IMG/VR virus record: IMGVR_UViG_3300037483_000742
Coordinates: 1 to 64,000 of that record
DNA: 64,000 nt
Source: a virus
Strand: one strand, 5' to 3'
In this document: in pieces, positions 1-64,000 of the stretch
Layout of the letters: every line of letters begins with the position of its first letter
Numbering within the stretch: position 1 is the first letter of the stretch
Position numbers and translations under genes: made by a program
The notes under the pieces: model-generated
What the model saw: the letters and a program-made list of their open reading frames with translations, nothing else
Database searches by the model: none
What the model was told of the DNA's origin: nothing

Positions 1-3000
1 CAAAATCATTGGCAGCTAATTTAACTTTTGTCAAAGTATCTCCTTGAAGTCTGTCTAAGTATTTTTGACTAAGGAACATTGTTTTAGTCAAACTTCCTTC
101 TTTACCTTGTTCAAAGAATCCACTTTCTTCCCATTCTTTCATTTTGTTGTTAACTTCAGTAACAACCATATTTGAAATTATATCTCCAATTTTCTTTTTA
201 AAGTTTGTTTCAAACCAAGTGATATTAAATACTTCAGGAGCATTAGCCATAAGTGATATAGCTCTTTTACCTGTTTTCTTATCTGTCAAATTATTAAGTT
301 CTGGAATCATCAAGAACATTTGAGCAGCCATGTCATAACCTTTGATGTTAGTCTTCTTAATTGTGCTAACAAAATTGTAGATTCTTTCAAGTTCTGGTCT
401 AACTAATTGAGAATACATAATCTCTTTCAGTTCTTGTTCTATAGTAACATTATTATTAGAATCAATAACAAAATGTTTATTAGTCAAGTTTAATACTGCT
501 GTGTGTAAATCCAACATTTGAGATTTATCAGACATAGTTGGCATAAACATTCTAGCCATTCTAAAATCAACAAAACCTTCTTTACCTATAGTACCATTTA
601 CTTCACCTTGTTCAATATCCTGGAACAAACCTAGCTTAGTTAATTCATGATCTGAATCTGATAAAGCTGTAACTGAATTATCTCCAAATACTTTTTTACC
701 TAATTCTTTCAAAGAAGTAATTCCTAAGTGATCTACATAGAACTTTTCAGCAAATGCTTGATCTGTATTCAACATTTGTAACATATAAGAATGTTTGTTG
801 AAAGACTTATTAAGCAATTGATTTCTGAAATCTTGATTGAACTTCAAATCTTTTGCAACATCAGTTGTATGCTTAGTAGGAGTAAAACCATAGATTGATT
901 TATCTCCATCTCTGAAAGAGTTTGTAGTTGCAAAAGTAGAATACTTACTTTCAATTTTTGCCAAAGTTTTTAGAACATTATTTGCATTATTGAAAGGGTG
1001 ATTGTCAGGATTTTCTTCAAAGGTTGTATCTGCCTTAGTTATTATATTCTGGAGGTAATCAGCAAGTAATCCAAAGATACCAGCAGTAGTTGGAGACTTA
1101 TCAAACATCTGAGGGAAAGTAATATTCACTTTTCCATCATTAGTCATATAAGTAATAGGTTTATTTTTAAGCTCTGATATTGTTTCATCTGATAGACTGA
1201 TACCAAAATCTTCTAACCATTGTCTAAGTTCATTAGAATTGATTTCTACAGTACTTGCATTTCTTCTTGTGCCAGGATTAGCTTTGAATTGTTCTTTCCA
1301 AGAATCAAATCTTTCCAAAAGTAATTTAGCTTTTTGTTTGTTGATTTTGTAAACTCCATCTTCAACATAGGTTAAAGGACTTTGTTTAAAATTAGATTCC
1401 CATTGATTTCTAATAACCCTTGTAATTTCATTTGCATTTGTATCATATACTTTAAGAGTATATGTGTTATCTCTGTTTTTAGAGAACATAACAAATTTCA
1501 TTGACAAAGTATGTCTTGCAAAGTTATAGACAAACTCTTTTTTGATTTGTTCATCAGCAACATTCAGTTCATCAATAACTTGTCTTAACCAAGGAAAATT
1601 AACTACATTATCTTCTAACCTTAATATCATTTCATTGAAGTTAGAATCAATTTCATAAGGAGATGAAATAACTTGTTCTATTGTTGAATAGACAGTATCA
1701 AATCCTACATAAGTTTGAACACCTAAGAATCCTGTTTTAACTCTACCTCCTGCATCCACTTGTTTAATACCAGAGAAAAATCTTTTTAATCTGTAAGAAG
1801 CAGTAGTTTTTCCATTTTCTTCCAAAGAAGATTTAGAATAATTTTTTTCTTGTTCTGTAGAAGCATCTTCAATTTCAACTACAGACATTTTTGACTCTTG
1901 AATACCTGTATACTTGAATAATTTTTCAAGTGCTTTATCCTGGATATTAGGCCAGTTATTTTTGATTGTATTAAAGATTTCAATTTCAGTTTCCATCTTG
2001 CTAATGAGAGTAGTCATTTTCTCATTAGGATTATCTAAATTGATTTTTTTAAGATTCTCAATTATAGATTGAGTTTTTTGTTTCTTAGGTTCAATCAAAT
2101 TAAAGTAAGCATCCTTAATATCTTTAAGAAGCATTTCTTTACTGACAGCAGTTTTATGTTTGAAGTCTACTTTACTTGTAATTTCATTAAAGATATAATC
2201 TACAACTTGAAAATCTTGAAGGATAGAAAGTCCTGTAGTTCCATCTATCTCTTCTTTCATCAATTGAATCATTTCATCAGTTATCACTATTGGTGCATAA
2301 TCTGAATCTTCATTTAATTGTTCTAAGATAAATTGCAAACTAGGATCATCTTCAGGAACTCCCAATTCTCTAAGAGCAGCTAAACTCTCTCTTAAAGTTT
2401 GTTTTACATCAATATCTAAAGCTGCTCTTTTAGCTTTAGTTTCTTTCTGAACTTCTTCGGCAGCTACTTGTGATATTGCTGATTCAACTTTTGTCATTGG
2501 TTTTTCTTCTACTATTTTAGTAGCAGCTTCTTCAATAACTGTAGGATTAGCTTTTTGCTCTACAACAGCTTTATTCTGTAGATCATTACTTTCTTTAAAA
2601 GTAATTACAGGTTGAATAATAGTTACAAAATTTGGTTTTCCTTCTTCTCCAATATCAAAAGATTTTACATTAGTTTTTAATGCAGATTTTAGATATTCTT
2701 CATAATTTTTTGTTGGAGTAACAGAACCATCAAAATTAATCATAGCCATTGTATTCTTCCTGGCTAATCCTTTTTTAGATACATTTTGAGTAGACTTATT
2801 GATAATGGTATTGAATGTTCCCAACATTGACTTCATTTGTGCTGGACCACCTTGATCAGAAATTTTTCTAGGGTGAATATACAGGGTAGTATTTTTTCCT
2901 GAAATAGGAACCCCTTTGATACCAAAAACTAAACTTCCTTTCTGTACTGAAACATAAGGAGTACCATGAGCAATTTTTGAATTTGCTTGTACACTATTAG

Positions 3001-6000
3001 TAATATCTTGAGTGCCATTAAATTTACCTACAACAGTAGGAATAAACATATTTATGTAAGTTTCAAAATCTTCTCTTCTGAATAAATCCAAACCAGAGAT
3101 TTTTAAAACTTCATTTCTTATCTGTTTGTTTTTAGCATTATCGGAAGCCATACTATTCTCATCAAATTGGAACAAGTAAACTTCTACAGCTTTTTGTACT
3201 GTAGTGATAGATGCAGGAGAAAGTTTATCTCTCAAAACTTTGAAAGCCATGTATTCATTGACTCCTGTTTGTCTGATGTCATAAGTATGACCTCTTTCAA
3301 AAAGTTGTTCATTGATTAAAACTTTTCCATCTGTCTCAAATATTTTACCATTGACAACTAATTCTCCCTGGTCATTAGCAATACCAATTTGAGTTTGTGG
3401 ATTAGCTTGTTGTAAAGTTAATGCAGGTTGATCTTTATTAATTGTCTTAAAAGTTCCTGGTCTTTTTTCTTCAATTTCAATAGAAACAGAACTTTTAGTA
3501 ATTACTTTGGTTCTAAGATCAGTAAGATTTTTTCTAGCTTCAGTAATGATTTCAGATTGTTTAGCTAAATCATCTTTAAAGCCAACATTGATACCATTAT
3601 ACCAATCATTGCTGTGAATAAAAAATACTCCTTCACCTTCAGAATCAAAAGCAATCATAGGAACTTTTTCAACCCATCTTGGATTAAGTTCTTTATTGTT
3701 TACTATTTGAACTTCACCAATACTAACTTCAAAGTTATTTCCATTTACTACTATTGTAGCAGCAGCACTTCCATTATTAGCCACTCTAATTTCAGTGACA
3801 GAAAAAGTATTTCCTACTTCTCCTAATTCTTTTAAAGTTCTTAATTCTGAAACATCAGTAATATTCAAGTCTTCAATAATTTCTTGAATGTTGTTGTAGC
3901 CTTTTTTACTTTCTGTTATTGGCTCTCCTTTTTTATTTGAATTTAAAGTTTCAAAGTTTATAATATTAATACCATCTCTAGTAGTGATATTAATTTTTAC
4001 TGATACCAAACCACTACCATCATTTTTCTTTTTATATGGTTTAGAGAAATTAGTATTTAAACTTTTTGTTTCGTTATACTGGTTGACATTAAATCTTTGT
4101 TCCCATTGTCCAAAGGTCATTGATGGCCCTTTTGTATAATCATCTAGCCAGGTAGCTACTTTAATCTCTTTGAAATTATGAGGGATAGTTACAGTCAATT
4201 TAGTTCCTTTACCAAATTTATTTGGATCGAGTAATTTATTTGAATTTACATCTGAAGCATCATTTAATTCTTCAGATGTATCTGTGTCAACAATAGTTTT
4301 TTCACCATCAACATCAAGAATTTCTCTTTTGTAAGGAATTGATAAGTGAGCTGCTTTCAAAACAGGAGAAGAAGTTCTGAAAGGATTAGTGTCTTTGATA
4401 ATAGGTTGATTTGTATTATTATCAAGAGCAACAGTAGGAGATTTTTTATTTACTGTATCACTAATATTTTTTTCATTTTGAGTTGAAATTTTTTCAATAC
4501 TTTCTCCTTCAATCATGTCTTCAGCTATATTCAAAATATTTGAAGTCATTGAAGTTCTATCTTTAAAAATTTCATTGTACACAGCATCAAAATCTGCTAC
4601 AGGAAAATCATTAGCTTTCCATCCTTCAATCAAAGCATTAAAAGCTCTATCAGTTGCTTCTTTAGTATTGTGTTTAATAAAATCTCTTACAAAATCAGAG
4701 AAGGTTGGTTCTTTTTTCAAGTCTGCTTTTAGACTTGCAACATAATCACCAACTGAAGTTTTTAGTTTCTCTAATTGTTTTGGAGTAAATTCTCCTAACT
4801 GTGCAGGTTGAAAAAGATCATCATTGTTAATGATTATTGCATCTCCTTTTTTATCAATGCCTAAATCTTTAACAATTTCAGAAGATTTTTTCTCTCTGTC
4901 TTTGTTAGGTTTTAATTCATCTACTGTAGGTGTAACTACATCTCCAAATGGAGTAGAAGTAACTTTTGCTGGTTTATCTGCTACATTTGATCTATTTATT
5001 TCATCTTCTGTAGGAGCTACAACAGCACCAAAAGGAGTATCAACATTTCCAGCATTTGCAAAATCTTTAATTTCTACTTGCTCAGATTTAGCATTAATCT
5101 TTTGCTCCATCTCTGGAGTCAAATTACCTTCTTGTTTGAGACTTTCTTTTGCTTGATCTAAAGCCTCTTTATTTTTTGCTTTTGAAACTTTTTTCTTAGC
5201 TCTTTCAATTCTTTCTTGTTTTTGATTTTTAGGGTCTTTCCAATAAGCTAATCTTTCAGTTAAATTAGCCTGGTGATCCTGCATCTCATAAATATTAATT
5301 TGCTCTTTTAGAATTTTAGTACTATCAATAGCATCCAATAATCTTGAATCTTTTGCTCTACCTTTATACTTTTTGTTTTCCTCTTCAATAGTCTTTAACT
5401 CCTGATTAATTTCTCCAATTCTTTCTCTTTGTTCTGAAGTAATAGAATCATGTTTTGCTTTAGACAATAAAGCCATTCTTTCAGTAAACAAATTATATTT
5501 TTGTTTACCAATATCTGAAAGTTGCAAATAAGTTTTATCAGTAGATTTAAAATCATTTATAGTTTTCTGACTTCTATTTTCATATTCAGTAAGTTCTTCA
5601 AGTAATTTAGAAGTATGTGTGATTTGCAAAGCAGCGTTGAAATCATTAGTAGACTCTAAAGTAGAAATTAACTTTTCTTTAATGTTTACTGCATCATCAA
5701 TATATTTACCAAAATTTTCAGTTATGTAAGAAACATCTTGAGGTTCAGTAATACCATAGATTTTCATTTTTTCTATGTTATTACTTTCAGCAGCTTCTTT
5801 CATATCTTTCAAAGTAGAAACATAAGATTCAAAAGCAGTTTCTTTTTGGTTCATCAAATCCATTTTCAAGGATTCAAAAACACTATTTACCTGCATTCTA
5901 TTTCTTATAATATCTGCTTTTTCAATATCTCCATTATCAACAGCTACTTTCAAATCTGCTGTATCATCTTTGATTCTTTTTGCAACATTCATCAAGAAAT

Positions 6001-7195
6001 CATCATACTCTGCTTCTTGTTTTTTGACTTCAGTTCCTTTAGTCAAATTGTTTACTCTCTTACCAATAAATCTGAAAGCACCACCACCTATAGCACCTCC
6101 TATCATGGAATCTCTCATTTCATCATCATCAAACCATCTATCAATTAGATCAGCTCTTTCTACAATTCCATCAGCTAAACCAATTTTGTATTGAGCCTCT
6201 TTTCCTATACCAGTTTGAAATCCTTCTTCAATAGCTTCACCAGCTATATTAACTCCATAGTCAGCTAATTTTTTTACATACTTATTTTGAACTCCTTTGA
6301 AAGCAATATCTCCTAAAGTTTCAAAGCCTCCTGAAAATCCTAAATTAGGAGTTTTTTTCATGAAAGGATTGTATTTACCAAGACTTGCAAATTGAAGTGC
6401 ATTCATTGTCATTAATGGTAATACTTCCATTCTGAATCCTAAAGTAGAAGCTTCATTTGCTTTTTTCTTTGCTGTTTCTTCATCCCAACCTGCATCAAGA
6501 TATTTCCTATAAGTTTGTTCACCAGTTTGAAGACCATTCATGTAAGCTTCTTTGATACCCTGGTAAGAACCAAAGACCATTGGATTACTTAAAATAGAAG
6601 TTCCTTTACTTAGAAGTTTAAGACCACTACCTGAAACTTTTTTCAACAATGCAGCTTCAGCAAACATCTCAGCAATTATACCAACAGAATAACCAGTTGA
6701 TTGTAATTGTTTACCCCAATATTCAAATGAAAAAGGAGAATTATCTCCGCCTTGATAAATATGAAATTTATCATTTGAATATTGCATTAAATCATTAGCC
6801 CATTCATGAAGAATATTTCCATATCTTTCTTCAGTATTTCCCATAGACATATTATAAATGCCTACAACATCATTAGAAGAAACACCTTCTAAGAATCCAG
6901 CAGCTACATTTATAAGACCTCCTACAGCAGTATTGTAAGCTACATCAATAGCAGACTGCTCTGAATAACCTAATCTTTCCCAATTTTTAGAATTACTAAA
7001 TGGGTCTAAGGGAACATCCTTATTAAGTTCTGCATAATGTCCTGTAAGAGTGGCTCCTCTCCTTTGATTGGCAGAGGTTATACCAGTAATATTACCTGAA
7101 GCATAAGTATCAGGAGTATCAATAGTTTCTTTAGTTTCTCTTAGTTGGTCAAAAAATGATTTTTCTACTGTTCCTTTTACTTCTTCTTCTGGCAT
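1..7195 (-). CDS. Giant virion (cargo) protein, probable crAss-like virion RNA polymerase polyprotein; >2398 aa, 3' end outside the window
   Basis: ATG at 7195 (MPEEEVKGTVEKSFFDQLRE...). Frame spot-checked open near 7000, 4000, 540 and 1. Absent from the ORF track because no stop lies in the window. Contains RMFMPTMSDKSQM near 520-560, resembling a PTxxDK motif of crAss-type vRNAPs, and follows the cargo genes. The catalytic DxDxD motif was not seen in the window. Confidence 0.75.
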   Translation of the reverse strand, partial: MPEEEVKGTVEKSFFDQLRETKETIDTPDTYASGNITGITSANQRRGATLTGHYAELNKDVPLDPFSNSKNWERLGYSEQSAIDVAYNTAVGGLINVAAGFLEGVSSNDVVGIYNMSMGNTEERYGNILHEWANDLMQYSNDKFHIYQGGDNSPFSFEYWGKQLQSTGYSVGIIAEMFAEAALLKKVSGSGLKLLSKGTSILSNPMVFGSYQGIKEAYMNGLQTGEQTYRKYLDAGWDEETAKKKANEASTLGFRMEVLPLMTMNALQFASLGKYNPFMKKTPNLGFSGGFETLGDIAFKGVQNKYVKKLADYGVNIAGEAIEEGFQTGIGKEAQYKIGLADGIVERADLIDRWFDDDEMRDSMIGGAIGGGAFRFIGKRVNNLTKGTEVKKQEAEYDDFLMNVAKRIKDDTADLKVAVDNGDIEKADIIRNRMQVNSVFESLKMDLMNQKETAFESYVSTLKDMKEAAESNNIEKMKIYGITEPQDVSYITENFGKYIDDAVNIKEKLISTLESTNDFNAALQITHTSKLLEELTEYENRSQKTINDFKSTDKTYLQLSDIGKQKYNLFTERMALLSKAKHDSITSEQRERIGEINQELKTIEEENKKYKGRAKDSRLLDAIDSTKILKEQINIYEMQDHQANLTERLAYWKDPKNQKQERIERAKKKVSKAKNKEALDQAKESLKQEGNLTPEMEQKINAKSEQVEIKDFANAGNVDTPFGAVVAPTEDEINRSNVADKPAKVTSTPFGDVVTPTVDELKPNKDREKKSSEIVKDLGIDKKGDAIIINNDDLFQPAQLGEFTPKQLEKLKTSVGDYVASLKADLKKEPTFSDFVRDFIKHNTKEATDRAFNALIEGWKANDFPVADFDAVYNEIFKDRTSMTSNILNIAEDMIEGESIEKISTQNEKNISDTVNKKSPTVALDNNTNQPIIKDTNPFRTSSPVLKAAHLSIPYKREILDVDGEKTIVDTDTSEELNDASDVNSNKLLDPNKFGKGTKLTVTIPHNFKEIKVATWLDDYTKGPSMTFGQWEQRFNVNQYNETKSLNTNFSKPYKKKNDGSGLVSVKINITTRDGINIINFETLNSNKKGEPITESKKGYNNIQEIIEDLNITDVSELRTLKELGEVGNTFSVTEIRVANNGSAAATIVVNGNNFEVSIGEVQIVNNKELNPRWVEKVPMIAFDSEGEGVFFIHSNDWYNGINVGFKDDLAKQSEIITEARKNLTDLRTKVITKSSVSIEIEEKRPGTFKTINKDQPALTLQQANPQTQIGIANDQGELVVNGKIFETDGKVLINEQLFERGHTYDIRQTGVNEYMAFKVLRDKLSPASITTVQKAVEVYLFQFDENSMASDNAKNKQIRNEVLKISGLDLFRREDFETYINMFIPTVVGKFNGTQDITNSVQANSKIAHGTPYVSVQKGSLVFGIKGVPISGKNTTLYIHPRKISDQGGPAQMKSMLGTFNTIINKSTQNVSKKGLARKNTMAMINFDGSVTPTKNYEEYLKSALKTNVKSFDIGEEGKPNFVTIIQPVITFKESNDLQNKAVVEQKANPTVIEEAATKIVEEKPMTKVESAISQVAAEEVQKETKAKRAALDIDVKQTLRESLAALRELGVPEDDPSLQFILEQLNEDSDYAPIVITDEMIQLMKEEIDGTTGLSILQDFQVVDYIFNEITSKVDFKHKTAVSKEMLLKDIKDAYFNLIEPKKQKTQSIIENLKKINLDNPNEKMTTLISKMETEIEIFNTIKNNWPNIQDKALEKLFKYTGIQESKMSVVEIEDASTEQEKNYSKSSLEENGKTTASYRLKRFFSGIKQVDAGGRVKTGFLGVQTYVGFDTVYSTIEQVISSPYEIDSNFNEMILRLEDNVVNFPWLRQVIDELNVADEQIKKEFVYNFARHTLSMKFVMFSKNRDNTYTLKVYDTNANEITRVIRNQWESNFKQSPLTYVEDGVYKINKQKAKLLLERFDSWKEQFKANPGTRRNASTVEINSNELRQWLEDFGISLSDETISELKNKPITYMTNDGKVNITFPQMFDKSPTTAGIFGLLADYLQNIITKADTTFEENPDNHPFNNANNVLKTLAKIESKYSTFATTNSFRDGDKSIYGFTPTKHTTDVAKDLKFNQDFRNQLLNKSFNKHSYMLQMLNTDQAFAEKFYVDHLGITSLKELGKKVFGDNSVTALSDSDHELTKLGLFQDIEQGEVNGTIGKEGFVDFRMARMFMPTMSDKSQMLDLHTAVLNLTNKHFVIDSNNNVTIEQELKEIMYSQLVRPELERIYNFVSTIKKTNIKGYDMAAQMFLMIPELNNLTDKKTGKRAISLMANAPEVFNITWFETNFKKKIGDIISNMVVTEVNNKMKEWEESGFFEQGKEGSLTKTMFLSQKYLDRLQGDTLTKVKLAANDF

Positions 7196-7198
7196 ATT

Positions 7199-9400
7199 TT
7201 AAGGCATTGCATACATTGTCCTAACAAAGTGCTGCATATTATCAAATACAGCTTCAGGTTCACTATTCAAATTTGCATCAGGGTCTCTGACTAAAACTTG
7301 ATCGCCAACCAATTCCAAAGATAACAATTCTCCGTTAACTTTAGTAACAATTGACTTAGTTCCTGCTGAATTTGTTCCAGTAGCATTTAGGTTATGCAAT
7401 AAATTAGAAGAAGTCCTATCAGACATTTCTAGGAAATATTGAGAATTTGGATCAACTCCTTGCATAGATAAGTTGATCAGAACATTGCCAGAAGCTGTAT
7501 TACCCTCATTAGGAAGGATATAATAAGCTTCTCCATCTATAATAGTTTGTACTGCCATTTCTCCATGTGAGTTTGAAGATGTGACATATAAAGGCCCACT
7601 TTTAGGTAAATTTTGTATTTGCTCAGAATAATCTTCAACAATATCTCCATCTTTATCAACCATATAATAGTTCTGATAATTACTGGTTAACTCTTGATAC
7701 ATTGAATTATTAACATCAATATTGTTTATTGGTTGTAAAGAAATTTGAGCAGGTTTTCTGTAAACATCTGTATACCAAGTATTTCTAGCTTCTTCATAAG
7801 CATTACCTGCTTCATAAACAGCATCCCAATCTGCTGCTGCTTCTGATTTAGTCCAGGATGGTGTCCATCTAGCAGAGTTAGCCCAATTTTGAGCTGTAGA
7901 ATTATTTACACTATCATCCTTAACATAGATACCTTTTCTCTTCTCTAAGAACTCTCTAGACAGTTCTTCACTATGTTTTCTATCTCCTAAAAAATTGAAG
8001 TATTCTTCAGCTTTAAAAGATGTACCATCAGATAAAGTAATTGTCTTACTGCCTTCTGCCTTGACAGCATATTGGGTAGAATTGTTCCATCTTTGCCAAG
8101 CTGCATATTCTGTAGTTCCTGGCCTTGCATAAATATGACTTTTACCATCATTGAAAGTAGGACTAGCTTCTCTATTTGCTTCTACAATTGCTGCATCATC
8201 ATCAACATTTGCTGGAGGAGGAGCTATAACTCCTAAAGTTTCTTTTGCATTAATTGTATTCAAAATATCCAATGCACCTGCATCACCTTGAGCTGCTTTT
8301 AATTGTAATTCATCTTTGTATGCTTTTTGATCTGCTTCTCCTTGAAGTGCATACTTAGTGTACAACATATTCAAGTCTCCAGCTTGTCTCAATTTTTCAA
8401 GCTCCATTGCTCCTTGTTGTCTCAATCTTTCAGTACTTCTAGTTTGACTTCCTTGAGCTGCTATTGTACCATATTGATCTTCTTCAAGAGTTCTTTCACT
8501 GAAACTGTAAGTCTGTGAAACAGCAGCTAAATCTGAATAAAAAGCATTAGTAGGATCAAGTTGTTTCTTCACTAATTTTTTATCTGCTTCAGGAAGTTTT
8601 GTATACTCATCATAAGTAATCACTTTTCCATTTCCATCAACTAAATTGAAAGCATTTAATGGTCTTCCATTTTCATCTACATAACCTTCTTCTCCAAGAA
8701 CATTACCCATTTGATTTACATAACCCTGATAGTTTTTATCACTGATCAAAGTATTCCAGGCAATATTTGAAACTTCATCTTCACTTAACCATTTATCACC
8801 AATTTTATACATTCCATTACTTTGTTCTGTAGAACTAGCTTTAATGTTTTCAAATTGTTTAGTGTAACCTTGAATTAAATCTGGTTTATCAATTCCTTTT
8901 TGACCTGCAAATCTAGCTTGGCTATCTTCACTAGCTCTTGTGACAAGATCATTATAATAATGACTATTCAGTTTATTGTAAAGAGTAGGATTTGATTCTT
9001 TCAAATCTTTATTCTCTTCAACCCAATTTTGATAATCACCTAATCTTTTTTCAATTTGATACCATTCTCCACTATTTTTATCTTGCAACATTTCTTTTTG
9101 CAAAGCTTTAATAGCTGGCATGTGTTTCTGATACTCCAAAGGATTTTTGTAAATAGCTTCTGTAATGCCAGTTATACCATTTGAATATTTTTCTTGAAGC
9201 TTTTTTACTCTTTCATTTTCAGCATCAAAATTCAAATGTTGTACTTGATCTACTGCTCCTTCAAGTAAATCTGTTCTTGAAATTAATTCATCAGTCCTGG
9301 CTTCATGTGTACCAAGAACACCTTGCATAAGGTCAATAGGAGCCTTATACATATTATCATCAACAAATTTTGGTGTTGGACTTTGATAAAATCTACCCAT
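7199..9400 (-). CDS. Virion cargo (ejection) protein 2
   Basis: 733 aa, helical N-terminus, lies between cargo 1 and the giant protein as in crAss-like synteny. Confidence 0.6.
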   Translation of the reverse strand: MGRFYQSPTPKFVDDNMYKAPIDLMQGVLGTHEARTDELISRTDLLEGAVDQVQHLNFDAENERVKKLQEKYSNGITGITEAIYKNPLEYQKHMPAIKALQKEMLQDKNSGEWYQIEKRLGDYQNWVEENKDLKESNPTLYNKLNSHYYNDLVTRASEDSQARFAGQKGIDKPDLIQGYTKQFENIKASSTEQSNGMYKIGDKWLSEDEVSNIAWNTLISDKNYQGYVNQMGNVLGEEGYVDENGRPLNAFNLVDGNGKVITYDEYTKLPEADKKLVKKQLDPTNAFYSDLAAVSQTYSFSERTLEEDQYGTIAAQGSQTRSTERLRQQGAMELEKLRQAGDLNMLYTKYALQGEADQKAYKDELQLKAAQGDAGALDILNTINAKETLGVIAPPPANVDDDAAIVEANREASPTFNDGKSHIYARPGTTEYAAWQRWNNSTQYAVKAEGSKTITLSDGTSFKAEEYFNFLGDRKHSEELSREFLEKRKGIYVKDDSVNNSTAQNWANSARWTPSWTKSEAAADWDAVYEAGNAYEEARNTWYTDVYRKPAQISLQPINNIDVNNSMYQELTSNYQNYYMVDKDGDIVEDYSEQIQNLPKSGPLYVTSSNSHGEMAVQTIIDGEAYYILPNEGNTASGNVLINLSMQGVDPNSQYFLEMSDRTSSNLLHNLNATGTNSAGTKSIVTKVNGELLSLELVGDQVLVRDPDANLNSEPEAVFDNMQHFVRTMYAMP

Positions 9401-11894
9401 TGCTTCCTAAATTACCGCTACTATCAATAGTTATTCCATACTTACTTAATTGATTCAGTAAGTTCATCATAACTTCTTGTTGTTTCATAGCATTTATATC
9501 TTTTCCAGTTTCTTGTAAACCTTCTCCAATAGCTGCTTTTCCTATACCCATATTAGTATAGAAGTTATCTCTGTCTTGTCTATCTGCAATATCTCTGTTT
9601 GCTTCACCTGACATTACAACTTGATCTTGTTGGTTTTGAAGACCTGCTTCTTGACCTAAGATACCAGCCATTATGTTTGCAAAGTTAGAATATATTTGAT
9701 TCTCTGCTTCATTGCCAGCTATTTCTACACCTAAATCTAAAGCTCTTTTTGTATTTAAACTTCTGGCAGAATTTCTATTTAATTTTCTAGCACCTTCTTT
9801 ATTTTGCTCTAAAGATTTGAGATTTGTATCTCTTGTACCAGTTACAAATTTTTTACTCTTATCAATAGTTTCTAAACCTCTATCTCCATAGTTCAACATA
9901 TAGTTAACATTAGGAGTATCACCAGCTCTATTTTGTAGAGTAGTAGTTAAAGGAGCAAGACTAGAAATAGTATTTCCAACCAATCCCATTATATTACCTG
10001 GAGTAATTTGAGAGTTTGGATTATTTGAAACTTTATTTAAGTAATCTGCAACTTTGCCAGTACCTTTTTTATTATCTGCTGCATAAGTTGTAGGATCAAG
10101 AACAAAAGGGTCTTCAGGAATTTCTTCCATAAACTTTAAACCTGAAGTTTCTTCTGGAACATCAGCATTAATAAAGTTTGTTTTAATACCTCCAGGAGGT
10201 AGACCCTGACTAGGTTGTTCTGGATCACCTAATTTTGGAGTATTTGCATAATCTAAATTAAAAGAATCAGCATTAAGATTTTGTACTTGACTTAATTGAT
10301 TTAATACATTCATTAAAGCATTTACATCAAATGGTGGAATACCACCTACAGTACCACCATTAGCAAATGTAGGAATAGGTTCTTTTGGTCTCCAATCTGG
10401 TGGAGGCATATCTCCTTTAGGTACAAATGTTCCATTAGTAGGAATATCTTGTCCTACAGGTAAAGGAATTTGTTCAACTCTATTACAATTACATTCAGGA
10501 TCATAATAAGTATTTCTTACATAACCTTGAATATTTGCTGTTTCTTGTTGCCAAGCTTGTTGTAAATATTTTTGTTCTTTTACAGCAGGTGAATCTACAA
10601 CAGCATAATTTTTATCTCCTGGATTTTCATAAACAGGAATATAAATTTCTCCTGTGTCAGTTCTTGTATAGAAATTTCCTTCAATTTTTGGACTAGGTGT
10701 ATAATCTGTACCTTTATACTTTACTAAACCTGTAGCTCCTTCTGGTAAAGTAAAATCTGTAAAGCCTGGAGTACTTTTAAATTCATCAACAGTTACTGGT
10801 TGACCTGCTCCTAAAGTTTGACTAGCTTGAGTATTTTCTGCATTGTAAGTATCATAAATTTGTTTTTGTTTCAGATAATTTTGATACTCTGTATAGTTAT
10901 CAGCACCTTCATAGGTTTCAATAACTGTAGGTTCAACAGGTTCTACAGGAGTTCCATCAGGATTAGTTGTTACACCATCTTCTCCAACAGTACCACCATT
11001 AGCAAATACTGTAGTAACTAATCCTCTGTCAGCATTTAATCTAGATTTTTCAGTAGAAAAAATATTTCTAATTACATCATTAAAAGTTCTATAATAAGCT
11101 TCTTCATCATTCAATACTGTAGTTGGAGCATGATGTACATATTTGCCTTGAAATTTTTCAGGCATAACATCACCAATTGGTATTCCTGTTCCAACACTTA
11201 ACACAGGATCAGTGCCAGGAGGTATTGTAGGATCAACTCCATCTAAGCCTGTACCAAAAGCAAATTGTCCAGCAAAACCCTTTTGTATTGCACCTACAAC
11301 TTGCTGAATTTTTTTATCCTTTAATTCTTCTTTTTCATTATTCATCATAACTCTTTCAAGAGTATTATGAAGAACTTTATCTGTAGGATTTTTTTCTAAT
11401 TTTTTTTCTAAAGCTGTAACAGATTTTATCCTGGCTTTTTTTCTATCTGCCATTGATTTACCTTTGATTTTAATTCTGTCAGAAAAAATATCTGTACCTA
11501 CTGGTAAATTAGTATCAATACCACCTTCTTCATGACTTGGCCCTTTAAACTCAAAAGTTTTTCCATCAGGCATTTGTCCTACTTCATCTCCTTCTACATT
11601 GACATTTCTTTGTCCTACTCCACCTCCATAAGCCATTACTGGTGCTGGTGTTGCTTCTTCCTCTTGACCAAAATTAAATCCTTTGAAATTTTTAATTCCA
11701 TAATTCATTGCCATTTGACCTAATATACTCATTCCTTTAGTCCAGGGATTTGTAGCAGCAGCTTCCATTCCTGCTGCAACATTAATATCATTTTGAGCCA
11801 ATTCTCCTGAAGGAGTTTCTAGATAGGCATTACCAATACCATGAGGGCCAGTACCTGTAGCATACATTGGATATTTTTTTCTTAGTTTAGCCAT
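9393..11894 (-). CDS. Virion cargo protein 1 with repeated aromatic-A-x-G-G/T motifs
   Basis: 833 aa; VEGDEV...GPSHEEGGI...IFSDRIK block typical of crAss cargo 1; motifs YATGT, MAYGG, FAFGT and FANGG (twice). Confidence 0.7.
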   Translation of the reverse strand: MAKLRKKYPMYATGTGPHGIGNAYLETPSGELAQNDINVAAGMEAAATNPWTKGMSILGQMAMNYGIKNFKGFNFGQEEEATPAPVMAYGGGVGQRNVNVEGDEVGQMPDGKTFEFKGPSHEEGGIDTNLPVGTDIFSDRIKIKGKSMADRKKARIKSVTALEKKLEKNPTDKVLHNTLERVMMNNEKEELKDKKIQQVVGAIQKGFAGQFAFGTGLDGVDPTIPPGTDPVLSVGTGIPIGDVMPEKFQGKYVHHAPTTVLNDEEAYYRTFNDVIRNIFSTEKSRLNADRGLVTTVFANGGTVGEDGVTTNPDGTPVEPVEPTVIETYEGADNYTEYQNYLKQKQIYDTYNAENTQASQTLGAGQPVTVDEFKSTPGFTDFTLPEGATGLVKYKGTDYTPSPKIEGNFYTRTDTGEIYIPVYENPGDKNYAVVDSPAVKEQKYLQQAWQQETANIQGYVRNTYYDPECNCNRVEQIPLPVGQDIPTNGTFVPKGDMPPPDWRPKEPIPTFANGGTVGGIPPFDVNALMNVLNQLSQVQNLNADSFNLDYANTPKLGDPEQPSQGLPPGGIKTNFINADVPEETSGLKFMEEIPEDPFVLDPTTYAADNKKGTGKVADYLNKVSNNPNSQITPGNIMGLVGNTISSLAPLTTTLQNRAGDTPNVNYMLNYGDRGLETIDKSKKFVTGTRDTNLKSLEQNKEGARKLNRNSARSLNTKRALDLGVEIAGNEAENQIYSNFANIMAGILGQEAGLQNQQDQVVMSGEANRDIADRQDRDNFYTNMGIGKAAIGEGLQETGKDINAMKQQEVMMNLLNQLSKYGITIDSSGNLGSNG

Positions 11895-14800
11895 TATCTA
11901 TCAGATTTTTGTTCATTGACAATTGAATAATCTACAATAAGCTTAATATTATCAAAAGTATCAAATATAAACCTTAATGCCAAATATTTGTCTCTAAAAC
12001 TTTCTAATTCATCCCAAGTTTTTGTAAGATCAAGACTAGCAGTATTTACTATCTTGTCTATAAAATAGTCAGTTTGTAAGTCTTCAATATTTTTGTTAAA
12101 GATAGGAAGTGTAAGATCAGCTCTAAAATCTCTTAAATCATTTAAAGTCCAATCTCTTTCATGTCTAGCTATGATAATCTCATCTGCATTAATATTTGTT
12201 ATTTGCTGAAACATGTAATTTGCTTCATCAACATTTGTATCTTTCACATTTAATGTTAATTCTCCACTACACTGCCTAGAATTATAGAAGATAGCTTTAT
12301 TGAATGTGATAAATCTTTCATCTACAAAATCATCAACAGCAGTAACATATCTTCTAGCATCTGTCAAAAGTCTGATATGATTATAAAGTCTAGTTTCTAC
12401 TGGAACAGAATTTGATACATAATCTATGATGAAAGGATGTCTTACACCATAGTAATTCTGATAATGTCCTTTTCTATTATGCTTCCAAATAATTTCATTA
12501 GTATGTATAACAGAAAAATATTCATCTGGAGTATTAATATAGAAATTAGGAAGATAGCTATGAAAGCTTCTCCAAGCTTGATTTTTTATTGAATAAGAGT
12601 ATGTCCAGGATGCTTGATAAATACTTTCATCAGGTACTTCTCTACCTAATACAGTTGAAGTTATTACTTCTCCTCCTTCATCTAACATCTCAAAAACCAT
12701 AGTATTGTCTACAATACCTACAAAAGTCCAACCCAAACCTTCTTGAACATCAATAGTATTTTGATAACCTAGAAAATACCATAAAATATCATTGTAATAA
12801 GTTACTTCATAATCATCTTGATCTAAAATAGGATCAGCTTCTATTGGTCTCTTAAATACTAAATCTCTTTTAGTAATAATTAATCTTTCTTTTCTGGAAT
12901 CATAAGTACTATGAAAACCTACTCCAAATCTATTTGCAGGATTAAAATTGTAAGGATAAGGTCTTCCTTTTGACTCTAACCAATATTCATCAACTCTTAT
13001 ACCTATATTTTCTTTAAACCAAGTAAAGTTACCATTTGAAGAAATTGGTTGCAAACTATTACCATCAAAAGTATAAATAGTCTTTAGAGCTTCAGATACA
13101 AAAGCTACAAAGTAAGGAGTTTTCAAGGTAGCCCATTTATGTTGAGTACCAGCAGACATACCTGTTTCATCATCTACTATTCTTCTTGGTGGTATGGAAA
13201 AGTAACTTCCAGTTCCGATAAAGGAAACAATATCACCAGTAATTCTCTCCTGTATATTCTGAGGTAAATGCCAAAGACCTTCTTGAGTATGTATGTAAAG
13301 ATTATTTTGAATTTTAAATAAGTCTGTAATCTTACCAGTTTCTCCTTCAATATCTCTGTAATCATTAGGTAAAAAAGTTCTGTAATGATCAGTTAATTCT
13401 TCCTGGAAGCTTTGCTCTGACCAATGTATTCTGTGAGGAAATTCTTCTAAACAATCAGAACAACAATCATATTCAGCAGTTATAGAAAAATAAATTTTTT
13501 GCTTATTTCTTCTCCTATAATCATCATTGTAAAAATAAGTTTCAGCATTAGCATAGCCTTGATAAAGTCTACCATTTTCATTTTCTACATCTAATACAGT
13601 AAGCTTATCCAAAATATAGCTATTAATTCTGTTCTTATTTAAAAAATCTGGAGAATACTGAAAAGTTTGTGGCCCATAATTAGGGTCTAATCTCCAGTTC
13701 ATATTTACACTACTTTCAAACCAGACATTCTCTAGCATATCAGAAAAATATTGAATCTCATCATCAGGAGGATTGCCTCCAAATTCATTATTAGTTTCTG
13801 TATCTTTGATGGTATCTTTTAATCCCTTTTCATACTCTTCTTGATAGGTTTTCTTAATTATAGCTTGATTGATTCCTGAAGCAGCGGCAGATACTCCTGC
13901 TCCAATAATTGCAATTGTTGCAGGTACACCTAATCCTAAAGTAATAATTGAAGCAACAATACCAAAAGCTATAAGTAGTACTCCACCTATAATTCTCCAT
14001 ATTCCACTTTTACTGCTTCTATATCTTAATCTAATATCATAAAAAATTGTACTAGTTAAGGTCATTGGAGATATATATGTATCTCCATTAAATATGTCAG
14101 CTTCAGTTCCTGAAAAAATATTTGTATGTTCTTTGTAATATTTTCCTATTCTGAAATTAGCATAAGGATTAAGTAAATCTCTTCTTAGTGAAACATAAGG
14201 AATAGAATCTACAGTTCCCATTAAACTGTCAAATTCAAGTATTCCAATTTTATTGTCAGCAGAAGCATTAAATACAGTTTCTCCATCCATAACTGTACTA
14301 GCTAAAGCTGATAAATATTTTGCATCAGTTACATTATTAGTTAGCTCAGTTCCATCTGCACTATAAGTTATTTCATTATATCTTACTAAAGTGTGTAAAT
14401 CAAAACCATCTTCATCTTCTTCTCTTTTCTTTGCAGTAGTTTTGTTATAAGAAGTTCCAGGCTGAACATCTTGAGTTATGTTAGAGAATAAAGTTTTTTG
14501 TGAAACAAGATAATCTGCTTCTCTTATTACTCTATCAATATTGGTGTATTCTTTACCCCAAAATTTATATTCAGGATTGAACATTGCCCATCTCTCTGTT
14601 CCTCTAGTGATAGTGTTATCAGGATTGAAAGCAGCAAAAGCTTCATATTTAGAATCCTTCATTAGTGGAAATAACAATCCTGTATCAAGTACAGTTTTTT
14701 CATCATCAGTTCTTTCCATTCTTACTATATGATAACCAATAGCATCTGGAGGTAAAACTACATTTGAAAAATGTATTCCTAAAATCTGACTTGTATAGCT

Positions 14801-16603
14801 TACAACTTTCTTTAATACTGGTTCATCTATATAAGTGATAACAGTTGGAAAAGGACCAACAGTTTGAATAGGATCAATGAAGAAAACTCCATCATTACCT
14901 TGAGGATTTACAAATTTTACTTGATTGATTACATAAGGTGTAAAAGCATTTGTAGTAGCTATTTCTGGTAAAAATACTTCAAGATGAACAGGAGAACCAG
15001 CTTCTACATAAACATTGGGAAAACTTTTTATATATTCTACGTTTAATTCTCCAGTTTCTAAGTTGTCATATCTAACTCTTACATACAAAGTGTCAAAGTT
15101 GTAATTATTATTGTATGTATCATCAATGACAATTTTTACACTATGAATATAATTTCCTGTAGGAGTATTAACTATATCTGTTTCATTATAGAGAGGTATG
15201 CTTATATCATTTCTTGTAGGAAATCTATGATGCCTAACTTTTTCTCCTTCTAAAGGATCACCAGAATAATCTACTCCCCAATAACCAGATAATAAACAAG
15301 TATCTTCAGTATAAATAACACTATCAAGTTCATTTTCTAAACTCATTTCTGAAGTCAAATCTCCTGGTCCTCTACCAGGAATATGATAAGCAGGACTTTC
15401 AACATTCTCTGGAAATTCATAAACAATTCCAAAAGCATAAATTTCTCCTGGCATATAGCCTATAGAATTTTCTTCATGGACAGTTCCTCTTTTAGGATTT
15501 CCATAAGCAGTTATATCATTGAGATTTATTTCCTTTAAAGCTAAATCAGATTTAATAGCTGAAGCTAATTTTTGAAAATCACAATATCTTCTTTGATCTC
15601 CAACTATATTTGCTCTTATTAATCTGTTATCAACTTGTTCTATGTGTTTTGAAGATTGTATGATAGCTTTAATAGCTAAAATTTCTGCTTCTGAAGAATT
15701 GTAAGGAGTATTAGTTCCAGTAAGAACATAATAAGTTTGACTCAAAGGAATATCATCAGTGTAAGCAATAGAAGCTATTCTTCCACTTGCATTGTTTGCT
15801 GAAATCAAAAAGATTCTGTAGTAAGTGTAACTTGCATCTAAATTACTTAAATTGACTCTTAAAGATTTTCCTGTAGTATTGTTTTGATAGTAGTCAGCTT
15901 CTTCTGTAGTAGAACCTGTTATACTATTAAACTCTTCTTCATATTTGTCATTGTAAATAATAATTGTATCAGAAACATTTACTATTTCTGTAGAATTAAA
16001 ATCTTCATCCAGTAAAGCAATAGCAACATTATAAGAACCTGGAAGTAAACTTCCTTGTTCTTCTATTTCAATACTATCAATAACTGGTATAGCATCAACT
16101 GTTTTATCTAATCTGAATTTAGGAATATCCCAAAGTCCACCAATAGTTTTAAAGAAATCTACATCATTGAAATTAAAGTATCTATCATTGTTATTACCAT
16201 CAACAAAATAAACTGTTTTATCACAACCTTTTCTTAGGCGATAAGTAGTATCAATTTGATGGATTACTCTGAAATTTAATTTTTCAACCTGAGCAGAATC
16301 ATTTACATAAGTTTCATAAGTACAATCTTTTTTTAGAATCCCTATTTCAGAATCTCCATTTGCTTCATCAGATAGAAATAATGCAACTTCACCATCTCCA
16401 ATATAACATTTTCCTATAGGTATATATCCTTCAGGAAGATCAGCACAAATTTCATTGCTCTCTTCATTACTAATACTGGAACTGTCTCCCTGAGAGGTTT
16501 CATCAACAGCGTTTAATGCAAACCTATAAGTATTTTCAGGTTGATCTTTAGGTGTAAAATCTGTATGAATACCTTTGACAGGTTTACTTGCATGTTCTTT
16601 CAT
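11894..16603 (-). CDS. Tail muzzle / tail stabilization protein (P22 gp10-like)
   Basis: 1569 aa; N-terminal KGIHTDFTPKDQPENTYRFALNA; GYMPGEIYAFGIVY and WTYSYS..WRSFHSYLP blocks; crAss synteny. Confidence 0.8.
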   Translation of the reverse strand: MKEHASKPVKGIHTDFTPKDQPENTYRFALNAVDETSQGDSSSISNEESNEICADLPEGYIPIGKCYIGDGEVALFLSDEANGDSEIGILKKDCTYETYVNDSAQVEKLNFRVIHQIDTTYRLRKGCDKTVYFVDGNNNDRYFNFNDVDFFKTIGGLWDIPKFRLDKTVDAIPVIDSIEIEEQGSLLPGSYNVAIALLDEDFNSTEIVNVSDTIIIYNDKYEEEFNSITGSTTEEADYYQNNTTGKSLRVNLSNLDASYTYYRIFLISANNASGRIASIAYTDDIPLSQTYYVLTGTNTPYNSSEAEILAIKAIIQSSKHIEQVDNRLIRANIVGDQRRYCDFQKLASAIKSDLALKEINLNDITAYGNPKRGTVHEENSIGYMPGEIYAFGIVYEFPENVESPAYHIPGRGPGDLTSEMSLENELDSVIYTEDTCLLSGYWGVDYSGDPLEGEKVRHHRFPTRNDISIPLYNETDIVNTPTGNYIHSVKIVIDDTYNNNYNFDTLYVRVRYDNLETGELNVEYIKSFPNVYVEAGSPVHLEVFLPEIATTNAFTPYVINQVKFVNPQGNDGVFFIDPIQTVGPFPTVITYIDEPVLKKVVSYTSQILGIHFSNVVLPPDAIGYHIVRMERTDDEKTVLDTGLLFPLMKDSKYEAFAAFNPDNTITRGTERWAMFNPEYKFWGKEYTNIDRVIREADYLVSQKTLFSNITQDVQPGTSYNKTTAKKREEDEDGFDLHTLVRYNEITYSADGTELTNNVTDAKYLSALASTVMDGETVFNASADNKIGILEFDSLMGTVDSIPYVSLRRDLLNPYANFRIGKYYKEHTNIFSGTEADIFNGDTYISPMTLTSTIFYDIRLRYRSSKSGIWRIIGGVLLIAFGIVASIITLGLGVPATIAIIGAGVSAAASGINQAIIKKTYQEEYEKGLKDTIKDTETNNEFGGNPPDDEIQYFSDMLENVWFESSVNMNWRLDPNYGPQTFQYSPDFLNKNRINSYILDKLTVLDVENENGRLYQGYANAETYFYNDDYRRRNKQKIYFSITAEYDCCSDCLEEFPHRIHWSEQSFQEELTDHYRTFLPNDYRDIEGETGKITDLFKIQNNLYIHTQEGLWHLPQNIQERITGDIVSFIGTGSYFSIPPRRIVDDETGMSAGTQHKWATLKTPYFVAFVSEALKTIYTFDGNSLQPISSNGNFTWFKENIGIRVDEYWLESKGRPYPYNFNPANRFGVGFHSTYDSRKERLIITKRDLVFKRPIEADPILDQDDYEVTYYNDILWYFLGYQNTIDVQEGLGWTFVGIVDNTMVFEMLDEGGEVITSTVLGREVPDESIYQASWTYSYSIKNQAWRSFHSYLPNFYINTPDEYFSVIHTNEIIWKHNRKGHYQNYYGVRHPFIIDYVSNSVPVETRLYNHIRLLTDARRYVTAVDDFVDERFITFNKAIFYNSRQCSGELTLNVKDTNVDEANYMFQQITNINADEIIIARHERDWTLNDLRDFRADLTLPIFNKNIEDLQTDYFIDKIVNTASLDLTKTWDELESFRDKYLALRFIFDTFDNIKLIVDYSIVNEQKSDR

Positions 16604-17625
16604 TATCTGTATGTGTATCTGTCAGGATGATTAAAACTTCTGTTTTCAGGTTGATTCAAATTTCCAAAAAATCCATAGAATCTTTTATGATTTGGAATAA
16701 GATAATGAGATTGCTCTAACAAATCTTGATAATCATCTAATGTTTTTGGCATCTTAGCTTTGTTCTTAGCTTGTCTTGCATACTTCAACCATCTTTGTTC
16801 AGCTTTTTGTGCTTGTACAGCAAAACCTTCTCTTCCATTCCAATCTAAACTTTCTGCTATCTTCCATTTTATATAATAAGTTATAGCTGTGATAAAAGAA
16901 ATATCATCAGGAACTAATGGATAACCTGTTTCTTTATCCATAACTGATTTATTATAAGCTAAAGCTATTGATCCAGTTTTAAAAGAAAATCTTAATGCTC
17001 TATTACAACCATGACCAACAATTGTATATTCATCTCTAGCTGACTGATAAATACTATCTGAATTATATTCTTTGCAAACTATACTATTAAAAAAAGTATG
17101 ATCTGCTAATCTTACTGGAGTGTAATTATTATGATAATAATAACTTTCAGTCCAACCAGAATAAAACCATCCTAAATCAAAATATGGTCTGTAGTAAGCT
17201 AAGTCATAATCTGTCATTGGTTCACCTTGACAAGTTAAAGGTACTGGCATATTTGGACCAGGTTTTTTAACTTCACAAGGAGCGCAATTTGGATCAGTGA
17301 TAACTGTAGTTACTTTAACTCCAGGAGTTGTTGTATCAACTGTTGTAGTTGTTGCACAAATTGTAGCAGGACATAAACACAGATCATTTTGTTCACTCCA
17401 ATTATTATTTCTTGCAACTTGCAGAACATTTTGAAAACCTTTAGGTAGTTCACATTGATAGTCTTTTACTTCAATAAATGCTACAGCTTGTTCAGTAATA
17501 GCATGAACTTTCAAGAAATCTAAAGCTTCTCCAATCCACTCAATAGCATCTGATTCATTAAGCTCTGCGTTCTTAATGTCTCTGTGAAACTTAGAGAGAA
17601 TCCTATCTACTGAAGTAAAGTCCAT
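16603..17625 (-). CDS. Tail ring / tubular protein
   Basis: 340 aa; DAIEWIGEALDFL and GYPLVPDDISFITAITYYI motifs; directly upstream of muzzle. Confidence 0.7.
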   Translation of the reverse strand: MDFTSVDRILSKFHRDIKNAELNESDAIEWIGEALDFLKVHAITEQAVAFIEVKDYQCELPKGFQNVLQVARNNNWSEQNDLCLCPATICATTTTVDTTTPGVKVTTVITDPNCAPCEVKKPGPNMPVPLTCQGEPMTDYDLAYYRPYFDLGWFYSGWTESYYYHNNYTPVRLADHTFFNSIVCKEYNSDSIYQSARDEYTIVGHGCNRALRFSFKTGSIALAYNKSVMDKETGYPLVPDDISFITAITYYIKWKIAESLDWNGREGFAVQAQKAEQRWLKYARQAKNKAKMPKTLDDYQDLLEQSHYLIPNHKRFYGFFGNLNQPENRSFNHPDRYTYR

Positions 17626-17627
17626 AA

Positions 17628-17936
17628 TTATTCAAATTTATCTGCTAATGACATTTCATCTTCAAATTCTTCATCAATAGAAATTGGATTTGTTTCTGAA
17701 AACCATTTTTTTGTGAAGTATTCATAACCAGTGTTAATCTCGCCATCTTCACTTTCTTTTGACCATTTTATATCATAACTTTTATTTATGATAAAACCAT
17801 TTTCAATTTCTTCTACTGTAACAGTAACATCTTTTTTAGTAATTGTTACTCCTTTAGGTAATTTAAAACCTGATTTACTTTGGAAAGTTGCAGATTTTAT
17901 GTCTTTAATTTCTCCCATATCAATATTCTTTACCAT
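17628..17936 (-). CDS. Hypothetical protein
   Basis: 102-aa ORF packed within the operon. Confidence 0.6.
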   Translation of the reverse strand: MVKNIDMGEIKDIKSATFQSKSGFKLPKGVTITKKDVTVTVEEIENGFIINKSYDIKWSKESEDGEINTGYEYFTKKWFSETNPISIDEEFEDEMSLADKFE

Positions 17937-18378
17937 TTTTAATTTCTCTAGCTAATGCTCTTTTATTAGCTCTTGTTAAAACCAAAGAATATAAAGTTTT
18001 ATTAGCAACTAATACATTCTTTTTTGACCATAAATATTTATATCTCATCTTTCCACTGTGGGAATTTGAATGATATACAAGTTGTTTTTTAGCAGCAGCT
18101 TCTGGATTATTTTGCCATAATTGTTTTGTTCTTTGCCAATCAGGAGCTAATCCTTTTATTTCTCCATTTTCACCTATTGATGCTTTTTGTTTTTTACCTT
18201 CTATTTCTAAAGAACCTAATCTAAAAGGAAGTGCTACTTTATGTCCTTTTCTAGCTGATTCAACTAAAAATTCATTGTATTCTCCAGTTAAAGAAGTATA
18301 ATCTTTTAGATCAGCAATAGGTTCTTTTGCTATTTGCTTATACAAAGGATAACTGTCTCTAATATTTCTTTTTATCAT
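17920..18378 (-). CDS. HU/IHF-like DNA-binding protein
   Basis: GHKVALPFRLGSLEI and PDWQRTKQLW motifs; position in the tail block as in crAss-like phages. Confidence 0.65.
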   Translation of the reverse strand: MIKRNIRDSYPLYKQIAKEPIADLKDYTSLTGEYNEFLVESARKGHKVALPFRLGSLEIEGKKQKASIGENGEIKGLAPDWQRTKQLWQNNPEAAAKKQLVYHSNSHSGKMRYKYLWSKKNVLVANKTLYSLVLTRANKRALAREIKNGKEY

Positions 18379-19067
18379 TTGCTCTGTTCTGTAGGATTAT
18401 CCTTACTATTATTTGTCAAATCTTCTGGATTCTGATTAAAAACTCCAATTAATTCTGGAATTGCCATTGTAACTAGATCATCAATCAAATCTTCATCTAT
18501 TGCAAATTCCATATCTAATGGAGAAAAACATATTTCTTCTTCTCCACAGATACTTGGAAAATTCATTGCTTCAATAGGATCATGAATCAATATTTTTACA
18601 GCTACAGCTTTACCAGGATTACCACCATAAAAAAAGATATAACCGTCTTCTAAGAGGTATCTTTTTTTCTTGTTGGTATACCTCTGACCCTTTATGTACA
18701 GCTCTTTTTCTCTGGTAGTTTCATCAAACAGATTACTGTGTTCAATAGACATAACCCACTTTATTAAGTGGTTATTCATATCAATTAAAGGCTTAGGAAT
18801 TTTTTCTTTTGTTCTGTAAACCTGACATCCAATTTGAGGAAGACAAGGACATTCATGAGCATCAACTTTAATTATTTCTACACACTTTAGTAGAACATAA
18901 CTCCAGTCACTGATTAATTGTTTTTTCTTGACTTTTTGAGTAATAAGTTTACTCCTAAGAGTAAGCATCTTATTATAAATATGTCTTGTAGTTAACCTGC
19001 TATCATCAGATTGTACTCCCTTGCTATAAAGAGACTGTATTCTTTGTATGATTTGGCCTGTTATCAT
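18375..19067 (-). CDS. Tail ring protein
   Basis: 230 aa; SDDSRLTTRHI...LRSKLITQ N-terminus and NNSKDN C-terminus typical of crAss ring proteins. Confidence 0.6.
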   Translation of the reverse strand: MITGQIIQRIQSLYSKGVQSDDSRLTTRHIYNKMLTLRSKLITQKVKKKQLISDWSYVLLKCVEIIKVDAHECPCLPQIGCQVYRTKEKIPKPLIDMNNHLIKWVMSIEHSNLFDETTREKELYIKGQRYTNKKKRYLLEDGYIFFYGGNPGKAVAVKILIHDPIEAMNFPSICGEEEICFSPLDMEFAIDEDLIDDLVTMAIPELIGVFNQNPEDLTNNSKDNPTEQSK

Positions 19068-19073
19068 AAGTCA

Positions 19074-19081
19074 CAAATATA
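19074..19081 (-). promoter_or_regulatory. Bacteroidota-type -7 promoter element TATATTTG
   Basis: Matches TAnnTTTG, just upstream of ATG 19067. Confidence 0.6.
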
Positions 19082-19108
19082 CAAAAAATTAAGTTGAATT
19101 TTCTTTTT

Positions 19109-19819
19109 CTAATACTTTTCTTCTAAGTACTCTTTCAGTATAACTGAATAGTCTTCAGTAAAGAACATGTCATAAGTTCCATCTGGTTTTAACCATACTA
19201 AAACTCTATTCTCAACTTCATACCCTGTTTGTTCAAACAGTATTTGATACAAACTGAATTGAATATTATACTTATTGTAATCATTTTCTAAGATGTAATG
19301 AAAAGGTTTCAATAACTTCTTACCTCTAAAGTTCTTAAACAAATCTTCATTTGTTTTGTAATCTACGATAATGAACTTTTTAGTGATAGTATTATAAAGT
19401 ATAATGTCTGCCATTCCTCCAAACATGTACTTTAAATGATACATTTCTAATTCTGTGAATACAGGAATTAGATGAGGAGGTAATTCATCCCAAAATTTCT
19501 TTACAGCTTCTTCATATTTATCTCCTGGAGATATATTTCTATGAAAGGCATATATCTGTCCAAAGAAGTGAGCTTTATTTCCTTTAGAACAAGCTACATC
19601 AGATTTTAATGACCAGAATTTTTTAGTAGTTCCTAAAGGAAGATTATCTCTTTCATCAATAGAATATGATATTGAATCAAAATCTACTTCTTCTACGAAT
19701 CTTTTAACTATGCCAGATACTGAAATTTCTAATTGTTTTTCTTCAACAAAGTAGAGATGTCTTTTCTCTTCAAATCTTACTTTACTGAAAAAATCTTTTA
19801 CATGCTGTACTTCTTGCAT
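19109..19819 (-). CDS. PD-(D/E)XK nuclease
   Basis: FEEKRHLY, GGMADII, IIVDYKTN and YNIQFSLY motifs. Confidence 0.85.
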   Translation of the reverse strand: MQEVQHVKDFFSKVRFEEKRHLYFVEEKQLEISVSGIVKRFVEEVDFDSISYSIDERDNLPLGTTKKFWSLKSDVACSKGNKAHFFGQIYAFHRNISPGDKYEEAVKKFWDELPPHLIPVFTELEMYHLKYMFGGMADIILYNTITKKFIIVDYKTNEDLFKNFRGKKLLKPFHYILENDYNKYNIQFSLYQILFEQTGYEVENRVLVWLKPDGTYDMFFTEDYSVILKEYLEEKY

Positions 19820-20532
19820 TAATAGGTTAGGTTTTTGAATCTACCATTCATTTTTTCAAATGATTCTACTCCATCTTTTAGGATTAGTTCAGTAGACATA
19901 CTTATTACTTCTAAGCATCCTAATAGTTTTTCAAAATTATCAGGGTGGAAAGTACTAGAAAAAATACCATTTATTCTAGAGATTAAAGCTTTGTTAGTTT
20001 CATTTCTCCAGACTTCAAATAAATTTATAATGTAGTTTACATCATGCACTGGAATTTCTTTTGATAAAAAATATTGCTTTGTCTTTTTAGCACAACTTCT
20101 ATCTGTAGTATTCATCAGAGTGAGTAAAGCAGATTTTAATTCATCTGTATTTTTTGTAGTGAGAGATTTGTCGTCAAAGAATTTTTTATAATCTTCTCTG
20201 ATAGTGTTTAAATGGAAATCAATGAAGTCTATGAACATCTTACTTTTAGTAGCATCATATTCTCCTGAAGTGTAGAATTTCTTAAATCTTACTTCAGACC
20301 TGACCCTTTCAATAACATTGAAAAGATCATGGTCTTTTAGTAAGCTTATTTTTTTCAGTTGTTTCTTACTTTTGAAGAATCTAATTTTTTTGAAGTCAAA
20401 ATTTTTAATTCTTTCTGCAAAATCTTTTCTGAAAATTATCAAAGTTACAATCCATAATATTGTCAAAAAAGACATAAGTGGATTTAGATTTTGCATCCAG
20501 GTTCCAAGATATTCAAAAGTAGTAGTCTCCAT
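19819..20532 (-). CDS. Membrane-anchored hypothetical protein
   Basis: N-terminal hydrophobic helix FLTILWIVTLIIF. Confidence 0.55.
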   Translation of the reverse strand: METTTFEYLGTWMQNLNPLMSFLTILWIVTLIIFRKDFAERIKNFDFKKIRFFKSKKQLKKISLLKDHDLFNVIERVRSEVRFKKFYTSGEYDATKSKMFIDFIDFHLNTIREDYKKFFDDKSLTTKNTDELKSALLTLMNTTDRSCAKKTKQYFLSKEIPVHDVNYIINLFEVWRNETNKALISRINGIFSSTFHPDNFEKLLGCLEVISMSTELILKDGVESFEKMNGRFKNLTY

Positions 20533-20556
20533 AAGTTTTGGGTTTTAAGAAACTAT

Positions 20557-20871
20557 TTAGTTTTTAACTTCAACATCTTTGATTCCTGCAATATAATCAT
20601 CAAATGCAGGAATAGATTCATGAACAATTCCCCAAGACATATTCTTTACACAGAATTGCAACAGAGTTAATTCTTTAGCTGTTAACTCAAGTGTAGCACC
20701 TGGCTCAATTTTAAATTTATCCATCAAGGCCATTCTCTGCTTAATATCATCAACAGTCATTCCTGATCTCAAAGGAGAATTTAAGGTTAAAAGAGCAAAA
20801 CCAGCATAGTCAAATTTCTGTCCTTCTGGTCCTTTTAAGTTGTCAATTACTTTGTTTTCAAATGTTATCAT
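20557..20871 (-). CDS. Hypothetical protein (possible fibre-associated chaperone)
   Basis: 104-aa ORF downstream of fibre genes with its own TATATTTG element. Confidence 0.45.
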   Translation of the reverse strand: MITFENKVIDNLKGPEGQKFDYAGFALLTLNSPLRSGMTVDDIKQRMALMDKFKIEPGATLELTAKELTLLQFCVKNMSWGIVHESIPAFDDYIAGIKDVEVKN

Positions 20872-20895
20872 AAATTTTGTCTTTTATATATGAGG

Positions 20896-20903
20896 CAAAT
20901 ATA
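20896..20903 (-). promoter_or_regulatory. Bacteroidota-type -7 promoter element TATATTTG
   Basis: Intergenic, upstream of ATG 20871. Confidence 0.6.
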
Positions 20904-20930
20904 TAAATTTCTACTCTAAAATGACTTTAT

Positions 20931-21203
20931 TTACAATAATTTTGATTTTTCAGTAACACTCATATTATAACCTATCATTACAAAGAATGCAGCAATAACC
21001 ATTACCATCTCTGATGCTGAAAGTGTTTTGTATTTATAAGAGAACCAAATAAAATAAGATACAATTGCAGCATTAAAGATGATTGCTCTTTCTATTCTTT
21101 TACTAGAGAAAAAAGATTCTTGTTCAGAGAATGTTAATCCTATCTGAACAATGAACCATTTTATATTAGTCCATCCAAAGAAGTATATTTTTTCTGTAGT
21201 CAT
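20931..21203 (-). CDS. Small membrane protein, holin candidate
   Basis: 90 aa with 2-3 hydrophobic segments. Confidence 0.45.
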   Translation of the reverse strand: MTTEKIYFFGWTNIKWFIVQIGLTFSEQESFFSSKRIERAIIFNAAIVSYFIWFSYKYKTLSASEMVMVIAAFFVMIGYNMSVTEKSKLL

Positions 21204-21205
21204 AA

Positions 21206-22540
21206 TTAACGCTCTGTATATATTTCAATTAATCCAACTCCAAGTACTGCATCTCCTGCAACAATATTTGCAGTTCCATTACTCATGATTGCTTGACAAG
21301 TTAATAAAGTTGTACTTACAGGAAGATTAGTATCAACTGAAGAATCTACTAGTATTGCACCAGTATCAGTTCTTACCATTGCATAATATACAACAGTATC
21401 ATTTGGTTTACAATAAATGTAGAAATCATATCCTGTATTATTTGTTGCAAGAGTACCTTGACCACTTATTACTTCTTTTGTACAAGTCAAAGTAGTATCA
21501 TTATGCATAAATGTAAATTCGATATCTGTTGAGTCAAATCCAAATCCTAACATATTAAGTAATGATGAAGGTTCAACTGTAACAACTGCTGTTGTTCCCG
21601 ATGTAAATCCAAAAAACCCTCTACATCCTGTTTTAATAGAGTTAAAACCAACTCTCATGCACATAAAAAATCCACCTAATCCAGCAGCATTTCCTCTCCA
21701 AAACATTGCTTCTGTTCTAGTTCCTATTTGTTGATTAGTAGTAGTCACAACATTAGAGAAAGTACTTCTTCTCATTGCAGTGTAAATATTTGTTGCTGTA
21801 GGTAATCCAATTGCAGCAGTACCTAAATTAGCACCTACAGTTCCAGACCAAACACCAGCAGCAGCTCCTGGTCTATAGTCTATTCTTTGCATATTCCATA
21901 CAGCTCTTTGAATTGGATTCTCTACTCCAGTAGAACCAAGTATCATCAAACTATCCCAATTAGCTATACTTTTTGTGTAGACTTCAACATTTCCAGCAAT
22001 AGGAGATGCTGGACTTGTAGTTACTTTTTTCAGTAACAAATTTGCATCTGTTCCATCTAATAATAATGTATTTGTTGCAGGATCAAATTGAAAATTAATA
22101 TCACCAGCTAAAAATCCACCACTATTATACATTATCCAATTAGAAGAACCAAAAGCAGTTTGTTGGGCTTTTATACTTCCAGTTGCAGAATAATACAACC
22201 ATCCTACTTCAGTCATATAAACTAAAGATTCACCTGCTAACAATGTGATGGAAGGAGTTAATCTGTAGTAAAGAGTATCTTTTTTAGAAATATAAATTGT
22301 GTTAGATACAGCTACATCAATATTAGTAATAGTGAGTATTTTTAACTGCCTTAAAATATTTGTTGATGGAGCAGATACTATATCAGTATTACCAATTGTT
22401 GTAATTTTTCCTTGTACTCCAGCAGTTGCGAATATTTTAGGAATAACTGTAAAATCTACATAAGTTCCAGAATAGTCTAAAGGAGCTACAGATGATGCAG
22501 TTAGAACAAATTTTTCAGTTGTGCCTGTTAAGGTTAGCAT
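21206..22540 (-). CDS. Tail fibre / receptor-binding-like protein
   Basis: 444 aa, T/G/S-rich; GSSNWIMYNSGGFLAGDINFQFD fibre-type linker and beta-rich C-terminal domain. Confidence 0.55.
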   Translation of the reverse strand: MLTLTGTTEKFVLTASSVAPLDYSGTYVDFTVIPKIFATAGVQGKITTIGNTDIVSAPSTNILRQLKILTITNIDVAVSNTIYISKKDTLYYRLTPSITLLAGESLVYMTEVGWLYYSATGSIKAQQTAFGSSNWIMYNSGGFLAGDINFQFDPATNTLLLDGTDANLLLKKVTTSPASPIAGNVEVYTKSIANWDSLMILGSTGVENPIQRAVWNMQRIDYRPGAAAGVWSGTVGANLGTAAIGLPTATNIYTAMRRSTFSNVVTTTNQQIGTRTEAMFWRGNAAGLGGFFMCMRVGFNSIKTGCRGFFGFTSGTTAVVTVEPSSLLNMLGFGFDSTDIEFTFMHNDTTLTCTKEVISGQGTLATNNTGYDFYIYCKPNDTVVYYAMVRTDTGAILVDSSVDTNLPVSTTLLTCQAIMSNGTANIVAGDAVLGVGLIEIYTER

Positions 22541-22563
22541 TTTAAAATTCTCTGTAAGTACTA

Positions 22564-22938
22564 TTAATCATTATAAGGATTAATGATCTCACAAGTTCCT
22601 ACTCCAAGTTTAGATTCTAACCAATCTTTAAGTATTCCCTGAACTACCAATAACGCATTTTGTCCTGATAATAATGCCCAATTTTCATCACTGATTTCTG
22701 CTCCATAACCATAATCAAATTGATCTACAGCTCCTATTTCCAAAGGAGAAGTATTGAAAGATTCTTTAGAAGGAAAATGTTTAAATCCCATCTGAAGGAT
22801 TCTCTTCTTACCAGTAATATTACCTGCTTCATCTCTTTCAATAAAATCATCAGGAAAAGAAGTACTTGGTTTTATCATTGAACCTGCTGGAATAGTAATT
22901 CCTGCTTTGGTTAATTGAACATTAATTTTGATTGCCAT
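22564..22938 (-). CDS. Hypothetical fibre-associated protein
   Basis: 124-aa ORF directly after the fibre gene. Confidence 0.45.
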   Translation of the reverse strand: MAIKINVQLTKAGITIPAGSMIKPSTSFPDDFIERDEAGNITGKKRILQMGFKHFPSKESFNTSPLEIGAVDQFDYGYGAEISDENWALLSGQNALLVVQGILKDWLESKLGVGTCEIINPYND

Positions 22939-22950
22939 ATAAGTTATTTT

Positions 22951-24843
22951 TTAAGCTGCTTCAATTAAAAGATTTCCATTATCTAGATACAATCTATGTC
23001 TAGTATTTAAAGTTCTATCTTCAAATACAATACCTTTGACTATTCCCATAATTTCTAAATCACCATAAACTTCAATAAGTGAGGTATTACCACTTCCTGT
23101 AGCATTACCAAATATTGATCTACCACTAGTAGTGATAATAGCATAGTTAGTTGCTCCACCTCCAGCAGCTTCAAAATAAGCAGCTACATTTGTAACACCA
23201 GCACCATCTACAGAACATTCAATAAATGTTCCCCAAGCTTCTTCATTAGTTACTCCTGATACCCAAGATAATTCTATCTTAGCACCATAGTTTTTAGTAT
23301 TGTTAATATCTCCTATTTGTCCAATACTAAAGTAACCTGCTCTCCTATCATCTGCTTTTTGTGATCCAACAGAACCCCATATACCAGCAGCAAAATCATT
23401 TGGAGTAACTGCATCGCCTCCATTTGCTGAAGCAAAAACTCCAACAGAACTGTCTGTTGCATTTCTGGCTGAAAAATAAGCTCCAAAATTTTGAGAGTGT
23501 CCAGCTACACCAGAATTTCCATAAAAAGACCTGGCAATACCAGCACCACTTCCAGTCACATCAGACCAAATACCATTATAATTAGTGCCACCAGTACCAC
23601 CTTGAGCTAAAATAGCATAACCATTATTAGCTAAATTATTGGATGAAATATTAATTGCTCCATCTCTACCACCACCAGCAGTAATTTTTAAACGATCTCC
23701 AACAACAGGAGCAGTATTAATACCTATGCTACCATCATTTTGCATTTGAAAAAGTTGATCATCTGCAAGATTCCAGAAACCAAAATTTCTTGTAGCAAAC
23801 AAATTATCATAACCTTTAACAGCAAGAGGAGAAGCTACAGATATTGATCCAGTATTTGTACCAATCCAAGCTTCAGTAGCTATAGTAGTTCTACCAGTAG
23901 CAGAAACATTTAGAACAGTAGCTGCTGCTGCATTTCTCACTTGTAAAATACTCTCAGCAGGAGATAAATTTCCTGACGAAATTATAGTACCAAATCCTTG
24001 TCCAGAGGCTGAATGAATTGTAACTTTAGCTCCTGCTGAAGGAAGCGTACCAAATCCCCAATCACCAATTGAATTATAACTACCTGCAAGAATTGCTGTA
24101 TTATTTGCATAAAAATCCATCCTAATTGTAGTAGGACCAATATTCATGTATGCTGTACTATTTGACCCAGCAAAAAGTTCTACTAAAGATTCAGGATTAA
24201 CACCTCCACCATTAGTTGCTCTAACACCAGTAACAGAATGTGTATCTGTTACATAAGACATTATACCACTAGCATTATTATACTCCCAATAATTTGTTGC
24301 AATACTTGTTTGGTTTCTAACATAACCACCAGAAGTTAGTTGAAAGTAACCATTCACTCCAGCTAACCCATGATTAAAAAACAAATTTGTTCTAATTTGT
24401 ACCGTTCTTGTTATAGCAGTAATAATACCATCAGAATTATAGATATTAGTGGAAGCTGTAGGAGATGGAATCCAGGCTCCTGTTCCGTTTACATCAATAG
24501 AAGTCCAAATATATCCAACAACACCTTCAGTACCGTCCTGAAGTCTAAACATTCCTGCTGGTCCTGCTATTGTCAGAGTATCTGTAACTGTTACAGTTCT
24601 ATCTGTTCCTGTTACACCATCTCCAGTGTATAAAGTAACTGGAATTAAAGCAGACAAATCGATAGTAATATCTGGAGTTACACCATTATTATCTACTAAG
24701 GTTAATGTCATTGTATCAGGATCATAACTACCACCATTAACATAAATGTCAGTAGTAGGTAATTTTGAAACCTTACATTTTAAATCCTGAACCTCCCTGA
24801 AGAGTTTTTCAAGTGTCTCTCTATTTATTTCTTTTGGTGGCAT
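22951..24843 (-). CDS. Tail fibre protein
   Basis: 630 aa, Gly/Asn/Thr-rich; N-terminal coiled coil; repeated (T/N)(L/I)YxxDG..RTV units. Confidence 0.7.
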   Translation of the reverse strand: MPPKEINRETLEKLFREVQDLKCKVSKLPTTDIYVNGGSYDPDTMTLTLVDNNGVTPDITIDLSALIPVTLYTGDGVTGTDRTVTVTDTLTIAGPAGMFRLQDGTEGVVGYIWTSIDVNGTGAWIPSPTASTNIYNSDGIITAITRTVQIRTNLFFNHGLAGVNGYFQLTSGGYVRNQTSIATNYWEYNNASGIMSYVTDTHSVTGVRATNGGGVNPESLVELFAGSNSTAYMNIGPTTIRMDFYANNTAILAGSYNSIGDWGFGTLPSAGAKVTIHSASGQGFGTIISSGNLSPAESILQVRNAAAATVLNVSATGRTTIATEAWIGTNTGSISVASPLAVKGYDNLFATRNFGFWNLADDQLFQMQNDGSIGINTAPVVGDRLKITAGGGRDGAINISSNNLANNGYAILAQGGTGGTNYNGIWSDVTGSGAGIARSFYGNSGVAGHSQNFGAYFSARNATDSSVGVFASANGGDAVTPNDFAAGIWGSVGSQKADDRRAGYFSIGQIGDINNTKNYGAKIELSWVSGVTNEEAWGTFIECSVDGAGVTNVAAYFEAAGGGATNYAIITTSGRSIFGNATGSGNTSLIEVYGDLEIMGIVKGIVFEDRTLNTRHRLYLDNGNLLIEAA

Positions 24844-24845
24844 AA

Positions 24846-25394
24846 TTACACTGCTTGTAAAGGTGAAGTAAATTCAAAATACACATCAATAGTATAATCT
24901 CCATTTGGTAATTGCAAATTGGTTTGTCCTATAGAAATCAAATTAATACTACTTAAAGTAGAACCAATAGCATTTCCTTGTTGACTAGGAGAATTAACTC
25001 CTAAACCTCCTGTAGCATTAATTATAGAAATTGGTACTCTTTCTAAAATTCCTTGTAAAGTTTTGCTGCCAGTAAACCAATTACTGCCAGTAAAGGCAGG
25101 CCATCTAAAGTTTAAATTGATAGTATCAGTTAATGCTGTAACAGTTATTTCTAATCTTAAATAACCTTTTATAACTACAGTATCAGAACTAAGTATCTTG
25201 TATGCAAGGTCTAAACTAGTCAAACTGTTAATATTAGCAGAAGCAAATGTAACTAAAGTCATATCTGTTTCTGTAAGATTTACCCAAGCATCATTAGGAA
25301 CCTCTCCTCCACTACAACATTCTCCACTTAAAATACAAGCTATCTGACTTTGTAGTGCAGCTAATTGTTCTTTTATTGCTTCTAATTCAAACAT
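24846..25394 (-). CDS. Putative short fibre / structural protein
   Basis: N-terminal coiled coil followed by a beta-rich domain. Confidence 0.5.
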   Translation of the reverse strand: MFELEAIKEQLAALQSQIACILSGECCSGGEVPNDAWVNLTETDMTLVTFASANINSLTSLDLAYKILSSDTVVIKGYLRLEITVTALTDTINLNFRWPAFTGSNWFTGSKTLQGILERVPISIINATGGLGVNSPSQQGNAIGSTLSSINLISIGQTNLQLPNGDYTIDVYFEFTSPLQAV

Positions 25395-25395
25395 A

Positions 25396-25677
25396 TTAGG
25401 ATGGATTTACGCAAGAGTAAGATAATAGTAACCTTTGGGTATACTTACATATTTTCTTACACTTCCTTAGTTTATTTATTTTGTTCTTAATATCATGCAT
25501 CTTAGCTTCATATCCTACAGTTCCTGCATCATATTGAGCTTTAGCATAATTAAAAGATTCTGATAGTACTCTAAACAAAGCAAGATGTTTTAAATCATCT
25601 TCTCCTAAGACAGCTCTTCTATCTTTAGCTATCATTAAGCTACCATAAAATATTTTTTCATTCTCTCCAAAAAACAT
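25396..25677 (-). CDS. Putative tail hub-associated protein
   Basis: 93 aa, synteny only. Confidence 0.4.
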   Translation of the reverse strand: MFFGENEKIFYGSLMIAKDRRAVLGEDDLKHLALFRVLSESFNYAKAQYDAGTVGYEAKMHDIKNKINKLRKCKKICKYTQRLLLSYSCVNPS

Positions 25678-25678
25678 T

Positions 25679-26290
25679 TTATAGTAAAGTTAAAGCATTA
25701 TTGTAAATTCCAAAACCTCCTCCTGCTAATAAAATTGCATTTCCATAGTCAGGGCATGAATGACAAACTTCACAAAGTTCATCTAATATTTTTATAATGT
25801 CTATAGCTTCTTGATAAAAACCTTGTTGTATAGCTATATATAATCCTTGAAGATATAAATTTGTGCTAACTATTTTACTTGAACAGTCTTCACAATCATC
25901 ACATCCTCCACATTTTAAACCACAATCATCTATTTCAGCAGATAATAAATTGTTCAAAATGCATTCATGATACTTAATAAAATTTGAAACTATTGCCAAT
26001 CTTTTATTAGTGTCTGGACAACATTCTTCTACTTCTTCATCTGTTGTAAATTCTAGAAAAAATAATCCTGATAATTTAGTTAAACCTAAAGCTGAAGCAG
26101 GTATTGAAATAGTTTCTGTTTCATCAGTACCTACAATGTAAGAACTTACATCAATAGCTTCACTTATTACTTGAAAAGTATCAGATGTCCATATCAGAAT
26201 AGAAGTAAAGACGTTGCCAGGTGTTGTGGCAACGTCTACTACTATGTTTTCTGCTAAAGCATCTATATTTAACTGGTTTATAATTACCAT
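25679..26290 (-). CDS. Putative tail hub protein, Cys-rich
   Basis: 203 aa; MVIINQLNI start and Cys-rich C-terminal half; synteny. Confidence 0.5.
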   Translation of the reverse strand: MVIINQLNIDALAENIVVDVATTPGNVFTSILIWTSDTFQVISEAIDVSSYIVGTDETETISIPASALGLTKLSGLFFLEFTTDEEVEECCPDTNKRLAIVSNFIKYHECILNNLLSAEIDDCGLKCGGCDDCEDCSSKIVSTNLYLQGLYIAIQQGFYQEAIDIIKILDELCEVCHSCPDYGNAILLAGGGFGIYNNALTLL

Positions 26291-26310
26291 TAGTTAAGTT
26301 TTATAGATTA

Positions 26311-27738
26311 TTAAGCAATACCATCTTGTAATGGATTATCAATATCAGCAGTTTGTTCAACTACAGCAGGGTTAGTGCTTGCAAGTGCTACATCATCTGC
26401 CAGTGCATGTAAGCCAACCAGAGCAGCAATTCTGTCAAGAATAGTAACTAGACTGTTTCTTGTAACTGTGCTTGTTGCTGGCACTGCAATGATAGTAGCC
26501 AAATTGTTGAAATGTTCCTGCCATCCTGATACAGAGAATTGATCATAAGTCAATGCAAATTGATCATACTCCTCATTAGCTTCAGCATAATAAGTGATGT
26601 CATAAGCTGTACCTGTAGCTTCAGAAAGTCTGTAAGGACCAGGATTTCCATCCCATGCACCTGCATGATATTCTTTCTGCTTGATGTCATAGTAACTTCC
26701 TTCTTCATTAGCAGCATCTTGAGTAGTAATGATAGAACCATTACATTCAAATCCTGAAATCAATGAAGGAACCATGATAGTTTGTCTAGGATTATGATAC
26801 TTCAGGTTGATGTTACAGTAGTTGTTGATTGCCAGTGGAACACTAGTAATTCTAACTCCTGGACATACACCTTCCAAAAGAGCAAGCTCTTCTGAAGTTA
26901 CAACAACACTTGCAAAGTTAACCACAGTTGCAGTTGCTCCAGTTGTATCAGTATCAGCAAATAACACTGTACCTGTAGGATTAGATACAGAATTTCCAAG
27001 TGAAGTGAAAGTTACAGTGGCTCCATCAGCTACAGCTAAGTTGACAGTAGAAGAAGCAAAAGCAGTAGCAATTTTAGTTGCTACACCAGCTTCATCATCT
27101 GCGTTAAGAATAGCTACAACAATAGCTTCTCCATTTGCAGTAACTGTGATGTTACCATCAGCAGTAGGTTCTCCAGTGATTGTGATGCTTCCCTGATTTA
27201 CAAATAGTGCAGCAGTAGCCAAACCATCTGTATCACGGTTAATTTCATCTACAATCAGATTACCCAACTCTTGACAGCTACCTGAAGGACAGTCTTCACA
27301 ACCTTCACAGCAAGAAGTTCTTACAGTGTATGGTTTGCTAAACTGATTATACCCTTGTCTTTTGTAAATTTCCTGGTTACGGAACTCAATTCTAAGTGTA
27401 TAATCTGTATCACATTTTGCAGCAAATCCGGTTAGTTCCATGATTTGAGGTCTTCCAGCAGTGTGAGGTCTGAAAGAGTAGTTCTTAATGTTTCTGGCTT
27501 GAATTAGTTGTCCAGCAGAAACATTAATGTCGTCTAGCACTGAATCACCATCTTTATCAAGACCTACAGCAATAAAGAAATTCTTTACTGGTGCAGTACC
27601 ATCAATAGACAAATCAGTGTTTACATCAAATATTCCTATTTGACCTGGACTTAAAGCATCTACAGTTGATCCAGCAGCAAGCACTACTGCGTTGCCTTTG
27701 GTAACTAGCACTTTAAATACATCATTGTTTGTACTCAT
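26311..27738 (-). CDS. Abundant structural protein (auxiliary capsid protein candidate)
   Basis: 475 aa, third gene after the MCP, codon usage resembling the MCP. Confidence 0.55.
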   Translation of the reverse strand: MSTNNDVFKVLVTKGNAVVLAAGSTVDALSPGQIGIFDVNTDLSIDGTAPVKNFFIAVGLDKDGDSVLDDINVSAGQLIQARNIKNYSFRPHTAGRPQIMELTGFAAKCDTDYTLRIEFRNQEIYKRQGYNQFSKPYTVRTSCCEGCEDCPSGSCQELGNLIVDEINRDTDGLATAALFVNQGSITITGEPTADGNITVTANGEAIVVAILNADDEAGVATKIATAFASSTVNLAVADGATVTFTSLGNSVSNPTGTVLFADTDTTGATATVVNFASVVVTSEELALLEGVCPGVRITSVPLAINNYCNINLKYHNPRQTIMVPSLISGFECNGSIITTQDAANEEGSYYDIKQKEYHAGAWDGNPGPYRLSEATGTAYDITYYAEANEEYDQFALTYDQFSVSGWQEHFNNLATIIAVPATSTVTRNSLVTILDRIAALVGLHALADDVALASTNPAVVEQTADIDNPLQDGIA

Positions 27739-27747
27739 AGTTTTGTT

Positions 27748-28449
27748 TTATTTTAGATTATTAAAATTTAACTTCGCTAATTTTATTTGATAATCAGGAA
27801 TTTGAAGTTGTCCTGTAGCAATTAAAACAGCAATATCTACAATCTCTCTGTGTGTTTGGAAAGGGAGTTCACAATCCTGAGTTCCAGTTAATACAACAGA
27901 TGAAGGTAGTGTGTAAGTTCCTCCACTTCTAAATCCACTTGCATAATGTATATAACTAGGTTTAGCTATGTAATTTAGGCAAACTTCAGTATTTGTGAAA
28001 GTTCCGTCACTTGAAAACTCAATACCATCAACATTAAAAACTCCGTTTACTATTCTCCACTCAAAAGAACTCTTGTCAAACTCACTCTCTTCATACTCAT
28101 CATCATGTTGTCTAACATGAAGTTTTGCAGAAGCAGTTCCACATGGGTCTTTCTCCATAGTGACATAGGCTCTTAAAAAGTGCCAGTAGTCTTCAGGGAG
28201 AGAGCTAGTGTTATTAGTGATAGGAAGACACTCTTTTTTAACAAGTGTCCTAATATCATCTGTGTTTCTTTGGCTCATTTCAAAACCTAGTTGATCTCTC
28301 AATCTAGGTTCTGCAACCATCTTAACAAATAATTCTTGTGCTTCATTTAATATCCAATCAATTTCAGGAATCAGCAAATTTCTATATTGCTGGCTATCCA
28401 CCTTGTTGATCTTCATCTTGAAGTCATAGTGCATTTCCTGAATTACCAT
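27748..28449 (-). CDS. Head-tail ring protein
   Basis: EMHYDF..IDWILNEAQELFVK and CELPFQTHREIVDIAV motifs. Confidence 0.7.
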   Translation of the reverse strand: MVIQEMHYDFKMKINKVDSQQYRNLLIPEIDWILNEAQELFVKMVAEPRLRDQLGFEMSQRNTDDIRTLVKKECLPITNNTSSLPEDYWHFLRAYVTMEKDPCGTASAKLHVRQHDDEYEESEFDKSSFEWRIVNGVFNVDGIEFSSDGTFTNTEVCLNYIAKPSYIHYASGFRSGGTYTLPSSVVLTGTQDCELPFQTHREIVDIAVLIATGQLQIPDYQIKLAKLNFNNLK

Positions 28450-28454
28450 ATCAA

Positions 28455-29249
28455 TTAATTAACAGCAGCAGTTAATCTTATTCTCAATTCGTTATTCTCA
28501 TCTTCATTGAGGTAATCAATTACTTGATAAATATCACCTCCTAGATTTGAACCATTGTATTCAATTTTATGTCCTTTTTTAGTCAGAATGTTTTTCTGTA
28601 AACATTCAAGAACTAAAGCATGAATTTCCATTTTATCAGCATCCAGCTTCATGAAATTAAGAACTTCTTCAGCTTGTTCTTCTAACAATTCACTTATAGC
28701 AACTTCAACATGATTCTCTGATTTTCCTTTCACATTTTTTCCTCCAAGAATCATACACAGTTGTATTTTTTTCTCTAAAGGAAGTTTGGAAACTGCAATC
28801 ACAGCTTGATTTTTAATTGCTACTTTACTTGCTTTAATTTCCACTTGTTCAGATTCATCATGAATAATGTGTGTAGCATCAGGCCAAAGTCCTTCTTCAA
28901 TTTCTTGTACTGAGTTGGCTACATACTTTGAAGCTTTACAAATTTTTACTTTAATGAAATCTAACATAGATTTCTCTGGATCAAAGAAAATAGTTTTATT
29001 TTCTAATTTTATTTGAGCCATTTTTGATTCCCAAAATGGATGTACTTTTCCATTTACAAAATCATCACTTAGATCATAAGAGCAACCTTCTTTTTTCAAC
29101 TTTTCTATATCTTTTTCTTCTAGTCCAGTTGCATACTTCATTGTTTTAGGATCAACTAAAGCTTGAACAGTATGTGGTCTTGCAAAACTCTCTGATCCTT
29201 TTTTACCATGCCATTTATTCTTGTCTATTGGCCTAATTTCTACTTTCAT
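28455..29249 (-). CDS. Conserved crAss-like protein downstream of MCP
   Basis: YATGL, HPFW and IDYLNEDENNEL motifs; synteny. Confidence 0.6.
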   Translation of the reverse strand: MKVEIRPIDKNKWHGKKGSESFARPHTVQALVDPKTMKYATGLEEKDIEKLKKEGCSYDLSDDFVNGKVHPFWESKMAQIKLENKTIFFDPEKSMLDFIKVKICKASKYVANSVQEIEEGLWPDATHIIHDESEQVEIKASKVAIKNQAVIAVSKLPLEKKIQLCMILGGKNVKGKSENHVEVAISELLEEQAEEVLNFMKLDADKMEIHALVLECLQKNILTKKGHKIEYNGSNLGGDIYQVIDYLNEDENNELRIRLTAAVN

Positions 29250-29267
29250 ATCTTTCTTTTTTTATGA

Positions 29268-29303
29268 ATATTTGTGGGGGATTTTTATCTCCCCCACAAA
29301 TAT
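29268..29303 (-). other. Strong hairpin after MCP (stabiliser or processing site rather than terminator)
   Basis: ATATTTGTGGGGG...CCCCCACAAATAT inverted repeat; no U-tract follows on the coding strand. Confidence 0.6.
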
Positions 29304-29319
29304 AACATTTATTTCAGAA

Positions 29320-30783
29320 TTATGCTCTAGAAAGAATCAATTCTCCACATTTGGTTACATCATGGATGTGAACACCACAAGATTTACCAACATGCATTTC
29401 ATAGTAGTCACCAGCATGTGCTGCCATGTGACCTTTAGAAGGACCAAATGGACCTACTGCACCATGAACATAAGTGAAAGTTTCAGCATCTTTTTTCTTC
29501 ATGTATTTAATGTTAGAAGAAGAGCTACCACCATCAGCAGAGAAATCTAAGAAAGTGATTCTTTGTGATTCTACAGGATAACCTGTAATTGGATCAATCT
29601 CAAAGTTAATCTCTCTATCATCATACAATGGATTATGCACCAATTCAAGTGTAGCACCATTTGCCATGTTGTATCTTACAAACTGATAACCTGCTTCTAA
29701 AGCATTAGTGTTAAGGTCAGATTTAACCTTGTTGGTAAACACTTCAACGTTTTTAATAAACCCTGATTTGTTCATCCAATCTTGGATAGCTCTGTGGAAC
29801 ATCAACATACCATACTCTCCAGTATATCCCTTAACATTACGTCCTCTTCCTGGTTTAGTTCTAGAGTAGAAAATATCCATCAAGAACTCTTCAATCAGAG
29901 TTGCAGTTAAGTTAGAATAACGGTGAATATGTGAATCTTCAAGTTGTTCTTGAATACCTGGGCCAGAGCGCACTGGTCTACCATTAGCACCTTTTACAGT
30001 GTCTGTAGAACGTGTATACCATACACCTCTTTCCAGTTCTCTGTACCACTGTTGCCAGTATTCTACTTCGGCATATTTCATCCATGAAGTATGATACTGA
30101 CCTTTGTTGTCAGGGATTGCTACTGCCAATACTTCTTGTGAAGCATAGTCAGTGATTTTGTATTTCTTTCTAAACTTAGACATTTTATTGCTAAGTGAAA
30201 GTGGTGTGCTGAATTGGGTAGAACCTGATTGTTCAGCAGCCTCTTCATAGAGAGAATACAATTTAGCCCACTGTTGACCAGTAGTTAAATATGTTACTGG
30301 GATAAAATCAGCAGGATCATCAGACATCATCCTTACTTCATATACCCATCCATCTCCATGACGTTGAACTTCAGATTCAACACGTACCTGAAACTTCTTG
30401 TTAGAACTTCCTGGTGAGAGAACATCTCCTGGTACATACCAGTTTTCATCTAGTTTAAGTTTAAATGGTCTTTTAAACTTACCAGGAGTTACATTTGAAG
30501 CAGGCATAACATTTTCCATTACAACTAATGGTCTTGTGTTAGCTCCTTTCAAATCCCACTCCCAACTAGTAGAGGTGATAGTTTCTTCGGTAGCTTTGTT
30601 ACCCATCAACATGGATAATAGTGGGTTGTCAGAATAGACATTTTGTGCTGAGAATAGCTGGTCCATTTTCCCACTAAATTTGTGTGGTTTTGCCAATAAA
30701 GCAGCTCCCAAATGGGATTGCTCCGTCATATTAGCATTCCACTGCATTTCTTTAGTAATTAACTTACTTCCAAGTGTTGCCAT
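29320..30783 (-). CDS. Major capsid protein (crAss-like)
   Basis: 487 aa; WEWDL, GPGIQEQLE and HNPLYDD...PITGYPVESQRITFLDF blocks; follows portal and scaffold. Confidence 0.9.
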   Translation of the reverse strand: MATLGSKLITKEMQWNANMTEQSHLGAALLAKPHKFSGKMDQLFSAQNVYSDNPLLSMLMGNKATEETITSTSWEWDLKGANTRPLVVMENVMPASNVTPGKFKRPFKLKLDENWYVPGDVLSPGSSNKKFQVRVESEVQRHGDGWVYEVRMMSDDPADFIPVTYLTTGQQWAKLYSLYEEAAEQSGSTQFSTPLSLSNKMSKFRKKYKITDYASQEVLAVAIPDNKGQYHTSWMKYAEVEYWQQWYRELERGVWYTRSTDTVKGANGRPVRSGPGIQEQLEDSHIHRYSNLTATLIEEFLMDIFYSRTKPGRGRNVKGYTGEYGMLMFHRAIQDWMNKSGFIKNVEVFTNKVKSDLNTNALEAGYQFVRYNMANGATLELVHNPLYDDREINFEIDPITGYPVESQRITFLDFSADGGSSSSNIKYMKKKDAETFTYVHGAVGPFGPSKGHMAAHAGDYYEMHVGKSCGVHIHDVTKCGELILSRA

Positions 30784-30816
30784 AATTAGTGTTTAATTTA
30801 TTTATTTTGTTTTTGT

Positions 30817-32037
30817 TTAGAAGAAATCAGCTAAAGAGCCACGCTTTTTAGGTGAACCTGATTTTCCTGATTTTGATGGTGTGTTTTTATGTCTTTGTAA
30901 TTCTTCTTTTGTCTTCTTTGCAACCTTATCTTCTACAGCATTTTCTATTGCAGTAAAATCAAAATTGCTTTTTAAAAGTTTAGCAATCATAATTGCTTTG
31001 TTATCATCTTGCAGAGCTTCATATAAATCCTTTTGCATTGTGGTAATATGCGCTCCATTTTCTAACTTGACATTCTTTTCTGTCATGTAAGTTGGCAATT
31101 CTTTTTTCTCATTTTTAGTGAGCTTCAAACTTCCAATGTTCTCTTTATCCTTTACAAGTTCAGCAACTTTTTCTCTAAGTTTTCTTGTGTTCTCTTTGTC
31201 TTGAAGGTTAGCATTTCTTTGTTTGATTAAAAGAGCTTCTTTTTCTTCTTTGTCTTTTTTCTCCCAAAGTTTATATTTACTTGCTGCAAACGTTGACATT
31301 TTATTAGAGTCTTTCAAGAACTCTATCTGAGCATCAATTGCATCTTTATCATTTCCTTCAAGAGCAAGTTGTTCTCTGATTACTAATTCTTGATTAACTG
31401 GATTTTTTAAGTCAATATTTGCAGTAATTCTACTTGAAACAGATTGTTTAGCCAAGTTTATCAAATATTGTTGGACGTTTCCACCTTCTTTAATAAACTT
31501 GAAGAAATTACCAGCAACTTCTGGCATATCTTTAACTATCTCTTCAATTCTTGTATCTAATCTTGCATCAAAATCATCTTCAAGAATTTCTTCTGCTAAT
31601 TCATCAGTCAATTCTTGACCTTCTTCTAATTCAAATTCAATTAAACCCTTCTCTTTTAAGTAATTTAAAGTTTCTGCTGGTTTAACTTTAGATTTTCTTT
31701 CTTTCTTTTTATCCTTATCTTTAGGATCATCACCTTCTTCTTCCTCTTCTTCCTCTTCTTCCTCTTCTTCTTGTTCTTCCTCTTCTTCTTCAGTTTCTTT
31801 TTCTTCTTTTTCTTTATTCTCAAAGAAGTCAATATCTGGTTCTTGTTCTTCTTCCTCTTCTTCAGTTTCTTTTTTTACTGGTTTTTCTTTGGCAGATTTG
31901 TTTTTATCTATTGGTAGCTCAATATCATCCTTAATAACTTTGTCTACCACAGACTCTTCTGTTTTGTTTTCTCCAAAAAAATCAATTTCGGGGGTATTCT
32001 TATCCCACTCAAAATTTACATCTTCATTGTCTTTCAT
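30817..32037 (-). CDS. Capsid scaffold-like acidic protein
   Basis: 406 aa with poly-Glu tracts, between portal and MCP. Confidence 0.65.
   Translation of the reverse strand: MKDNEDVNFEWDKNTPEIDFFGENKTEESVVDKVIKDDIELPIDKNKSAKEKPVKKETEEEEEEQEPDIDFFENKEKEEKETEEEEEEQEEEEEEEEEEEEGDDPKDKDKKKERKSKVKPAETLNYLKEKGLIEFELEEGQELTDELAEEILEDDFDARLDTRIEEIVKDMPEVAGNFFKFIKEGGNVQQYLINLAKQSVSSRITANIDLKNPVNQELVIREQLALEGNDKDAIDAQIEFLKDSNKMSTFAASKYKLWEKKDKEEKEALLIKQRNANLQDKENTRKLREKVAELVKDKENIGSLKLTKNEKKELPTYMTEKNVKLENGAHITTMQKDLYEALQDDNKAIMIAKLLKSNFDFTAIENAVEDKVAKKTKEELQRHKNTPSKSGKSGSPKKRGSLADFF
31735..31865. repeat. Coding TTC/CTC microsatellite encoding poly-Glu
   Basis: ttcttcctct runs; EEEEEQEEEEEEEEEEEE in the protein. 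Confidence 0.8.
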
Positions 32038-32041
32038 TGTT

Positions 32042-32073
32042 CAAATTTAAGATTAAATATTAATAAAATTCAA
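32042..32073 (-). promoter_or_regulatory. Bacteroidota-type promoter for scaffold/MCP (TTG-N21-TAAATTTG)
   Basis: TAAATTTG at 32049-32042 and TTG at 32073-32071. Confidence 0.6.
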
Positions 32074-32114
32074 GTTTCAAACTTAAAGTTAAAAGTTATG
32101 TGTAATAGCTTTTT

Positions 32115-34529
32115 TTAACTTTTCTGCTTGTTTTTTGTTTGTGCCACTTTAAGTTTTTGTTTTTCCAGGCTTATTTTTTCTGCATCTATTACTTTACTAT
32201 GTTCAAATTTTTCTCTTTCTAAGTTTACTTTGCTCTGCTTAATATCAGCATCCAGGCCATTCTTGGCTAGTTCTATGAAATCATTTTCTCCATCATCATC
32301 TTTATCTTGATCTGGATTGAAAGAAGCTCCCACTAGAGTTCCTTGAACAATAACTGTTTTTCTCTTTTCTTCCTCTTTGAGAATAACTAATTCTTTAGCT
32401 CTCTCATGTTCTTTTTCTTTTGCAGCTTCTGCCATTTGCTGCAATTCTTTAGCATGTTTAGCTTGATTTTCTTGTGACATCATTTCTGCGTCTCTTCTTT
32501 CTCTTTCAGCTCCTTTAAGAGTTTCTTCAGCTTCTACAACTCCTTCTTGTCTAATCACACTAATAATATCAGACAATTCTACTTTCTGATTTTGCAGTGC
32601 AGCATGAGCAAATTGTTTGATCATATCTTTGATCTCAGAAGCTTTACTAGAATCATCTACAAACAATCCTATAGTACTTCCATCAAGTAGACCCATATCA
32701 AGATTTAAAACTTTTCTTGACATATCATCCAGTACATAACTTAATTGTACTACTTGCTTTCCATGATAAGCTACTTTAGCTGTTTCAATAAGTGCAGTTA
32801 AAACATTTCTTTTTACATGTGCATGTAATTCAAAATATGGTTCTAGAATATTTGATGAAGCTGCAATATTAGTTCTGTTGTTTCCTACAGATTCATAAGG
32901 AGAAGTTTGACCTTCTACACCTGGAGTAATACCTACACTTTCTCCAGCTTGTTTTTTAAGATATTCTGCAATTTCAATATATTTTCCAATATCAGAAATC
33001 AAAGAAAGGTCTAATACTTTTGCTACGTTATTAGCATCCATAGAACTTCCTTCTTCATCTGGATTATAATATACAAAAGGAGAACTTTCTAAAAAGTATT
33101 GCCACTTCTTCACATCCATTCCATCAGTATCAGGAATAGCATTAATGTTCATCAAGATTTTTTTACCTTTATCTGAAGCTAACAACATCTCAAGTCTGTA
33201 CATTACTATGTTGAAATAGTATTGATAAACTTTAAGTCTATCCATCAAACAAGTAGGTTCAGAGTTTAAGTTATCACAAATAGCACCATAATAAGATAAT
33301 TTACAATGATACAAATTTGATAAATCTTTAAACTGTCCTTCAACTGGCCCCATTCTTACATGATGGTCATTTATTTTCCAACCTTCATATACTTCAGGAA
33401 TCCATTCTGTTTCAATTTTTATATCTCCAGCTTCTCTATTTAATTTATAGCTTTCATCAACTATTTTTTCTTTTTCTTCATCATTCTCATCTCTATAAGT
33501 TAAGAATTTTATTGGCCTTAAAGATTTCCACTGACAATGTAGAACCCTTACTGTATTTGCATAATCTTGATCATTGTAAGAATCAAAACTAAACATGCTA
33601 TCTCTTACAAAATCTACATTCACTTTTGCCTGTAGACTGTAAATTTCATCAATTTGTCTAGCATTTAATTCTTTTCCAAAATAACTGATAACAGTTGAAG
33701 GAGTCATTCTATACTCACATGTAGCAAATTCTCCATCTTCAATGAAATCTAAATCTGGAGATAAATCAGAATTGAATCTTAATGAATTTACATTCCATAC
33801 TTCAGGATGTCCATTCATTATACCTACATACATAACTTCTTTTGCAGAAAGATGTAAGTGTTTGAAAGCTTTATTGAATTTCTTTTTTAGATCACAAGTT
33901 CTAGAGAGATATTCAAGTAATTGATGTGCCATTACTTCAGCAGGGTCTTGATGTTCCCTCTCCATATAAGTTCTTACCTGTGCTGGAGTTTGTGATTGAA
34001 TTTCACTCTCCATTTGCTGTTGAAGTTGTCTTAATTCTTCTTCAGTTAATTGTCCTCCTTTTAGTTGCTCTTGATATTTGATCTCAATCTGTCTTCTGAT
34101 TGGTTTCATTATATCATCTACAACAAACTTTTTTATTCTAGAAAATTCTTCTTGTTCTATTCTGGTTGTTGCTTCAGAATTTGTAGCAATCACTTTATAC
34201 TGGAATGGTCTTTTAGCTTCCATTCCTAGCACTGATTTTATTTTTCCAGAAGAAATATCTCTGTTTACCATTTGTGCTGGAAGCTCTCCAGCTTCAGCTC
34301 CATAAGGTTTACAGACATGGTTGAAATCAGAAAGATTCAATTTGTTGTTAAACAAGTCATAGTTAACTTGCATCCTTCTGTATTCAGAAATGTCACCACC
34401 AGCTTCACTATAAAGATCATAATGACCACTATCTAATTGATCCATTTTTTCTTTATACCACTGAAAATCATTAGCTTTTTTCTGAGCTAATGTTAATCTT
34501 TCAGTTTGCATACCAGTGCCTTTTGCCAT
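32115..34529 (-). CDS. Portal protein
   Basis: About 804 aa from ATG 34529 (track begins at TTG 34553); NYDLFNN, EWIPEVYEGWKI, CKLSYYG and YQYYFNIVMYRLEMLLA blocks; follows TerL. Confidence 0.88.
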   Translation of the reverse strand: MAKGTGMQTERLTLAQKKANDFQWYKEKMDQLDSGHYDLYSEAGGDISEYRRMQVNYDLFNNKLNLSDFNHVCKPYGAEAGELPAQMVNRDISSGKIKSVLGMEAKRPFQYKVIATNSEATTRIEQEEFSRIKKFVVDDIMKPIRRQIEIKYQEQLKGGQLTEEELRQLQQQMESEIQSQTPAQVRTYMEREHQDPAEVMAHQLLEYLSRTCDLKKKFNKAFKHLHLSAKEVMYVGIMNGHPEVWNVNSLRFNSDLSPDLDFIEDGEFATCEYRMTPSTVISYFGKELNARQIDEIYSLQAKVNVDFVRDSMFSFDSYNDQDYANTVRVLHCQWKSLRPIKFLTYRDENDEEKEKIVDESYKLNREAGDIKIETEWIPEVYEGWKINDHHVRMGPVEGQFKDLSNLYHCKLSYYGAICDNLNSEPTCLMDRLKVYQYYFNIVMYRLEMLLASDKGKKILMNINAIPDTDGMDVKKWQYFLESSPFVYYNPDEEGSSMDANNVAKVLDLSLISDIGKYIEIAEYLKKQAGESVGITPGVEGQTSPYESVGNNRTNIAASSNILEPYFELHAHVKRNVLTALIETAKVAYHGKQVVQLSYVLDDMSRKVLNLDMGLLDGSTIGLFVDDSSKASEIKDMIKQFAHAALQNQKVELSDIISVIRQEGVVEAEETLKGAERERRDAEMMSQENQAKHAKELQQMAEAAKEKEHERAKELVILKEEEKRKTVIVQGTLVGASFNPDQDKDDDGENDFIELAKNGLDADIKQSKVNLEREKFEHSKVIDAEKISLEKQKLKVAQTKNKQKS

Positions 34530-34550
34530 AATACCTGTACTTGTAAATAA

Positions 34551-34558
34551 CAAATTTA
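34551..34558 (-). promoter_or_regulatory. -7 element TAAATTTG upstream of portal
   Basis: Between the terL stop and portal ATG 34529. Confidence 0.55.
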
Positions 34559-34559
34559 G

Positions 34560-36704
34560 TTAATTCTGCAACAATTTCAGTAACTTTTTCATATTTTTAT
34601 TCCCACTTCCATCCTCATACACTTTATCTAAAGTTTCTTCCTGGACTTGGATCATGCACATTATTAATGCTGAAACTGCATCGAAGTTACCTTTTCTATT
34701 GTATGCTATTAATTCTTCCAAAAGTCTGACAGAATATATTCTATCTAAATTTCTGATCTTATTTCCATCTTCATCATGATCTACTACTTCAAGTAACCAT
34801 TCTTTAATATATCTTTCTCCTGCATCTTTTAACTTGTCAGTCATGTGACATCCATAAACCCTTTTAACTTTAGAGTTTTGTATGTTTGCAGAAATAACTC
34901 TGTCAGGTTGAGCTGCTAATAAGTTAAGTCTTTTTATTCTTCTGAAGAAGTTCTTTACAGCAGTAACTTCATTCTCATGCATAATAGTTGTATTATAGAA
35001 GTCAGCTAACATTTCTGCTATCCTATCCATATCTTCAGGTGTTTCCATCCTTCCAATATATTCTGCAACTATATTGCTATGTAAGAAAGAACCTTTATGT
35101 ACTCCTTTATAAACTATAATACCTGCTAATGATGTTCCTTTATCCTGTCTTACAGGGTCATAACCTATTTTGTATAACCCTTTTGGTGGATTTGCTATAG
35201 GTTGTTCATAGATTACTACATGTCCTCTTTTGTCTGTAGGAAGATTATGATAACTTGTTATTGGTGTTGCTTTACCATTCAATATAGGTTTGCATTGAAT
35301 CTGACCTTCATGATAATAAAGCTCTACTGGAGTACCTTTTATGTTCTGCCAATCTCTAGCAATAACAAGTCTTAGTTGTGCTTTTAATTCTACTACAGGG
35401 AAGTTATTTACAGAGATGGAAGAGAAGGCTTCATTTGGCCCCATTGGTTTCTCCTGCATCCTTTGATTAATCTCTGTTGAGGTTGCACCATTTTTGATCA
35501 AATCTTCTCTGATCTTTAACTCTAATTCTTTAGCACCTTTCTGATCTGAATTACCTTGTTCATCATAGTAACCTTCCATGTTCCAGGTTATAGGATGGAA
35601 GAAACCACATTTAGTATCTTGCATTCCTTCATCCCAAATATTGTTGAAAGGAAGTAATCCAAAAGCTTCAGGTCTTGAATGCATGTCAGCATAATCTGCT
35701 GTTCCACCTTCCATATCTCCTGAAGTTCCAAACAATGTGATCATACCAGTTTTAATAGCTCCTGCCATTACACAATCCTGTGTTGCAGCATAAGAACCTT
35801 TTAGTAATCCTGGTGTTCCAAATGCTCCTGATTCTTCAAAGAAAATATCTTCAGCATCTTTCCCCCTGGCTGCATCTTCATTGTCTTTGAATGTTAAAGC
35901 TTGAATCTCTGACATCAATCCAAGTTCTAATTCAATACCTGCGGAATTTGTTTCAGAGTATGAAGCTCTGATATGATCTTGTCTTCTGATAAAATCTGAG
36001 GGAGTTGCCCAGGCTGTATGTTCATTGATGAAGTTTATGTTAGCCATTGCCATTGTAAAAATACCTTTAGGATAAAGATATTTTTTCTCATAAGCTCCAA
36101 AGATTGTATAGGATTCAGGTTTTGAGAAAAAGTTATTTGTAGCAATAGCTGCTGACTTTAGGGAATATCCTTTACGTCTAGATTTACCTACAATAATATT
36201 CCATCCACCTCTAAGATAATCAACTTCAATTTTAACTTCAAGATGTAGACTTTCATACAATCTTTTTAATTCTACAGCTTGACTTAAACTATCTAATTTT
36301 AAAGTTGCAGTTTTTATTTCATCATCTCCAATTGCATCAAGAAGACCTTCTTTAGCAATCATTCTTATCCAAAAGTAATTGTAATCTCCATCCCAAAAAT
36401 CTGGAAATCCTTTTATCTTTTTTGATTTACCTTTTGATTTATCATCAACTTTCATTATTGGACAAAAGTTGAGATAGAAATAATGTTCTCCTGTTATTTT
36501 ACTTCCTCCAATTGTATAACCTTCAGTACATCTTTTTCTTTGTTCATACCAATAGTCATACCATGCTGGAGATTCCCAAGGATCATTACAATAATAACCT
36601 TGCTTAATAAATCTTCTACCTTCTTCTCTGAATAATTGAGTATTAATCCAAATACCATCTGGATTTCTGATTGAATCTAATCTCCCGTCTTTATACTCAT
36701 CCAT
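34560..36704 (-). CDS. terL: Terminase large subunit
   Basis: ITGEHYFYLNFCPI; Walker A GKSRRKGYS; Walker B IFFEESG; nuclease GYDPV and GNFDAVSAL. Confidence 0.93.
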   Translation of the reverse strand: MDEYKDGRLDSIRNPDGIWINTQLFREEGRRFIKQGYYCNDPWESPAWYDYWYEQRKRCTEGYTIGGSKITGEHYFYLNFCPIMKVDDKSKGKSKKIKGFPDFWDGDYNYFWIRMIAKEGLLDAIGDDEIKTATLKLDSLSQAVELKRLYESLHLEVKIEVDYLRGGWNIIVGKSRRKGYSLKSAAIATNNFFSKPESYTIFGAYEKKYLYPKGIFTMAMANINFINEHTAWATPSDFIRRQDHIRASYSETNSAGIELELGLMSEIQALTFKDNEDAARGKDAEDIFFEESGAFGTPGLLKGSYAATQDCVMAGAIKTGMITLFGTSGDMEGGTADYADMHSRPEAFGLLPFNNIWDEGMQDTKCGFFHPITWNMEGYYDEQGNSDQKGAKELELKIREDLIKNGATSTEINQRMQEKPMGPNEAFSSISVNNFPVVELKAQLRLVIARDWQNIKGTPVELYYHEGQIQCKPILNGKATPITSYHNLPTDKRGHVVIYEQPIANPPKGLYKIGYDPVRQDKGTSLAGIIVYKGVHKGSFLHSNIVAEYIGRMETPEDMDRIAEMLADFYNTTIMHENEVTAVKNFFRRIKRLNLLAAQPDRVISANIQNSKVKRVYGCHMTDKLKDAGERYIKEWLLEVVDHDEDGNKIRNLDRIYSVRLLEELIAYNRKGNFDAVSALIMCMIQVQEETLDKVYEDGSGNKNMKKLLKLLQN

Positions 36705-36706
36705 AA

Positions 36707-37285
36707 TTAAATAGCTTTGAAGGAAGCTTTTTTAGCAAAAGGACTTACTTTTTTATCACTTCTCATTTTAGCTTTTGCATAAACTTCCTCTTCAACTTTT
36801 ATCTTCAGTGATTCAAAGTTTGTTAGAATTGCTTCTGTATCTTTCAAAGCATTAGTAACATCTTTAGGTTTCAACATTAGATTAAATGTCTTAGGATTTA
36901 CTTGAGTAAGATCAAAAGTATTATTGAAGTGTCTCATTTTTTCTACTGCTTTTTTAGCAGACAAATAATACTGATAACTTTCAGAAGCTTCTTTTTGAAA
37001 TTTATGAATAGCAGCTATCCCTTCTTTCATTAAATCATCTATTGGTCTGTCTTCTGAAAAACCTATAGCATTTCTAATTTCAGTTTCTTTCCTGTCTCCA
37101 CTATAACCTTTATAAGGATTAGTTTTTAAAACAGAAGTCATGAACTCAATATATTTGAACTCAGCTCTTGCAATTTCTTTGTCTGCTGATGTATCTCTTT
37201 CCCAAATTTCTTTAAAGGGAGAAATCAACAGAGTTTCAGGAGTGGGGATAACCGCCACTCCCTCTACAATGAATAAGTATGACAT
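36707..37285 (-). CDS. Conserved protein upstream of TerL (small terminase candidate)
   Basis: 192 aa, PFKEIWERDTSADK motif, helical, adjacent to terL. Confidence 0.45.
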   Translation of the reverse strand: MSYLFIVEGVAVIPTPETLLISPFKEIWERDTSADKEIARAEFKYIEFMTSVLKTNPYKGYSGDRKETEIRNAIGFSEDRPIDDLMKEGIAAIHKFQKEASESYQYYLSAKKAVEKMRHFNNTFDLTQVNPKTFNLMLKPKDVTNALKDTEAILTNFESLKIKVEEEVYAKAKMRSDKKVSPFAKKASFKAI

Positions 37286-37287
37286 AT

Positions 37288-37611
37288 CTATTTATATTTT
37301 TCTACTGTGACAGAGAAATTATCTGCTTCTCTTGCATACTTTAAAATACCATAACCTTTCATTTGTTTTTTTGGTATTTCATAGTAACCTTTTTCTCTAA
37401 TGTATTTGTTCTTTACTTCACCACCTATATCATAAAATTTATCATCTATTCTGGTAATACAGTGATTGTCTCTATCTGACCAGTAGGCAATAGCTTCAGG
37501 ATATATCAGTTTAAGTATTTTGTACAATCTAAAGCAAGAGCCTTCAGTAAAAATCTTATACTGCACATCAGCAGATTCTCTTAGTTCTTTTAAGAATAGT
37601 TCTATATCCAT
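37288..37611 (-). CDS. Small protein with candidate Cys-His-Asp triad
   Basis: GSCFRL...NHCITRIDDKFYDIGG. Confidence 0.45.
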   Translation of the reverse strand: MDIELFLKELRESADVQYKIFTEGSCFRLYKILKLIYPEAIAYWSDRDNHCITRIDDKFYDIGGEVKNKYIREKGYYEIPKKQMKGYGILKYAREADNFSVTVEKYK

Positions 37612-37613
37612 GT

Positions 37614-38207
37614 TTAAAATTCATCTATTAAACAATAAGTAAATTTCTTCTGTGGTCTTGTTGATCTCATTAAATTGTAATATTTTTCAGTATCATTAGG
37701 ACACTGACAACCAGTACTCCATTGACCAATTAAACTTTTGATAATTTTTGCAGTAGCATCATAAGAAACAGTATGAAAGTTAAGTCCATTATTACTCTCT
37801 AAAGTCCAGTTAGTGTTATCTCCTGACTTTTTATTTTTGTTTCCGTCTCTGATTACTTTGAACTCTCCAACCTGACGAAGACATTCCATGTTCTTACCAT
37901 TGTGTGTTAATGATCTTTCCCATACACTATAGTACCATTCATCGGCCTTGATTACTGCTGCACCATTTCTATTCCATTTCATGAAATTAAGAAGACCATA
38001 AGTTCCAGGATTTGTAGTACCTGAAAGCATAGTCACAAATTCTTCATCTTTAAAGACATAAAATTTATCATCAAATTCATCAGGAGAATCTTCATTCGAT
38101 CTTACTCCTAGAATCCAAACTCCACCTGGAATTTTGATAAAACTTGGTAATGATTTTACTTTATTTAAAAGTTCTTCATTGGTGTACTCTCTTACATTTG
38201 TTTTCAT
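37614..38207 (-). CDS. Putative lysin, L,D-transpeptidase (YkuD)-like
   Basis: ILGVRS..FDDKF..GTTNPG and GLNFH...WSTGCQ, a YkuD-like His/Cys pair. Confidence 0.6.
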   Translation of the reverse strand: MKTNVREYTNEELLNKVKSLPSFIKIPGGVWILGVRSNEDSPDEFDDKFYVFKDEEFVTMLSGTTNPGTYGLLNFMKWNRNGAAVIKADEWYYSVWERSLTHNGKNMECLRQVGEFKVIRDGNKNKKSGDNTNWTLESNNGLNFHTVSYDATAKIIKSLIGQWSTGCQCPNDTEKYYNLMRSTRPQKKFTYCLIDEF

Positions 38208-38506
38208 TTTCTTACAGTTGCTGTAAATGTGAGGGTTTGATTTGTACCATCATCATAATACAAGGTTATTGATTTTTTAGTTTTGTATTCTGTCTTGTTC
38301 TGTTGAATCAAATGCAAAGGAATGTTGGCAGGGTTGTAGCTTACAGTTAATTTTTTTGATGGTTTATCCCAGGATGGTTCACTACATCCACATGAAGAAC
38401 TCATATTCTTTATTTCTTTGAAATCTCCTATAGCTTGAAAGATAACTTCTTTCTTGATCTTTGGTCTTACAACTCCTAAACTAATTTCTGTCTGTTCCCA
38501 TTCCAT
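38204..38506 (-). CDS. DUF1573-like Ig-fold protein
   Basis: SSSCGCSEPSW motif and C-terminal KSITLY..LTFTATV strands. Confidence 0.65.
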   Translation of the reverse strand: MEWEQTEISLGVVRPKIKKEVIFQAIGDFKEIKNMSSSCGCSEPSWDKPSKKLTVSYNPANIPLHLIQQNKTEYKTKKSITLYYDDGTNQTLTFTATVRK

Positions 38507-38954
38507 ACTTTATTTTTCTTTTATAATGAACTAAATCAGAATTTTTGTAAATGTAGTAAATTATTTCTGTACTACAACCTTCACTTCCTCTGCTTGTTCT
38601 GGTTTCTTTTACTAACTTCCATTTATCTTTTTTGTAAGTTACTTCTTGCATTGATGCTAATTTTATCCAATTCTTTTTACTCAACATAGGAGGATAACAA
38701 GGTTTACTACAAGATTTATTTGCCATCTGTAAAGCTGTAGTTGTACATCCACACATCTGACAACTTCCTTGATCATAACAATCCGTGTTCATCACTTCTA
38801 TTCTCATTTCAATCTGATCTAAGATATGCCATCTTATTAACCATTGAAGTCTTGAGTAATAAAGTTTATACCTTAAATTACCAATCAAATAAGCTAAGAT
38901 ATTTTTAATTGTTTTCTTTTGTTCCATAGAAGATAGGCATACTTTTATTAACAT
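38481..38954 (-). CDS. Cys-rich zinc-binding protein
   Basis: CYDQGSCQMCGC...SCSKPCYP. Confidence 0.55.
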   Translation of the reverse strand: MLIKVCLSSMEQKKTIKNILAYLIGNLRYKLYYSRLQWLIRWHILDQIEMRIEVMNTDCYDQGSCQMCGCTTTALQMANKSCSKPCYPPMLSKKNWIKLASMQEVTYKKDKWKLVKETRTSRGSEGCSTEIIYYIYKNSDLVHYKRKIKYGMGTDRN

Positions 38955-39198
38955 CCACTTTACTTAAATCTACTACAGCCATCCTGTAACTTTCAACTGT
39001 TGCTCCATGTGCTTCATCAACTCTGTCAAATAAAGGATTTACTGCCATTGTAACTTCTACTTCAAATGGTTCTAGGTCTTGTAGTCCTTTAGGTTTAGGT
39101 ATGTAGTTATCCCAATCTTCTTGAGTCCACCACTCTCTTTCAAAATCACCAACACCATTTGGATTAACTGTTAACTTTTGTGTTATAAAATCTGTCAT
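38905..39198 (-). CDS. Small protein containing an MCP-like segment
   Basis: NPLFD..GATVESYRMAVVDLS resembles NPLYD..GYPVESQRITFLDFS of the MCP in this window. Confidence 0.55.
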   Translation of the reverse strand: MTDFITQKLTVNPNGVGDFEREWWTQEDWDNYIPKPKGLQDLEPFEVEVTMAVNPLFDRVDEAHGATVESYRMAVVDLSKVDVNKSMPIFYGTKENN

Positions 39199-39506
39199 AT
39201 CATATTATTTTGAAGTGATATAGTTATTTCTTTTACTCCATCAATCTTTATTTTTTCTGCCAGTTGTCTTTGGTATTCTAATATAAACTGATGCTTTATT
39301 TCTAATGCTAATTCATATCCTCTACCATCATCCATTATCTTTATAGTCTTTCCTTTCTGCAATGCTAATACACCTTCTTTAACATTTTTCTCATATTGTT
39401 TTTGCTTCCAATTATCTTCAAATTTTGGTTCAGGCATTATAACAGTTGGTTTTTGTCTTTTAAAAATTGTCCAATTCATATTATTTAATATTAAGATATT
39501 TTTCAA
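39195..39506 (-). CDS. Hypothetical protein
   Basis: 103-aa ORF in operon; true start may be the second Met. Confidence 0.5.
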   Translation of the reverse strand: MKNILILNNMNWTIFKRQKPTVIMPEPKFEDNWKQKQYEKNVKEGVLALQKGKTIKIMDDGRGYELALEIKHQFILEYQRQLAEKIKIDGVKEITISLQNNMI

Positions 39507-39786
39507 TCATTTCTTTAAACTCTTTGTGTTGCTCTGGAGTAATTAAATTCTTTTCTAATCTTTCATCCAATTGACTCAATTCAAACATTGCTTTCTTAGG
39601 ATATACTTTGAACTTACCAAAGAATTTTAATTTTATTTGAGGTAGTTCTCCTGACTCCATTTGCTGTTTTGTATACAGCCAGGGTGTAGATACTATCTCT
39701 TTGAATTGTTCAAAAGAAAGATGAGGATATTCATCTTTCTTCTTTAAATAGAAAGCTTCAAATAATTCTGGATTACTGAACTCCAT
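39481..39786 (-). CDS. HU/IHF-like DNA-binding protein
   Basis: ELPQIKLKFFGKFKV beta-arm motif. Confidence 0.6.
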   Translation of the reverse strand: MEFSNPELFEAFYLKKKDEYPHLSFEQFKEIVSTPWLYTKQQMESGELPQIKLKFFGKFKVYPKKAMFELSQLDERLEKNLITPEQHKEFKEMIEKYLNIK

Positions 39787-40087
39787 TCTTTACGAATTTA
39801 GGATCATCAATAAATATGGTAGTACCATTTACTTTAAAACTTTTATTGTATTCCATTTTATGTTCAAATTTTAATCTTCTCATTATACCTCTAAGAAGAT
39901 TTGTTTGAACAGCAGAATGAGATTTCCAATCTGGATCAAGTATTAAAGTATTTCTATTCTTGGATTCAGAATTTAATCTTTCTATTTGTTTATTTGTAGG
40001 TACTTCAATAATACCTTCTGTAAAAAGAACTTGTATAGCATGATCTATAGTTCTTGTAGTTTTACCTGTCATTCTATTCTCTTCCAT
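39773..40087 (-). CDS. Small protein with an isolated terminase-like Walker A motif
   Basis: RMTGKTTRTIDHAIQVL at the N-terminus of a 104-aa protein. Confidence 0.5.
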   Translation of the reverse strand: MEENRMTGKTTRTIDHAIQVLFTEGIIEVPTNKQIERLNSESKNRNTLILDPDWKSHSAVQTNLLRGIMRRLKFEHKMEYNKSFKVNGTTIFIDDPKFVKNGVQ

Positions 40088-40089
40088 AG

Positions 40090-40719
40090 TTAAGTCATTT
40101 TATGTGGTTTTTCATTAGCATCTTCTTGATCTTCGTCTCCTTCAAAATCATCTTCTGGATTTATTTTTGCAGCTTGATGAAATGCATTATCTGGAGTAAC
40201 AGGATATTCTTGTTTATATTCTCTTGAAGATTTTGCATTTGGAACTACAAAATCTTCTTTGTTCAATTTTTCTTCTGCTAATTTATAAGCTTCTTCAGTT
40301 TGCTTATTAACTTGTTCTTGTAAAGGTTTCATTTTTTCTACAAGAGAAGTTTCTTCTACAGGTTTATATCCTATCTTAAATTCATATCCTTGTACATTAC
40401 TTTTAGGTAACATAAAATCTTTAATCTTTATTCTACCTGTAATTTTACTCTTAGATAAAAATCCTTTTTTTATCATTGATTTAAGATAATTACCTAAACC
40501 TCCTGCTGAAAGATTATGTTTCTGCATAACCTTTTTTCTAACTACACTATTAAATCTATCATCTTCAACTAGCTTTTCATCTACTGACATAAAGCTTGCC
40601 AAAATAAGTATCTCTTTTTCTGTTAACTTATTTGGAAGAAGAGGATTAATAATAGCAAGATGTAATTCATAGAACTCTAGTCTAGATTTACATGGTATTG
40701 CCTTTCTAATTACTTCCAT
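40090..40719 (-). CDS. Winged-helix DNA-binding protein (RepL-like)
   Basis: LTEKEILILASF..KKVMQKHNLSAGGLGNYLKSMIKKGFL helix-turn-helix pattern. Confidence 0.6.
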   Translation of the reverse strand: MEVIRKAIPCKSRLEFYELHLAIINPLLPNKLTEKEILILASFMSVDEKLVEDDRFNSVVRKKVMQKHNLSAGGLGNYLKSMIKKGFLSKSKITGRIKIKDFMLPKSNVQGYEFKIGYKPVEETSLVEKMKPLQEQVNKQTEEAYKLAEEKLNKEDFVVPNAKSSREYKQEYPVTPDNAFHQAAKINPEDDFEGDEDQEDANEKPHKMT

Positions 40720-41105
40720 TATTTCTCTAATTTTTCTACTTTCTCCATTTGAATTTCATGCATAACTTGTGATGGAGTTTTAACTTTTAATTTGTTAACA
40801 TATTCTATTAATGTTTTAAAATCTTCTAGTTTATACAACAAATTTCTACTGTAATAACTAGCACCATCTTTATTAACAAATTCTGCATAAACACAACTCA
40901 ATACTTGATCATTAAAGTACACTGTACCTTCATCATAGCCAACAACTCTTGTCAAATCTATAGCAGAAACTCCCATGTAATCTTTGGTGTGGTAAAAGTT
41001 TGGGTCTATACCTAAATCTGAAGCTTTTTCCAATGCAAAATTTATCTCTGAAACTTCAATAGAGTCTGCATAAATTGATTGAAATTCTACTATATATTTT
41101 TCCAT
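40719..41105 (-). CDS. Hypothetical protein, first gene of the late arm
   Basis: 128-aa ORF preceded by a TATATTTG element. Confidence 0.6.
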   Translation of the reverse strand: MEKYIVEFQSIYADSIEVSEINFALEKASDLGIDPNFYHTKDYMGVSAIDLTRVVGYDEGTVYFNDQVLSCVYAEFVNKDGASYYSRNLLYKLEDFKTLIEYVNKLKVKTPSQVMHEIQMEKVEKLEK

Positions 41106-41150
41106 AATTTTCTTTTAATTTACAATATTAAGAATTATTCTTAAACAATG

Positions 41151-41158
41151 CAAATATA
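41151..41158 (-). promoter_or_regulatory. -7 element TATATTTG at the head of the late arm
   Basis: About 45 nt upstream of ATG 41105. Confidence 0.6.
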
Positions 41159-41218
41159 ATCTTTAATATACCACCAGAAATAAAAAATAATTATTTTACA
41201 AAATATTTTTACAAAAGC

Positions 41219-41249
41219 TTGCAATTGTCATTTTTTTAGTATAACTTTG
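41219..41249 (+). promoter_or_regulatory. Complete Bacteroidota-type promoter TTG-N20-TAACTTTG
   Basis: TTG at 41219-41221 and TAACTTTG at 41242-41249. Confidence 0.7.
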
Positions 41250-41254
41250 CCAAG

Positions 41255-41426
41255 TCTTGACTGGTCAAGGACAGACAAGTAAATATAAAAGGGAGCAGTG
41301 TGTAGATATTCTATCTACTGAAGCCAAGTTTTCTTTGCTTACTTTCTTTTAGACTCTTGAAGACATAATTACTTGTGGGTGAGTAATTTATAGAAGTAAG
41401 AAGCTCTCTGTTCTGGAGGGCTTTTT
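41255..41426 (+). ncRNA. Candidate stand-alone small RNA (about 170 nt)
   Basis: Bounded by a promoter and a terminator, contains no ATG, has four hairpins/stems. Confidence 0.5.
41399..41426 (+). terminator. Intrinsic terminator
   Basis: AGAAGCTCTCT-gttct-GGAGGGCTTTTT. Confidence 0.7.
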
Positions 41427-41604
41427 GCATTATATATGGCAAAATGTAATACTGGTAAAAATTTTAGCCAGGGCATACTTCTTTTGGAAAAAATTTTTTG
41501 AGGAAAATTTATAAGAGTGTGATACTCCCTACACAAACACACCCCCTCACTTCACAGTTTTAAATACCCCCACCAAGTTTTAGTACTAACTAAATTTCCA
41601 AGCC

Positions 41605-41910
41605 ATGTATAAATTCAAAAAGAATCTCTTCCCAATGATCTTGTTGTTCCTGCTTGCTCTCTCTGCTGTGACACTGTTCTTGGTGTCAACACCAGTGCAA
41701 GATGTTTCTGGTATCATTGTGTCTCAGTCTGAGATGGAGGCAGCATTGCAAGATGCTTCTCAAACAATGTTGGTATTATGCATTGTTGTTGGCCTGTGTT
41801 ACATGCACAGTAGTGCAGTAGCCAAGCAAGTAAGGAAGCCTAAGAAGGCAGCACCTACTAAAGAAAGGCAAGTAGAAAGGCATGTGTCCTATATGGGCAT
41901 CAAAGTCTAA
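41605..41910 (+). CDS. Membrane protein with two hydrophobic segments, first early gene
   Basis: LFPMILLFLLALSAVTLFLV and MLVLCIVVGLCYM; basic tail. Confidence 0.6.
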   Translation: MYKFKKNLFPMILLFLLALSAVTLFLVSTPVQDVSGIIVSQSEMEAALQDASQTMLVLCIVVGLCYMHSSAVAKQVRKPKKAAPTKERQVERHVSYMGIKV

Positions 41911-42072
41911 CATGTCTGCAAAACCCCCTCTTATCTTTAGTAGTTCTACACCACATTTGGTACATATTCCCAGTGCAACAGTAAAGGGTACATCTGCTTG
42001 GCGAGGCCATTGCTGTTGCCGGAATATTCCAAAACCAATTCACCTATTTATTAACATCTAAAACCTTACAGC

Positions 42073-42144
42073 ATGAAGAAAGCAATGATCATCCACAATG
42101 GTTGCATTACACATCCTGATTGGCTCCACAATCCTAATGCATAA
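42073..42144 (+). CDS. 23-aa micropeptide MKKAMIIHNGCITHPDWLHNPNA
   Basis: A-rich leader; lies between motif copy 2 and a terminator. Confidence 0.4.
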   Translation: MKKAMIIHNGCITHPDWLHNPNA

Positions 42145-42153
42145 TTCCAACTG

Positions 42154-42190
42154 AAGCTGGCAACCTGAATGGTTGCTGGCTTTATCTTTA
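42154..42190 (+). terminator. Intrinsic terminator, family copy 1
   Basis: AAGCTGGCAACC-tgaat-GGTTGCTGGCTT followed by a T-rich tail. Confidence 0.65.
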
Positions 42191-42270
42191 TTTTTACCTA
42201 CCTGCAAAACCCCCTCTAAGTTTAGATATAAATCAATTTCACAAATTACTCACAATTAAATCAATTCATT

Positions 42271-42555
42271 ATGTTAGAATTAACCGTAGAGTCTTCAACC
42301 AAGACTAAAAATGACAACTTCTGCAACAAGTTGGTGTCAAAAACCATTGCCAAAGTAGAGACTGATTTTGGTACTGTTGAATCAGAGCGCACTGTAGCCT
42401 ATTACCTGTTCACCAACAAGGAGAACCCAAAAGGTATGAAGGCAAAGATGAACCTGGAGCTTTTCGATGTGGTAGAGAAATCTTACCCATTCATTGATGA
42501 GCAAGGAGAGGCGCAAGAAGCTACCTTGAAATACCTTTATCCTAAACGAGGATAA
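42271..42555 (+). CDS. Hypothetical early protein
   Basis: 94 aa with its own upstream motif and terminator. Confidence 0.65.
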   Translation: MLELTVESSTKTKNDNFCNKLVSKTIAKVETDFGTVESERTVAYYLFTNKENPKGMKAKMNLELFDVVEKSYPFIDEQGEAQEATLKYLYPKRG

Positions 42556-42563
42556 TTAGGATT

Positions 42564-42598
42564 GAGCCAGTGACCCATTAGGGTTGCTGGCTTTATTT
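42564..42598 (+). terminator. Intrinsic terminator, family copy 2
   Basis: GAGCCAGTGACCC-atta-GGGTTGCTGGCTT followed by a T-rich tail. Confidence 0.65.
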
Positions 42599-43013
42599 AA
42601 TCACTTAATATGTTAGCCAGCCCCAACATTGAAATATGATTAGGCTACAGGATTGAATATATTAATGAATCTTAAATTGAGTATGATATAATGAATAGGA
42701 TGAGCCAGGATCATTTGGCTCTCTGCTTAATTTGTATTACCTACAGGCAATACCCCCACTAATTTTAAGCTGTTAAACTTAGCAGAGATATGTTTAATGT
42801 ATTATATATTGATGAATTGAAATCAGTAAGATGTTTTTGATTGATTAAATGATTACATTAGCCGAAATTGATTAGGATTGAGAGATTAATTTAGTGTTCA
42901 TGATTGTGCCACTACACCTCATCAACCAAATTGATTCATTTTAGCCTTGCATAAAATATTAATCTATTACCAATATAGCCCTATTTTATTAATCCATTCT
43001 AAACTCCACATTT

Positions 43014-43454
43014 ATGAATACTTATATCTATCCACAATTTAAAGACTTACCTGCAACTCAAGTTGCATTAGATAAGATCGAAAAGCTTAAAGAAATTCAT
43101 CAATTAGCTATGGATGCTATTAAAGCAGAATTAAAAGTAGCAGAAGATAAATTCATTGCTGAAAGAGCTAAAAGAAGAGAAGAAGTTATTTGGGATTTCA
43201 CAATGTCAGAACCTACAATTAATGAGTTTGGAAAACATTATCATATTAGCAGAATGGCATTAAATCCATTAGCAGGAGATGATGAGTTTTATAAAACTAT
43301 TAATTATCAATCATTCAAAATTGTTAATAATGTATTCATAGCAACTGGAGGGGGATATATACTTCCAGTTAATTCAGGACACATATTAACTAAAGAAGAG
43401 ATTGATATGTTAGATAATAACATTGTACCTGAAGTTCTTAAAAGAACAAAATAA
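43014..43454 (+). CDS. Hypothetical protein
   Basis: 146-aa ORF followed by a terminator. Confidence 0.65.
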   Translation: MNTYIYPQFKDLPATQVALDKIEKLKEIHQLAMDAIKAELKVAEDKFIAERAKRREEVIWDFTMSEPTINEFGKHYHISRMALNPLAGDDEFYKTINYQSFKIVNNVFIATGGGYILPVNSGHILTKEEIDMLDNNIVPEVLKRTK

Positions 43455-43461
43455 AACTAAT

Positions 43462-43493
43462 AAGAATGGGAGCATAATAACTCCCATTCTTTT
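43462..43493 (+). terminator. Intrinsic terminator
   Basis: AAGAATGGGAG...CTCCCATTCTTTT. Confidence 0.7.
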
Positions 43494-43504
43494 ACACTAA
43501 TATT

Positions 43505-43654
43505 ATGGAAGAAGAGAGAGAAAAGAAAGAACTATTACAATCAATGTATAAAGTCCTATTAGCCTGGCAACTTGATGAAGAATGTTGTATTACTGAATAT
43601 AAAGCTTCAGTTGGAGCTATGGAAGATATTAAACAAGTATTTCAATTAACCTAA
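43505..43654 (+). CDS. 49-aa hypothetical protein (not in ORF track)
   Basis: MEEEREKKELLQSMYKVLLAWQLDEECC...FQLT*; fills the gap. Confidence 0.55.
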   Translation: MEEEREKKELLQSMYKVLLAWQLDEECCITEYKASVGAMEDIKQVFQLT

Positions 43655-43659
43655 CTATT

Positions 43660-44055
43660 ATGAACTTATCTAAAGCAATTAAAGTATTTGGGATATTGTA
43701 TATACTTATCTCCTTATTCAATTTAGGTGTAGTTATCATGTATGTTATTACAGACAATATGATTATTGCAATTCCTATAACTATTTGTTGGATCATCTTA
43801 ACAACAATCTTTGTTATATTCATACTAAATCAACCACCTATATTCAGATTCATAGGTAAGTATGATAATATTACAAGACCTCAATTACCTTATAAAAGAC
43901 CACTAACAGAAGATGAAATGATTACATTAAGAACCTATTATCCTGAATTTGGATGGACTACTCATGTTGATAACAGAGGACACATCCTATTAAATGGAGG
44001 AATGGATAATAGTGCAATACATTACACAACTCCTGAACACTTAGCAAAATATTAA
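43660..44055 (+). CDS. Membrane protein with two transmembrane segments
   Basis: Two hydrophobic N-terminal helices. Confidence 0.6.
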   Translation: MNLSKAIKVFGILYILISLFNLGVVIMYVITDNMIIAIPITICWIILTTIFVIFILNQPPIFRFIGKYDNITRPQLPYKRPLTEDEMITLRTYYPEFGWTTHVDNRGHILLNGGMDNSAIHYTTPEHLAKY

Positions 44056-44076
44056 CCCTTAAAAACATCCACAATT

Positions 44077-44391
44077 ATGGTAACAACAATTTTAGTATTA
44101 TGTGCATCCTTCATATTAGGTTGTATCTTAACTCTTGCATTTAGCTGGATATTCACACCACATAAAAATCATGTGAATCCTGCTTTATTTATGGTTCAAT
44201 CTGTATCATTTATGATTATTGCAATCTTAATGTATTATTGGCCTGAACAACAAGAAGCTCCTCTACCTTCAGATTACATTATCAATCTTGAACAAGATAG
44301 TGTTCATATTGATACAGAAGATGGAAGATGTTTGATGTTTCATGCAGACAGTATAGATATTGATGAATTTATTATTCAAGATAATCTCTAA
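44077..44391 (+). CDS. Membrane protein with two transmembrane segments
   Basis: Two hydrophobic helices and an acidic tail. Confidence 0.6.
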   Translation: MVTTILVLCASFILGCILTLAFSWIFTPHKNHVNPALFMVQSVSFMIIAILMYYWPEQQEAPLPSDYIINLEQDSVHIDTEDGRCLMFHADSIDIDEFIIQDNL

Positions 44392-45051
44392 ACCTATGAA
44401 AAAACCATCCCACAAAAAACAACCTTTATTACCAATAATCTTAAAACAATTATTGCTACTAAAGAAGAAACAACCATCTATAGGAAATATAGATATTCGT
44501 TTAGCAAGATCATTATCACTTTAAAATCCTAAACTCTTATCCAATTGCAGACGCATTAGCTAATTACTAATGATAATGGGTGTAAAGCTAAATGACTATC
44601 AACTTAGCTCAGATTCTGTATAATAGCCAGATTAAGGTGCAACCTTATAAGAGTTTATTTTTAATTTATCCACCTAAAACCTATCATCATGCAAATCCAC
44701 ATTGTATTTATCAATGTTCACGCATGTAGTGTCTTTCCTTCATTTTACCCTCAATCTTATATCTCCATATATAGTATTCTCGTAAGAGAAATTATACCAG
44801 TGTGGTGGGCATATCTTTTTCCAATTATCTACAAAATGATTGGAATTGGAGCCTGGGATTCAAGGTTAGTTCCTTGGATTCATGTATACAGTCAAGGTAT
44901 AAATACGGTAGCCTGAAAGTTAAAATATCAGATTTCTGAAGATTATGTATTCTGAAAACTAAATAAGCTCATTATGGATTTAACTCTAAATACACCGAGC
45001 TAGTATTTTAATGAATAAGAGACCTACATTGAACATAGTCAATCTTATAGA

Positions 45052-45095
45052 AAGGTTCCTGTTGCTCTAGATAGTAACAGGAACCTTGTTTTATT
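45052..45095 (+). terminator. 15-bp hairpin, probable terminator
   Basis: AAGGTTCCTGTTGCT-ctagat-AGTAACAGGAACCTT then GTTTTATT. Confidence 0.6.
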
Positions 45096-45114
45096 AACCC
45101 TCACAATCCAAAGT

Positions 45115-45507
45115 ATGAAAAGACCTAACATCAAAGTATACTATTGTATTACTAGACATGGTATTATTCAATTTCCTAAAGAATTAGCATCAAGTAATCA
45201 ATGTGTAATTGAAGGTCATGATAAATACTATTACACCTGTAAAATCCACACCGACAATAAAAAATTAGATTCACAAGGATTCATTATTGATCATAATGAT
45301 ATTGATTCAACAATCACTAAAGAACTTATCAGAAAGCAATTCACAGGTTCATGTGAATTGATGGCTGAAGCAATGATTGCTTTAGTTATCAAAATGCTCA
45401 AAAAGAAAAAGCAAAGATTCAAATCTATTGAAATTATCTTAAAAGGTAAACTTAATGATAGTCCTGCTTTTATTACAGCAAACTACATCAATAAAAACTT
45501 TAAATAA
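45115..45507 (+). CDS. QueD / 6-pyruvoyl-tetrahydropterin synthase-like T-fold protein, divergent
   Basis: CVIEGHDKYYY, LDSQGFIIDH and SCELMAEAM parallel the QueD CxxxHGHxY, GxxxDF and TxExxA motifs. Confidence 0.55.
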   Translation: MKRPNIKVYYCITRHGIIQFPKELASSNQCVIEGHDKYYYTCKIHTDNKKLDSQGFIIDHNDIDSTITKELIRKQFTGSCELMAEAMIALVIKMLKKKKQRFKSIEIILKGKLNDSPAFITANYINKNFK

Positions 45508-45514
45508 AAACGTT

Positions 45515-46195
45515 ATGACAACTAAAGCGAACAGCACAGTAAGTCTAAAAACATCTCAAGGAGATGTAAGAGTCAAAAAAGGAAAACTAATACTTATTAA
45601 AAAAGATTTATTTCCTGAAATAGGTATGATTGGTAGTAATGAAGTTCATCCATTATTTATATGGACCAACCAACACAAACAAAATTGTTTGAAATTAGTT
45701 GAATACAAACATTCTCAATTAATGTTAACAATTATCATATCTGAAACAGATCAGATTGAAAATGGTCACATGATGTGGGATTCTATCAATAATCATATTG
45801 TGAAATGCACTGATGCAGAACTGAAAGAAAATGTTTTATCTGATGAGACAAGAATGGCTTATCATAGAAGTTCTACATTCAAAATATTAGCAATGCCTAC
45901 AAACTTTTCACCTAAACAATTACAAGCAATTGTAGATGGTAAGATGAAAAATGGTGATGAAGTATACGTTCAATGTAAGAGAGTAGGTTATCAGCATATG
46001 TCAGCAGATTTTGTTGACCTGGATTCTAACAATCATATTACTCTTCATAAAGTTGAACAAAAAATGTATACTAAAGAAGAAATTGAATCTAAATGCAAAG
46101 ACTATCTAAATGCTTATCTTGCAAATATAGCAGGTAATAAGTCTACAATAATTGATACATTCAACAGTGATGAATGGTTTCAAAAACATCTATAA
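45515..46195 (+). CDS. Hypothetical protein
   Basis: Likely start at MTTKANS rather than 45455; C-terminal KMYTKEEI..FNSDEWF tail. Confidence 0.6.
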   Translation: MTTKANSTVSLKTSQGDVRVKKGKLILIKKDLFPEIGMIGSNEVHPLFIWTNQHKQNCLKLVEYKHSQLMLTIIISETDQIENGHMMWDSINNHIVKCTDAELKENVLSDETRMAYHRSSTFKILAMPTNFSPKQLQAIVDGKMKNGDEVYVQCKRVGYQHMSADFVDLDSNNHITLHKVEQKMYTKEEIESKCKDYLNAYLANIAGNKSTIIDTFNSDEWFQKHL

Positions 46196-46470
46196 AAATA
46201 TTCCCATAAGCTTTGCGAATCTGATGAAGGTACTGAAGCAACGAGGGCTAACTCGGAGAACCTGAATTAACAGGATGGGTGTATCATTTAATTACAATAA
46301 CAGGTGTCACATTCCAGCCCTGAAAGAATCCATTTGAAGCTATGGATAAATACATGGACTGCCTTCTATGTATTGAATGATAAGTTAAACTAAAAGCCTT
46401 TAATGCTTATCAATTTTAAGACTAACAGTGTAGAGCTTATTGTAATTGAATAACCTTTAAAAATTTAATT

Positions 46471-46728
46471 ATGCAATGCAAACATATACCTGACAAACCA
46501 ATATTAGAGTTTCTGTTACAACATAAACCTAAATGGTGTAATTGGTATTTCGGAGATGAAAGAGATGTACATAAAGCAATGCCAGAAAATATTCCAAATA
46601 AACTTGTTATTAATAAAATGAGACAACTTATAAGAAGAGGAATAGTTACAGGATGTGGTTGCGGATGTAGAGGAGACTTTGAAATAACACCAAAAGGTGA
46701 AGAATTACTTAAAACTTTGGTCTCATAG
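46471..46728 (+). CDS. Winged-helix-like protein with GCGCGCRGDF motif
   Basis: KMRQLIRRGIVTGCGCGCRGDFEITPKG; its stop codon lies inside tRNA-Arg. Confidence 0.6.
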   Translation: MQCKHIPDKPILEFLLQHKPKWCNWYFGDERDVHKAMPENIPNKLVINKMRQLIRRGIVTGCGCGCRGDFEITPKGEELLKTLVS

Positions 46729-46792
46729 CTCAACTGAATAGAGCATCACCCTTCTAAGGTGAGGGTTCTTGGTTTGAATCCAAGTGGGATCA
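46719..46792 (+). tRNA. tRNA-Arg(UCU)
   Basis: Cloverleaf: acceptor GGTCTCA/TGGGATC, anticodon arm TCACC-CTTCTAA-GGTGA; CCA not encoded. Confidence 0.9.
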
Positions 46793-46819
46793 CAATTAAC
46801 TTAATCAAAAAATATTTCC

Positions 46820-47059
46820 ATGAGAAAAATGATATACATTATGATAGGATTATTTGTTCTGTACATAATTTTGGTAACTGTAGTTTACAACAGTAACGAA
46901 CATTTTATTACTATCAGATATTTTGACAATAACAATGAAAACTTTCAAATGGCAACTGAAATTATATCACAAGATGCTAATTGTATTAAATTCAAAAACG
47001 AATTTGGTATGACACAAACAATTTGTGCTGAAAATATTTCTGTTACAGAATACAAATAA
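46820..47059 (+). CDS. Membrane-anchored hypothetical protein
   Basis: N-terminal hydrophobic helix. Confidence 0.6.
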   Translation: MRKMIYIMIGLFVLYIILVTVVYNSNEHFITIRYFDNNNENFQMATEIISQDANCIKFKNEFGMTQTICAENISVTEYK

Positions 47060-47067
47060 CAAATCTT

Positions 47068-47292
47068 ATGATAAATCCAGCAACAATTAAAGTAGGTGAC
47101 AAAGTTTACTATCAACCTGATCATTACAAAGCAGAAGATAAATATGAAAATGGTATTGTAAAAGAAGTACCAGAACATAGCACTGATTCTATTCGTGTAG
47201 TTTATAATTGTGCTGGTGATTGGAAGAATTATCAAAACTATACTTCTGCACTTACACATGTAAGAGATTTACATTTAGGTTGGAAACATTAA
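47068..47292 (+). CDS. Small SH3/KOW-like protein
   Basis: IKVGDKVYY...ENGIVK..IRVVY. Confidence 0.5.
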   Translation: MINPATIKVGDKVYYQPDHYKAEDKYENGIVKEVPEHSTDSIRVVYNCAGDWKNYQNYTSALTHVRDLHLGWKH

Positions 47293-47307
47293 TTAAAAAC
47301 TAAAGTT

Positions 47308-47826
47308 ATGAAAGTAATATTCTTAGACATTGATGGAGTACTTAATTTATGCTATGATTATTTACTTTCACAACAAGGTTTACCATCTCAAAGAGATGAT
47401 TATGGTAGTTCTTTTCATCCACATTTTGTAGAAAATCTTAAAAGATTAATTGAAGAAACAGATGCTAAAATTGTTATCAGTAGTACTTGGAGGTTATCAG
47501 GTTTAAGTATCATGAAAGAAATGTGGAAACATAGAAATCTTCCTGGAGAAATAATTGATATTACTCCTTGTTTTATGAGAACCAGAAATACTTCTCTTTG
47601 TAGAGGGGATGAAATTCAAGAATGGTTAAATAATCATATTGAAGTAACAAATTATGTTTACATTGATGATGATCATGTTGATGTAAATGAAAATCAATTA
47701 CCATATTTTATTAAGACTGCTGATAATTGTGATCACATAGATCATGTTCAAGGTTATGGTCTTACTAAAGAATGTACTGAAAAAGCAATTCAAATATTAA
47801 AAACATTGCCGTATAGTAGAGCGTAA
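47308..47826 (+). CDS. HAD-family phosphatase (HAD_SAK_2-like)
   Basis: FLDIDGVL, IVISSTWR, RGDEIQEWL and YVYIDD motifs. Confidence 0.85.
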   Translation: MKVIFLDIDGVLNLCYDYLLSQQGLPSQRDDYGSSFHPHFVENLKRLIEETDAKIVISSTWRLSGLSIMKEMWKHRNLPGEIIDITPCFMRTRNTSLCRGDEIQEWLNNHIEVTNYVYIDDDHVDVNENQLPYFIKTADNCDHIDHVQGYGLTKECTEKAIQILKTLPYSRA

Positions 47827-47955
47827 AAGGTAGAGGAGTAATGTCCATTGTATACAAGTTAGCATGGTAATGGCTTGTACAAGATACCACCATGAGCTTC
47901 TGTTATACGGCAGTACCATTGTTCTCCCTGGCTTACAGGTGTAGTCCAATAACAC

Positions 47956-47989
47956 AAAAACCCTTTGAGAGAAATCTCAAGGGGTTTTT
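47956..47989 (+). terminator. Intrinsic, possibly bidirectional, terminator
   Basis: AAAAACCCTTTGAGA-GAAA-TCTCAAGGGGTTTTT. Confidence 0.75.
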
Positions 47990-47994
47990 ATATT

Positions 47995-48068
47995 TCCTTC
48001 TTAGCTCAGTTGGTTAGAGCATCGCACTGTTAATGCGAGGGTCACTGGTTCAAGTCCAGTAGGGGGAG
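47995..48068 (+). tRNA. tRNA-Asn(GUU)
   Basis: Acceptor TCCTTCT/AGGGGGA, anticodon arm TCGCA-CTGTTAA-TGCGA, T-loop TTCAAGT. Confidence 0.93.
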
Positions 48069-48082
48069 CAAAAATCAATATT

Positions 48083-48256
48083 ATGACAAAAGCTAAATTT
48101 AAAACATTCAAAGAGATAACAAACTATCATACTTTCTTGTATGGAAATCTTTGGCATTTTGTAACACCGACAAAGACAACTAAGAAAGTATTAAGTAGAA
48201 TTTTAGCATTCAGACAAATGAATACTACTAAGCTTACTGAATATGGAAAGAATTAA
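48083..48256 (+). CDS. 57-aa hypothetical protein (not in ORF track)
   Basis: MTKAKFKTFKEITNYHTFLYGNLWHF...YGKN*. Confidence 0.45.
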   Translation: MTKAKFKTFKEITNYHTFLYGNLWHFVTPTKTTKKVLSRILAFRQMNTTKLTEYGKN

Positions 48257-48408
48257 ATATTTCTGAAGGACAAACAATTAAAAACTGAGAACCAGTTCAG
48301 AAATTTATTCTTACATACACAACTATAATTTTTCCGAGGCTGGAGATTAATTGGATGAAAGACCTATTCCTATTATGGTTGTGTATGTAATAATTTATTA
48401 AACATGTT

Positions 48409-48552
48409 ATGAAATCACCTAAACAAATTGTTGAAGAATTAAATGATCTTAAAGAACATATCTATGCTTTAGGTTCAGAATACTCTGATGCTTATTCTAG
48501 TGTCGATGATGCAGTTGACATTATCAATAAAGTAAAAGAAGAGGAAGAATAA
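48409..48552 (+). CDS. 47-aa acidic protein (not in ORF track)
   Basis: MKSPKQIVEELNDLKEHIYALGSEY...KEEEE*. Confidence 0.55.
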   Translation: MKSPKQIVEELNDLKEHIYALGSEYSDAYSSVDDAVDIINKVKEEEE

Positions 48553-48793
48553 AAACTAGCCCTGAATAATGATCATGTTTTATCTTGCATAAAAGATGAA
48601 TCCTCTTGTTGTATATAGAGTCCATTGCTTGAAGAGGCAAACTGTATACTGACTGAATTACAATTGCAACAGCCTAACATGGAAGGTGTGTTAAAGGTAT
48701 GAAAGTTTCAGGCATAAGTCAGAGAGATAGAAGGTAACCGCCTGTATTATCTCTCTGACTTTCATTTTAACCTATTTTAAATCCACCCACATT

Positions 48794-49597
48794 ATGCCAC
48801 AACCAGTAAAATTATTTTGTGTTAGTTGTTTAAATCATACACAACACATGCCAGGAGGAAATCCATTAGCTATGAATTGTGGCTGTGGTCAAATTTTTGT
48901 TGATCAATCTAAAAATACAATTCACAGAAATTTAGAAGCTATTGTAATGGTTGCAAAACATGAAGCTAAAGAGCATAATTGCAACTATAATATCATCTTA
49001 ATGAATCCTGTTGAAGGAGAATTAGGTGAAAGTAGTACTTATGAAATGGTTGCTGATTCTTATTTTGAAAAAGAAAGACCAAATGTAAAATTAATAGCAA
49101 CTACATTACAATTAGGTGTTATTGTTTATGATGAATGGTTGAAATATACTGAATATGAAAAAGCAGAATGTGATATTAAATTACATGATGGTACAATAAT
49201 TTATCATTGTTATCCTAATGCAGGAAAGTTTAATCCTATGTGTGCTGATTCAATTCAAGAAATTCCAGAAGATCAAGTTAAAGAAATAATGTATCGTAAA
49301 TATTACTTAGAAGGTTTGTGTAAGAGTAATAAATACAATTGCAATAAAATCGAAGGGAATGACAAAGAAGCTAGAAATCAACTTGGTGATCCAGGTGAAC
49401 AGTTTGCTCATTATGATCATGAAGTTAACAAAATCATAGATCATTTTAGTAATACAAGACATTATTCGGATGGAGGTAGAGCTATGAAAGCAGATATGAC
49501 CAGAAGATTTGTTTCTGTAAGAACTGAACCTAAGATTGGAAGAAATGAACCATGTACTTGTGGTTCTGGTAAAAAATATAAGAAGTGTTGCATGTAG
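48794..49597 (+). CDS. SEC-C motif protein
   Basis: C-terminal KIGRNEPCTCGSGKKYKKCC; N-terminal CxxC..CxC. Confidence 0.8.
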   Translation: MPQPVKLFCVSCLNHTQHMPGGNPLAMNCGCGQIFVDQSKNTIHRNLEAIVMVAKHEAKEHNCNYNIILMNPVEGELGESSTYEMVADSYFEKERPNVKLIATTLQLGVIVYDEWLKYTEYEKAECDIKLHDGTIIYHCYPNAGKFNPMCADSIQEIPEDQVKEIMYRKYYLEGLCKSNKYNCNKIEGNDKEARNQLGDPGEQFAHYDHEVNKIIDHFSNTRHYSDGGRAMKADMTRRFVSVRTEPKIGRNEPCTCGSGKKYKKCCM

Positions 49598-49612
49598 CAA
49601 CACTTCTTTTTT
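49580..49612 (+). terminator. Intrinsic terminator overlapping the SEC-C codons
   Basis: AAGAAGTGTTGC-atgta-GCAACACTTCTTTTTT. Confidence 0.65.
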
Positions 49613-49624
49613 AAAACATTAATT

Positions 49625-51886
49625 ATGGGAATGTATAAATCAGTTTGTAAACTGTGTGACAAACCTTTTATGTGGCACAGTTCAACAGGTTTCAGTGACA
49701 TTTGCTATGATTGTAGAAAAATAAACCTTCAGATACGAAATGATAGTAGTACTGAATTAAATCAAAAAAATAAAATGATAGAATTAAACAAACAACTTGC
49801 AATACAATTTGAAAAAATGTGTGCAACTGGTAAATTATTTAGGTCTGAAATTACCGGACAACAGATATGGGATTTGTATATCTCATCTTTTCCTAAAGAA
49901 CAGAATCCTATTTTCAGAGACCCAAACAGCTCACAACATAATTGTAATCTGTGTAATAACTTTTTACGTAGATATGGCAATATTGTAGCTATTGATGAGA
50001 ATTTGAAGATAATGACAATTTTTGATATTGAAGTTGATGAAGAATATTCAGCAACTATTCAAACTTTAAGTACAAAATTAAAGAAAGCAAAAATTGCTGA
50101 AATATTCCTTGAAACATTTCAAGAGCTTAATTCATTACCGTATGAATCTTGCACTAAAACAAATACAGTTTTTCAATTAGGAACAGCTAAAAATCATAAA
50201 CGTTATACAAAAGAAGAAGCTGAAAAATTTGGTGTAGTAAAACCAGATGAAATTCGTTCTTTTCATCACATGCATTTATTTTTACCTAAAATGTTTGTTG
50301 ATATAACTGGTAATTCTGTTGAATCAATTATGGCTGGTTACAGAGATGCTAAGAATGTATTTCAAAGAGCAATGGAAGAAATCTCTTTAGACACTTTAAA
50401 ATTGGTGCGTGACCTTATTAATCAAGGATCACTTCTTAATGGAGAAGCACATTTAAAGAAAATAGAAGAGATTATACCACTCAAAGAACAATATGATTCT
50501 TTAGCAGCTAAAGACCACAATAACTGGTGTTGGATTGTCAGCTACAGATTGCCTTATGCTAAATTCAAGAATGAACTTATTGGTGTTTTATGTTCAGAAT
50601 TATCTGAAGGTAAAGAGTTGAATGAAGCTTGTCAAGCTTGGAACAAAAGAGTTGATCCAGCTAATTATATGAAAGCAACAGCTCCTATTACTAAAAAACA
50701 AATTGAAGAAGCAAAAACTTTTGTTGAAGAAAATGGTTATTCTGAATCATTTGATAGAAGATGCGCAACACTTACAGACATTAAGGTTGATGAAATAAAA
50801 CATATCAATGCTGGTGATGGTAAAGTAAAATCAGTATCTGTATTTGACAGTGTTAAAGCAACTAGTACACGTCATAAGAGAAGCGAATTTGATGGTCTTG
50901 AAGAAGTTACTATTGATAAATTCATGAAAGATATTCTTCCAACATGTACTTCTGTCGAAGCTTATTTAAGTAATCGTCATGAAAAGAATATGGTCACAAT
51001 GACCACTACTAACAGACCAGAAAGTAAACCTATTTTCAAATGGGATAATAATTACTCCTGGACATTTAATGGCAATCTTGCTGGTAAATCAGAAATCAAA
51101 GAAGCTGTTAAATCTGAAGGTGGTAAAATAGATGGTGTTCTAAGATTCTCTATTATCTGGAATCAAGATGGTAAAGATATTCTTGATTTTGATGCTCATT
51201 GTAAAGAGCCTAGTGGAAGTGAAATCTACTTTAGCAATAAAGTAAGCAGAATCAGCGGGGGAACCTTAGATGTAGATATGATCAGACCTTCAAAATTAGG
51301 TGTTGAAAATATTACATGGCAATCTTTATCAAAGATGAAAGAAGGAGTCTATAAATTCTGGATTAGAAACTTTGATGGAGGTTCAAATAAAGGTTTTAAA
51401 GCTGAAATTGAATTTGATGGACAGATATTTTTATATGAGTATAATACTCCAGTGTCAGGTAGTAAAAAAGATATAATTATCGCTGAAGTAACTCTTAAAG
51501 ATGGTCAATTTTCAATTAAGCATATAACTCCTGAATCAGCAGTTTCTTCTAAAGATATTTATGCTTTAGAATCAAATCAATTTCATAAAGTAAACCTAGT
51601 TTGCTTATCTCCGAATCATTGGGGAAAAAATGAAATTGGTAATAAGCATTATTTCTTTATGCTTGAAGGTTGTAAATCACCTGTATCATTACGTAGTTTT
51701 CATAACGAGAATCTTAATGCAGAATTACTTGGTCACAGAAAAGTGATGGAAGTATTAGGCAATACAACTCATATTGAATCTATAGATAATCAATTATCAG
51801 GTCTTGGTTTCAATGCAACTGTAAGAGATGAGGTAATCGTTAAACTTGGCGGTACTCATAAAAGAATGATCAAAATCAAGTTTTAA
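49625..51886 (+). CDS. Large phage protein with a YfaP/DUF2135-like domain
   Basis: HNCNLCNNFLRRYG; LRFSIIWN..DFDAHCKEP..GGTLDVD..VENITW; alternative start at 49775. Confidence 0.65.
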   Translation: MGMYKSVCKLCDKPFMWHSSTGFSDICYDCRKINLQIRNDSSTELNQKNKMIELNKQLAIQFEKMCATGKLFRSEITGQQIWDLYISSFPKEQNPIFRDPNSSQHNCNLCNNFLRRYGNIVAIDENLKIMTIFDIEVDEEYSATIQTLSTKLKKAKIAEIFLETFQELNSLPYESCTKTNTVFQLGTAKNHKRYTKEEAEKFGVVKPDEIRSFHHMHLFLPKMFVDITGNSVESIMAGYRDAKNVFQRAMEEISLDTLKLVRDLINQGSLLNGEAHLKKIEEIIPLKEQYDSLAAKDHNNWCWIVSYRLPYAKFKNELIGVLCSELSEGKELNEACQAWNKRVDPANYMKATAPITKKQIEEAKTFVEENGYSESFDRRCATLTDIKVDEIKHINAGDGKVKSVSVFDSVKATSTRHKRSEFDGLEEVTIDKFMKDILPTCTSVEAYLSNRHEKNMVTMTTTNRPESKPIFKWDNNYSWTFNGNLAGKSEIKEAVKSEGGKIDGVLRFSIIWNQDGKDILDFDAHCKEPSGSEIYFSNKVSRISGGTLDVDMIRPSKLGVENITWQSLSKMKEGVYKFWIRNFDGGSNKGFKAEIEFDGQIFLYEYNTPVSGSKKDIIIAEVTLKDGQFSIKHITPESAVSSKDIYALESNQFHKVNLVCLSPNHWGKNEIGNKHYFFMLEGCKSPVSLRSFHNENLNAELLGHRKVMEVLGNTTHIESIDNQLSGLGFNATVRDEVIVKLGGTHKRMIKIKF

Positions 51887-51905
51887 ACTAACTAAATAAA
51901 AAATC

Positions 51906-52280
51906 ATGGCAAATAATTTTAAAGAGGCAGTAGTAAATAAAACTCGTGTCCAAACTCCAAAAGGAGCATTAAGTGCAGAACAATTATGTGAACTATCTAT
52001 TCCAGAATTAGATGGTTTAGCTGTTGAATTGGAAGAAGCTTATAAAGAATCAGGTAAGAAGTCTTTTGTAACTAAAAGTTCTGCTAAAAGCAAAGAAGCT
52101 AAACATAAGTTTGATTTAGTTCTTGAAATTCTGCAAATGAAAGTTGAAGAGCAAGAAATTGCTGCTGAGAAATTAGAAAACAAACAGCACAATGAAAGAA
52201 TCCTTGAACTCATTGCAGGTAAACAAGATGAAGAGCTGAAAGGTTTATCTATTGCTGAATTGAAGAAAAAACTTAAATAA
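51906..52280 (+). CDS. Coiled-coil partner protein of the upstream gene
   Basis: TPKGALSAEQLCEL...ELKGLSIAELKKKL. Confidence 0.6.
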   Translation: MANNFKEAVVNKTRVQTPKGALSAEQLCELSIPELDGLAVELEEAYKESGKKSFVTKSSAKSKEAKHKFDLVLEILQMKVEEQEIAAEKLENKQHNERILELIAGKQDEELKGLSIAELKKKLK

Positions 52281-52291
52281 CATTTAAGATA

Positions 52292-52362
52292 TGTCTCATC
52301 GTCTAGGGGTAGGACGCAAGCTTTTGGTGCTTGAAACTCAGGTTCGATTCCTGGTGAGACAT
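52292..52362 (+). tRNA. tRNA-Gln(UUG)
   Basis: Acceptor TGTCTCA/TGAGACA, anticodon arm CAAGC-TTTTGGT-GCTTG, T-loop TTCGATT. Confidence 0.9.
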
Positions 52363-52381
52363 CACAAACCATCAACAAATT

Positions 52382-53110
52382 ATGAGATCAGACTTACAAC
52401 TATTCATTAGAAGAACTAAAACCAGTTTAGTGCCAGAGAAAGATAATGTTGTTAAAGAAACTATGAGATATGTTTCCCAATTCTTTTTTGAAAGACAACA
52501 ACATCAAATAACATTTCTTACTTTACCTAGTGCATGGTGGAAATTTGAAATGAATATGCAGAATCATATTAGTGGAGTGTATGGAGGAAATAATTTAACA
52601 CCACCTTATCTAAGATTTATTGGATTTGAAAGAGAGTGGAAAATATTTCAACTAGCAAGTATCAATATTCCAAAAGATACTTATAACAGACCATTACAAT
52701 GTAAAAGAGATGAAGAGCTAAATTGTTCTATAGTCACAAACAGTAACAAACATGTATTGTATAATTGTGATGTATTTGAATATCTAAAATTAGCAAAAAG
52801 CAGAAAAGTTGAAGATGATCATAGATGTGATGTTGTATGGTTAGACCTTACAGTAGCTATTACACATGTAGCAGAAAAATTACATCATATCAAAAATGTA
52901 ATGAAGAAAGATTCTATTGTTATATTAACCTTAATGAAAGCCAGGGAGCATTTAAAATTACCTTTGGAAAGAGAGGAATATATTGATAGTATTATGCTTC
53001 CATTAGGTCTTGAAAAGATAAAAACATTTGTCTATAAAGATACCACACCAATGATTCATATTATTTACAAACAATCAGATCAAACTGTATACAAACAGGA
53101 TGTTCTTTAA
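52382..53110 (+). CDS. Rossmann-fold methyltransferase-like protein
   Basis: FLTLPS, FIGFERE, CDVFEYL, DVVWLDL and IVILTL follow the class I MTase strand order. Confidence 0.5.
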   Translation: MRSDLQLFIRRTKTSLVPEKDNVVKETMRYVSQFFFERQQHQITFLTLPSAWWKFEMNMQNHISGVYGGNNLTPPYLRFIGFEREWKIFQLASINIPKDTYNRPLQCKRDEELNCSIVTNSNKHVLYNCDVFEYLKLAKSRKVEDDHRCDVVWLDLTVAITHVAEKLHHIKNVMKKDSIVILTLMKAREHLKLPLEREEYIDSIMLPLGLEKIKTFVYKDTTPMIHIIYKQSDQTVYKQDVL

Positions 53111-53357
53111 AACAAAAACTATGCTGAAAATTGAAATAACTGGTAAAACTAAACCTAGATTAGATTTTCCAAAATTAATGATATTTGAAGAAGAGGGAGA
53201 AAAAACTATCATTCTTGCTTTTAAACAAGAAAGTGGGAACATCTGGGGAACAGTTATAGAATCCACTAATGAAGATGAAAAAATTGGTTATCATAGTCAA
53301 CGTTGGAATAGTGATAAATTTAAAGACTTTGTTGGAACAGTAACTATCAAAAGTTAA
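53100..53357 (+). CDS. Hypothetical protein
   Basis: FPKLMI...GTVI..IGYHSQRW..FKDFVGTVTI. Confidence 0.55.
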   Translation: MFFKTKTMLKIEITGKTKPRLDFPKLMIFEEEGEKTIILAFKQESGNIWGTVIESTNEDEKIGYHSQRWNSDKFKDFVGTVTIKS

Positions 53358-53487
53358 AACCTATTAGACTGTCTTATTCATTAAGACACGACAGATGAAA
53401 ATGAGAGAGATAGTGAGTAATTCATAATTATGAAAGTAACATGATTATCTCTCTCATTTATTTAAAAACCTATTAAACACAAAAAAC

Positions 53488-53817
53488 ATGAATACTACAA
53501 ATTTCAGTTTTACAGTAATAGCTAAGTTGGATTTATCTCATACAAATGGAGATAAAACATCTAAGCATGAAGGATTATCTTTTCTATTAGAACCGAGTGA
53601 AAATCTTTTTGCTCCTCAATACATAGACAAAGAAGGATTACCAACTAAAGAAGGTAGTGAAGTAATTATGAAAGTTCTTGTTTCTGCTTTAGCAGCTAAT
53701 ATTCATACCTCACATCAAAGTGTGTTCAAAGATAAAGAAGAACACTTAAAAGAAGTTATCAAAAGATTAGAAGAACAAGTTGCTTTAGAAGCTATAGCAA
53801 AAAAATCTATGATGTAG
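53488..53817 (+). CDS. Hypothetical protein
   Basis: 109-aa ORF. Confidence 0.6.
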   Translation: MNTTNFSFTVIAKLDLSHTNGDKTSKHEGLSFLLEPSENLFAPQYIDKEGLPTKEGSEVIMKVLVSALAANIHTSHQSVFKDKEEHLKEVIKRLEEQVALEAIAKKSMM

Positions 53818-53818
53818 T

Positions 53819-54253
53819 ATGGAAGATGTATTGATTTCATTTGAAACTGCACAATTGGCTAAAGAGAAAAAATTTGATCTTGAAGTTCAAGCTATGACAG
53901 TTGGAAAAGATTATCCAATTGTGTTTAATCCACAAGAAGAATCACCATACAATTGGAATAGTAAAGCAGGATATTCTATACCTACACAATCTTTATTACA
54001 AAAGTGGTTAAGAGAAAAGCATAAAATAATACTTTTTGTGCAACATGAAATTATTGATTCTTCTGAATCTGCTTATACTTGGGCTATAAAAATTTATATT
54101 CCAGATGGAATTGAAGGTACAAGTAAAAAAAGAGAATCTGATTTTTGGAAACGTATGGATTCTTTTAATCATGAACAAGCTTGGTGGAAGAGTTATGAAG
54201 AAGCTTTAGAAAAAGGATTACAAAAAAGTTTGAAATTATGCAAGAACAATTAA
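53819..54253 (+). CDS. Hypothetical protein, paralog A
   Basis: ISFETAQLAKEKKF, PTQSLLQKWLRE and SYEEALE motifs. Confidence 0.7.
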   Translation: MEDVLISFETAQLAKEKKFDLEVQAMTVGKDYPIVFNPQEESPYNWNSKAGYSIPTQSLLQKWLREKHKIILFVQHEIIDSSESAYTWAIKIYIPDGIEGTSKKRESDFWKRMDSFNHEQAWWKSYEEALEKGLQKSLKLCKNN

Positions 54254-54597
54254 TATCATTTGAAACAGCAATATTAGCTAAACAGAAAGGATTTAATTTA
54301 ATGGTACAGTTTGCTTATGATCTTAAAGGAGAAATAACTACTGCTACTAATTTAAAATATTTTGCTCCTACACAACCTTTTTTACAGAAATGGCTCAGAG
54401 ATGCTAAAGGAATAGAAATAACAATCATTCCTAATTACATTTATATTGTCTTCCCTTTAAAAAGAATGACAGATGCATTAGATAAATTAGAAAAAGATCA
54501 AACAATTGATCTTTTAGATTTAGCTAGTGAAATTGAATACAAAACTTATGAAGAAGCACTTGAAGTAGCATTAGTTGAAGCATTAAAACTTATTTAA
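54238..54597 (+). CDS. Hypothetical protein, paralog B
   Basis: ISFETAILAKQKGF, PTQPFLQKWLRD and TYEEALE motifs. Confidence 0.7.
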   Translation: MQEQLISFETAILAKQKGFNLMVQFAYDLKGEITTATNLKYFAPTQPFLQKWLRDAKGIEITIIPNYIYIVFPLKRMTDALDKLEKDQTIDLLDLASEIEYKTYEEALEVALVEALKLI

Positions 54598-54598
54598 C

Positions 54599-54856
54599 AT
54601 GAAAAAAGGAGATATAGTTAAATGTATTGATGATAAAAATCAACCTGAAGGAGCATGTGTTGTTGAAGGACAAGATTATGTTGTAATCTCAAGCAGGATG
54701 AATGATTATGGTCAAAGAATTGTATTTCTTGAAGGTGTTCCTAATAATGGTAGAACCAGTAAAGGATTAGAATGGAATGGCTATAATGCCAAAAGATTTG
54801 GTACTCCAATTAATTCTTCAGTTGAAGTAGAAGAAACAGAATTTGCTACAGCTTAA
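54599..54856 (+). CDS. Small SH3-like protein
   Basis: MKKGDIVKCID...YNAKRF. Confidence 0.55.
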   Translation: MKKGDIVKCIDDKNQPEGACVVEGQDYVVISSRMNDYGQRIVFLEGVPNNGRTSKGLEWNGYNAKRFGTPINSSVEVEETEFATA

Positions 54857-55101
54857 AAATCTTACAGTTAGAGTGTTTCCAATTGAAAAATATTGGTACA
54901 AATATTCTATTGTTTGAAAGCTTATAGAGTATGCTGCACACAAATCTGGGAAGGCAGCACTAAGCTATTCCAGGACCACTGAGCATTGTTTTGACATCAT
55001 TTAACTGGACTTTATACTTTTAAATGTTGTAGAATGGCTGACGAGATTCAGAAACAATGTGGATAGAAGGGATAAACAAGGCTTTATAAGTTTTTTGAAA
55101 T

Positions 55102-55311
55102 ATGGAAGCAAAAATAAAAGGAGAATGGACTTCTTACAATTATGCAATTGATTGTAGTCATACAGCTTTAGAAATAGTCAAACAAGGACTGAAAGAAGAA
55201 GGATATGAAGTACAATATTTAGGAAAATCCAAAGCAATTAAAATTGGTGGAGAAGTACAACAACTCAAAAAGAGAAGTTTATTCTTCAACATTCATAAAC
55301 CTGAAATTTAA
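55102..55311 (+). CDS. Hypothetical protein
   Basis: 69-aa ORF. Confidence 0.55.
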   Translation: MEAKIKGEWTSYNYAIDCSHTALEIVKQGLKEEGYEVQYLGKSKAIKIGGEVQQLKKRSLFFNIHKPEI

Positions 55312-55315
55312 TTTT

Positions 55316-55492
55316 ATGTCAAAACCAGAAGTAAGAGCAGTATTTCCGTACATAATATTGCTTTTAGCAATGTCCACAGTATCTTTTTTGTTTGGAGTTT
55401 TCTATCAAAATAGTAAAGAAACAAACCACAAAATACAAATCATTCATCAAGATAGCATACCAAACTTTGAAGAAGAGTTTCAAAACTTTTAG
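55316..55492 (+). CDS. Small single-pass membrane protein
   Basis: Start at MSKPEVR; hydrophobic helix. Confidence 0.5.
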   Translation: MSKPEVRAVFPYIILLLAMSTVSFLFGVFYQNSKETNHKIQIIHQDSIPNFEEEFQNF

Positions 55493-55513
55493 ATGTGGAT
55501 GGTCTAAATAGGT

Positions 55514-55556
55514 AGAGCCTTGATTCTGTTTTAGGACAGGATCAAGGTTCTTTTTT
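55514..55556 (+). terminator. Intrinsic terminator
   Basis: AGAGCCTTGATTCTGTT..GACAGGATCAAGGTTCT followed by a T-run. Confidence 0.7.
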
Positions 55557-55590
55557 ACATCCAATTATTAATCACTAAAAATCATCCACT

Positions 55591-55998
55591 ATGAAAAATT
55601 TATTTTTAATTATGATACTTTTAGTAGTATCAATTGTACAAGGACAAGAGACTTTAAACAGACCTTATCATACAACTTCAGAAATCTATAAACCTAATTC
55701 AGAAGGTGAATATGTATTTCATAAAGTAGAAGCAAATGTAGGAGCTTTAAGATTTGTTATCAATGATAGTCTTCTTATTAGAAAACTATCTGATGCTGAT
55801 GGTAATCTTATTGAAACTACAATCTATGATGTGATTAGCATTGAAGAAGTTGTAGGTAAGAGAACTTATAAACTCATGTATAATAATGAGATTTATTATT
55901 TTGAAGTCTATGATGAAAACTACAATGAAATATTGTGGAAACTTCCATCAGATATTGTAAAAATCATTTCAGGAGATATAGTTATTGATATTGACTAA
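55591..55998 (+). CDS. Exported protein with signal peptide
   Basis: MKNLFLIMILLVVSIVQG|Q, a Bacteroidota-type SPI signal with +1 Gln. Confidence 0.65.
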   Translation: MKNLFLIMILLVVSIVQGQETLNRPYHTTSEIYKPNSEGEYVFHKVEANVGALRFVINDSLLIRKLSDADGNLIETTIYDVISIEEVVGKRTYKLMYNNEIYYFEVYDENYNEILWKLPSDIVKIISGDIVIDID

Positions 55999-56212
55999 TT
56001 CTTCTGTTATGGAAAAATTAAAATTTGTAAAGATTACCACAACTAGAACTGAAGTTCATTATGAAACCTGTGGTAATATGTTATGCGAGTATTGCGAATA
56101 CCACCAACAAACTTTAGGAACATTATTTATATCTGGCTACCAACAAAAAATGATTGGACCTTATCAAGCTATTGTTCCTATTGGAAAAAGAATGTATACT
56201 AATTTAAACTAA
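55985..56212 (+). CDS. Small Cys-containing hypothetical protein
   Basis: CGNMLCEYC; start may be MEKLKF. Confidence 0.45.
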   Translation: MILTNSSVMEKLKFVKITTTRTEVHYETCGNMLCEYCEYHQQTLGTLFISGYQQKMIGPYQAIVPIGKRMYTNLN

Positions 56213-56308
56213 TCAAAATGAGCCAAGAAAGAAAAAGATTCTTAGCACATGTTGAAATTAACATGGCATTGAATCAAATTAAAAACAACGTTTTCAATTT
56301 TTAAAACT

Positions 56309-56683
56309 ATGAGAAAAGCAATTTTTATGTTAACTTTGCTAGTATTAACTACAGCATGTAACAAAGAGAAAATCAATATGAAAGAATACAACGGTGATCC
56401 AGTAAGTGTAATTTTTGACTGTCCTGAAATTGATGGAAGTTTGAAAATTGAAATGACTGTGGAGTACAAAGATGTCCAGGGAGGAACAAGTGATGTAACT
56501 CTTACAACTGTTTCTGGAAGTTCATTTGCAACCAATGCAGATGTTAAGAAGATTGTAATTGATCTTACTGCTACAGGTACAGCAAAAGTATCACATAGAG
56601 TCAACATAAACGGAGTAGATGAAGAAACAAGTCCTCTTATTACTGTCAGTAATTCTTCTGCACAGTTTATTTACACTTTCTAG
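56309..56683 (+). CDS. Lipoprotein
   Basis: MRKAIFMLTLLVLTTA|C lipobox followed by NKEK. Confidence 0.7.
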   Translation: MRKAIFMLTLLVLTTACNKEKINMKEYNGDPVSVIFDCPEIDGSLKIEMTVEYKDVQGGTSDVTLTTVSGSSFATNADVKKIVIDLTATGTAKVSHRVNINGVDEETSPLITVSNSSAQFIYTF

Positions 56684-57134
56684 TTGCAAAAAATCACAGA
56701 CTACAATATTTGTCATAGGCAGTGAAAAATCTGCCTATGACACTATTTATTTAGATACAGCTACAACCTATAATGCTGTATCAAGTCAGTGTGACAGTAC
56801 TCCATTAAATACAGCAGATGGTTCTTTAATAAATTTATGGAAACTCAAAAACAAAGAAATTAGATGGGTAGCGTTAAGCAGAGATTTAATTTATTGTGAG
56901 TTAAGACAAACTTTATTTAAAGATACAAATCATTGGAGAGGACCATTTAGATTTGGAGACACTATAAATGTTTCTAGTAAATTGCGTCCTGATTTTAATG
57001 GTAAGTGGGTAGTACATGATTGTAAAGCTGCAAAGTATCGAAATCATATAGACTTTCTATTTGATCCTCAAAACAACAAACCTAAATTAGGTATAGGTAA
57101 AGATTTCATAATAACATATTCAAATGACAACTAA
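56619..57134 (+). CDS. 3D-domain (MltA-like) lipoprotein
   Basis: LSS|C lipobox; ATTYNA..QCDSTPLNTADG, WVALSRDL, FGDTI, VHD and HIDFL motifs. Confidence 0.7.
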   Translation: MKKQVLLLLSVILLHSLFTLSSCKKSQTTIFVIGSEKSAYDTIYLDTATTYNAVSSQCDSTPLNTADGSLINLWKLKNKEIRWVALSRDLIYCELRQTLFKDTNHWRGPFRFGDTINVSSKLRPDFNGKWVVHDCKAAKYRNHIDFLFDPQNNKPKLGIGKDFIITYSNDN

Positions 57135-57489
57135 GAAAGAAGAAAAGAAAACTCCTAAGAAAAAACCAGGAGTTAAAAAGATTAAAGTAGAAGAAAAAGA
57201 AGCTAAAGTAAAAATTCCTAAACCAAAACATCAAGGTGCTGTTCTTATGACAGATATTGAAGTTGCTGAACATAGGATGATGAAAAGTAAGTTTCCTTCT
57301 TATCCAAGTTTTCCAAGAGTTATGAATGGAGATCATTACAACTTAAAGAAAGCTAGTTATAATGATGGTCTTTTAGCTTCTGTTTTAAGAGGTTTCAGAA
57401 AAAGAGTTTCTAATTGGAAAAATGCTAATATTCAATTAATGGTTGAAACAATTGGCAACATGTTAGAAGAAAAATATTCAAAAGCATAG
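57124..57489 (+). CDS. Basic hypothetical protein
   Basis: Lys-rich N-terminus. Confidence 0.55.
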   Translation: MTTKKEEKKTPKKKPGVKKIKVEEKEAKVKIPKPKHQGAVLMTDIEVAEHRMMKSKFPSYPSFPRVMNGDHYNLKKASYNDGLLASVLRGFRKRVSNWKNANIQLMVETIGNMLEEKYSKA

Positions 57490-57564
57490 GTAGCTGTACA
57501 CTGCCTTTAGAACTAAAGTACAAAACTTTCCAACCAATATATCACAATTCAAATTTTTAAGATT

Positions 57565-58197
57565 ATGACTACAAAACAAGATTCAATCCGTAAAGAGACA
57601 GCTAAATCTCCACTTTCAGTATCAAGAGTATACAAAGGAGATTTCCAGAAATCTGGAACTTTGACTGCTGAGATCAAACAGACTGTGGAAACTATCAGCC
57701 ATTATCCTGCACAAGTTGTTGTAGACAGCTTGCAAGATAACATCTTCTCAACTAAAGACTTCAAATTTGAAGAAAAAAAATTTGAGAATAAAGAAGTACG
57801 TGTAGCCTGGATTGATGTTCCAGAAGGTTTGAATGAAGAACAAGTACGTGAAAAACTTGCTTCTTTTAAAGCTGCAAACCTGTACCGTATTTTGTCTAAC
57901 AGACCAATTTTGTCTGACAGACAACAACATGCAATTGATAATCCAGAATTACCACAAGTAACTATGGACACTTTTGCAAATGCACAAGCAGTAAGATACC
58001 CTGAAAATCATCCAAATGCAGGAGCTTTAGCTCTTGACAAAAATGGTAAAATCCAGTACAGAGGTATTTTCTTTGCTTCACAAGGTTCTGAAGATAAAGA
58101 TATGAGAACAGCAGACCTTGCTGATTTCTACGCTTCAGAAGCTCTTACAGCAGAATTGACAGGTTCTGCTCATGTAGTAGGAGGTCAACAAATCTAA
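57565..58197 (+). CDS. Hypothetical protein, probably highly expressed
   Basis: 210 aa with its own terminator, upstream of the helicase. Confidence 0.6.
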   Translation: MTTKQDSIRKETAKSPLSVSRVYKGDFQKSGTLTAEIKQTVETISHYPAQVVVDSLQDNIFSTKDFKFEEKKFENKEVRVAWIDVPEGLNEEQVREKLASFKAANLYRILSNRPILSDRQQHAIDNPELPQVTMDTFANAQAVRYPENHPNAGALALDKNGKIQYRGIFFASQGSEDKDMRTADLADFYASEALTAELTGSAHVVGGQQI

Positions 58198-58204
58198 TCA
58201 TATT

Positions 58205-58240
58205 ACAGGATGTTCAAATTCTTTGGACATCCTGTTTTTT
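58205..58240 (+). terminator. Intrinsic terminator
   Basis: ACAGGATGTTCAAA-ttc-TTTGGACATCCTGTTTTTT. Confidence 0.75.
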
Positions 58241-58275
58241 ATTTTCTATCTTTTTCAACCTTAAATAAAAAATTT

Positions 58276-59568
58276 ATGTTAACACCACATCAACAAGATG
58301 TTCACCAGCAGTCTTTGAATATATTACAAGAATCAGATAGATTATTAATCAAAGGTTCAGCAGGAGTAGGAAAAACCTTTTTAGTAAATGAATTAATTAA
58401 CCATCTGCCTCCAGGAAGAGTTATTTGTTCTGCTCCTACCAACAAAGCTGTTAGAGTTTTAATGGAAAAAGTTCCTTCTAAAAGAGCAGAATTTGCTACT
58501 ACACATTCTGCTTTAAAATTGAAAAGAAAAATACATCCTAAAACAGGAGTAATATCTTTTGTGCCTGAATACAGGGATGATGATCCACCTTTAAGAGGAG
58601 TAAGTTATATGGTTATTGATGAAGCATCAATGCTAAATACTGAGCTTCTAAAATATCTTGAAGAACATGCAGCAGGTGATCCATTTAAGAAAGCAGTTAA
58701 ATTGATTTTTATTGGTGATCCTAAACAATTACCACCAGTAAAAGAAAAGGTATCACCTGTTTTTACAGCTAATTATCCTACAGTAGAGCTGACTGAAATT
58801 ATCAGACAAAAAGGAGGAAATCCAGTTATTGATTTAAGTAGAGATATTTATCCTAAACTGAGAGCAAAGCAAGATAGTTATAATCCAGAAAGTATGGAAG
58901 GCTATCTTTTTTCAAATGATCTACCAAAAATTATTGCTACTCTAGCAAGTGTTAATGGAACTGATGAAGTCAAATATTTAGCCTGGACAAATAAAGAAGT
59001 AGATGAAATCAATAAGAGAGTAAGAAATACAATTTATGGTACTCCTGCAAAAGTTGAATTAGGAGAAACACTTGTATTTAATGCTCCTTATGGAGATAAA
59101 TATTTTACCAATGAAGAAGTAGTTGTCAAAGAAATTCAATTAGGAGAAGTAAAAGTTTATCATACATTTGCTACTAGTGGTTTTGGAGCTGGAGATAGTC
59201 AGACAATTATGTTGAAGGTTTACAGAATTAATCCAGGAGATTATACTCTAAGTGCAATTCATCCTTCAGGTATTCTTGTAATTCATGAAGATTCTCAGGA
59301 GATATATGACAACATCATAAAAGATTTTGCAAAACAATGCACTCTTAGAACTCTTTATTGGAAAGATTATTATCAATTCATGGAACAGTTTGCAGATATG
59401 AAATACAATCATGCAATCACAGTACATAAAAGTCAAGGTAGTAGTTATGAAAAAACTATTGTCAATGTTGCAAATATCTCTTTAAACAGAGATATAGAAG
59501 AAAAACAAAAGATGTTATATACAGCTATAACAAGAACCTCTAACCTTTTAATTTTATACAATGCCTAA
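58276..59568 (+). CDS. Dda/RecD-like SF1B DNA helicase
   Basis: GSAGVGKT, APTNKA, IDEASM, GDPKQLPPV, HAITVHKSQGS and YTAITR; the track start at 58210 lies in a terminator, so 58276 is preferred. Confidence 0.92.
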   Translation: MLTPHQQDVHQQSLNILQESDRLLIKGSAGVGKTFLVNELINHLPPGRVICSAPTNKAVRVLMEKVPSKRAEFATTHSALKLKRKIHPKTGVISFVPEYRDDDPPLRGVSYMVIDEASMLNTELLKYLEEHAAGDPFKKAVKLIFIGDPKQLPPVKEKVSPVFTANYPTVELTEIIRQKGGNPVIDLSRDIYPKLRAKQDSYNPESMEGYLFSNDLPKIIATLASVNGTDEVKYLAWTNKEVDEINKRVRNTIYGTPAKVELGETLVFNAPYGDKYFTNEEVVVKEIQLGEVKVYHTFATSGFGAGDSQTIMLKVYRINPGDYTLSAIHPSGILVIHEDSQEIYDNIIKDFAKQCTLRTLYWKDYYQFMEQFADMKYNHAITVHKSQGSSYEKTIVNVANISLNRDIEEKQKMLYTAITRTSNLLILYNA

Positions 59569-59866
59569 CAACACTATTAAAAACCAAAAACCCTTTGAAG
59601 TAGAGGTAGTTGTTCACGATATTTCAGAGTTAATCACCATTGAAAGGAAAGATAACAGAGACATGAAGAAAATCATGGTTACTCTAGAAACTACAGATGG
59701 TCAAGTACTATTTGCAGAATTAAGAAATAACAAAATTGATTTGATGAATAAAGTAAAATTAGCTGTAAAGGATAAAGTTACTGTGTCTTTCACTTTTCAA
59801 GGTTCTCAAAAAAAGGACAAAAAATACAACAACATTTACATTGTAGACATTAAAAAGCAAAAATAA
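59561..59866 (+). CDS. DUF3127-like OB-fold protein
   Basis: FAELRNNKIDL..DKVTVSFTFQG..KYNNI. Confidence 0.65.
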   Translation: MPNNTIKNQKPFEVEVVVHDISELITIERKDNRDMKKIMVTLETTDGQVLFAELRNNKIDLMNKVKLAVKDKVTVSFTFQGSQKKDKKYNNIYIVDIKKQK

Positions 59867-60231
59867 TGAACGTTATATTAAGTCCAAAAGAAAAAGAAAG
59901 ATTTCAAGCCATGTCTGAGCCAGAAAAACAAATTTTCATGCAAGATAAAGCAGACAAATTGGAGAAACTATCAATAAAAACAGCAGTATTGACTATGTTG
60001 TTGGTAGAATCTTTAGATGAAATTGAAATGTACAATTTGTTCAGACACAAATTAAAGAAGACTAGTAAGATGTACAAATCAGAACTAGAATCTTATATGA
60101 ATGAATTATTCAAAACTGACACACTTACTGACAATGAAGAACGTAGAGTAAACACATCAGATTTTATAATGCATTCATCTAAAGCTGTAGATGAAGAAGT
60201 TGAAAAAGTATTAACCCTTTTAATGCAATAA
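59866..60231 (+). CDS. Hypothetical helical protein
   Basis: 121-aa ORF coupled to neighbours. Confidence 0.55.
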   Translation: MNVILSPKEKERFQAMSEPEKQIFMQDKADKLEKLSIKTAVLTMLLVESLDEIEMYNLFRHKLKKTSKMYKSELESYMNELFKTDTLTDNEERRVNTSDFIMHSSKAVDEEVEKVLTLLMQ

Positions 60232-60235
60232 AATT

Positions 60236-60634
60236 ATGGAAGGAAAAGAATATCAAGAAAAAGCTTTAAGAACAGAATCAAATGATTTTGAAGCTATTAG
60301 ACAAAGATTACATGATGAAAAAACTATCAGGTTATTGCATGTAGGAATTGGAATGGCAACAGAAGCTGCTGAAATTTTAGATGCTTTGAAGAAACATATC
60401 TTCTATGGAAAACCTTTAGATGAAGTAAATATTTCTGAAGAGATTGGAGATAGTCAATGGTATGCTGCAATTGGAGCTGATGCTTTAGGTACAACATTAC
60501 CTAATATCCAGGAAACTAATATCAATAAATTGATAGCAAGATACCCTGCAAAATTCACAGAAGAAAAAGCTGAAAACAGAGATTTAGCTCAAGAAAGAAA
60601 AGTTCTTGAAGAAGGGAAGAAAAATGAAAGTTAA
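60236..60634 (+). CDS. MazG-like NTP pyrophosphohydrolase
   Basis: YQEKALRT, GMATEAAEILDALKK, EEIGDSQWY and NINKLIARYP. Confidence 0.88.
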   Translation: MEGKEYQEKALRTESNDFEAIRQRLHDEKTIRLLHVGIGMATEAAEILDALKKHIFYGKPLDEVNISEEIGDSQWYAAIGADALGTTLPNIQETNINKLIARYPAKFTEEKAENRDLAQERKVLEEGKKNES

Positions 60635-60824
60635 GAAAATTTTTATCAGTATAATTGATGGATTAATGTCAGTTTTAGTAGTAATTGCTTTATTAATAGT
60701 AGCTACTTACATTTCTCTTAAAATAAAACACGAATTTGAACTGCAACCAATTGAAAACCTTATTTTAAATATAGGTTTAGGGTTTGTTGTTTACAGGATG
60801 CATAAATTATTGAATAAATCTTAA
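60606..60824 (+). CDS. Small membrane protein
   Basis: Two hydrophobic segments; start likely MKVKK. Confidence 0.5.
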   Translation: MKKGRKMKVKKIFISIIDGLMSVLVVIALLIVATYISLKIKHEFELQPIENLILNIGLGFVVYRMHKLLNKS

Positions 60825-60834
60825 AAGATTAGTT

Positions 60835-62736
60835 ATGAAGTACACAGTATTCGATTTAGAGAGTGATGGTTTATTAGATATAGTAACAAAGATACATTGT
60901 CTGAGTTACAGAATTTTTGATAGTAAACAGTTACTATATTCTGGTACTATAACTGATTATGAAGAAATGAAGAAATTTATTATGGCTCAAGAAATTCTTG
61001 TGGGCCATAATATAATTCTTTATGATGTTCCTGTGATCAGAAAGATACTTCATATAGACCCCCTGGCTGAATTAATTGACTCTTTGGGATTGTCCTGGTA
61101 CTTATCCCCAATTAAAGGCTTTAAGCATGGTTTAGAAGCTTGGGGAGAAAGGTTTGGTATTCCTAAACCAGTTATTAAGGATTGGAATAATCTGACTATT
61201 CAGGAATATATTCATAGATGTGAAGAGGATGTTAAGATAAATTCTAGACTTATCCATGAAACTTTAGACTACATGATGGAAATCTATGGAGATTTTGATC
61301 AAGTTAAGAGAGCAATAGCTTACAATAGATTTAAATTGGAATGTTTGAAAGAGCAACAAGAAAATGGTATAACTTTAGATCAAAGACTTGCAGAAGAAAG
61401 CAGAATGAATTTAGAGTTTGAAATTGAAGAGAAAGTTTCAAAACTCTCTAAAATGATGCCAGCTATTGAAGATAAAAAAGCTCCTAAAAAAATGTACAAG
61501 AAAGATGGAACTTTATCTGCACATGGAGAAAAATGGAAAGTTTACACTGAATCAAAAGGTCTTACTGTTGAAGCTGAGAAAACATATTTGCCAGGAAATC
61601 CTGGCTCTAATGATCAACTTAAAAATTGGTTGTTTTCTTATGGCTGGAAACCTCAAACTTTCAAAGTATCAAAAGCTACAAAGAAAAGATTAGCACAAGT
61701 TTCTCTTCCTTTTGGAGGGGGTTTATGCCCAAGTGTAATTGAATTAATTGAACAACATCCTGAATTGAAAGAGTTAGAAGGCTTCTTTGTTGCAAGACAT
61801 AGAGCAGGTCTTTTTAAATCATTCTTAGAAAATATGGATGATAAAGGTTTGATTTATTCTACAGCACAAGGATTTACTAATACTTACAGAATGCAGCATT
61901 CTAAGCCAATTGCTAATTTGCCAGGAGTAGATAAATTCTATGGTAAAGAAGTGAGAGGTTGTATTGCAGTTCCTGATGAAAGTTATGAGATGGTTGGAAG
62001 TGATATTTCTGGATTGGAGGATAATACTAAACAACATTACATGTATTTCTACGATCCTGACTATGTTAATGAAATGAGAATCCCAGGATTTGATCCTCAC
62101 ATAGATATTGCTGTTTTTGCTGGTCTAATGACAGAAGAACAAGCTAGTAGGTTCAAAGAATTAAATGCTAAAGTAGAAAATGAAGAAACTTTAACTCCTG
62201 AAGAAAAAACAGAATTTAAAGCACTCAAATTAATCAGAGGAAATGCAAAGGTAGTAAACTTCTCAGGAGTATATGGAGCAGGACCACCTAAGATGGCAGA
62301 GACTTTGAAGAGTGATTTAGCATTTGCAGAAAAACTACATACTGCTTACTGGAAAAGAAATTCCTCAGTGAAAAAAGTAGCTAAGAATTGTAAAGTTGCT
62401 AAAGTTAGAAATCAAGCTTGGTTATACAATCCTGTTTCTGGTCTTTGGATGTTTCTAAAAGAAGATAAAGATAGATTTAGTACTTTGAATCAGAGTACTG
62501 GAGTTTATGTTTTTGACACTTGGATGAAATATGTTAGAAGAAGATTGAATCCAATGGGAATTAAAATTCTACTACAATATCATGATGAACTTTTGATACA
62601 GTACAAAAAGGAATTTAAAACTGTAGTAGCTATGCATTTAAAAGAAGCTATGATTGAAGCTAATGAAGAACTTCAATTGAATGTGAAAATAGAAATTAGT
62701 AGCAACTTTGGTAAAAATTATGCAGAATGCCATTAG
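60835..62736 (+). CDS. Family A DNA polymerase with 3'-5' exonuclease
   Basis: FDLESDGL, GHNIILYD, RCEEDV; motif A GSDISGLE, motif B KVVNFSGVYG, motif C QYHDE. Confidence 0.95.
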   Translation: MKYTVFDLESDGLLDIVTKIHCLSYRIFDSKQLLYSGTITDYEEMKKFIMAQEILVGHNIILYDVPVIRKILHIDPLAELIDSLGLSWYLSPIKGFKHGLEAWGERFGIPKPVIKDWNNLTIQEYIHRCEEDVKINSRLIHETLDYMMEIYGDFDQVKRAIAYNRFKLECLKEQQENGITLDQRLAEESRMNLEFEIEEKVSKLSKMMPAIEDKKAPKKMYKKDGTLSAHGEKWKVYTESKGLTVEAEKTYLPGNPGSNDQLKNWLFSYGWKPQTFKVSKATKKRLAQVSLPFGGGLCPSVIELIEQHPELKELEGFFVARHRAGLFKSFLENMDDKGLIYSTAQGFTNTYRMQHSKPIANLPGVDKFYGKEVRGCIAVPDESYEMVGSDISGLEDNTKQHYMYFYDPDYVNEMRIPGFDPHIDIAVFAGLMTEEQASRFKELNAKVENEETLTPEEKTEFKALKLIRGNAKVVNFSGVYGAGPPKMAETLKSDLAFAEKLHTAYWKRNSSVKKVAKNCKVAKVRNQAWLYNPVSGLWMFLKEDKDRFSTLNQSTGVYVFDTWMKYVRRRLNPMGIKILLQYHDELLIQYKKEFKTVVAMHLKEAMIEANEELQLNVKIEISSNFGKNYAECH

Positions 62737-62963
62737 ACAACTTCTTTACAGAAATTGCTGCAATAGCAGCTCCAGTAGGTCATACTATTCCTGACCTTAA
62801 TGAAATATATGATAGATTCTTAGATCAAGGTAAGATTCCTCATGTATTACTAAATGAAGGAAATGAACTTTTTGATTCTATGTATAAAACAAAACCTCAA
62901 GGAATTGTGTTATATCATGTATTAATAGTATTAGTATATAACCCTGAAAATTTTAAGTCATGA
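62727..62963 (+). CDS. Hypothetical protein
   Basis: 78 aa, overlaps both neighbours. Confidence 0.5.
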   Translation: MPLDNFFTEIAAIAAPVGHTIPDLNEIYDRFLDQGKIPHVLLNEGNELFDSMYKTKPQGIVLYHVLIVLVYNPENFKS

Positions 62964-64000
62964 CAAATGCAGAGAAATCCCAATTACAAAAAGAAGTGTT
63001 AGATTTTCTTCCACCTCAACCTTCAGGTAGATTATTATTAGCTCCAAGAATAGGTAAAACTAAAATTGGAATTGATTTGATCAAAAGAGAAGAGCCAAAT
63101 TCTATTCTATGGGTTACACCTTCTGCTGAGTTAGCTACAGTGGATATTCCTGAAGAATTTGAAAAATGGGGAGCAAAAAAATACCTCAACAAATTGACTA
63201 CTGTAACTTGGAAAAGTTTAGATACTATTACAGGAACTTATAATATGATCATCTTAGATGAAGATCAACATGCAACTCCTAATAATGTTGTGAACTTATT
63301 CAACAAAAGTTTAGTTGGACATACTATTATCAGTATGACAGGTACAGCTTCAAAAGACAGATTGAAAAATCAAATATTTACTCTTTTAAAACTGGAAGTT
63401 ATTTATGAATTGAGTTTAGGACAAGCAGTAGATTTAGGTTTACTTGCCAATTACAAGATCAATGTTATAACTACCAGAATGAGTACCACCAGAAATTTAA
63501 CAGCAGGTACTAAGGAGAAGCCATTTTTGACCTCAGAAGTTTCTAACTATGAGTATTTGACTAAAGCTGTTGATAAAGCTACTGGTAAAAACAAACAATT
63601 TAAGATACTTAATAGAATGAGAGCAATAAAAAATTCTCCTGCAAAACTTGCAGTTGCTCAACAGCTACTAGGTATTTTAGGAGGAAGAAGATTGATATTT
63701 TCTGCAACTATTGAACAGTCAAAAAAGTTATCTCAATTCACTTATAACAGTAAAACAGATAATAAAGATTTGATATTGTTTAAGGAAGGAAAAATTAACA
63801 GTCTTGCTCTAGTTAATAGTGGTGGAACAGGATTTACTTACAAAGCAATAGATCATTTAGTTGTAGTGCAAGGAGATTCTGATAATAATGGATTGACATC
63901 TCAAAAAATCGCCAGGACATTGTTAGATCAGCCTGATTACAAAGCTACAATTTGGATGATTTGTTTATTAGGAACACAAGATGTGAAATGGATAGAATCT
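62960..64000 (+). CDS. SF2 helicase, truncated by the window end (not in ORF track)
   Basis: ATG 62960, MTNAEKSQLQKEVL; LAPRIGKT, ILWVTPS, IILDEDQH and MTGT motifs. Confidence 0.85.
   Translation, partial: MTNAEKSQLQKEVLDFLPPQPSGRLLLAPRIGKTKIGIDLIKREEPNSILWVTPSAELATVDIPEEFEKWGAKKYLNKLTTVTWKSLDTITGTYNMIILDEDQHATPNNVVNLFNKSLVGHTIISMTGTASKDRLKNQIFTLLKLEVIYELSLGQAVDLGLLANYKINVITTRMSTTRNLTAGTKEKPFLTSEVSNYEYLTKAVDKATGKNKQFKILNRMRAIKNSPAKLAVAQQLLGILGGRRLIFSATIEQSKKLSQFTYNSKTDNKDLILFKEGKINSLALVNSGGTGFTYKAIDHLVVVQGDSDNNGLTSQKIARTLLDQPDYKATIWMICLLGTQDVKWIES

Follow-up and report, generated by a model that had tools for sequence, protein, structure and literature searches.

The 64,000-nucleotide window analysed here belongs to a viral record of 92,012 bp that has direct terminal repeats. 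It comes from a crAss-like, flavobacterial phage, whose nearest cultured relatives are Flavobacterium psychrophilum phages of the genus Fipvunavirus (76% identity in the major capsid protein, MCP). Our subject is a 97-aa open reading frame (ORF) in a long minus-strand operon of this phage (Table 1). A first-pass annotation, made from the letters of the window, had placed this ORF upstream of the capsid genes, and the MCP gene indeed lies 8 kb downstream on the same strand, separated from it by the genes for TerL, the portal and an acidic, scaffold-like protein of 406 aa. The ORF is also intact and overlaps both of its neighbours, as had been noted: it overlaps the upstream ORF by 4 nt (ATGA), and its overlap with the downstream ORF is 50 nt with the listed coordinates or 23 nt when counted from the likely start of the downstream ORF. 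The block of small genes upstream of TerL includes an endolysin-like gene (phrog_3000 / phrog_33083; window 37614-38207, minus strand), so that lysis and packaging genes have one common operon start. A DUF1573 protein of 100 aa (38204-38506, minus strand) and a 630-aa structural protein (22951-24843, minus strand) gave a z-score of 3.6 when compared with each other, and they may have an Ig-like domain in common.

Table 1. Positions in the window of the 97-aa ORF, its two halves, the adjoining inserted ORF and the MCP segment that the small protein resembles
Feature	Position	Strand	Remarks
Major capsid protein (MCP), 487 aa, Crass_capsid	29320..30783	-	PF23898 E 7e-162; phrog_11589
MCP hairpin copied by the small protein, residues 376-417	29533..29658	-	Probable P-domain hairpin (P-loop), HK97 fold
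97-aa ORF, member of a new small-protein family	38905..39198	-	Acidic, pI 4.4
N-terminal module of the 97-aa protein, residues 1-45	39064..39198	-	Strand, conserved motif, helix; MCP similarity absent
MCP-like hairpin of the 97-aa protein, residues 46-81	38956..39063	-	Strand, Asn-Pro-Leu-Phe-Asp turn, loop, Glu-Ser-Tyr-Arg, second strand ending Asp-Leu-Ser
103-aa ORF	39195..39506	-	With the 97-aa ORF, a two-gene insertion relative to relatives; no link to the family elsewhere

To place the ORF in its genomic context, we compared the region with the corresponding region of 17 relatives. In 15 of these, including Fpv1 and Fpv3, homologues of the genes at 39481-39786 and 38481-38954 are directly adjacent or separated by no more than ~160 bp; the remaining two are without one of these two flanking genes, and none of the 17 carries a member of the family to which the 97-aa ORF belongs. 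Because the flanking genes lie close together in relatives without a family member, the 103-aa and 97-aa ORFs represent an insertion, which base composition does not mark as foreign. The gene is accessory in the window's own clade and is therefore not a core assembly factor. Another insertion relative to these relatives is a 104-aa ORF with a Walker-A-like start (39773-40087, minus strand). A wider 'decoy cassette' that would include this second ORF was considered and rejected: it has no similarity to TerL (z -1.2), and its gappy match to a 264-aa protein encoded downstream of the MCP gene is at chance level (hhalign probability 1.4%).

The 97-aa protein consists of two halves. The N-terminal module carries the motif Gly-Asp-Phe ... 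Glu-Trp-Trp-Thr ... Glu-Asp-Trp and is the most conserved part of the family, with Gly17, Asp18 and Asp28 invariant and Glu22 and Trp23 nearly invariant. An AlphaFold2 model of the whole protein (pLDDT 72) predicts a strand at residues 4-11, helices at 18-22 and 26-32, another strand at 45-52 and, at 55-58, a turn helix. In their local pattern, the hairpin's first strand and turn follow the MCP, and the second strand is unmodelled (pLDDT 56-72). No structural neighbours of this model were found by Foldseek against the PDB, by a wide VIA-align search or in the ESM Atlas, and no Pfam or PHROG family covers the window ORF or the unannotated family to which it belongs. The possibility that the protein is a 'mini P-domain', whose N-terminal half would correspond to the spine-helix region of the MCP, had no support from sequence, with an hhalign score of 10.6, below that of shuffles; weak secondary HMMER stretches at MCP residues 220-257 reached at most ~2 bits.

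According to the first-pass annotation, the C-terminal half of the protein is a diverged copy of an MCP segment. The alignment on which this claim was based reproduces, with 11 identities and a 6-residue gap between residues 48-78 of the small protein and residues 378-414 of the MCP. BLASTP, however, prefers a different register (E 0.063), the Smith-Waterman score is 51 (shuffle p 0.0075), and in a scan of 10 small against 9 large window proteins two unrelated pairs scored equally high (z ~3.5-4.4). The single pairwise match is thus weak and is no better than chance in a window-wide comparison. The two segments had also been described as too diverged for a recent duplication, and this holds: their nucleotide identity in the window is 43/87, and the codons are largely different.

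Searches for homologues revealed a metagenome-only family of ~35 small proteins with lengths of 72-127 aa, plus one of 183 aa, and a median pI of 5.1. Of 1.84 billion representatives that were exhaustively searched, 11 proved to be small relatives; searching with a profile raised 24 (E-values of 1e-10 to 1e-30 against the family profile), and locus scans identified 9 viral and 15 metagenome loci. DNA-pattern scans added one further genome (G009), all other matches being chance or already-known contigs. In the family alignment, which contains 29 members, the N-terminal strand, the motif and the helix after it are common to all, and the C-terminal half runs from a strand through an Asn-Pro-x-aromatic-Asp turn and a loop to Glu-Ser-Tyr-Arg, followed by a second strand that ends in Asp-x-Ser. 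The N-terminal motif and the C-terminal hairpin therefore occur together in proteins of 72-127 aa, and the hairpin motif is conserved among homologues of the small ORF, a point that the annotation had proposed to check. The family has no conserved cysteines. No members were found in 185,579 prokaryote genomes, in the 50,697 phage records of INPHARED, where a cultured representative is absent, or in 29 cultured phages of Flavobacterium. Longer or fused forms were sought as well, and there were none.

In the window and at eight of nine other viral loci, the gene lies on the same strand as the TerL-portal-scaffold-MCP genes and upstream of them; at the exception, L057, the contig end cuts the locus and no TerL is seen. 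At several loci, the gene directly precedes a homologue of the 192-aa gene that comes before TerL. G009 differs from this arrangement. It is a 49-kb contig without a crAss-type MCP or TerL (IMGVR_UViG_3300013126_000051), on which the gene does not adjoin the head genes and is not upstream of TerL-portal-MCP. It encodes the 183-aa member (L096:17927-18478, minus strand), which has a long coiled-coil-like N-terminal extension, as well as a 4118-aa ORF, a phrog_156 portal and an MCP candidate in other, non-crAss PHROGs (phrog_26635 / phrog_1328). Another contig, the 103-kb crAss-like IMGVR_UViG_3300048837_000398 (L062 / L067-L070), has its MCP in three pieces (61993-62700, 64000-64326 and 65369-65719) that lie ~1.0-1.3 kb apart, and its TerL and portal gene are each represented by two ORFs; the core head genes are probably interrupted here by introns or by insertions of homing endonucleases.

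Two family members, P0002 and P0003, have the same sequence up to residue 57, but within the hairpin, beyond the Asn-Pro turn, they become sharply different. Judged by their sequences, this pair is a natural hairpin swap, a recombination-like mosaic. P0014, a giant Ig-repeat protein of 1748 aa, has four matches to the second strand of the hairpin (E 9e-4), which look like chance at the level of a beta-strand. In a search of PDB sequences, the family profile matched one hairpin of the histone chaperone NAP1 (13.9 bits, E 0.43, 48 residues); kinship with NAP1 was rejected, as there was no match beyond this one hairpin, and we read it as chance at the hairpin level.

We next compared the family with MCPs at the level of profiles, which the first-pass annotation had suggested as a check. 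In hhalign comparisons with MCP alignments, residues 46-81 of the small protein corresponded to residues 376-417 of the MCP, in the register given by the annotation. The P value was 1.2e-6 with 13 family sequences and 8.5e-9 with 29, and comparison with a more diverse MCP set gave a probability of 96.4% and a P value of 1.4e-9. This signal survived leaving out subgroups. The maximum among 200 column shuffles was 23 versus the observed 64, the reversed profile gave a P value of 0.26, and 12 other protein families of the same phages, used as controls, gave P values of 0.15-0.77. When all 29 members were scanned against the whole of Pfam and PHROGs (~25,000 and 39,000 families), Crass_capsid and the MCP PHROG were top-ranked, and residues 78-108 of P0017 matched profile positions 394-424 with an E-value of 3.4e-5. 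The three most conserved residues of the C-terminal half, Pro55, Ser70 and Asp77, correspond to MCP Pro385, Ser406 and Asp413, which are conserved in at least 90% of the aligned MCPs. The family thus has a hairpin segment in common with the PF23898 / phrog_11589 MCP by profile comparison. A full-length MCP match above the curated cut-off of 27 bits was found for no member: the best one scored 22.9 bits over 31 of 496 profile positions, and the window ORF had no match. HMMER scores of the family against MCPs were only 12-19 bits, and database-wide searches, including those for longer proteins, did not reach any MCP. On the strength of the profile comparisons, we regard the MCP match as solid at the family level. 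The annotation had made its proposal depend on a significant profile match and on conservation of the motif among homologues; as the match is strong and the motif is conserved, neither point counts against it.

The order of secondary structure elements suggests where this segment lies in the capsid protein. An AlphaFold2 model of the MCP (pLDDT 67) contains a 20-residue spine helix (residues 237-256) and A-domain helices (294-305 and 323-340), next strands at 378-383 and 408-413, the Asn-Pro motif forming a short turn helix, and then the C-terminal strands. Given the order of these elements in the HK97 fold, the hairpin would be the one that, on leaving the A-domain, completes the sheet of the P-domain and bears the P-loop. 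MCP residues 376-417 are therefore, by secondary structure and fold topology, the probable P-domain hairpin (P-loop), and the segment aligns to about residues 393-430 of crAss001 gp32 (PDB 7QOF). In HK97 and D3, each local threefold is the meeting point of three P-loops, which come from neighbouring capsomers and are clamped by scaffold segments in the first prohead (PMC12749128).

Both genes are present in seven genomes, namely the window, the crAss-like G001, G002, G006, G007 and G008, and G009, so that the comparisons below are based on only seven cognate pairs. Departures from the usual hairpin sequence are found in both genes of a genome: the Asn before Pro is replaced by Asp in G001, Ser-Ala-Arg is found instead of Ser-Tyr-Arg in G002, G007 has lost the Asn-Pro turn and has Asp-His-Ser, and the conserved Asp is changed to Asn in G008. 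In G006, the hairpin and its own MCP have a run of ten identities in eleven positions, and no comparison between genomes, be it of two MCPs or of two small proteins, gives a pair as close as this cognate one (16/29). Across six genomes and 29 aligned positions, the cognate score was 328, whereas permutations averaged 217.5 (p 0.008; p 0.004 for identities). An alignment-free, composition-normalised test of all seven genomes gave p values of 0.0004 (z-scores) and 0.0002 (raw scores); the cognate MCP ranked 2, 3, 1, 1, 1, 2 and 1 in the seven genomes, the window pair being second and the G008 pair weak (z 1.6). The N-terminal halves had no cognate excess in the same test (p 0.24). For the 183-aa protein of G009, the best local alignment to its own MCP pairs hairpin with hairpin (residues 136-171 of the small protein and 373-413 of the MCP), and none of 2000 shuffles of the C-terminal part reached its score.

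The likeness between cognate hairpins does not extend to their DNA. Nucleotide identity was 42-57%, and the same codon was used in only 26 of 63 identical degenerate residues, with Ser switching between AGY and TCN codons. The low DNA identity and the different codons mean that the likeness is kept at the protein level and not by recent gene conversion, which these comparisons make an unlikely cause of it. Across phage lineages, the amino-acid sequence of the hairpin thus stays matched to that of the MCP encoded in its own genome. The view of the small protein as a diverged copy of an MCP segment, already supported by the profile match, is strengthened by this co-variation in seven genomes.

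Together, the sequence comparisons establish a new two-part family with an MCP-derived hairpin that tracks the resident MCP, and they support a reading of the protein as a capsid mimic. What such a mimic would do is less certain. The first-pass annotation had suggested that the copy could titrate a capsid sensor, regulate assembly or poison the capsids of competing phages. We tentatively favour a role in assembly, possible rather than probable, in which the protein would dock on capsid proteins of its own phage; our reasons are the operon position of the gene and the known role of the P-loop interface. The P-loop interface is self-complementary, so a protein with the same hairpin could dock there. 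The hairpin of the small protein would then occupy the place of a neighbouring MCP's P-loop at the local threefold interface, and a docked hairpin would have to change whenever the MCP changes, which would produce co-variation at the same residues. According to this proposal, the small protein would bind its own MCP, or the partner of the hairpin, at capsomer edges during procapsid assembly and might serve there to cap or clamp, or might be a minor cement protein. A function that does not depend on the lineage, for example oligomerisation or the binding of a partner, may come from the N-terminal module. Tracking at the same residues would be expected in two cases, a self-complementary interface or competition with the MCP for a scaffold or host sensor.

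The accessory distribution of the gene, which excludes a core role, also keeps alive a second reading, the main idea of the first-pass annotation, in which the protein would be an immune decoy. Produced together with the MCP or ahead of it, it would copy a short MCP motif that is read by a host sensor, and its N-terminal module would occupy or inactivate that sensor. A sporadic, insertion-like distribution is typical of counter-defence genes, matching to the resident MCP at the same residues would keep a decoy relevant, and the strongly conserved N-terminal module could act on a conserved host target. It is established that Lit and CapRel recognise short MCP motifs (preprint 10.64898/2026.01.04.697583). 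These sensors are activated and not blocked when the trigger binds, however, so a faithful copy could set off the defence. Moreover, the hosts here have no known capsid sensor, the gene lies within a morphogenesis operon, and a phage-encoded capsid decoy is absent from a 2026 counter-defence review and from our literature search. In our analysis, an immune decoy is therefore rather unlikely, and it is unlikely that the protein is the first known case of a trigger decoy, an epitope copy that is matched to the phage's own MCP and whose N-terminal module neutralises the sensor.

The mosaic formed by P0002 and P0003, with its identical first 57 residues and divergent hairpin, raises the alternative that the homology is real but without functional mimicry. 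The hairpin would then be an MCP fragment that was repeatedly replaced or patched through recombination with the MCP gene of its own genome or with other phages, and the function of the protein would be unrelated to the capsid. The types represented by P0017, P0020 and G006 have even the loop in common with MCPs, which suggests separate copying events. As the codons of cognate hairpins mostly differ at identical residues and their DNA identity is low, however, any conversion would be old, and the repeated capture of the same MCP segment in seven lineages, including one with a different MCP family, implies selection for a hairpin like that of the MCP. We regard this explanation as improbable.

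Less probable still is interference, by which the protein would block or alter the capsid assembly of satellites or of co-infecting relatives whose MCPs are similar, or change capsomer angles as the size-redirecting proteins of satellites do. There is precedent for small proteins that compete for MCP binding sites in SaPI1 CpmB and P4 Sid (PMC12749128), and the accessory distribution of the gene is compatible with such a role. The hairpin tracks the phage's own MCP, however, so a poison would strike its producer first, and the contigs, as phage genomes of full size that have direct terminal repeats, speak against a satellite origin. Finally, a chance or convergent beta-hairpin, with the co-variation a small-sample artefact, is disfavoured and very improbable: a strand, an Asn-Pro-x-aromatic turn and a second strand do recur in unrelated folds, as the NAP1 match illustrates, the HMMER scores are low, database-wide searches return no MCP and the pairwise match is not significant after multiple testing, but the hhalign P value of 1e-9 comes with clean controls, the MCP family is first in both the Pfam and PHROG scans, the conserved residues coincide, the co-variation (p 0.0002-0.0004) has a negative internal control, and the different MCP family of G009 behaves alike.

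If the co-variation holds, the virus keeps a short, separately encoded copy of a capsid interface that is tuned to its own capsid protein. This would provide a handle on how local threefold (P-loop) contacts are controlled in the assembly of crAss-like capsids or, alternatively, would point to a new counter-defence principle, trigger mimicry. It also suggests a search rule for unannotated phage genes, namely to look for small ORFs with a variable part that tracks a structural protein of their own genome. Our literature search turned up no phage protein described as a free-standing copy of part of a capsid protein, or as co-varying with such a part.

The closest relative by sequence is the crassvirus MCP itself (PF23898, phrog_11589; crAss001 gp32, 7QOF), with which ~35 residues align, from a first strand through the Asn-Pro turn, the loop and Glu-Ser to a second strand and Asp-x-Ser, and the conserved Pro, Ser and Asp coincide. 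Unlike the MCP, the small protein has no A-domain, E-loop, I-domain, spine helix or N-arm, its N-terminal half is unrelated and its scores do not reach the Pfam cut-off; the protein is not itself a capsid protein. A small crassvirus protein, crAss001 gp57, occupies a special position in the capsid, beside the portal, as a portal-vertex auxiliary protein. It is a disulfide-linked dimer, unlike our family, which has no conserved cysteines, and no sequence or fold match to gp57 was found in a profile search of PDB sequences (E up to 10), by Foldseek or by VIA-align. Lit and CapRel read short MCP motifs, so a stand-alone copy of such a motif could in principle engage these sensors. Both are host systems, however, Bas11 Gp54 is a second activator of CapRel and not a decoy, and no phage decoy of a Lit or CapRel trigger is described in the literature searched, including the 2026 review.

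[quoted passage not shown] In proheads, the PDAR extends the P-domain sheet and contacts the P-loop at local threefold sites (PMC12749128). The PDAR differs in being part of the MCP precursor and in being removed by proteolysis, and it is not a copy of the P-loop; the two are compared here by their action. Cement proteins such as lambda gpD, phage L Dec and T4 Soc are small, accessory and sporadic, are encoded near head genes and bind at or near threefold sites, some of them adding strands to MCP sheets. Our family is similar to them in size and in its accessory, sporadic distribution. To our knowledge, no cement protein carries a copy of an MCP segment or co-varies residue for residue with the MCP. 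The nearest functional analogues of the small protein would thus be scaffold PDARs and decoration proteins, and for the decoy reading the conceptual analogue would be the sensing of short motifs by Lit and CapRel.

What the first reader, a model, noticed from the sequence alone, without database searches (positions are those of the whole stretch)
41940..55094. Series of different long-stem, often multi-branched non-coding elements between early genes and tRNAs
Seen: most larger gaps in the early arm are closed by a stem, usually 10-19 bp, that often encloses internal hairpins. Examples are 41957-42038, 44530-44657, 44770-45008, 46206-46440, 47805-47914, 48311-48390, 48561-48761, 53399-53459 and 54917-55094. 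G-U pairs are frequent on the plus strand, which favours structure at the RNA level. The sequences differ, so this is not a repeat family. Inference: a repertoire of phage ncRNAs cut from early transcripts, for example by RNase III as in T7 early RNA, possibly acting as decoys or regulators.
Basis: partly seen in the sequence, partly recalled or inferred. Interest (0 to 1): 0.78.

Follow-up and report, generated by a model that had tools for sequence, protein, structure and literature searches.

The report
Structured RNA modules in phage early arm
The early region of this crAss-like phage of flavobacteria is about one-fifth non-coding, and it holds two or three conserved structured RNA elements that match no catalogued RNA family, mixed with ordinary terminator hairpins and some stems no better than chance.

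Summary
The window is a 92-kb crAss-like phage. Its closest cultured relatives are Flavobacterium psychrophilum phages (TerL 58% identical).

- **Stem length.** In this 30%-GC DNA, shuffles already give long-range stems of 10-12 bp. Only 5 of 9 gaps have stems beyond shuffles (15-19 bp).
- **Gap 46196-46470.** It is not one 235-nt RNA. It holds two separate modules:
  - a cloverleaf-like four-way junction (46198-46284), found in 3 phage contigs;
  - a 166-nt module (46286-46451), also in 3 contigs.
  Both are 96% paired with many compensatory changes and plus-strand G-U pairs.
- **Element 44530-44657.** It belongs to a family present in at least 8 IMG/VR phage contigs and 18 cultured F. psychrophilum phage records. 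The ends are near-invariant inverted sequences. The interior is variable and unstructured, so the proposed four-way junction is not supported.
- **Terminator-like hairpins.** Several elements are of this kind, and two share one stem sequence, so "no repeat family" is not fully right.
- **Context.** Rfam matches only tRNAs. Relatives carry tmRNA and up to about 20 tRNAs in the same arm. Phage phi14:2 is reported to make abundant early non-coding RNAs of unknown function.

RNase III processing and decoy roles remain untested. Both tools for finding more related contigs and sequencing reads were closed.

The parts
44530..44657 (+). Rod / inverted-repeat element (model R3). 5' arm AAACTCTTAT-CCAA-TTGCA (44530-44549), 3' arm TGCAA-CCTT-ATAAGAGTTTA (44638-44657), then a T-rich run. 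The 87-nt interior is not conserved.
   Evidence: - Pattern scan and sequences.
- Pair table.
- R3 hits in 8 of 36 phage records.
- 18 cultured F. psychrophilum phage records.
- Interiors not structured.
44658..45051 (+). Remainder of the 590-nt gap. It is structure-rich and also holds a 75-aa hydrophobic ORF (44689-44916) of uncertain reality.
   Evidence: - Fold of 44658-45095: z = -4.6, 0 of 100 shuffles as good.
- 44770-45008 alone: z = -1.8.
- No homologue of the ORF in 183 loci.
- An ATCCAC motif lies upstream of its ATG.
45052..45087 (+). Intrinsic-terminator-like hairpin (15 bp) followed by GTTTTATT, closing the 590-nt gap.
   Evidence: I8.
46198..46284 (+). Cloverleaf-like four-way junction RNA (model R2). 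A 9-bp closing helix AUAU.CCCAU/AUGGG.GUAU encloses three arms, including CGAG-GGCUAA-CUCG and CCUG-AAUUAA-CAGG. It begins 3 nt after the stop codon of gene 45455-46195.
   Evidence: - 79% identical to L003:3854-3948.
- Third member L024:441-561, 29 bits, E = 5e-4.
- 96% of cells paired, 7 pairs with changes on both sides, 1 of 500 shuffles as good.
46286..46451 (+). Second structured RNA module (model R1). It has a closing helix of 11 scored pairs (15 bp in the window) that covaries fully among 3 phages. Conserved blocks are ACAGGUGUCACAU..CAGCCCUGAAAGAA and UAAGACUAACAGU.UAGAGC. The central helix is variable but paired.
   Evidence: - Homologues L160:2412-2588(-), which is L170:6798-6974, and L179:10439-10562(-) at 36 bits, E = 2e-5.
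- 96% paired, 14 pairs with changes on both sides, 0 of 500 shuffles as good.
- The 15-bp stem exceeds all shuffles.
46719..46793 (+). tRNA-Arg(TCT). It overlaps the last 10 nt of ORF 46471-46728, so it must be cut out of a polycistronic RNA.
47805..47914 (+). Hairpin closed by 17 uninterrupted bp. Its 5' arm overlaps the last codons of the HAD_SAK_2 gene (47308-47826). No homologue was found.
   Evidence: - z = -3.4 (+) and -4.5 (-).
- Stem exceeds all shuffles.
- No hits.
47956..47989 (+). Intrinsic-terminator-like hairpin 5 nt upstream of tRNA-Asn (47995-48069).
48311..48390 (+). 19-bp near-perfect hairpin with one U-G on the + strand, followed by UAAUUUAUU. Probably a terminator or 3'-end-protecting hairpin after gene 48083-48256.
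   Evidence: - z = -6.7.
- I1.
- Stem exceeds all shuffles.
- No homologue found.
48561..48715 (+). Multi-branch fold whose closing stem (9 bp or less) is no longer than in shuffles. Unsupported as a discrete element.
48716..48761 (+). 14-bp perfect hairpin followed by TTCATTTT, terminator-like. It shares its stem core GAGAGATA/TATCTCTC with 53399-53459.
   Evidence: (I12).
53399..53459 (+). 16-bp hairpin, A-rich upstream and T-rich downstream (bidirectional-terminator-like). It is the second copy of the GAGAGATA/TATCTCTC stem.
   Evidence: - z = -5.7 (+) and -5.9 (-).
- (I13).
54916..55095 (+). Candidate element closed by 15 bp, including 3 G-U pairs on the + strand. Marginal support only.
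   Evidence: - z = -2.0 (+) and -0.3 (-).
- 3% of shuffles reach the stem length.
- No homologue found.
41957..42038 (+). GC-richer hairpin inside a short cassette running from a C5-motif promoter to the terminator at 42152-42184. Its stem length is what shuffles give.
   Evidence: - z = -2.7 (+) and -0.6 (-).
-.

Best explanation
The series is heterogeneous.

(1) The core is a small set of independent structured-RNA genes on the early (+) strand.
- The cloverleaf-like module is at 46198-46284 and the 166-nt module at 46286-46451.
- Each is closed by its own terminal helix. They sit back to back right after a stop codon, with no promoter or terminator of their own.
- I infer that they are transcribed as part of the early polycistronic RNA.
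- I infer that they are cut out like the tRNAs of the same arm and persist as stable small RNAs acting in trans. This would match the abundant, long-lived early non-coding RNAs reported for phage phi14:2.
- Their target is unknown. My best guess is a host or phage RNA-binding, translation or RNA-repair/defence factor. In relatives this arm is the place for tRNAs and tmRNA, and it also holds an RNA-repair-type HAD gene.

(2) 44530-44657 is a member of a separate, widely scattered family.
- What is conserved is an imperfect 20-nt inverted terminal pair with a fixed asymmetric centre, placed just after a stop codon and followed by a T-run.
- Most likely it is an RNA rod (a processing or termination signal) that alternates with a local hairpin YAAGGU-GCA-ACCUUR.

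(3) 45052-87, 47956-89, 48311-90, 48716-61 and 53399-459 are terminator or 3'-end-protecting hairpins.

(4) 41957-42038, 44770-45008 and 48561-48715 have no support beyond chance. 47805-47914 and 54916-55095 are open.

Shown here: conservation, covariation, strand, and independence from neighbouring genes. Inferred: transcription, excision, stability and trans action.
For: **Family identity**
- Rfam finds only tRNAs, even at E <= 5.

**Module R1 (46286-46451)**
- Three members are known. Their closing helices are AAUUACAAUAA/UUAUUGUAAUU, AACUCUCAUAA/UUAUGAGAGUU and AACUUCUAAUA/UAUUAGAAGUU.
- 96% of cells are paired, 14 pairs change on both sides, and 0 of 500 shuffles do as well. Slid controls give 32-47% paired.

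**Module R2 (46198-46284)**
- Three members are known. All five scored helices have at least one compensatory change, and several U-G pairs lie on the + strand. 1 of 500 shuffles does as well.

**Independence from neighbours**
- No neighbouring protein is shared between carriers.
- R2 carriers are not TerL relatives. R1 carriers have TerL 51% identical or no TerL match. The RNAs are therefore conserved independently of any gene they might regulate in cis.

**Rod family (R3)**
- Near-invariant ends occur in 8 IMG/VR contigs and 18 cultured Flavobacterium phage records, usually one copy per record (two in tandem in G069).
- FPSV-S29 has lost one T-A pair from both arms together.
- The 11th pair is U-G on the + strand in 7 of 8.

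**Arrangement and context**
- In G048 and L179 the rod lies 220-270 nt upstream of an R1 module inside ORF-free stretches of about 700 nt.
- Relatives carry genuine tmRNA (56-78 bits) and up to about 20 tRNAs in the same arm.
- phi14:2 has two long early intergenic regions transcribed above most genes and persisting late, function unknown (bioRxiv 10.1101/2020.03.07.982082).
- Terminator-like sites are enriched: 14 found against 4.6 expected.
Against: - There are only three sequences per module. The alignments used for counting were fitted to the models, which inflates pairing.
- R1-R3 do not match phi14:2, so the link to its lncRNAs is by analogy only.
- The rod's helices are almost invariant, with only 2 pairs showing double changes. 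Its interiors are not structured (mean z -0.2). A DNA-level reading therefore fits it about as well.
- Five of the nine listed elements have no homologue in about 2.5 Mb of related loci.
- Most complete TerL relatives lack all three families.
Confidence: 0.55

Rival explanations
1. All of them are cis-acting parts of early mRNAs: intrinsic terminators, attenuators, RNase III or RNase E sites and 3'-end stabilisers. They set operon boundaries and mRNA half-lives, as the R sites do in T7 early RNA, and no trans-acting RNA product exists.
For: - Terminator-like sites are enriched: 14 against 4.6 expected.
- The strongest local z-scores are terminator hairpins.
- The rod starts within 15 nt or less of a stop codon and is followed by a T-run in nearly all members.
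- The rod has two mutually exclusive folds (rod against local hairpin), as attenuators do.
- The 17-19-bp stems would be dsRNA substrates.
Against: - R1 and R2 are multi-helix junctions with conserved loops, not simple hairpins.
- R1 and R2 have no T-run.
- They sit next to non-homologous genes in every carrier, which a gene-specific regulator would not do.
- Sequence invariance of the rod's internal loop is not needed for termination.
Confidence: 0.25
2. They are DNA-level elements. The inverted terminal sequences with an AT-rich variable spacer (44530-44657), and perhaps the whole 590-nt gap, would be an origin of replication, an operator/promoter region, or the ends of a small mobile or recombination cassette.
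For: - The rod ends contain perfect palindromes (CAATTG; CAAGGT-GCA-ACCTTG), typical of dimeric DNA-binding sites.
- The interior is AT-rich (20-38% GC), variable in length and unstructured.
- Distribution among unrelated phages is sporadic.
- The cumulative GC skew of the window is lowest at 45000-45500.
Against: - There is a single copy per genome, apart from one tandem duplication.
- No recombinase or conserved protein lies nearby.
- The element was not found in 401 Bacteroidota genomes.
- The two arms differ at the same four positions in all members, which fits an RNA internal loop better than one protein binding both ends.
- U-G pairs lie on the + strand.
- There are no iterons in the gap.
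- This reading cannot explain the R1 and R2 junction structures, which have G-U pairs on one strand only.
Confidence: 0.12
3. The elements without homologues are chance stems in AT-rich spacers, together with unannotated small genes (for example the 75-aa ORF 44689-44916 and a 23-aa ORF at 42074). They have no RNA-level function.
For: - Shuffles give 10-12-bp long-range stems.
- z-scores of -1.5 to -2.9 were obtained for regions chosen because they fold.
- Coding windows also reach z < -2 in 12% of cases.
- Small hydrophobic ORFs follow the rod in the window, L178 and FPSV-S29.
Against: This cannot hold for R1, R2 and the rod family, which are conserved across phages. It also cannot hold for the 15-19-bp stems that no shuffle reaches.
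Confidence: 0.08

Closest known systems
Early long non-coding RNAs of Cellulophaga crAss-like phage phi14:2 (g004-g005 and g005-g006 junctions; Drobysheva et al., bioRxiv 10.1101/2020.03.07.982082)
   Same: - The same phage order, with a host in the same bacterial class.
- Long ORF-free stretches at the start of the rightward early arm.
- Reported as transcribed above most genes from the earliest time point and persisting. Function unknown.
   Different: - No sequence or model match of R1-R3 in phi14:2.
- The phi14:2 regions are 0.7-1.7 kb without a published structure.
- Here the units are 90-170 nt, modular and shared patchily among phages.
T4 tRNA-region stable RNAs (species 1 and 2, rnaC/rnaD), co-transcribed and processed with phage tRNAs (from my own knowledge, not tested here)
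   Same: Small structured RNAs of unknown function, interspersed with phage tRNA genes in an early or middle transcript. Their termini are paired.
   Different: - A different phage lineage and host, with no sequence relation.
- Processing has been shown for T4 and not for this phage.
T7 early-region RNase III sites (R0.3-R1.3)
   Same: Stem-loops with an internal loop lying between early genes. The rod with its conserved 4x4 loop, and the 17-19-bp stems, look similar.
   Different: - T7 sites are single irregular hairpins of about 50-60 nt. R1 and R2 are multi-way junctions.
- The rod encloses 45-106 nt of variable sequence.
- Cleavage was not tested.
Large ornate phage-associated RNAs near tRNAs (ROOL, GOLLD; Rfam; cryo-EM preprint 10.1101/2024.12.08.627333)
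   Same: Structured non-coding RNAs carried by phages, often beside tRNA genes. Function unknown.
   Different: - No Rfam match even at E <= 5.
- The modules here are much smaller and separable.
Phage-encoded tmRNA (Rfam RF00023), present in relatives L048, L107 and G048
   Same: The same genomic arm. A structured RNA closed by pairing of its two ends, next to tRNAs.
   Different: This phage has no tmRNA match at all. G048 carries both tmRNA and an R1 module, so R1 is not a tmRNA substitute or remnant.

Membership tests
Any Rfam 15 family (including tRNA, tmRNA, ROOL, GOLLD, 6S-Flavo, hammerhead, group I intron) | Covariance-model score at or near the gathering threshold | tested here: not met
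   Only the three tRNAs pass. Nothing in the gaps matches at E <= 5 beyond four sub-threshold hits of 22-27 bits, all 22 or more bits below their gathering scores, which I read as chance. The same holds for homologous loci.
tRNA or tRNA-like (for the cloverleaf module 46198-46284) | 7-bp acceptor stem, D, anticodon and T arms with a 7-nt T-loop consensus; detected by ARAGORN or RF00005 | tested here: not met
   ARAGORN and Rfam do not call it. Its arms are 9 / 6+4 / 4 / 4 bp with 6-nt loops GGCUAA and AAUUAA.
tmRNA | tRNA-like domain formed by the 5' and 3' ends, plus a tag reading frame; RF00023 match | tested here: not met
   No match in the whole 92-kb genome at E <= 10, while relatives score 56-78 bits.
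Hammerhead ribozyme (suggested by CUGAUGA at 46218) | Invariant core CUGANGA ... GAAA, conserved among homologues | tested here: not met
   The homologues read CUGAGGG (L003) and UUCUAGG (L024) at that place. There is no Rfam hit.
RNase III processing sites of T7 type | Cleavage by RNase III at an irregular hairpin of about 20 bp between genes | not testable with these tools
   Stems of 15-19 bp exist.
Intrinsic (rho-independent) terminators | Stable hairpin followed directly by a T-run on the transcribed strand | tested here: met
   - Met by the scan for 45052-87 and 47956-89.
- By eye for 48716-61 (TTCATTTT).
- Weaker for 53399-459 and 48311-90.
- Not met by R1 and R2.
MITE-like mobile element (for 44530-44657) | Multiple copies per genome with terminal inverted repeats and target-site duplications | tested here: not met
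   - There is one copy in the window and in most carriers.
- The 3'-arm pattern gave only two one-mismatch hits, read as chance, in 401 Bacteroidota genomes.
- No flanking direct repeats were seen.
phi14:2-type early lncRNA | High, rifampicin-resistant early transcription of a long ORF-free region at the start of the early arm | not testable with these tools
   The position and ORF-free nature are the same. No transcript data exist for this phage. There is no sequence homology.

The most novel reading that the evidence does not exclude
Aquatic crAss-like and other phages of Flavobacteriia exchange a toolkit of small, self-contained structured RNA genes. It has at least three families that no database holds: the cloverleaf junction, the 166-nt module and the rod-capped element. 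These genes occupy the same early 'RNA island' as phage tRNAs and tmRNA. They are released from early transcripts as stable RNAs that act on host translation, RNA repair or RNA-sensing defence. The rod family is present in cultured F. psychrophilum phages, so this is directly testable.
Probability: 0.4. Interest if true: 0.7.

Novelty: new variant of a known kind. Interest (0 to 1): 0.55.

Why it matters
crAss-like phages are among the most abundant viruses known. The one transcriptome available (phi14:2) showed very abundant early non-coding RNAs that nobody has explained.

This window gives those RNAs an anatomy for the first time. The units are short, separable and closed by helices. Covariation supports them, they are shared patchily between distant phages, and they sit where relatives keep tRNAs and tmRNA.

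One family also occurs in cultured Flavobacterium psychrophilum phages, which are candidates for phage therapy against a fish pathogen. Northern blots, end mapping and deletions are therefore possible now.

If the RNAs act on host translation or defence, they would be a new class of phage counter-measure. If they are only processing or termination signals, they still define how early operons of this phage order are punctuated.

Tried and rejected
**Searches that found nothing**
- Megablast and distant blastn of the gaps against 50,697 GenBank phages gave nothing, except for the rod family when a consensus-like member was the query.
- The search for related loci with early proteins 48794-49597 and 45455-46195 found no relatives.
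- Exact-pattern scans for R2 and R1 in IMG/VR and JGI metagenomes returned only the contigs already known.
- The three genome-contig hits for the R2 pattern match the number expected by chance, and R2 does not recognise them.

**Readings rejected**
- Hammerhead reading of CUGAUGA: the motif is not conserved.
- tmRNA remnant: no match in this phage, and G048 has both tmRNA and an R1 module.
- Group I intron, ROOL, GOLLD and 6S-Flavo: no Rfam signal.
- MITE: single copy.
- Origin of replication in the 590-nt gap: no iterons. Only a shallow GC-skew minimum supports it.
- Host-genome origin of the rod: not found in 401 Bacteroidota genomes.
- Cis-regulator of a conserved downstream gene: there are no shared neighbours.

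**Context genes**
- The 753-aa and 124-aa proteins next to tRNA-Gln gave no Pfam, NCBIfam or PDB annotation.

- The look-up of encoding contigs.
- The look-up of sequencing runs, so read laying could not be used.

Full report
**Where we are.** The window is the first 64 kb of a 92,012-bp IMG/VR virus record with direct terminal repeats, at about 30% G+C.
- Late genes fill the minus strand up to 41105.
- From about 41600 a plus-strand early arm begins.
- The large terminase is 58% identical to those of Flavobacterium psychrophilum phages (FpV4/FPSV, about 90 kb). More distant hits are to Cellulophaga and Bacteroides crAss-like phages. The phage is therefore a crAss-like phage of a flavobacterial host.
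- The arm carries tRNA-Arg, tRNA-Asn and tRNA-Gln. It also carries a HAD domain of the 'Swiss Army Knife' RNA-repair type at 47308-47826.
- About 3.2 kb of the 14.9 kb between 41106 and 56000 lies in gaps of 98-590 nt.

- Whole-element z-scores against dinucleotide shuffles run from -1.5 to -6.7 on the plus strand. These regions were picked because they fold, so I ran two unbiased tests.
- First test: a 100-nt sliding scan of 41100-55950. Intergenic windows have mean z -1.34 against -0.59 for coding windows (p = 0.007). The extreme windows are mostly terminator hairpins.
- Second test: the longest uninterrupted long-range stem (WC+GU) in each gap, compared with shuffles of that gap. Shuffles give a mean of 8-12 bp and up to 16 bp, so a '10-12 bp closing stem' is expected by chance in this AT-rich DNA.
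- Five stems exceed the shuffles: 46286/46451 (15 bp), 47805/47914 (17), 48311/48390 (19), 53399/53459 (16) and, marginally, 54916/55095 (15).
- Rfam 15 matches nothing but the tRNAs, even at E <= 5.

**Gap 46196-46470 holds two RNAs, not one.**
- Its 5' part is 79% identical to a stretch of an unrelated 129-kb phage contig (L003).
- Its 3' part matches a 100-kb relative whose terminase is 51% identical (L160, record G048).
- RNAalifold on each pair gives a separate closed structure.
- The 5' module (46198-46284) is a four-way junction. A 9-bp closing helix encloses a long arm and two 4-bp hairpins with 6-nt loops, GGCUAA and AAUUAA.
- The 3' module (46286-46451) has these parts:
  - a closing helix of 11 scored pairs;
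  - a conserved hairpin CAGG.GU...GCCCUG;
  - a variable but paired central helix;
  - a conserved 3' hairpin.
- Covariance models R2 and R1 each recovered a third member: L024:441-561 (29 bits, E about 5e-4) and L179:10439-10562 (36 bits, E about 2e-5).
- R1 on three sequences:
  - 96% of cells pair, 14 pairs change on both sides, and 0 of 500 shuffles do as well;
  - partners slid by 1-3 columns pair only 32-47% of the time;
  - the closing helix reads AAUUACAAUAA, AACUCUCAUAA and AACUUCUAAUA, each with its exact complement.
- R2 on three sequences: 96% paired, 7 pairs changed on both sides, 1 of 500 shuffles as good. Every scored helix has at least one compensatory change.
- Several pairs are U-G on the plus strand and would be A-C on the minus strand. 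The structure therefore belongs to the early-sense RNA.
- Caveats: there are only three sequences per family, and the counted alignments were fitted to the models.

**The modules are autonomous units.**
- No protein next to a module is shared between carriers.
- R2 occurs in phages that share only the 753-aa gene with this one. R1 occurs in a distant terminase relative and in a 180-kb phage with no terminase match.
- Most complete relatives lack both.
- In the window the two modules follow the stop codon of gene 45455-46195 by 3 nt and run straight into gene 46471-46728, which itself overlaps tRNA-Arg. There is no terminator in between.
- They must therefore be made as part of a polycistronic early RNA, like the tRNAs.
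- Their paired termini are what processed stable RNAs typically have. Excision and stability are inferred, not shown.

**Element 44530-44657 belongs to a wider family, but not as a four-way junction.** A short block at its 3' end matched several relatives.
- Distribution:
  - A pattern scan of IMG/VR found eight contigs. Seven of them, plus the window, have the full architecture.
  - A model of the family (R3) hits 8 of 36 phage records, usually once. These include phages whose terminase is 26-33% identical or unmatched.
  - Blastn with a consensus-like member finds the element in 18 cultured F. psychrophilum phage records, in unannotated intergenic DNA. In FPSV-S29 it lies at 89569-89673 (73 bits).
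- Conserved ends:
  - What is conserved is 5' AAACTCTTAT-CCAA-TTGCAGG and 3' CAAGG-TGCAA-CCTT-GTAAGAGTTT.
  - Together they make an 11-bp stem, a fixed 4x4 mismatch and a 5-bp stem.
- Evidence for pairing is limited, because the helices hardly vary:
  - two pairs with double changes;
  - a U-G at the 11th pair in 7 of 8;
  - one C-to-U giving U-G;
  - one mismatch;
  - in FPSV-S29, a coordinated loss of one T-A pair from both arms.
- A competing local hairpin, YAAGGU-GCA-ACCUUR, inside the 3' arm also covaries. It is C..G in most members, U..A in the window and U.G in L179.
- The interiors are 45-106 nt, 20-38% G+C and unalignable. They fold no better than shuffles (mean z -0.2).
- The element starts within about 15 nt of an upstream stop codon and is followed by a T-rich run. 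What follows further downstream differs between carriers: a small hydrophobic ORF, a larger gene, or more non-coding RNA.
- It is single-copy per genome, apart from one tandem duplication of [rod + about 330 nt] in L175.
- It was not found in 401 sampled Bacteroidota genomes.
- In G048 and L179 the rod sits 220-270 nt upstream of an R1 module, inside ORF-free stretches of about 700 nt. In the window the two are 1.6 kb apart.
- I read the rod as an RNA processing or termination signal with two alternative folds. A DNA-level site (operator, origin or recombination site) is not excluded.

**The rest of the list.**
- 45052-45087 and 47956-47989 are textbook terminator-like hairpins.
- 48716-48761 and 53399-53459 are 14- and 16-bp hairpins followed by T-rich runs. 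They share the stem GAGAGATA/TATCTCTC (2 matches, 0 expected; found only in this genome).
- 48311-48390 is a 19-bp hairpin with one plus-strand U-G. It lies 55 nt after a gene and is most simply a terminator or 3'-end protector.
- 47805-47914 (17 bp, overlapping the end of the HAD gene) and 54916-55095 are beyond or near the chance limit. They have no homologues, so their role is open.
- 41957-42038, 44770-45008 and the branched part of 48561-48715 have no support beyond a modest z-score.
- The 44658-45095 stretch as a whole folds at z = -4.6, but it also contains a possible 75-aa ORF.

**Context that bears on function.**
- Relatives carry genuine tmRNA genes in the same arm. Rfam RF00023 scores 56-78 bits in L048, L107 and G048. 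G048 also has about 20 tRNAs there.
- This phage has no tmRNA at all.
- The preprint on Cellulophaga phage phi14:2 makes several relevant points:
  - two long early intergenic regions are transcribed above most protein genes;
  - they are present from the first time point and do not decline;
  - their function is unknown;
  - early genes are transcribed by the injected virion RNA polymerase.
- In the GenBank record the ORF calls in those regions have been withdrawn.
- Models R1-R3 do not match phi14:2. The parallel is therefore one of kind, not of family.

**Verdict.**
- The interpretation 'a repertoire of phage ncRNAs cut from early transcripts' is partly supported: well for two modules, plausibly for the rod family, and not for several hairpins that look like terminators or chance.
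- RNase III cleavage and decoy function are untested.
- The three conserved families are absent from Rfam. I rate the finding a new variant of a known kind, namely phage early non-coding RNAs.

**Limits.**
- Each family therefore rests on few sequences.

Noticed in passing
window 41541-41583, 41919-41945, 42202-42228, 42742-42770: The motif A(A)ACCCCC(A/T)C-N4-6-TTTTAG recurs at the head of short gene-plus-terminator cassettes. Its core ACCCCCACTAATTTTTAG, with an upstream block ATTATAAGTGTGTGA.CCTCCCTAG, is conserved at the arm junction of seven terminase relatives. It is a good candidate for the early (virion RNA polymerase?) promoter, for which no motif was found in phi14:2.
   Followed up: partly
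L048:9579-9979, L107:1696-2099(-), L170:16077-16455: Relatives of this phage encode genuine tmRNA (Rfam 56-78 bits, with tags ending ...VAA or ...AMVA). One relative (G048) has about 20 tRNAs in the early arm. This phage has only 3 tRNAs and no tmRNA.
   Followed up: yes
window 48716-48761 and 53399-53459: Two terminator-like hairpins share the stem core GAGAGATA/TATCTCTC, with different loops. There are two copies in the 92-kb genome and none in the related loci.
   Followed up: yes
window, upstream of the ATGs at 43014, 44077, 44689, 48794, 55591: The motif ATCCAC lies 4-16 nt upstream of the start codon in 5 of 35 early genes (background 3.7% per 25-mer). Most of these are the first gene after a gap or terminator. 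It may be a promoter-proximal or translation-start signal.
   Followed up: partly
window 49625-52363: A 753-aa protein (PHROG 1735; no Pfam, NCBIfam or PDB match) and a 124-aa protein, followed here and in L003 by tRNA-Gln. The proteins occur in 80 and 62 of the fetched loci, and the 753-aa protein matches 532 GenBank phage records from many hosts. Function unknown.
   Followed up: partly
L024:435-1609: An ORF-free stretch of 1.2 kb begins with the cloverleaf module and continues with further long-stem structures. There is no Rfam match.
   Followed up: partly
L175:300-1100 (minus strand): A tandem duplication of a unit made of the rod element plus about 330 nt of G+C-richer non-coding sequence. 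The two copies share internal blocks (GATACTAGC..GTTTA, GCAGTGGT..CAAAGCC). There is no Rfam match.
   Followed up: partly
window 47308-47826: The gene has a HAD_SAK_2 domain (HAD domain of 'Swiss Army Knife' RNA-repair proteins, E = 5e-28). It lies between the RNA modules and tRNA-Asn. About 2,100 homologues were found in the protein collection.
   Followed up: partly
window 41605-42555: The first cassettes of the early arm are clearly G+C-richer (38-42%) than the rest of the phage (about 30%). Gene 42271-42555 has a 58%-identical homologue in relative L089.
   Followed up: no

What the first reader, a model, noticed from the sequence alone, without database searches (positions are those of the whole stretch)
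46206..46440. 235-nt multi-domain RNA candidate with a possible pseudoknot upstream of tRNA-Arg
Seen: closing stem ATAAGCTTTGC/GTAGAGCTTAT. An inner domain GGTAC/GTATC encloses CGAG-ggctaa-CTCG and CCTG-aattaa-CAGG. Three further hairpins follow: ATCCAT/ATGGAT, AATACATGGA/TCTATGTATT and TGATAAG/CTTATCA. AGGGCT (46244-46249) is complementary to AGCCCT (46316-46321), giving a pseudoknot or an alternative fold. There is no ORF, and I do not recognise the family. It is the most complex of the RNA candidates.
Basis: seen in the sequence. Interest (0 to 1): 0.72.

Follow-up and report, generated by a model that had tools for sequence, protein, structure and literature searches.

The report
Conserved structured RNA in crAss-like phages
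Part of this phage intergenic gap (46286-46451, not the 235 nt proposed) belongs to a small structured RNA motif absent from Rfam, found in four distantly related crAss-like phages; its stems keep pairing while changing sequence, so it is very likely functional, though what it does is unknown.

Summary
The window is the first 64 kb of a complete 92-kb crAss-like (FpV4-like) phage. His architecture does not hold. The 235-nt fold is ordinary for this genome: 7% of windows fold as well for their GC. When the whole 275-nt gap is folded, his closing stem, GGTAC/GTATC helix and pseudoknot are not used.

Word scans of IMG/VR found three homologues in other crAss-like phages (capsid identity 70, 47 and 31%). 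They define a different element, window 46286-46451:
- a 13-15 bp closing stem whose sequence differs in all four genomes but always pairs;
- a hairpin with a nearly invariant 9-nt loop (CACAUUCCA);
- a nearly invariant 19-nt strand (AAGACUAACAGURUAGAGC).

Between hairpin and strand lies a short linker that takes lineage-specific inserts. Two homologues are bare 75-76-nt forms.

Covariation is strong: 16 of 21 pairs show double changes, 96% of cells pair, and 0 of 500 shuffles reach this. There is one copy per genome, always co-directional with the flanking genes. No neighbouring gene is shared. There is no Rfam match.

Function is unknown. My best guess is a gene-independent cis-acting or protein-binding RNA in the early-arm transcript. 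The 5' third of the finding (46198-46284) has thermodynamic support only. Expression could not be tested.

The parts
46198..46284 (+). 5' domain: predicted four-way junction specific to this phage. It is not part of the conserved motif.
   Evidence: RNAfold gives -24.7 kcal/mol, the MFE holds 37% of the ensemble, z = -2.85, 3 of 200 shuffles as good. GC is 0.43-0.44, in the top 0.7% of windows. No homologue was found in any locus or in six whole related genomes.
46286..46300 (+). P1, 5' arm of the conserved closing stem
   Evidence: Pairs with 46437-46451 by 14 Watson-Crick pairs and 1 G-U (repeat I1). The same stem position has a different sequence but keeps pairing in L253, L301 and L302; 13 of 15 pairs show double changes.
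46301..46322 (+). P2 hairpin: 4+2 bp stem with a bulged U, and a 9-nt loop CACAUUCCA (46308-46316)
   Evidence: A 26 of 26 nt match to G014 covers this hairpin. The loop is identical in 3 of 4 members, with one U-to-C change in the fourth. Three of the six stem pairs covary (CAGG/CCUG, CCAG/CUGG, UAGG/CCUA).
46323..46417 (+).
   Evidence: The first two have pair probability about 0.96, and all three are in the MFE and centroid folds. At this position G014 has an unrelated stretch of about 50 nt, and G015 and G016 have only a 5-7-nt linker.
46418..46436 (+). Conserved 19-nt strand AAGACUAACAGURUAGAGC, joining P2 or the insert to the P1 3' arm
   Evidence: Identical in all four members except one R (G/A) position and one A/U position at its 5' end. 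It is not found in bacterial or archaeal genomes or in GenBank phages.
46437..46451 (+). P1, 3' arm of the conserved closing stem
Evidence: As for the 5' arm.
46445..46470 (+). Upstream motif of the next gene: ATTGAATAA, 3 nt, then a T-rich/AAAA block, ending at the ATG at 46471
   Evidence: The same 24-26-nt motif, at the same distance from an ATG, occurs at 60809 (DNA polymerase gene) and 67031. No other site in the 92 kb matches with 1 mismatch or fewer. A shorter 18-nt form gives 4 forward and 0 reverse sites at up to 1 mismatch.

Best explanation
Window 46286-46451 is one member of a conserved structured-RNA motif of crAss-like (Crassvirales-type) phages that is not in Rfam. Shown: the minimal form is about 75 nt. 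It has a 13-15-bp closing stem P1, stacked directly on a short hairpin P2 with a nearly invariant 9-nt loop. The 3' side of the junction is a nearly invariant 19-nt strand preceded by a short linker. Shown: there is one copy per genome, always in the direction of the flanking genes, 3-9 kb into the arm opposite the structural genes, and no conserved neighbouring gene. Inferred: it is made as RNA from the sense strand, as part of the early or middle polycistronic transcript. Inferred: the invariant loop and strand form a binding or catalytic platform, while P1 only has to pair. Because the downstream gene differs in every genome, my best guess is a gene-independent signal. It could mark the transcript for processing or stabilisation, or modify the transcribing polymerase (antitermination-like). 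It could also be released as a small stable RNA that binds a conserved host or core-phage protein. The preceding 87 nt (46198-46284) are a separate, unverified candidate domain. My confidence that this is a real conserved structured RNA on this strand is about 0.8. My confidence in the specific mode of action is about 0.3. The confidence figure given for this explanation (0.7) refers to the structural claim together with the general reading as a gene-independent RNA element.
For: Homologues: a 16-mer and a 17-mer scan of IMG/VR returned L253 (G014), L301 (G015) and L302 (G016). All three are crAss-like phages, with capsid protein identity of 70%, 31% and 47% to this phage.
Covariance models: the model built from the window alone scores the homologues at 58.8, 47.1 and 38.6 bits (E = 1e-11 to 8e-7). 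The four-member model gives 82-94 bits and one hit per genome.
Covariation: 96.4% of cells pair, 16 of 21 pairs have changes on both sides, 0 of 500 shuffles reach this, and slid controls pair at 22-48%. RNAalifold predicts P1 and P2 on its own.
Fold: RNAfold of the whole gap chooses the conserved P1. The 166 nt alone give z = -3.82, 0 of 200 shuffles.
Strand: 7 G-U cells and no A-C cell on the sense strand. Flanking genes are co-directional in all four genomes.
Island of conservation: within 2 kb either side only the motif blocks are shared, and within about 5 kb either side no protein is shared.
Not coding: in G014 a stop codon lies directly before the conserved block with no start codon, and the 3' block is read in different frames in G015 and G016.
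Precedent: the crAss-like phage phi14:2 makes abundant early non-coding RNAs of unknown function from long intergenic regions (bioRxiv 10.1101/2020.03.07.982082).
Against: There are only four members. The alignment used for pair counting was fitted to the model, although the stems can be read directly. The invariant blocks carry no covariation, so their fold is unknown, and no consistent loop-strand pseudoknot was found. In the two minimal forms the antisense strand folds at least as stably, so the strand assignment rests on G-U counts and gene direction. The motif is absent from 13 closer or similar relatives, from phi14:2 and from 49 further phage records, so it is not essential to the group. 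No gene co-occurs with it, so no partner is identified. The proposed mode of action is inference from position alone.
Confidence: 0.7

Rival explanations
1. The conserved 75-nt core is a new class of small self-cleaving ribozyme that cuts the polycistronic transcript.
For: It is small, with about 45 nearly invariant nucleotides concentrated in a loop and a junction strand. Its stems need only pair. It has an optional insert of variable length. It lies in phage intergenic regions with no consistent gene association. These are typical traits of twister, pistol and hatchet ribozymes (own knowledge).
Against: There is no match to any Rfam ribozyme model at E <= 10. The hammerhead-like CUGAUGA at 46221 lies outside the conserved element and is absent from the homologues. 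No cleavage-site context or tertiary pairing could be identified. Nothing here tests catalysis.
Confidence: 0.12
2. The element acts at the DNA level, as a single-stranded hairpin or cruciform. Examples would be a replication origin, a priming signal or a polymerase loading site.
For: There is one copy per genome at a conserved genome-scale position, 15-19 kb from the capsid gene. In this phage the cumulative GC-skew minimum (45,557) is 0.7 kb away.
Against: In G014 and G015 the skew minima coincide with the strand switch and lie 3.4 and 4.3 kb from the element. There are no iterons or AT-rich unwinding block; the region is GC-richer than its flanks. G-U (G-T) wobbles and the bulged U fit RNA better. 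Many complete relatives lack it.
Confidence: 0.08
3. One reading: one 235-nt multi-domain RNA (46206-46440), closed by ATAAGCTTTGC/GTAGAGCTTAT and with an AGGGCT/AGCCCT pseudoknot.
For: The closing stem has pair probability 0.96 when exactly these 235 nt are folded. It could be an alternative, lineage-specific conformer.
Against: The stem is not formed when the whole gap is folded. Its 3' strand lies in the invariant strand of the conserved motif. The homologues have no 5' domain at all. The pseudoknot has probability 0.04 and GGTAC/GTATC 0.00. The energy is ordinary for this genome, at the 7th percentile. A 12-bp stem with three G-U pairs spanning 100-300 nt is expected about once per 400 nt at this base composition (my own estimate).
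Confidence: 0.05
4. The gap is an ordinary spacer, made of the 3' untranslated tail of gene 45455-46195 plus the promoter or leader of gene 46471, and its hairpins are chance features of AT-rich DNA.
For: The 235-nt energy is unremarkable against the genome background. Local 50-nt folds are mostly around -10 kcal/mol, roughly the top 7%. The last 26 nt do look like a shared gene-start signal. This remains the default reading for 46198-46284 and for the three insert hairpins.
Against: It cannot explain 26 of 26 and 18-19 of 19 nt identity with phages whose capsid proteins are only 31-70% identical. It cannot explain the covarying stems.
Confidence: 0.05

Closest known systems
Orphan structured RNA motifs of phages and metagenomes found by comparative genomics (the Weinberg/Breaker-type motif collections now held in Rfam)
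   Same: A short intergenic element with covarying stems and invariant loop and junction nucleotides. It is phage-borne and has no assigned function.
   Different: It matches none of the 4227 Rfam 15 models at E <= 10. So far it is seen only in four uncultured crAss-like phage records.
Early long non-coding RNAs of the crAss-like Cellulophaga phage phi14:2 (intergenic regions g004-g005 and g005-g006; bioRxiv 10.1101/2020.03.07.982082)
   Same: Non-coding transcripts arising a few kb into the early arm of a crAss-like phage of Flavobacteriia, with unknown function. G014 also has 1.4 kb without ORFs directly after the motif.
   Different: There is no sequence or structure match: the four-member model finds nothing in the whole phi14:2 genome. 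Expression of the present element is untested.
Cis-acting processive antitermination RNAs (HK022 put sites; lambda nut boxA/boxB)
   Same: Small structured or conserved RNA sites placed early in a long co-directional phage operon. They act whatever gene follows. This resemblance is from my own knowledge and concerns how the element might work.
   Different: There is no sequence or architectural similarity. Here a long closing stem encloses one hairpin and a conserved 19-nt strand. No terminator read-through has been shown.
Small self-cleaving ribozymes common in phage DNA (hammerhead, twister, pistol, hatchet)
   Same: Similar size, an invariant core with freely covarying stems, optional inserts, and no consistent gene association.
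   Different: No Rfam ribozyme model matches. Hammerhead core boxes are not part of the conserved element. Catalysis is untested.
Stable small RNAs encoded beside phage tRNA genes (T4 species 1 and 2 RNAs, rnaC and rnaD)
   Same: A non-coding structured RNA of unknown role in a phage region that also carries tRNA genes. This applies to the window only and is from my own knowledge.
   Different: The other three members have no tRNA within the loci examined (for L253). The tRNA association is therefore not a feature of the motif.

Membership tests
Any Rfam 15 family | Covariance-model score at or near the family's gathering threshold | tested here: not met
   At gathering thresholds only the three tRNAs match in the window. 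At E <= 10, on 801 nt of the window, 1.8 kb of L253 and 121 nt of L302, there are only sub-threshold chance hits of 13-17 bits, to snoRNA, lncRNA and sRNA models.
Hammerhead ribozyme | CUGANGA and GAAA core boxes placed between three helices, with stem II directly flanked by the two boxes and a cleavage site ahead of the stem I 3' strand | tested here: not met
   CUGAUGA (46221-46227) and GAAA (46322-46325) both exist. Only 3 bp can form between the flanking bases. No A15.1-U16.1 or H17 arrangement fits (my reading). CUGAUGA is outside the conserved element and absent from L253, L301 and L302. No Rfam hammerhead model hits.
tRNA or tRNA-like gene | Cloverleaf with D- and T-loop consensus, detectable by ARAGORN or Rfam RF00005 | tested here: not met
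   ARAGORN finds only the tRNAs at 46719, 47995 and 52292. There is no RF00005 hit in 46196-46470 at E <= 10.
The new motif itself (P1, P2 with CACAUUCCA loop, GACUAACAGURUAGAGC strand) | Closing stem of 12 bp or more flanking the two invariant blocks, with pairing kept by compensatory change | tested here: met
   The window scores 82.9 bits with the four-member model. Thirteen of 15 P1 pairs and 3 of 6 P2 pairs show double changes.
The new motif itself | Transcribed, and functional as RNA on the sense strand | not testable with these tools
The only indirect support is 7 G-U against 0 A-C cells and co-direction with the genes.
phi14:2-type early lncRNA | Homology to the phi14:2 intergenic transcripts | tested here: not met
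   The four-member model finds no match at E <= 10 in NC_021806. blastn of the minimal element against 50,697 GenBank phage records gave no relevant hit.
MITE or other transposable miniature element | Several copies per genome, conserved terminal inverted repeats, target-site duplication | tested here: not met
   There is a single copy in each genome. The terminal arms differ in sequence in all four members. No flanking duplication is visible.

The most novel reading that the evidence does not exclude
The 75-nt core is a new functional RNA class specific to crAss-like phages. It would be either a new small self-cleaving ribozyme or an RNA that binds the transcribing polymerase (host or phage-encoded) and reprogrammes transcription of the early or replication arm.
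Probability: 0.2. Interest if true: 0.85.

Novelty: new variant of a known kind. Interest (0 to 1): 0.6.

Why it matters
crAss-like phages are among the most abundant viruses of Bacteroidota hosts, and their regulation is poorly understood. In the one well-studied model, phi14:2, the early transcripts share no recognisable upstream motif, and abundant early non-coding RNAs have no known role. Here a 75-nt RNA keeps about 45 nucleotides nearly unchanged across phages whose capsid proteins are only 31-70% identical, while every surrounding gene has been replaced. That indicates strong selection. It offers a concrete, small and easily synthesised object to test for cleavage, protein binding or effects on transcription.

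Tried and rejected
Similarity searches with the whole gap:
- blastn, nhmmer and tblastx against 36 loci carrying homologues of the downstream 85-aa gene, 17 loci with relatives of the upstream 246-aa gene, and 80 loci with relatives of the 172-aa gene found nothing. Those relatives have no equivalent gap.
- Both flanking genes are absent from five related genomes.

Models and word scans:
- An exact 27-mer from the 5' domain gave 0 hits in IMG/VR.
- Two patterns in 185,579 bacterial and archaeal genomes gave 0 hits.
- GenBank phages gave 0 relevant hits.
- A metagenome scan with the upstream protein returned only distant relatives without the element.

Closer relatives exist but could not be fetched.

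Ideas considered and dropped:
- Paralogues within the genome: none. The 9-mer ATGGGTGTA shared with the 44530 element occurs only twice in 92 kb and is consistent with chance.
- Gene remnant or small ORF: no open frame and no tblastx signal.
- Conserved peptide across block A: rejected, because G014 has a stop directly before it and the frames differ.
- Loop-strand pseudoknot: present in 2 of 4 members only.
- Antisense targets of the invariant blocks elsewhere in the genomes: none shared.
- A protein gene co-occurring with the motif: none.
- Literature search for the invariant sequences: only unrelated PCR primers.
- Sigma-70-type promoter and terminator scan: nothing notable inside the gap.

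Full report
CONTEXT. The window is bases 1-64000 of a complete 92,012-bp IMG/VR virus record with 127-bp direct terminal repeats. GC content is 31%. Its terminase, portal and major head proteins match crAss-type PHROG families. The major capsid protein is 76% identical to that of the Flavobacterium psychrophilum phages FpV4 and Fpv3. Structural genes lie on the minus strand up to about 40.7 kb. From about 41.6 kb a long plus-strand arm carries small accessory genes, three tRNAs, and helicase and DNA polymerase genes. The finding lies in a 275-nt gap (46196-46470) between a 246-aa ORF (45455-46195, no PHROG match) and an 85-aa ORF (46471-46728, phrog_5135). That second ORF overlaps the start of tRNA-Arg(TCT) at 46719.

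CHECK OF THE OBSERVATION. All listed complementary segments are present at the stated coordinates. The gap has no ORF of 45 aa or more. The plus strand of 46206-46440 folds to -58.5 kcal/mol, z = -2.91 against shuffles; the minus strand gives z = -1.33. Shuffles overstate the case. I folded 1224 windows of 235 nt across the whole genome and regressed energy on GC. On that scale the finding sits at z = -1.49, and 7% of windows do as well or better, even though its frame was hand-picked. Within the 235 nt, the closing stem and two of the three 3' hairpins are robust, with pair probability about 0.96. The third 3' hairpin is present in the minimum-energy and centroid folds; my probability for it was taken one base out of register and does not count. 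GGTAC/GTATC has probability 0.00, CCTG/CAGG 0.07, CGAG/CTCG 0.32 and the pseudoknot 0.04. The 5' 100-130 nt are unusually GC-rich for this genome: 0.43-0.44, in the top 0.7% of windows. In the accessory arm they share that property with the tRNA loci and a few other gaps. No Rfam 15 family matches at E <= 10.

SEARCH FOR RELATIVES. The first rounds found nothing.
- Loci carrying relatives of either flanking gene, or of the nearby 172-aa gene, have no similar sequence and usually no gap.
- Thirteen related phage records lack it by blastn and by a single-sequence covariance model.
- GenBank phages match only the tRNA.
- Closer relatives exist: proteins 89% and 57% identical to the upstream gene.

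An exact 16-mer scan of IMG/VR then produced one meaningful locus among about 90 unrelated ones. This was L253, a 95,389-bp complete phage (G014) with capsid protein 70% identical to ours. It has a 26 of 26 nt match to window 46300-46325 and a second block matching 46419-46437. A scan with the second block added L301 (G015, 94,209 bp, capsid 31% identical) and L302 (G016, a 27-kb fragment, capsid 47% identical).

WHAT THE FOUR SEQUENCES SHOW. In every genome the two conserved blocks are bracketed by a stem of 12-15 bp. The stem's sequence is different each time but always complementary. In the window it is 46286-46300 with 46437-46451, 14 Watson-Crick pairs and one G-U. The repeat finder had already listed this as the best inverted repeat of the region (repeat I1).
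- Block A is a hairpin (P2, 46301-46322). It has a 4+2-bp stem, a bulged U and the loop CACAUUCCA. Its outer four pairs read CAGG/CCUG, CCAG/CUGG or UAGG/CCUA in different members.
- Block B (46418-46436) is a 19-nt strand, AAGACUAACAGURUAGAGC. It is identical in all four apart from one R position and one position at its 5' end.
- Between P2 and block B, G015 and G016 have only 5-7 nt, giving total lengths of 75-76 nt. G014 has about 50 unrelated nt.

A covariance model built from the window alone scores the three homologues at 58.8, 47.1 and 38.6 bits. The four-member model gives 82-94 bits and one copy per genome. Pair counting gives 96.4% of cells paired and 16 of 21 pairs with changes on both sides. 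None of 500 shuffles reaches this, and slid controls pair at 22-48%. RNAalifold predicts P1 and P2 on its own, with 14 covarying pairs. The counting alignment was fitted to the model, but the stems can be read directly.

The 166 nt alone give z = -3.82. The true element is therefore 46286-46451. His pseudoknot partner AGCCCT is the 3' strand of P2.

THE REST OF THE GAP. Bases 46198-46284 fold on their own into a well-defined four-way junction (-24.7 kcal/mol, 37% of the ensemble, z = -2.85). No homologue was found in any locus or in six whole related genomes. It remains a candidate supported only by thermodynamics and GC content. The last 26 nt of the gap (46445-46470) carry a motif beginning ATTGAATAA. 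The motif recurs at the same distance before the start codons at 60835 (DNA polymerase) and 67059. It is probably a promoter or translation-initiation signal of the next gene, and it overlaps the P1 3' arm by 7 nt.

CONTEXT OF THE MOTIF.
- The element is co-directional with its flanking genes in all four genomes.
- It lies 3-9 kb into the arm opposite the structural genes, and 15-19 kb from the capsid gene.
- In three genomes a start codon follows 19-28 nt downstream, but the three genes are unrelated. In G014 the element is followed by 1.3-1.4 kb without ORFs.
- Upstream neighbours are also unrelated. In G015 the neighbour is an HNH endonuclease; in G016 it is a 415-nt divergent intergenic region.
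- No protein gene is shared within about 5 kb either side, and only the motif blocks are shared within 2 kb either side.
- No gene of this phage is present in the carriers and absent from three complete non-carriers.
- The motif is absent from 13 related records, from phi14:2 and from 49 further phage records. It is also absent from 185,579 bacterial and archaeal genomes by two exact patterns and from GenBank phages.
- It is not coding. G014 has a stop codon directly before block A and no start codon, and block B is read in different frames in G015 and G016.
- G-U pairs occur only on the sense strand: 7 cells against 0 A-C cells. Together with gene direction, this favours a sense-strand RNA. 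The antisense strand of the minimal forms folds at least as stably, so this point is not settled.

HOW IT MOST LIKELY WORKS. Shown: this is a conserved structure with a sequence-free closing helix, an invariant loop and an invariant 19-nt strand. It has one copy per genome and is independent of neighbouring genes. Inferred: it acts as RNA within the early or middle polycistronic transcript, and the invariant nucleotides form a binding or catalytic surface. Because the downstream gene is never the same, a gene-specific riboswitch or leader is unlikely. I favour a gene-independent signal, at about 0.3 within an overall 0.8 that the RNA is real. This could be a processing or stabilising module, an antitermination-like site acting on the polymerase, or a small stable RNA that binds a conserved host or core-phage protein.

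The rivals are as follows.
- A new self-cleaving ribozyme (0.12). The anatomy fits, no known class matches, and catalysis is untested.
- A DNA-level hairpin such as an origin or priming site (0.08). There is a single copy at a syntenic position, but the GC-skew minima in G014 and G015 lie 3.4 and 4.3 kb away at the strand switches.
- A functionless spacer (0.05). This is excluded for the conserved core only.

COMPARISON WITH KNOWN SYSTEMS. The element matches no Rfam family. It fails the hammerhead, tRNA and MITE tests (see the membership table). It is not homologous to the phi14:2 early non-coding RNAs, which remain the nearest biological precedent (bioRxiv 10.1101/2020.03.07.982082). It is best described as a new family within the known kind "orphan conserved structured RNA motifs of phages".

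VERDICT. The boundaries are corrected to 46286-46451. This is a real conserved RNA motif that is not in Rfam and has unknown function. Interest is 0.6.

Noticed in passing
window 46445-46470, 60809-60834; G000 67031-67058: A shared motif of about 26 nt (ATTGAATAA, 3 nt, T-N-AAAA, then an A/T-rich block) ends at the start codons of the 85-aa gene, the DNA polymerase gene and a third gene. No other site in the 92 kb matches with 1 mismatch or fewer. It is a candidate promoter or translational operator, and includes a Flavobacterium-type TAAAA ribosome-binding element (own knowledge).
   Followed up: partly
L253 4841-6134 (G014 about 73,772-75,065): About 1.3 kb with no ORF of 45 aa or more directly follows the motif in G014. 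This recalls the long, highly expressed early intergenic regions of phi14:2. No Rfam hit.
   Followed up: partly
G015 26,674-26,759 (minus strand): An intergenic hairpin carries a 13-nt copy of part of the conserved strand (TAACAGTATAGAG). Here it is paired with an upstream complement inside a 10-11-bp closing stem. It scores 17.9 bits with the four-member model. It may be a distant paralogue or a hint of what the strand pairs with.
   Followed up: partly
L113 1799-2130 (LKMJ01000619.1): An unrelated phage contig, fetched through the upstream-gene relatives, carries what looks like a tmRNA gene. It has a GGGGTGAAAGGATTCGACA start and a tRNA-like 3' end. It was not run through ARAGORN.
   Followed up: no
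window 45052-45087 and 47956-47989: Two strong terminator-like hairpins (15-bp stems followed by T-rich tails) lie on the plus strand. The second is immediately before tRNA-Asn. Five such sites were found in this 5-kb stretch against 1.4 expected from shuffles.
   Followed up: no
L301 4626-4087 (minus strand): In G015 the gene directly upstream of the motif is an HNH homing-endonuclease-like protein, with a CDN...C.NP.HL..GT...N motif. This hints that the region is a hot spot for mobile insertions.
   Followed up: no
G000 whole genome; window about 42,000-46,000: The cumulative GC-skew minimum is at 45,557, at the end of a flat plateau from 42 to 46 kb. This is about 4.5 kb beyond the transcriptional strand switch. 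In G014 and G015 the minimum coincides with the switch instead.
   Followed up: partly
window 46221-46227: A hammerhead-like CUGAUGA box lies in the lineage-specific 5' domain, with a GAAA at 46322-46325. No hammerhead geometry can be built and no Rfam model hits, so this is chance.
   Followed up: yes
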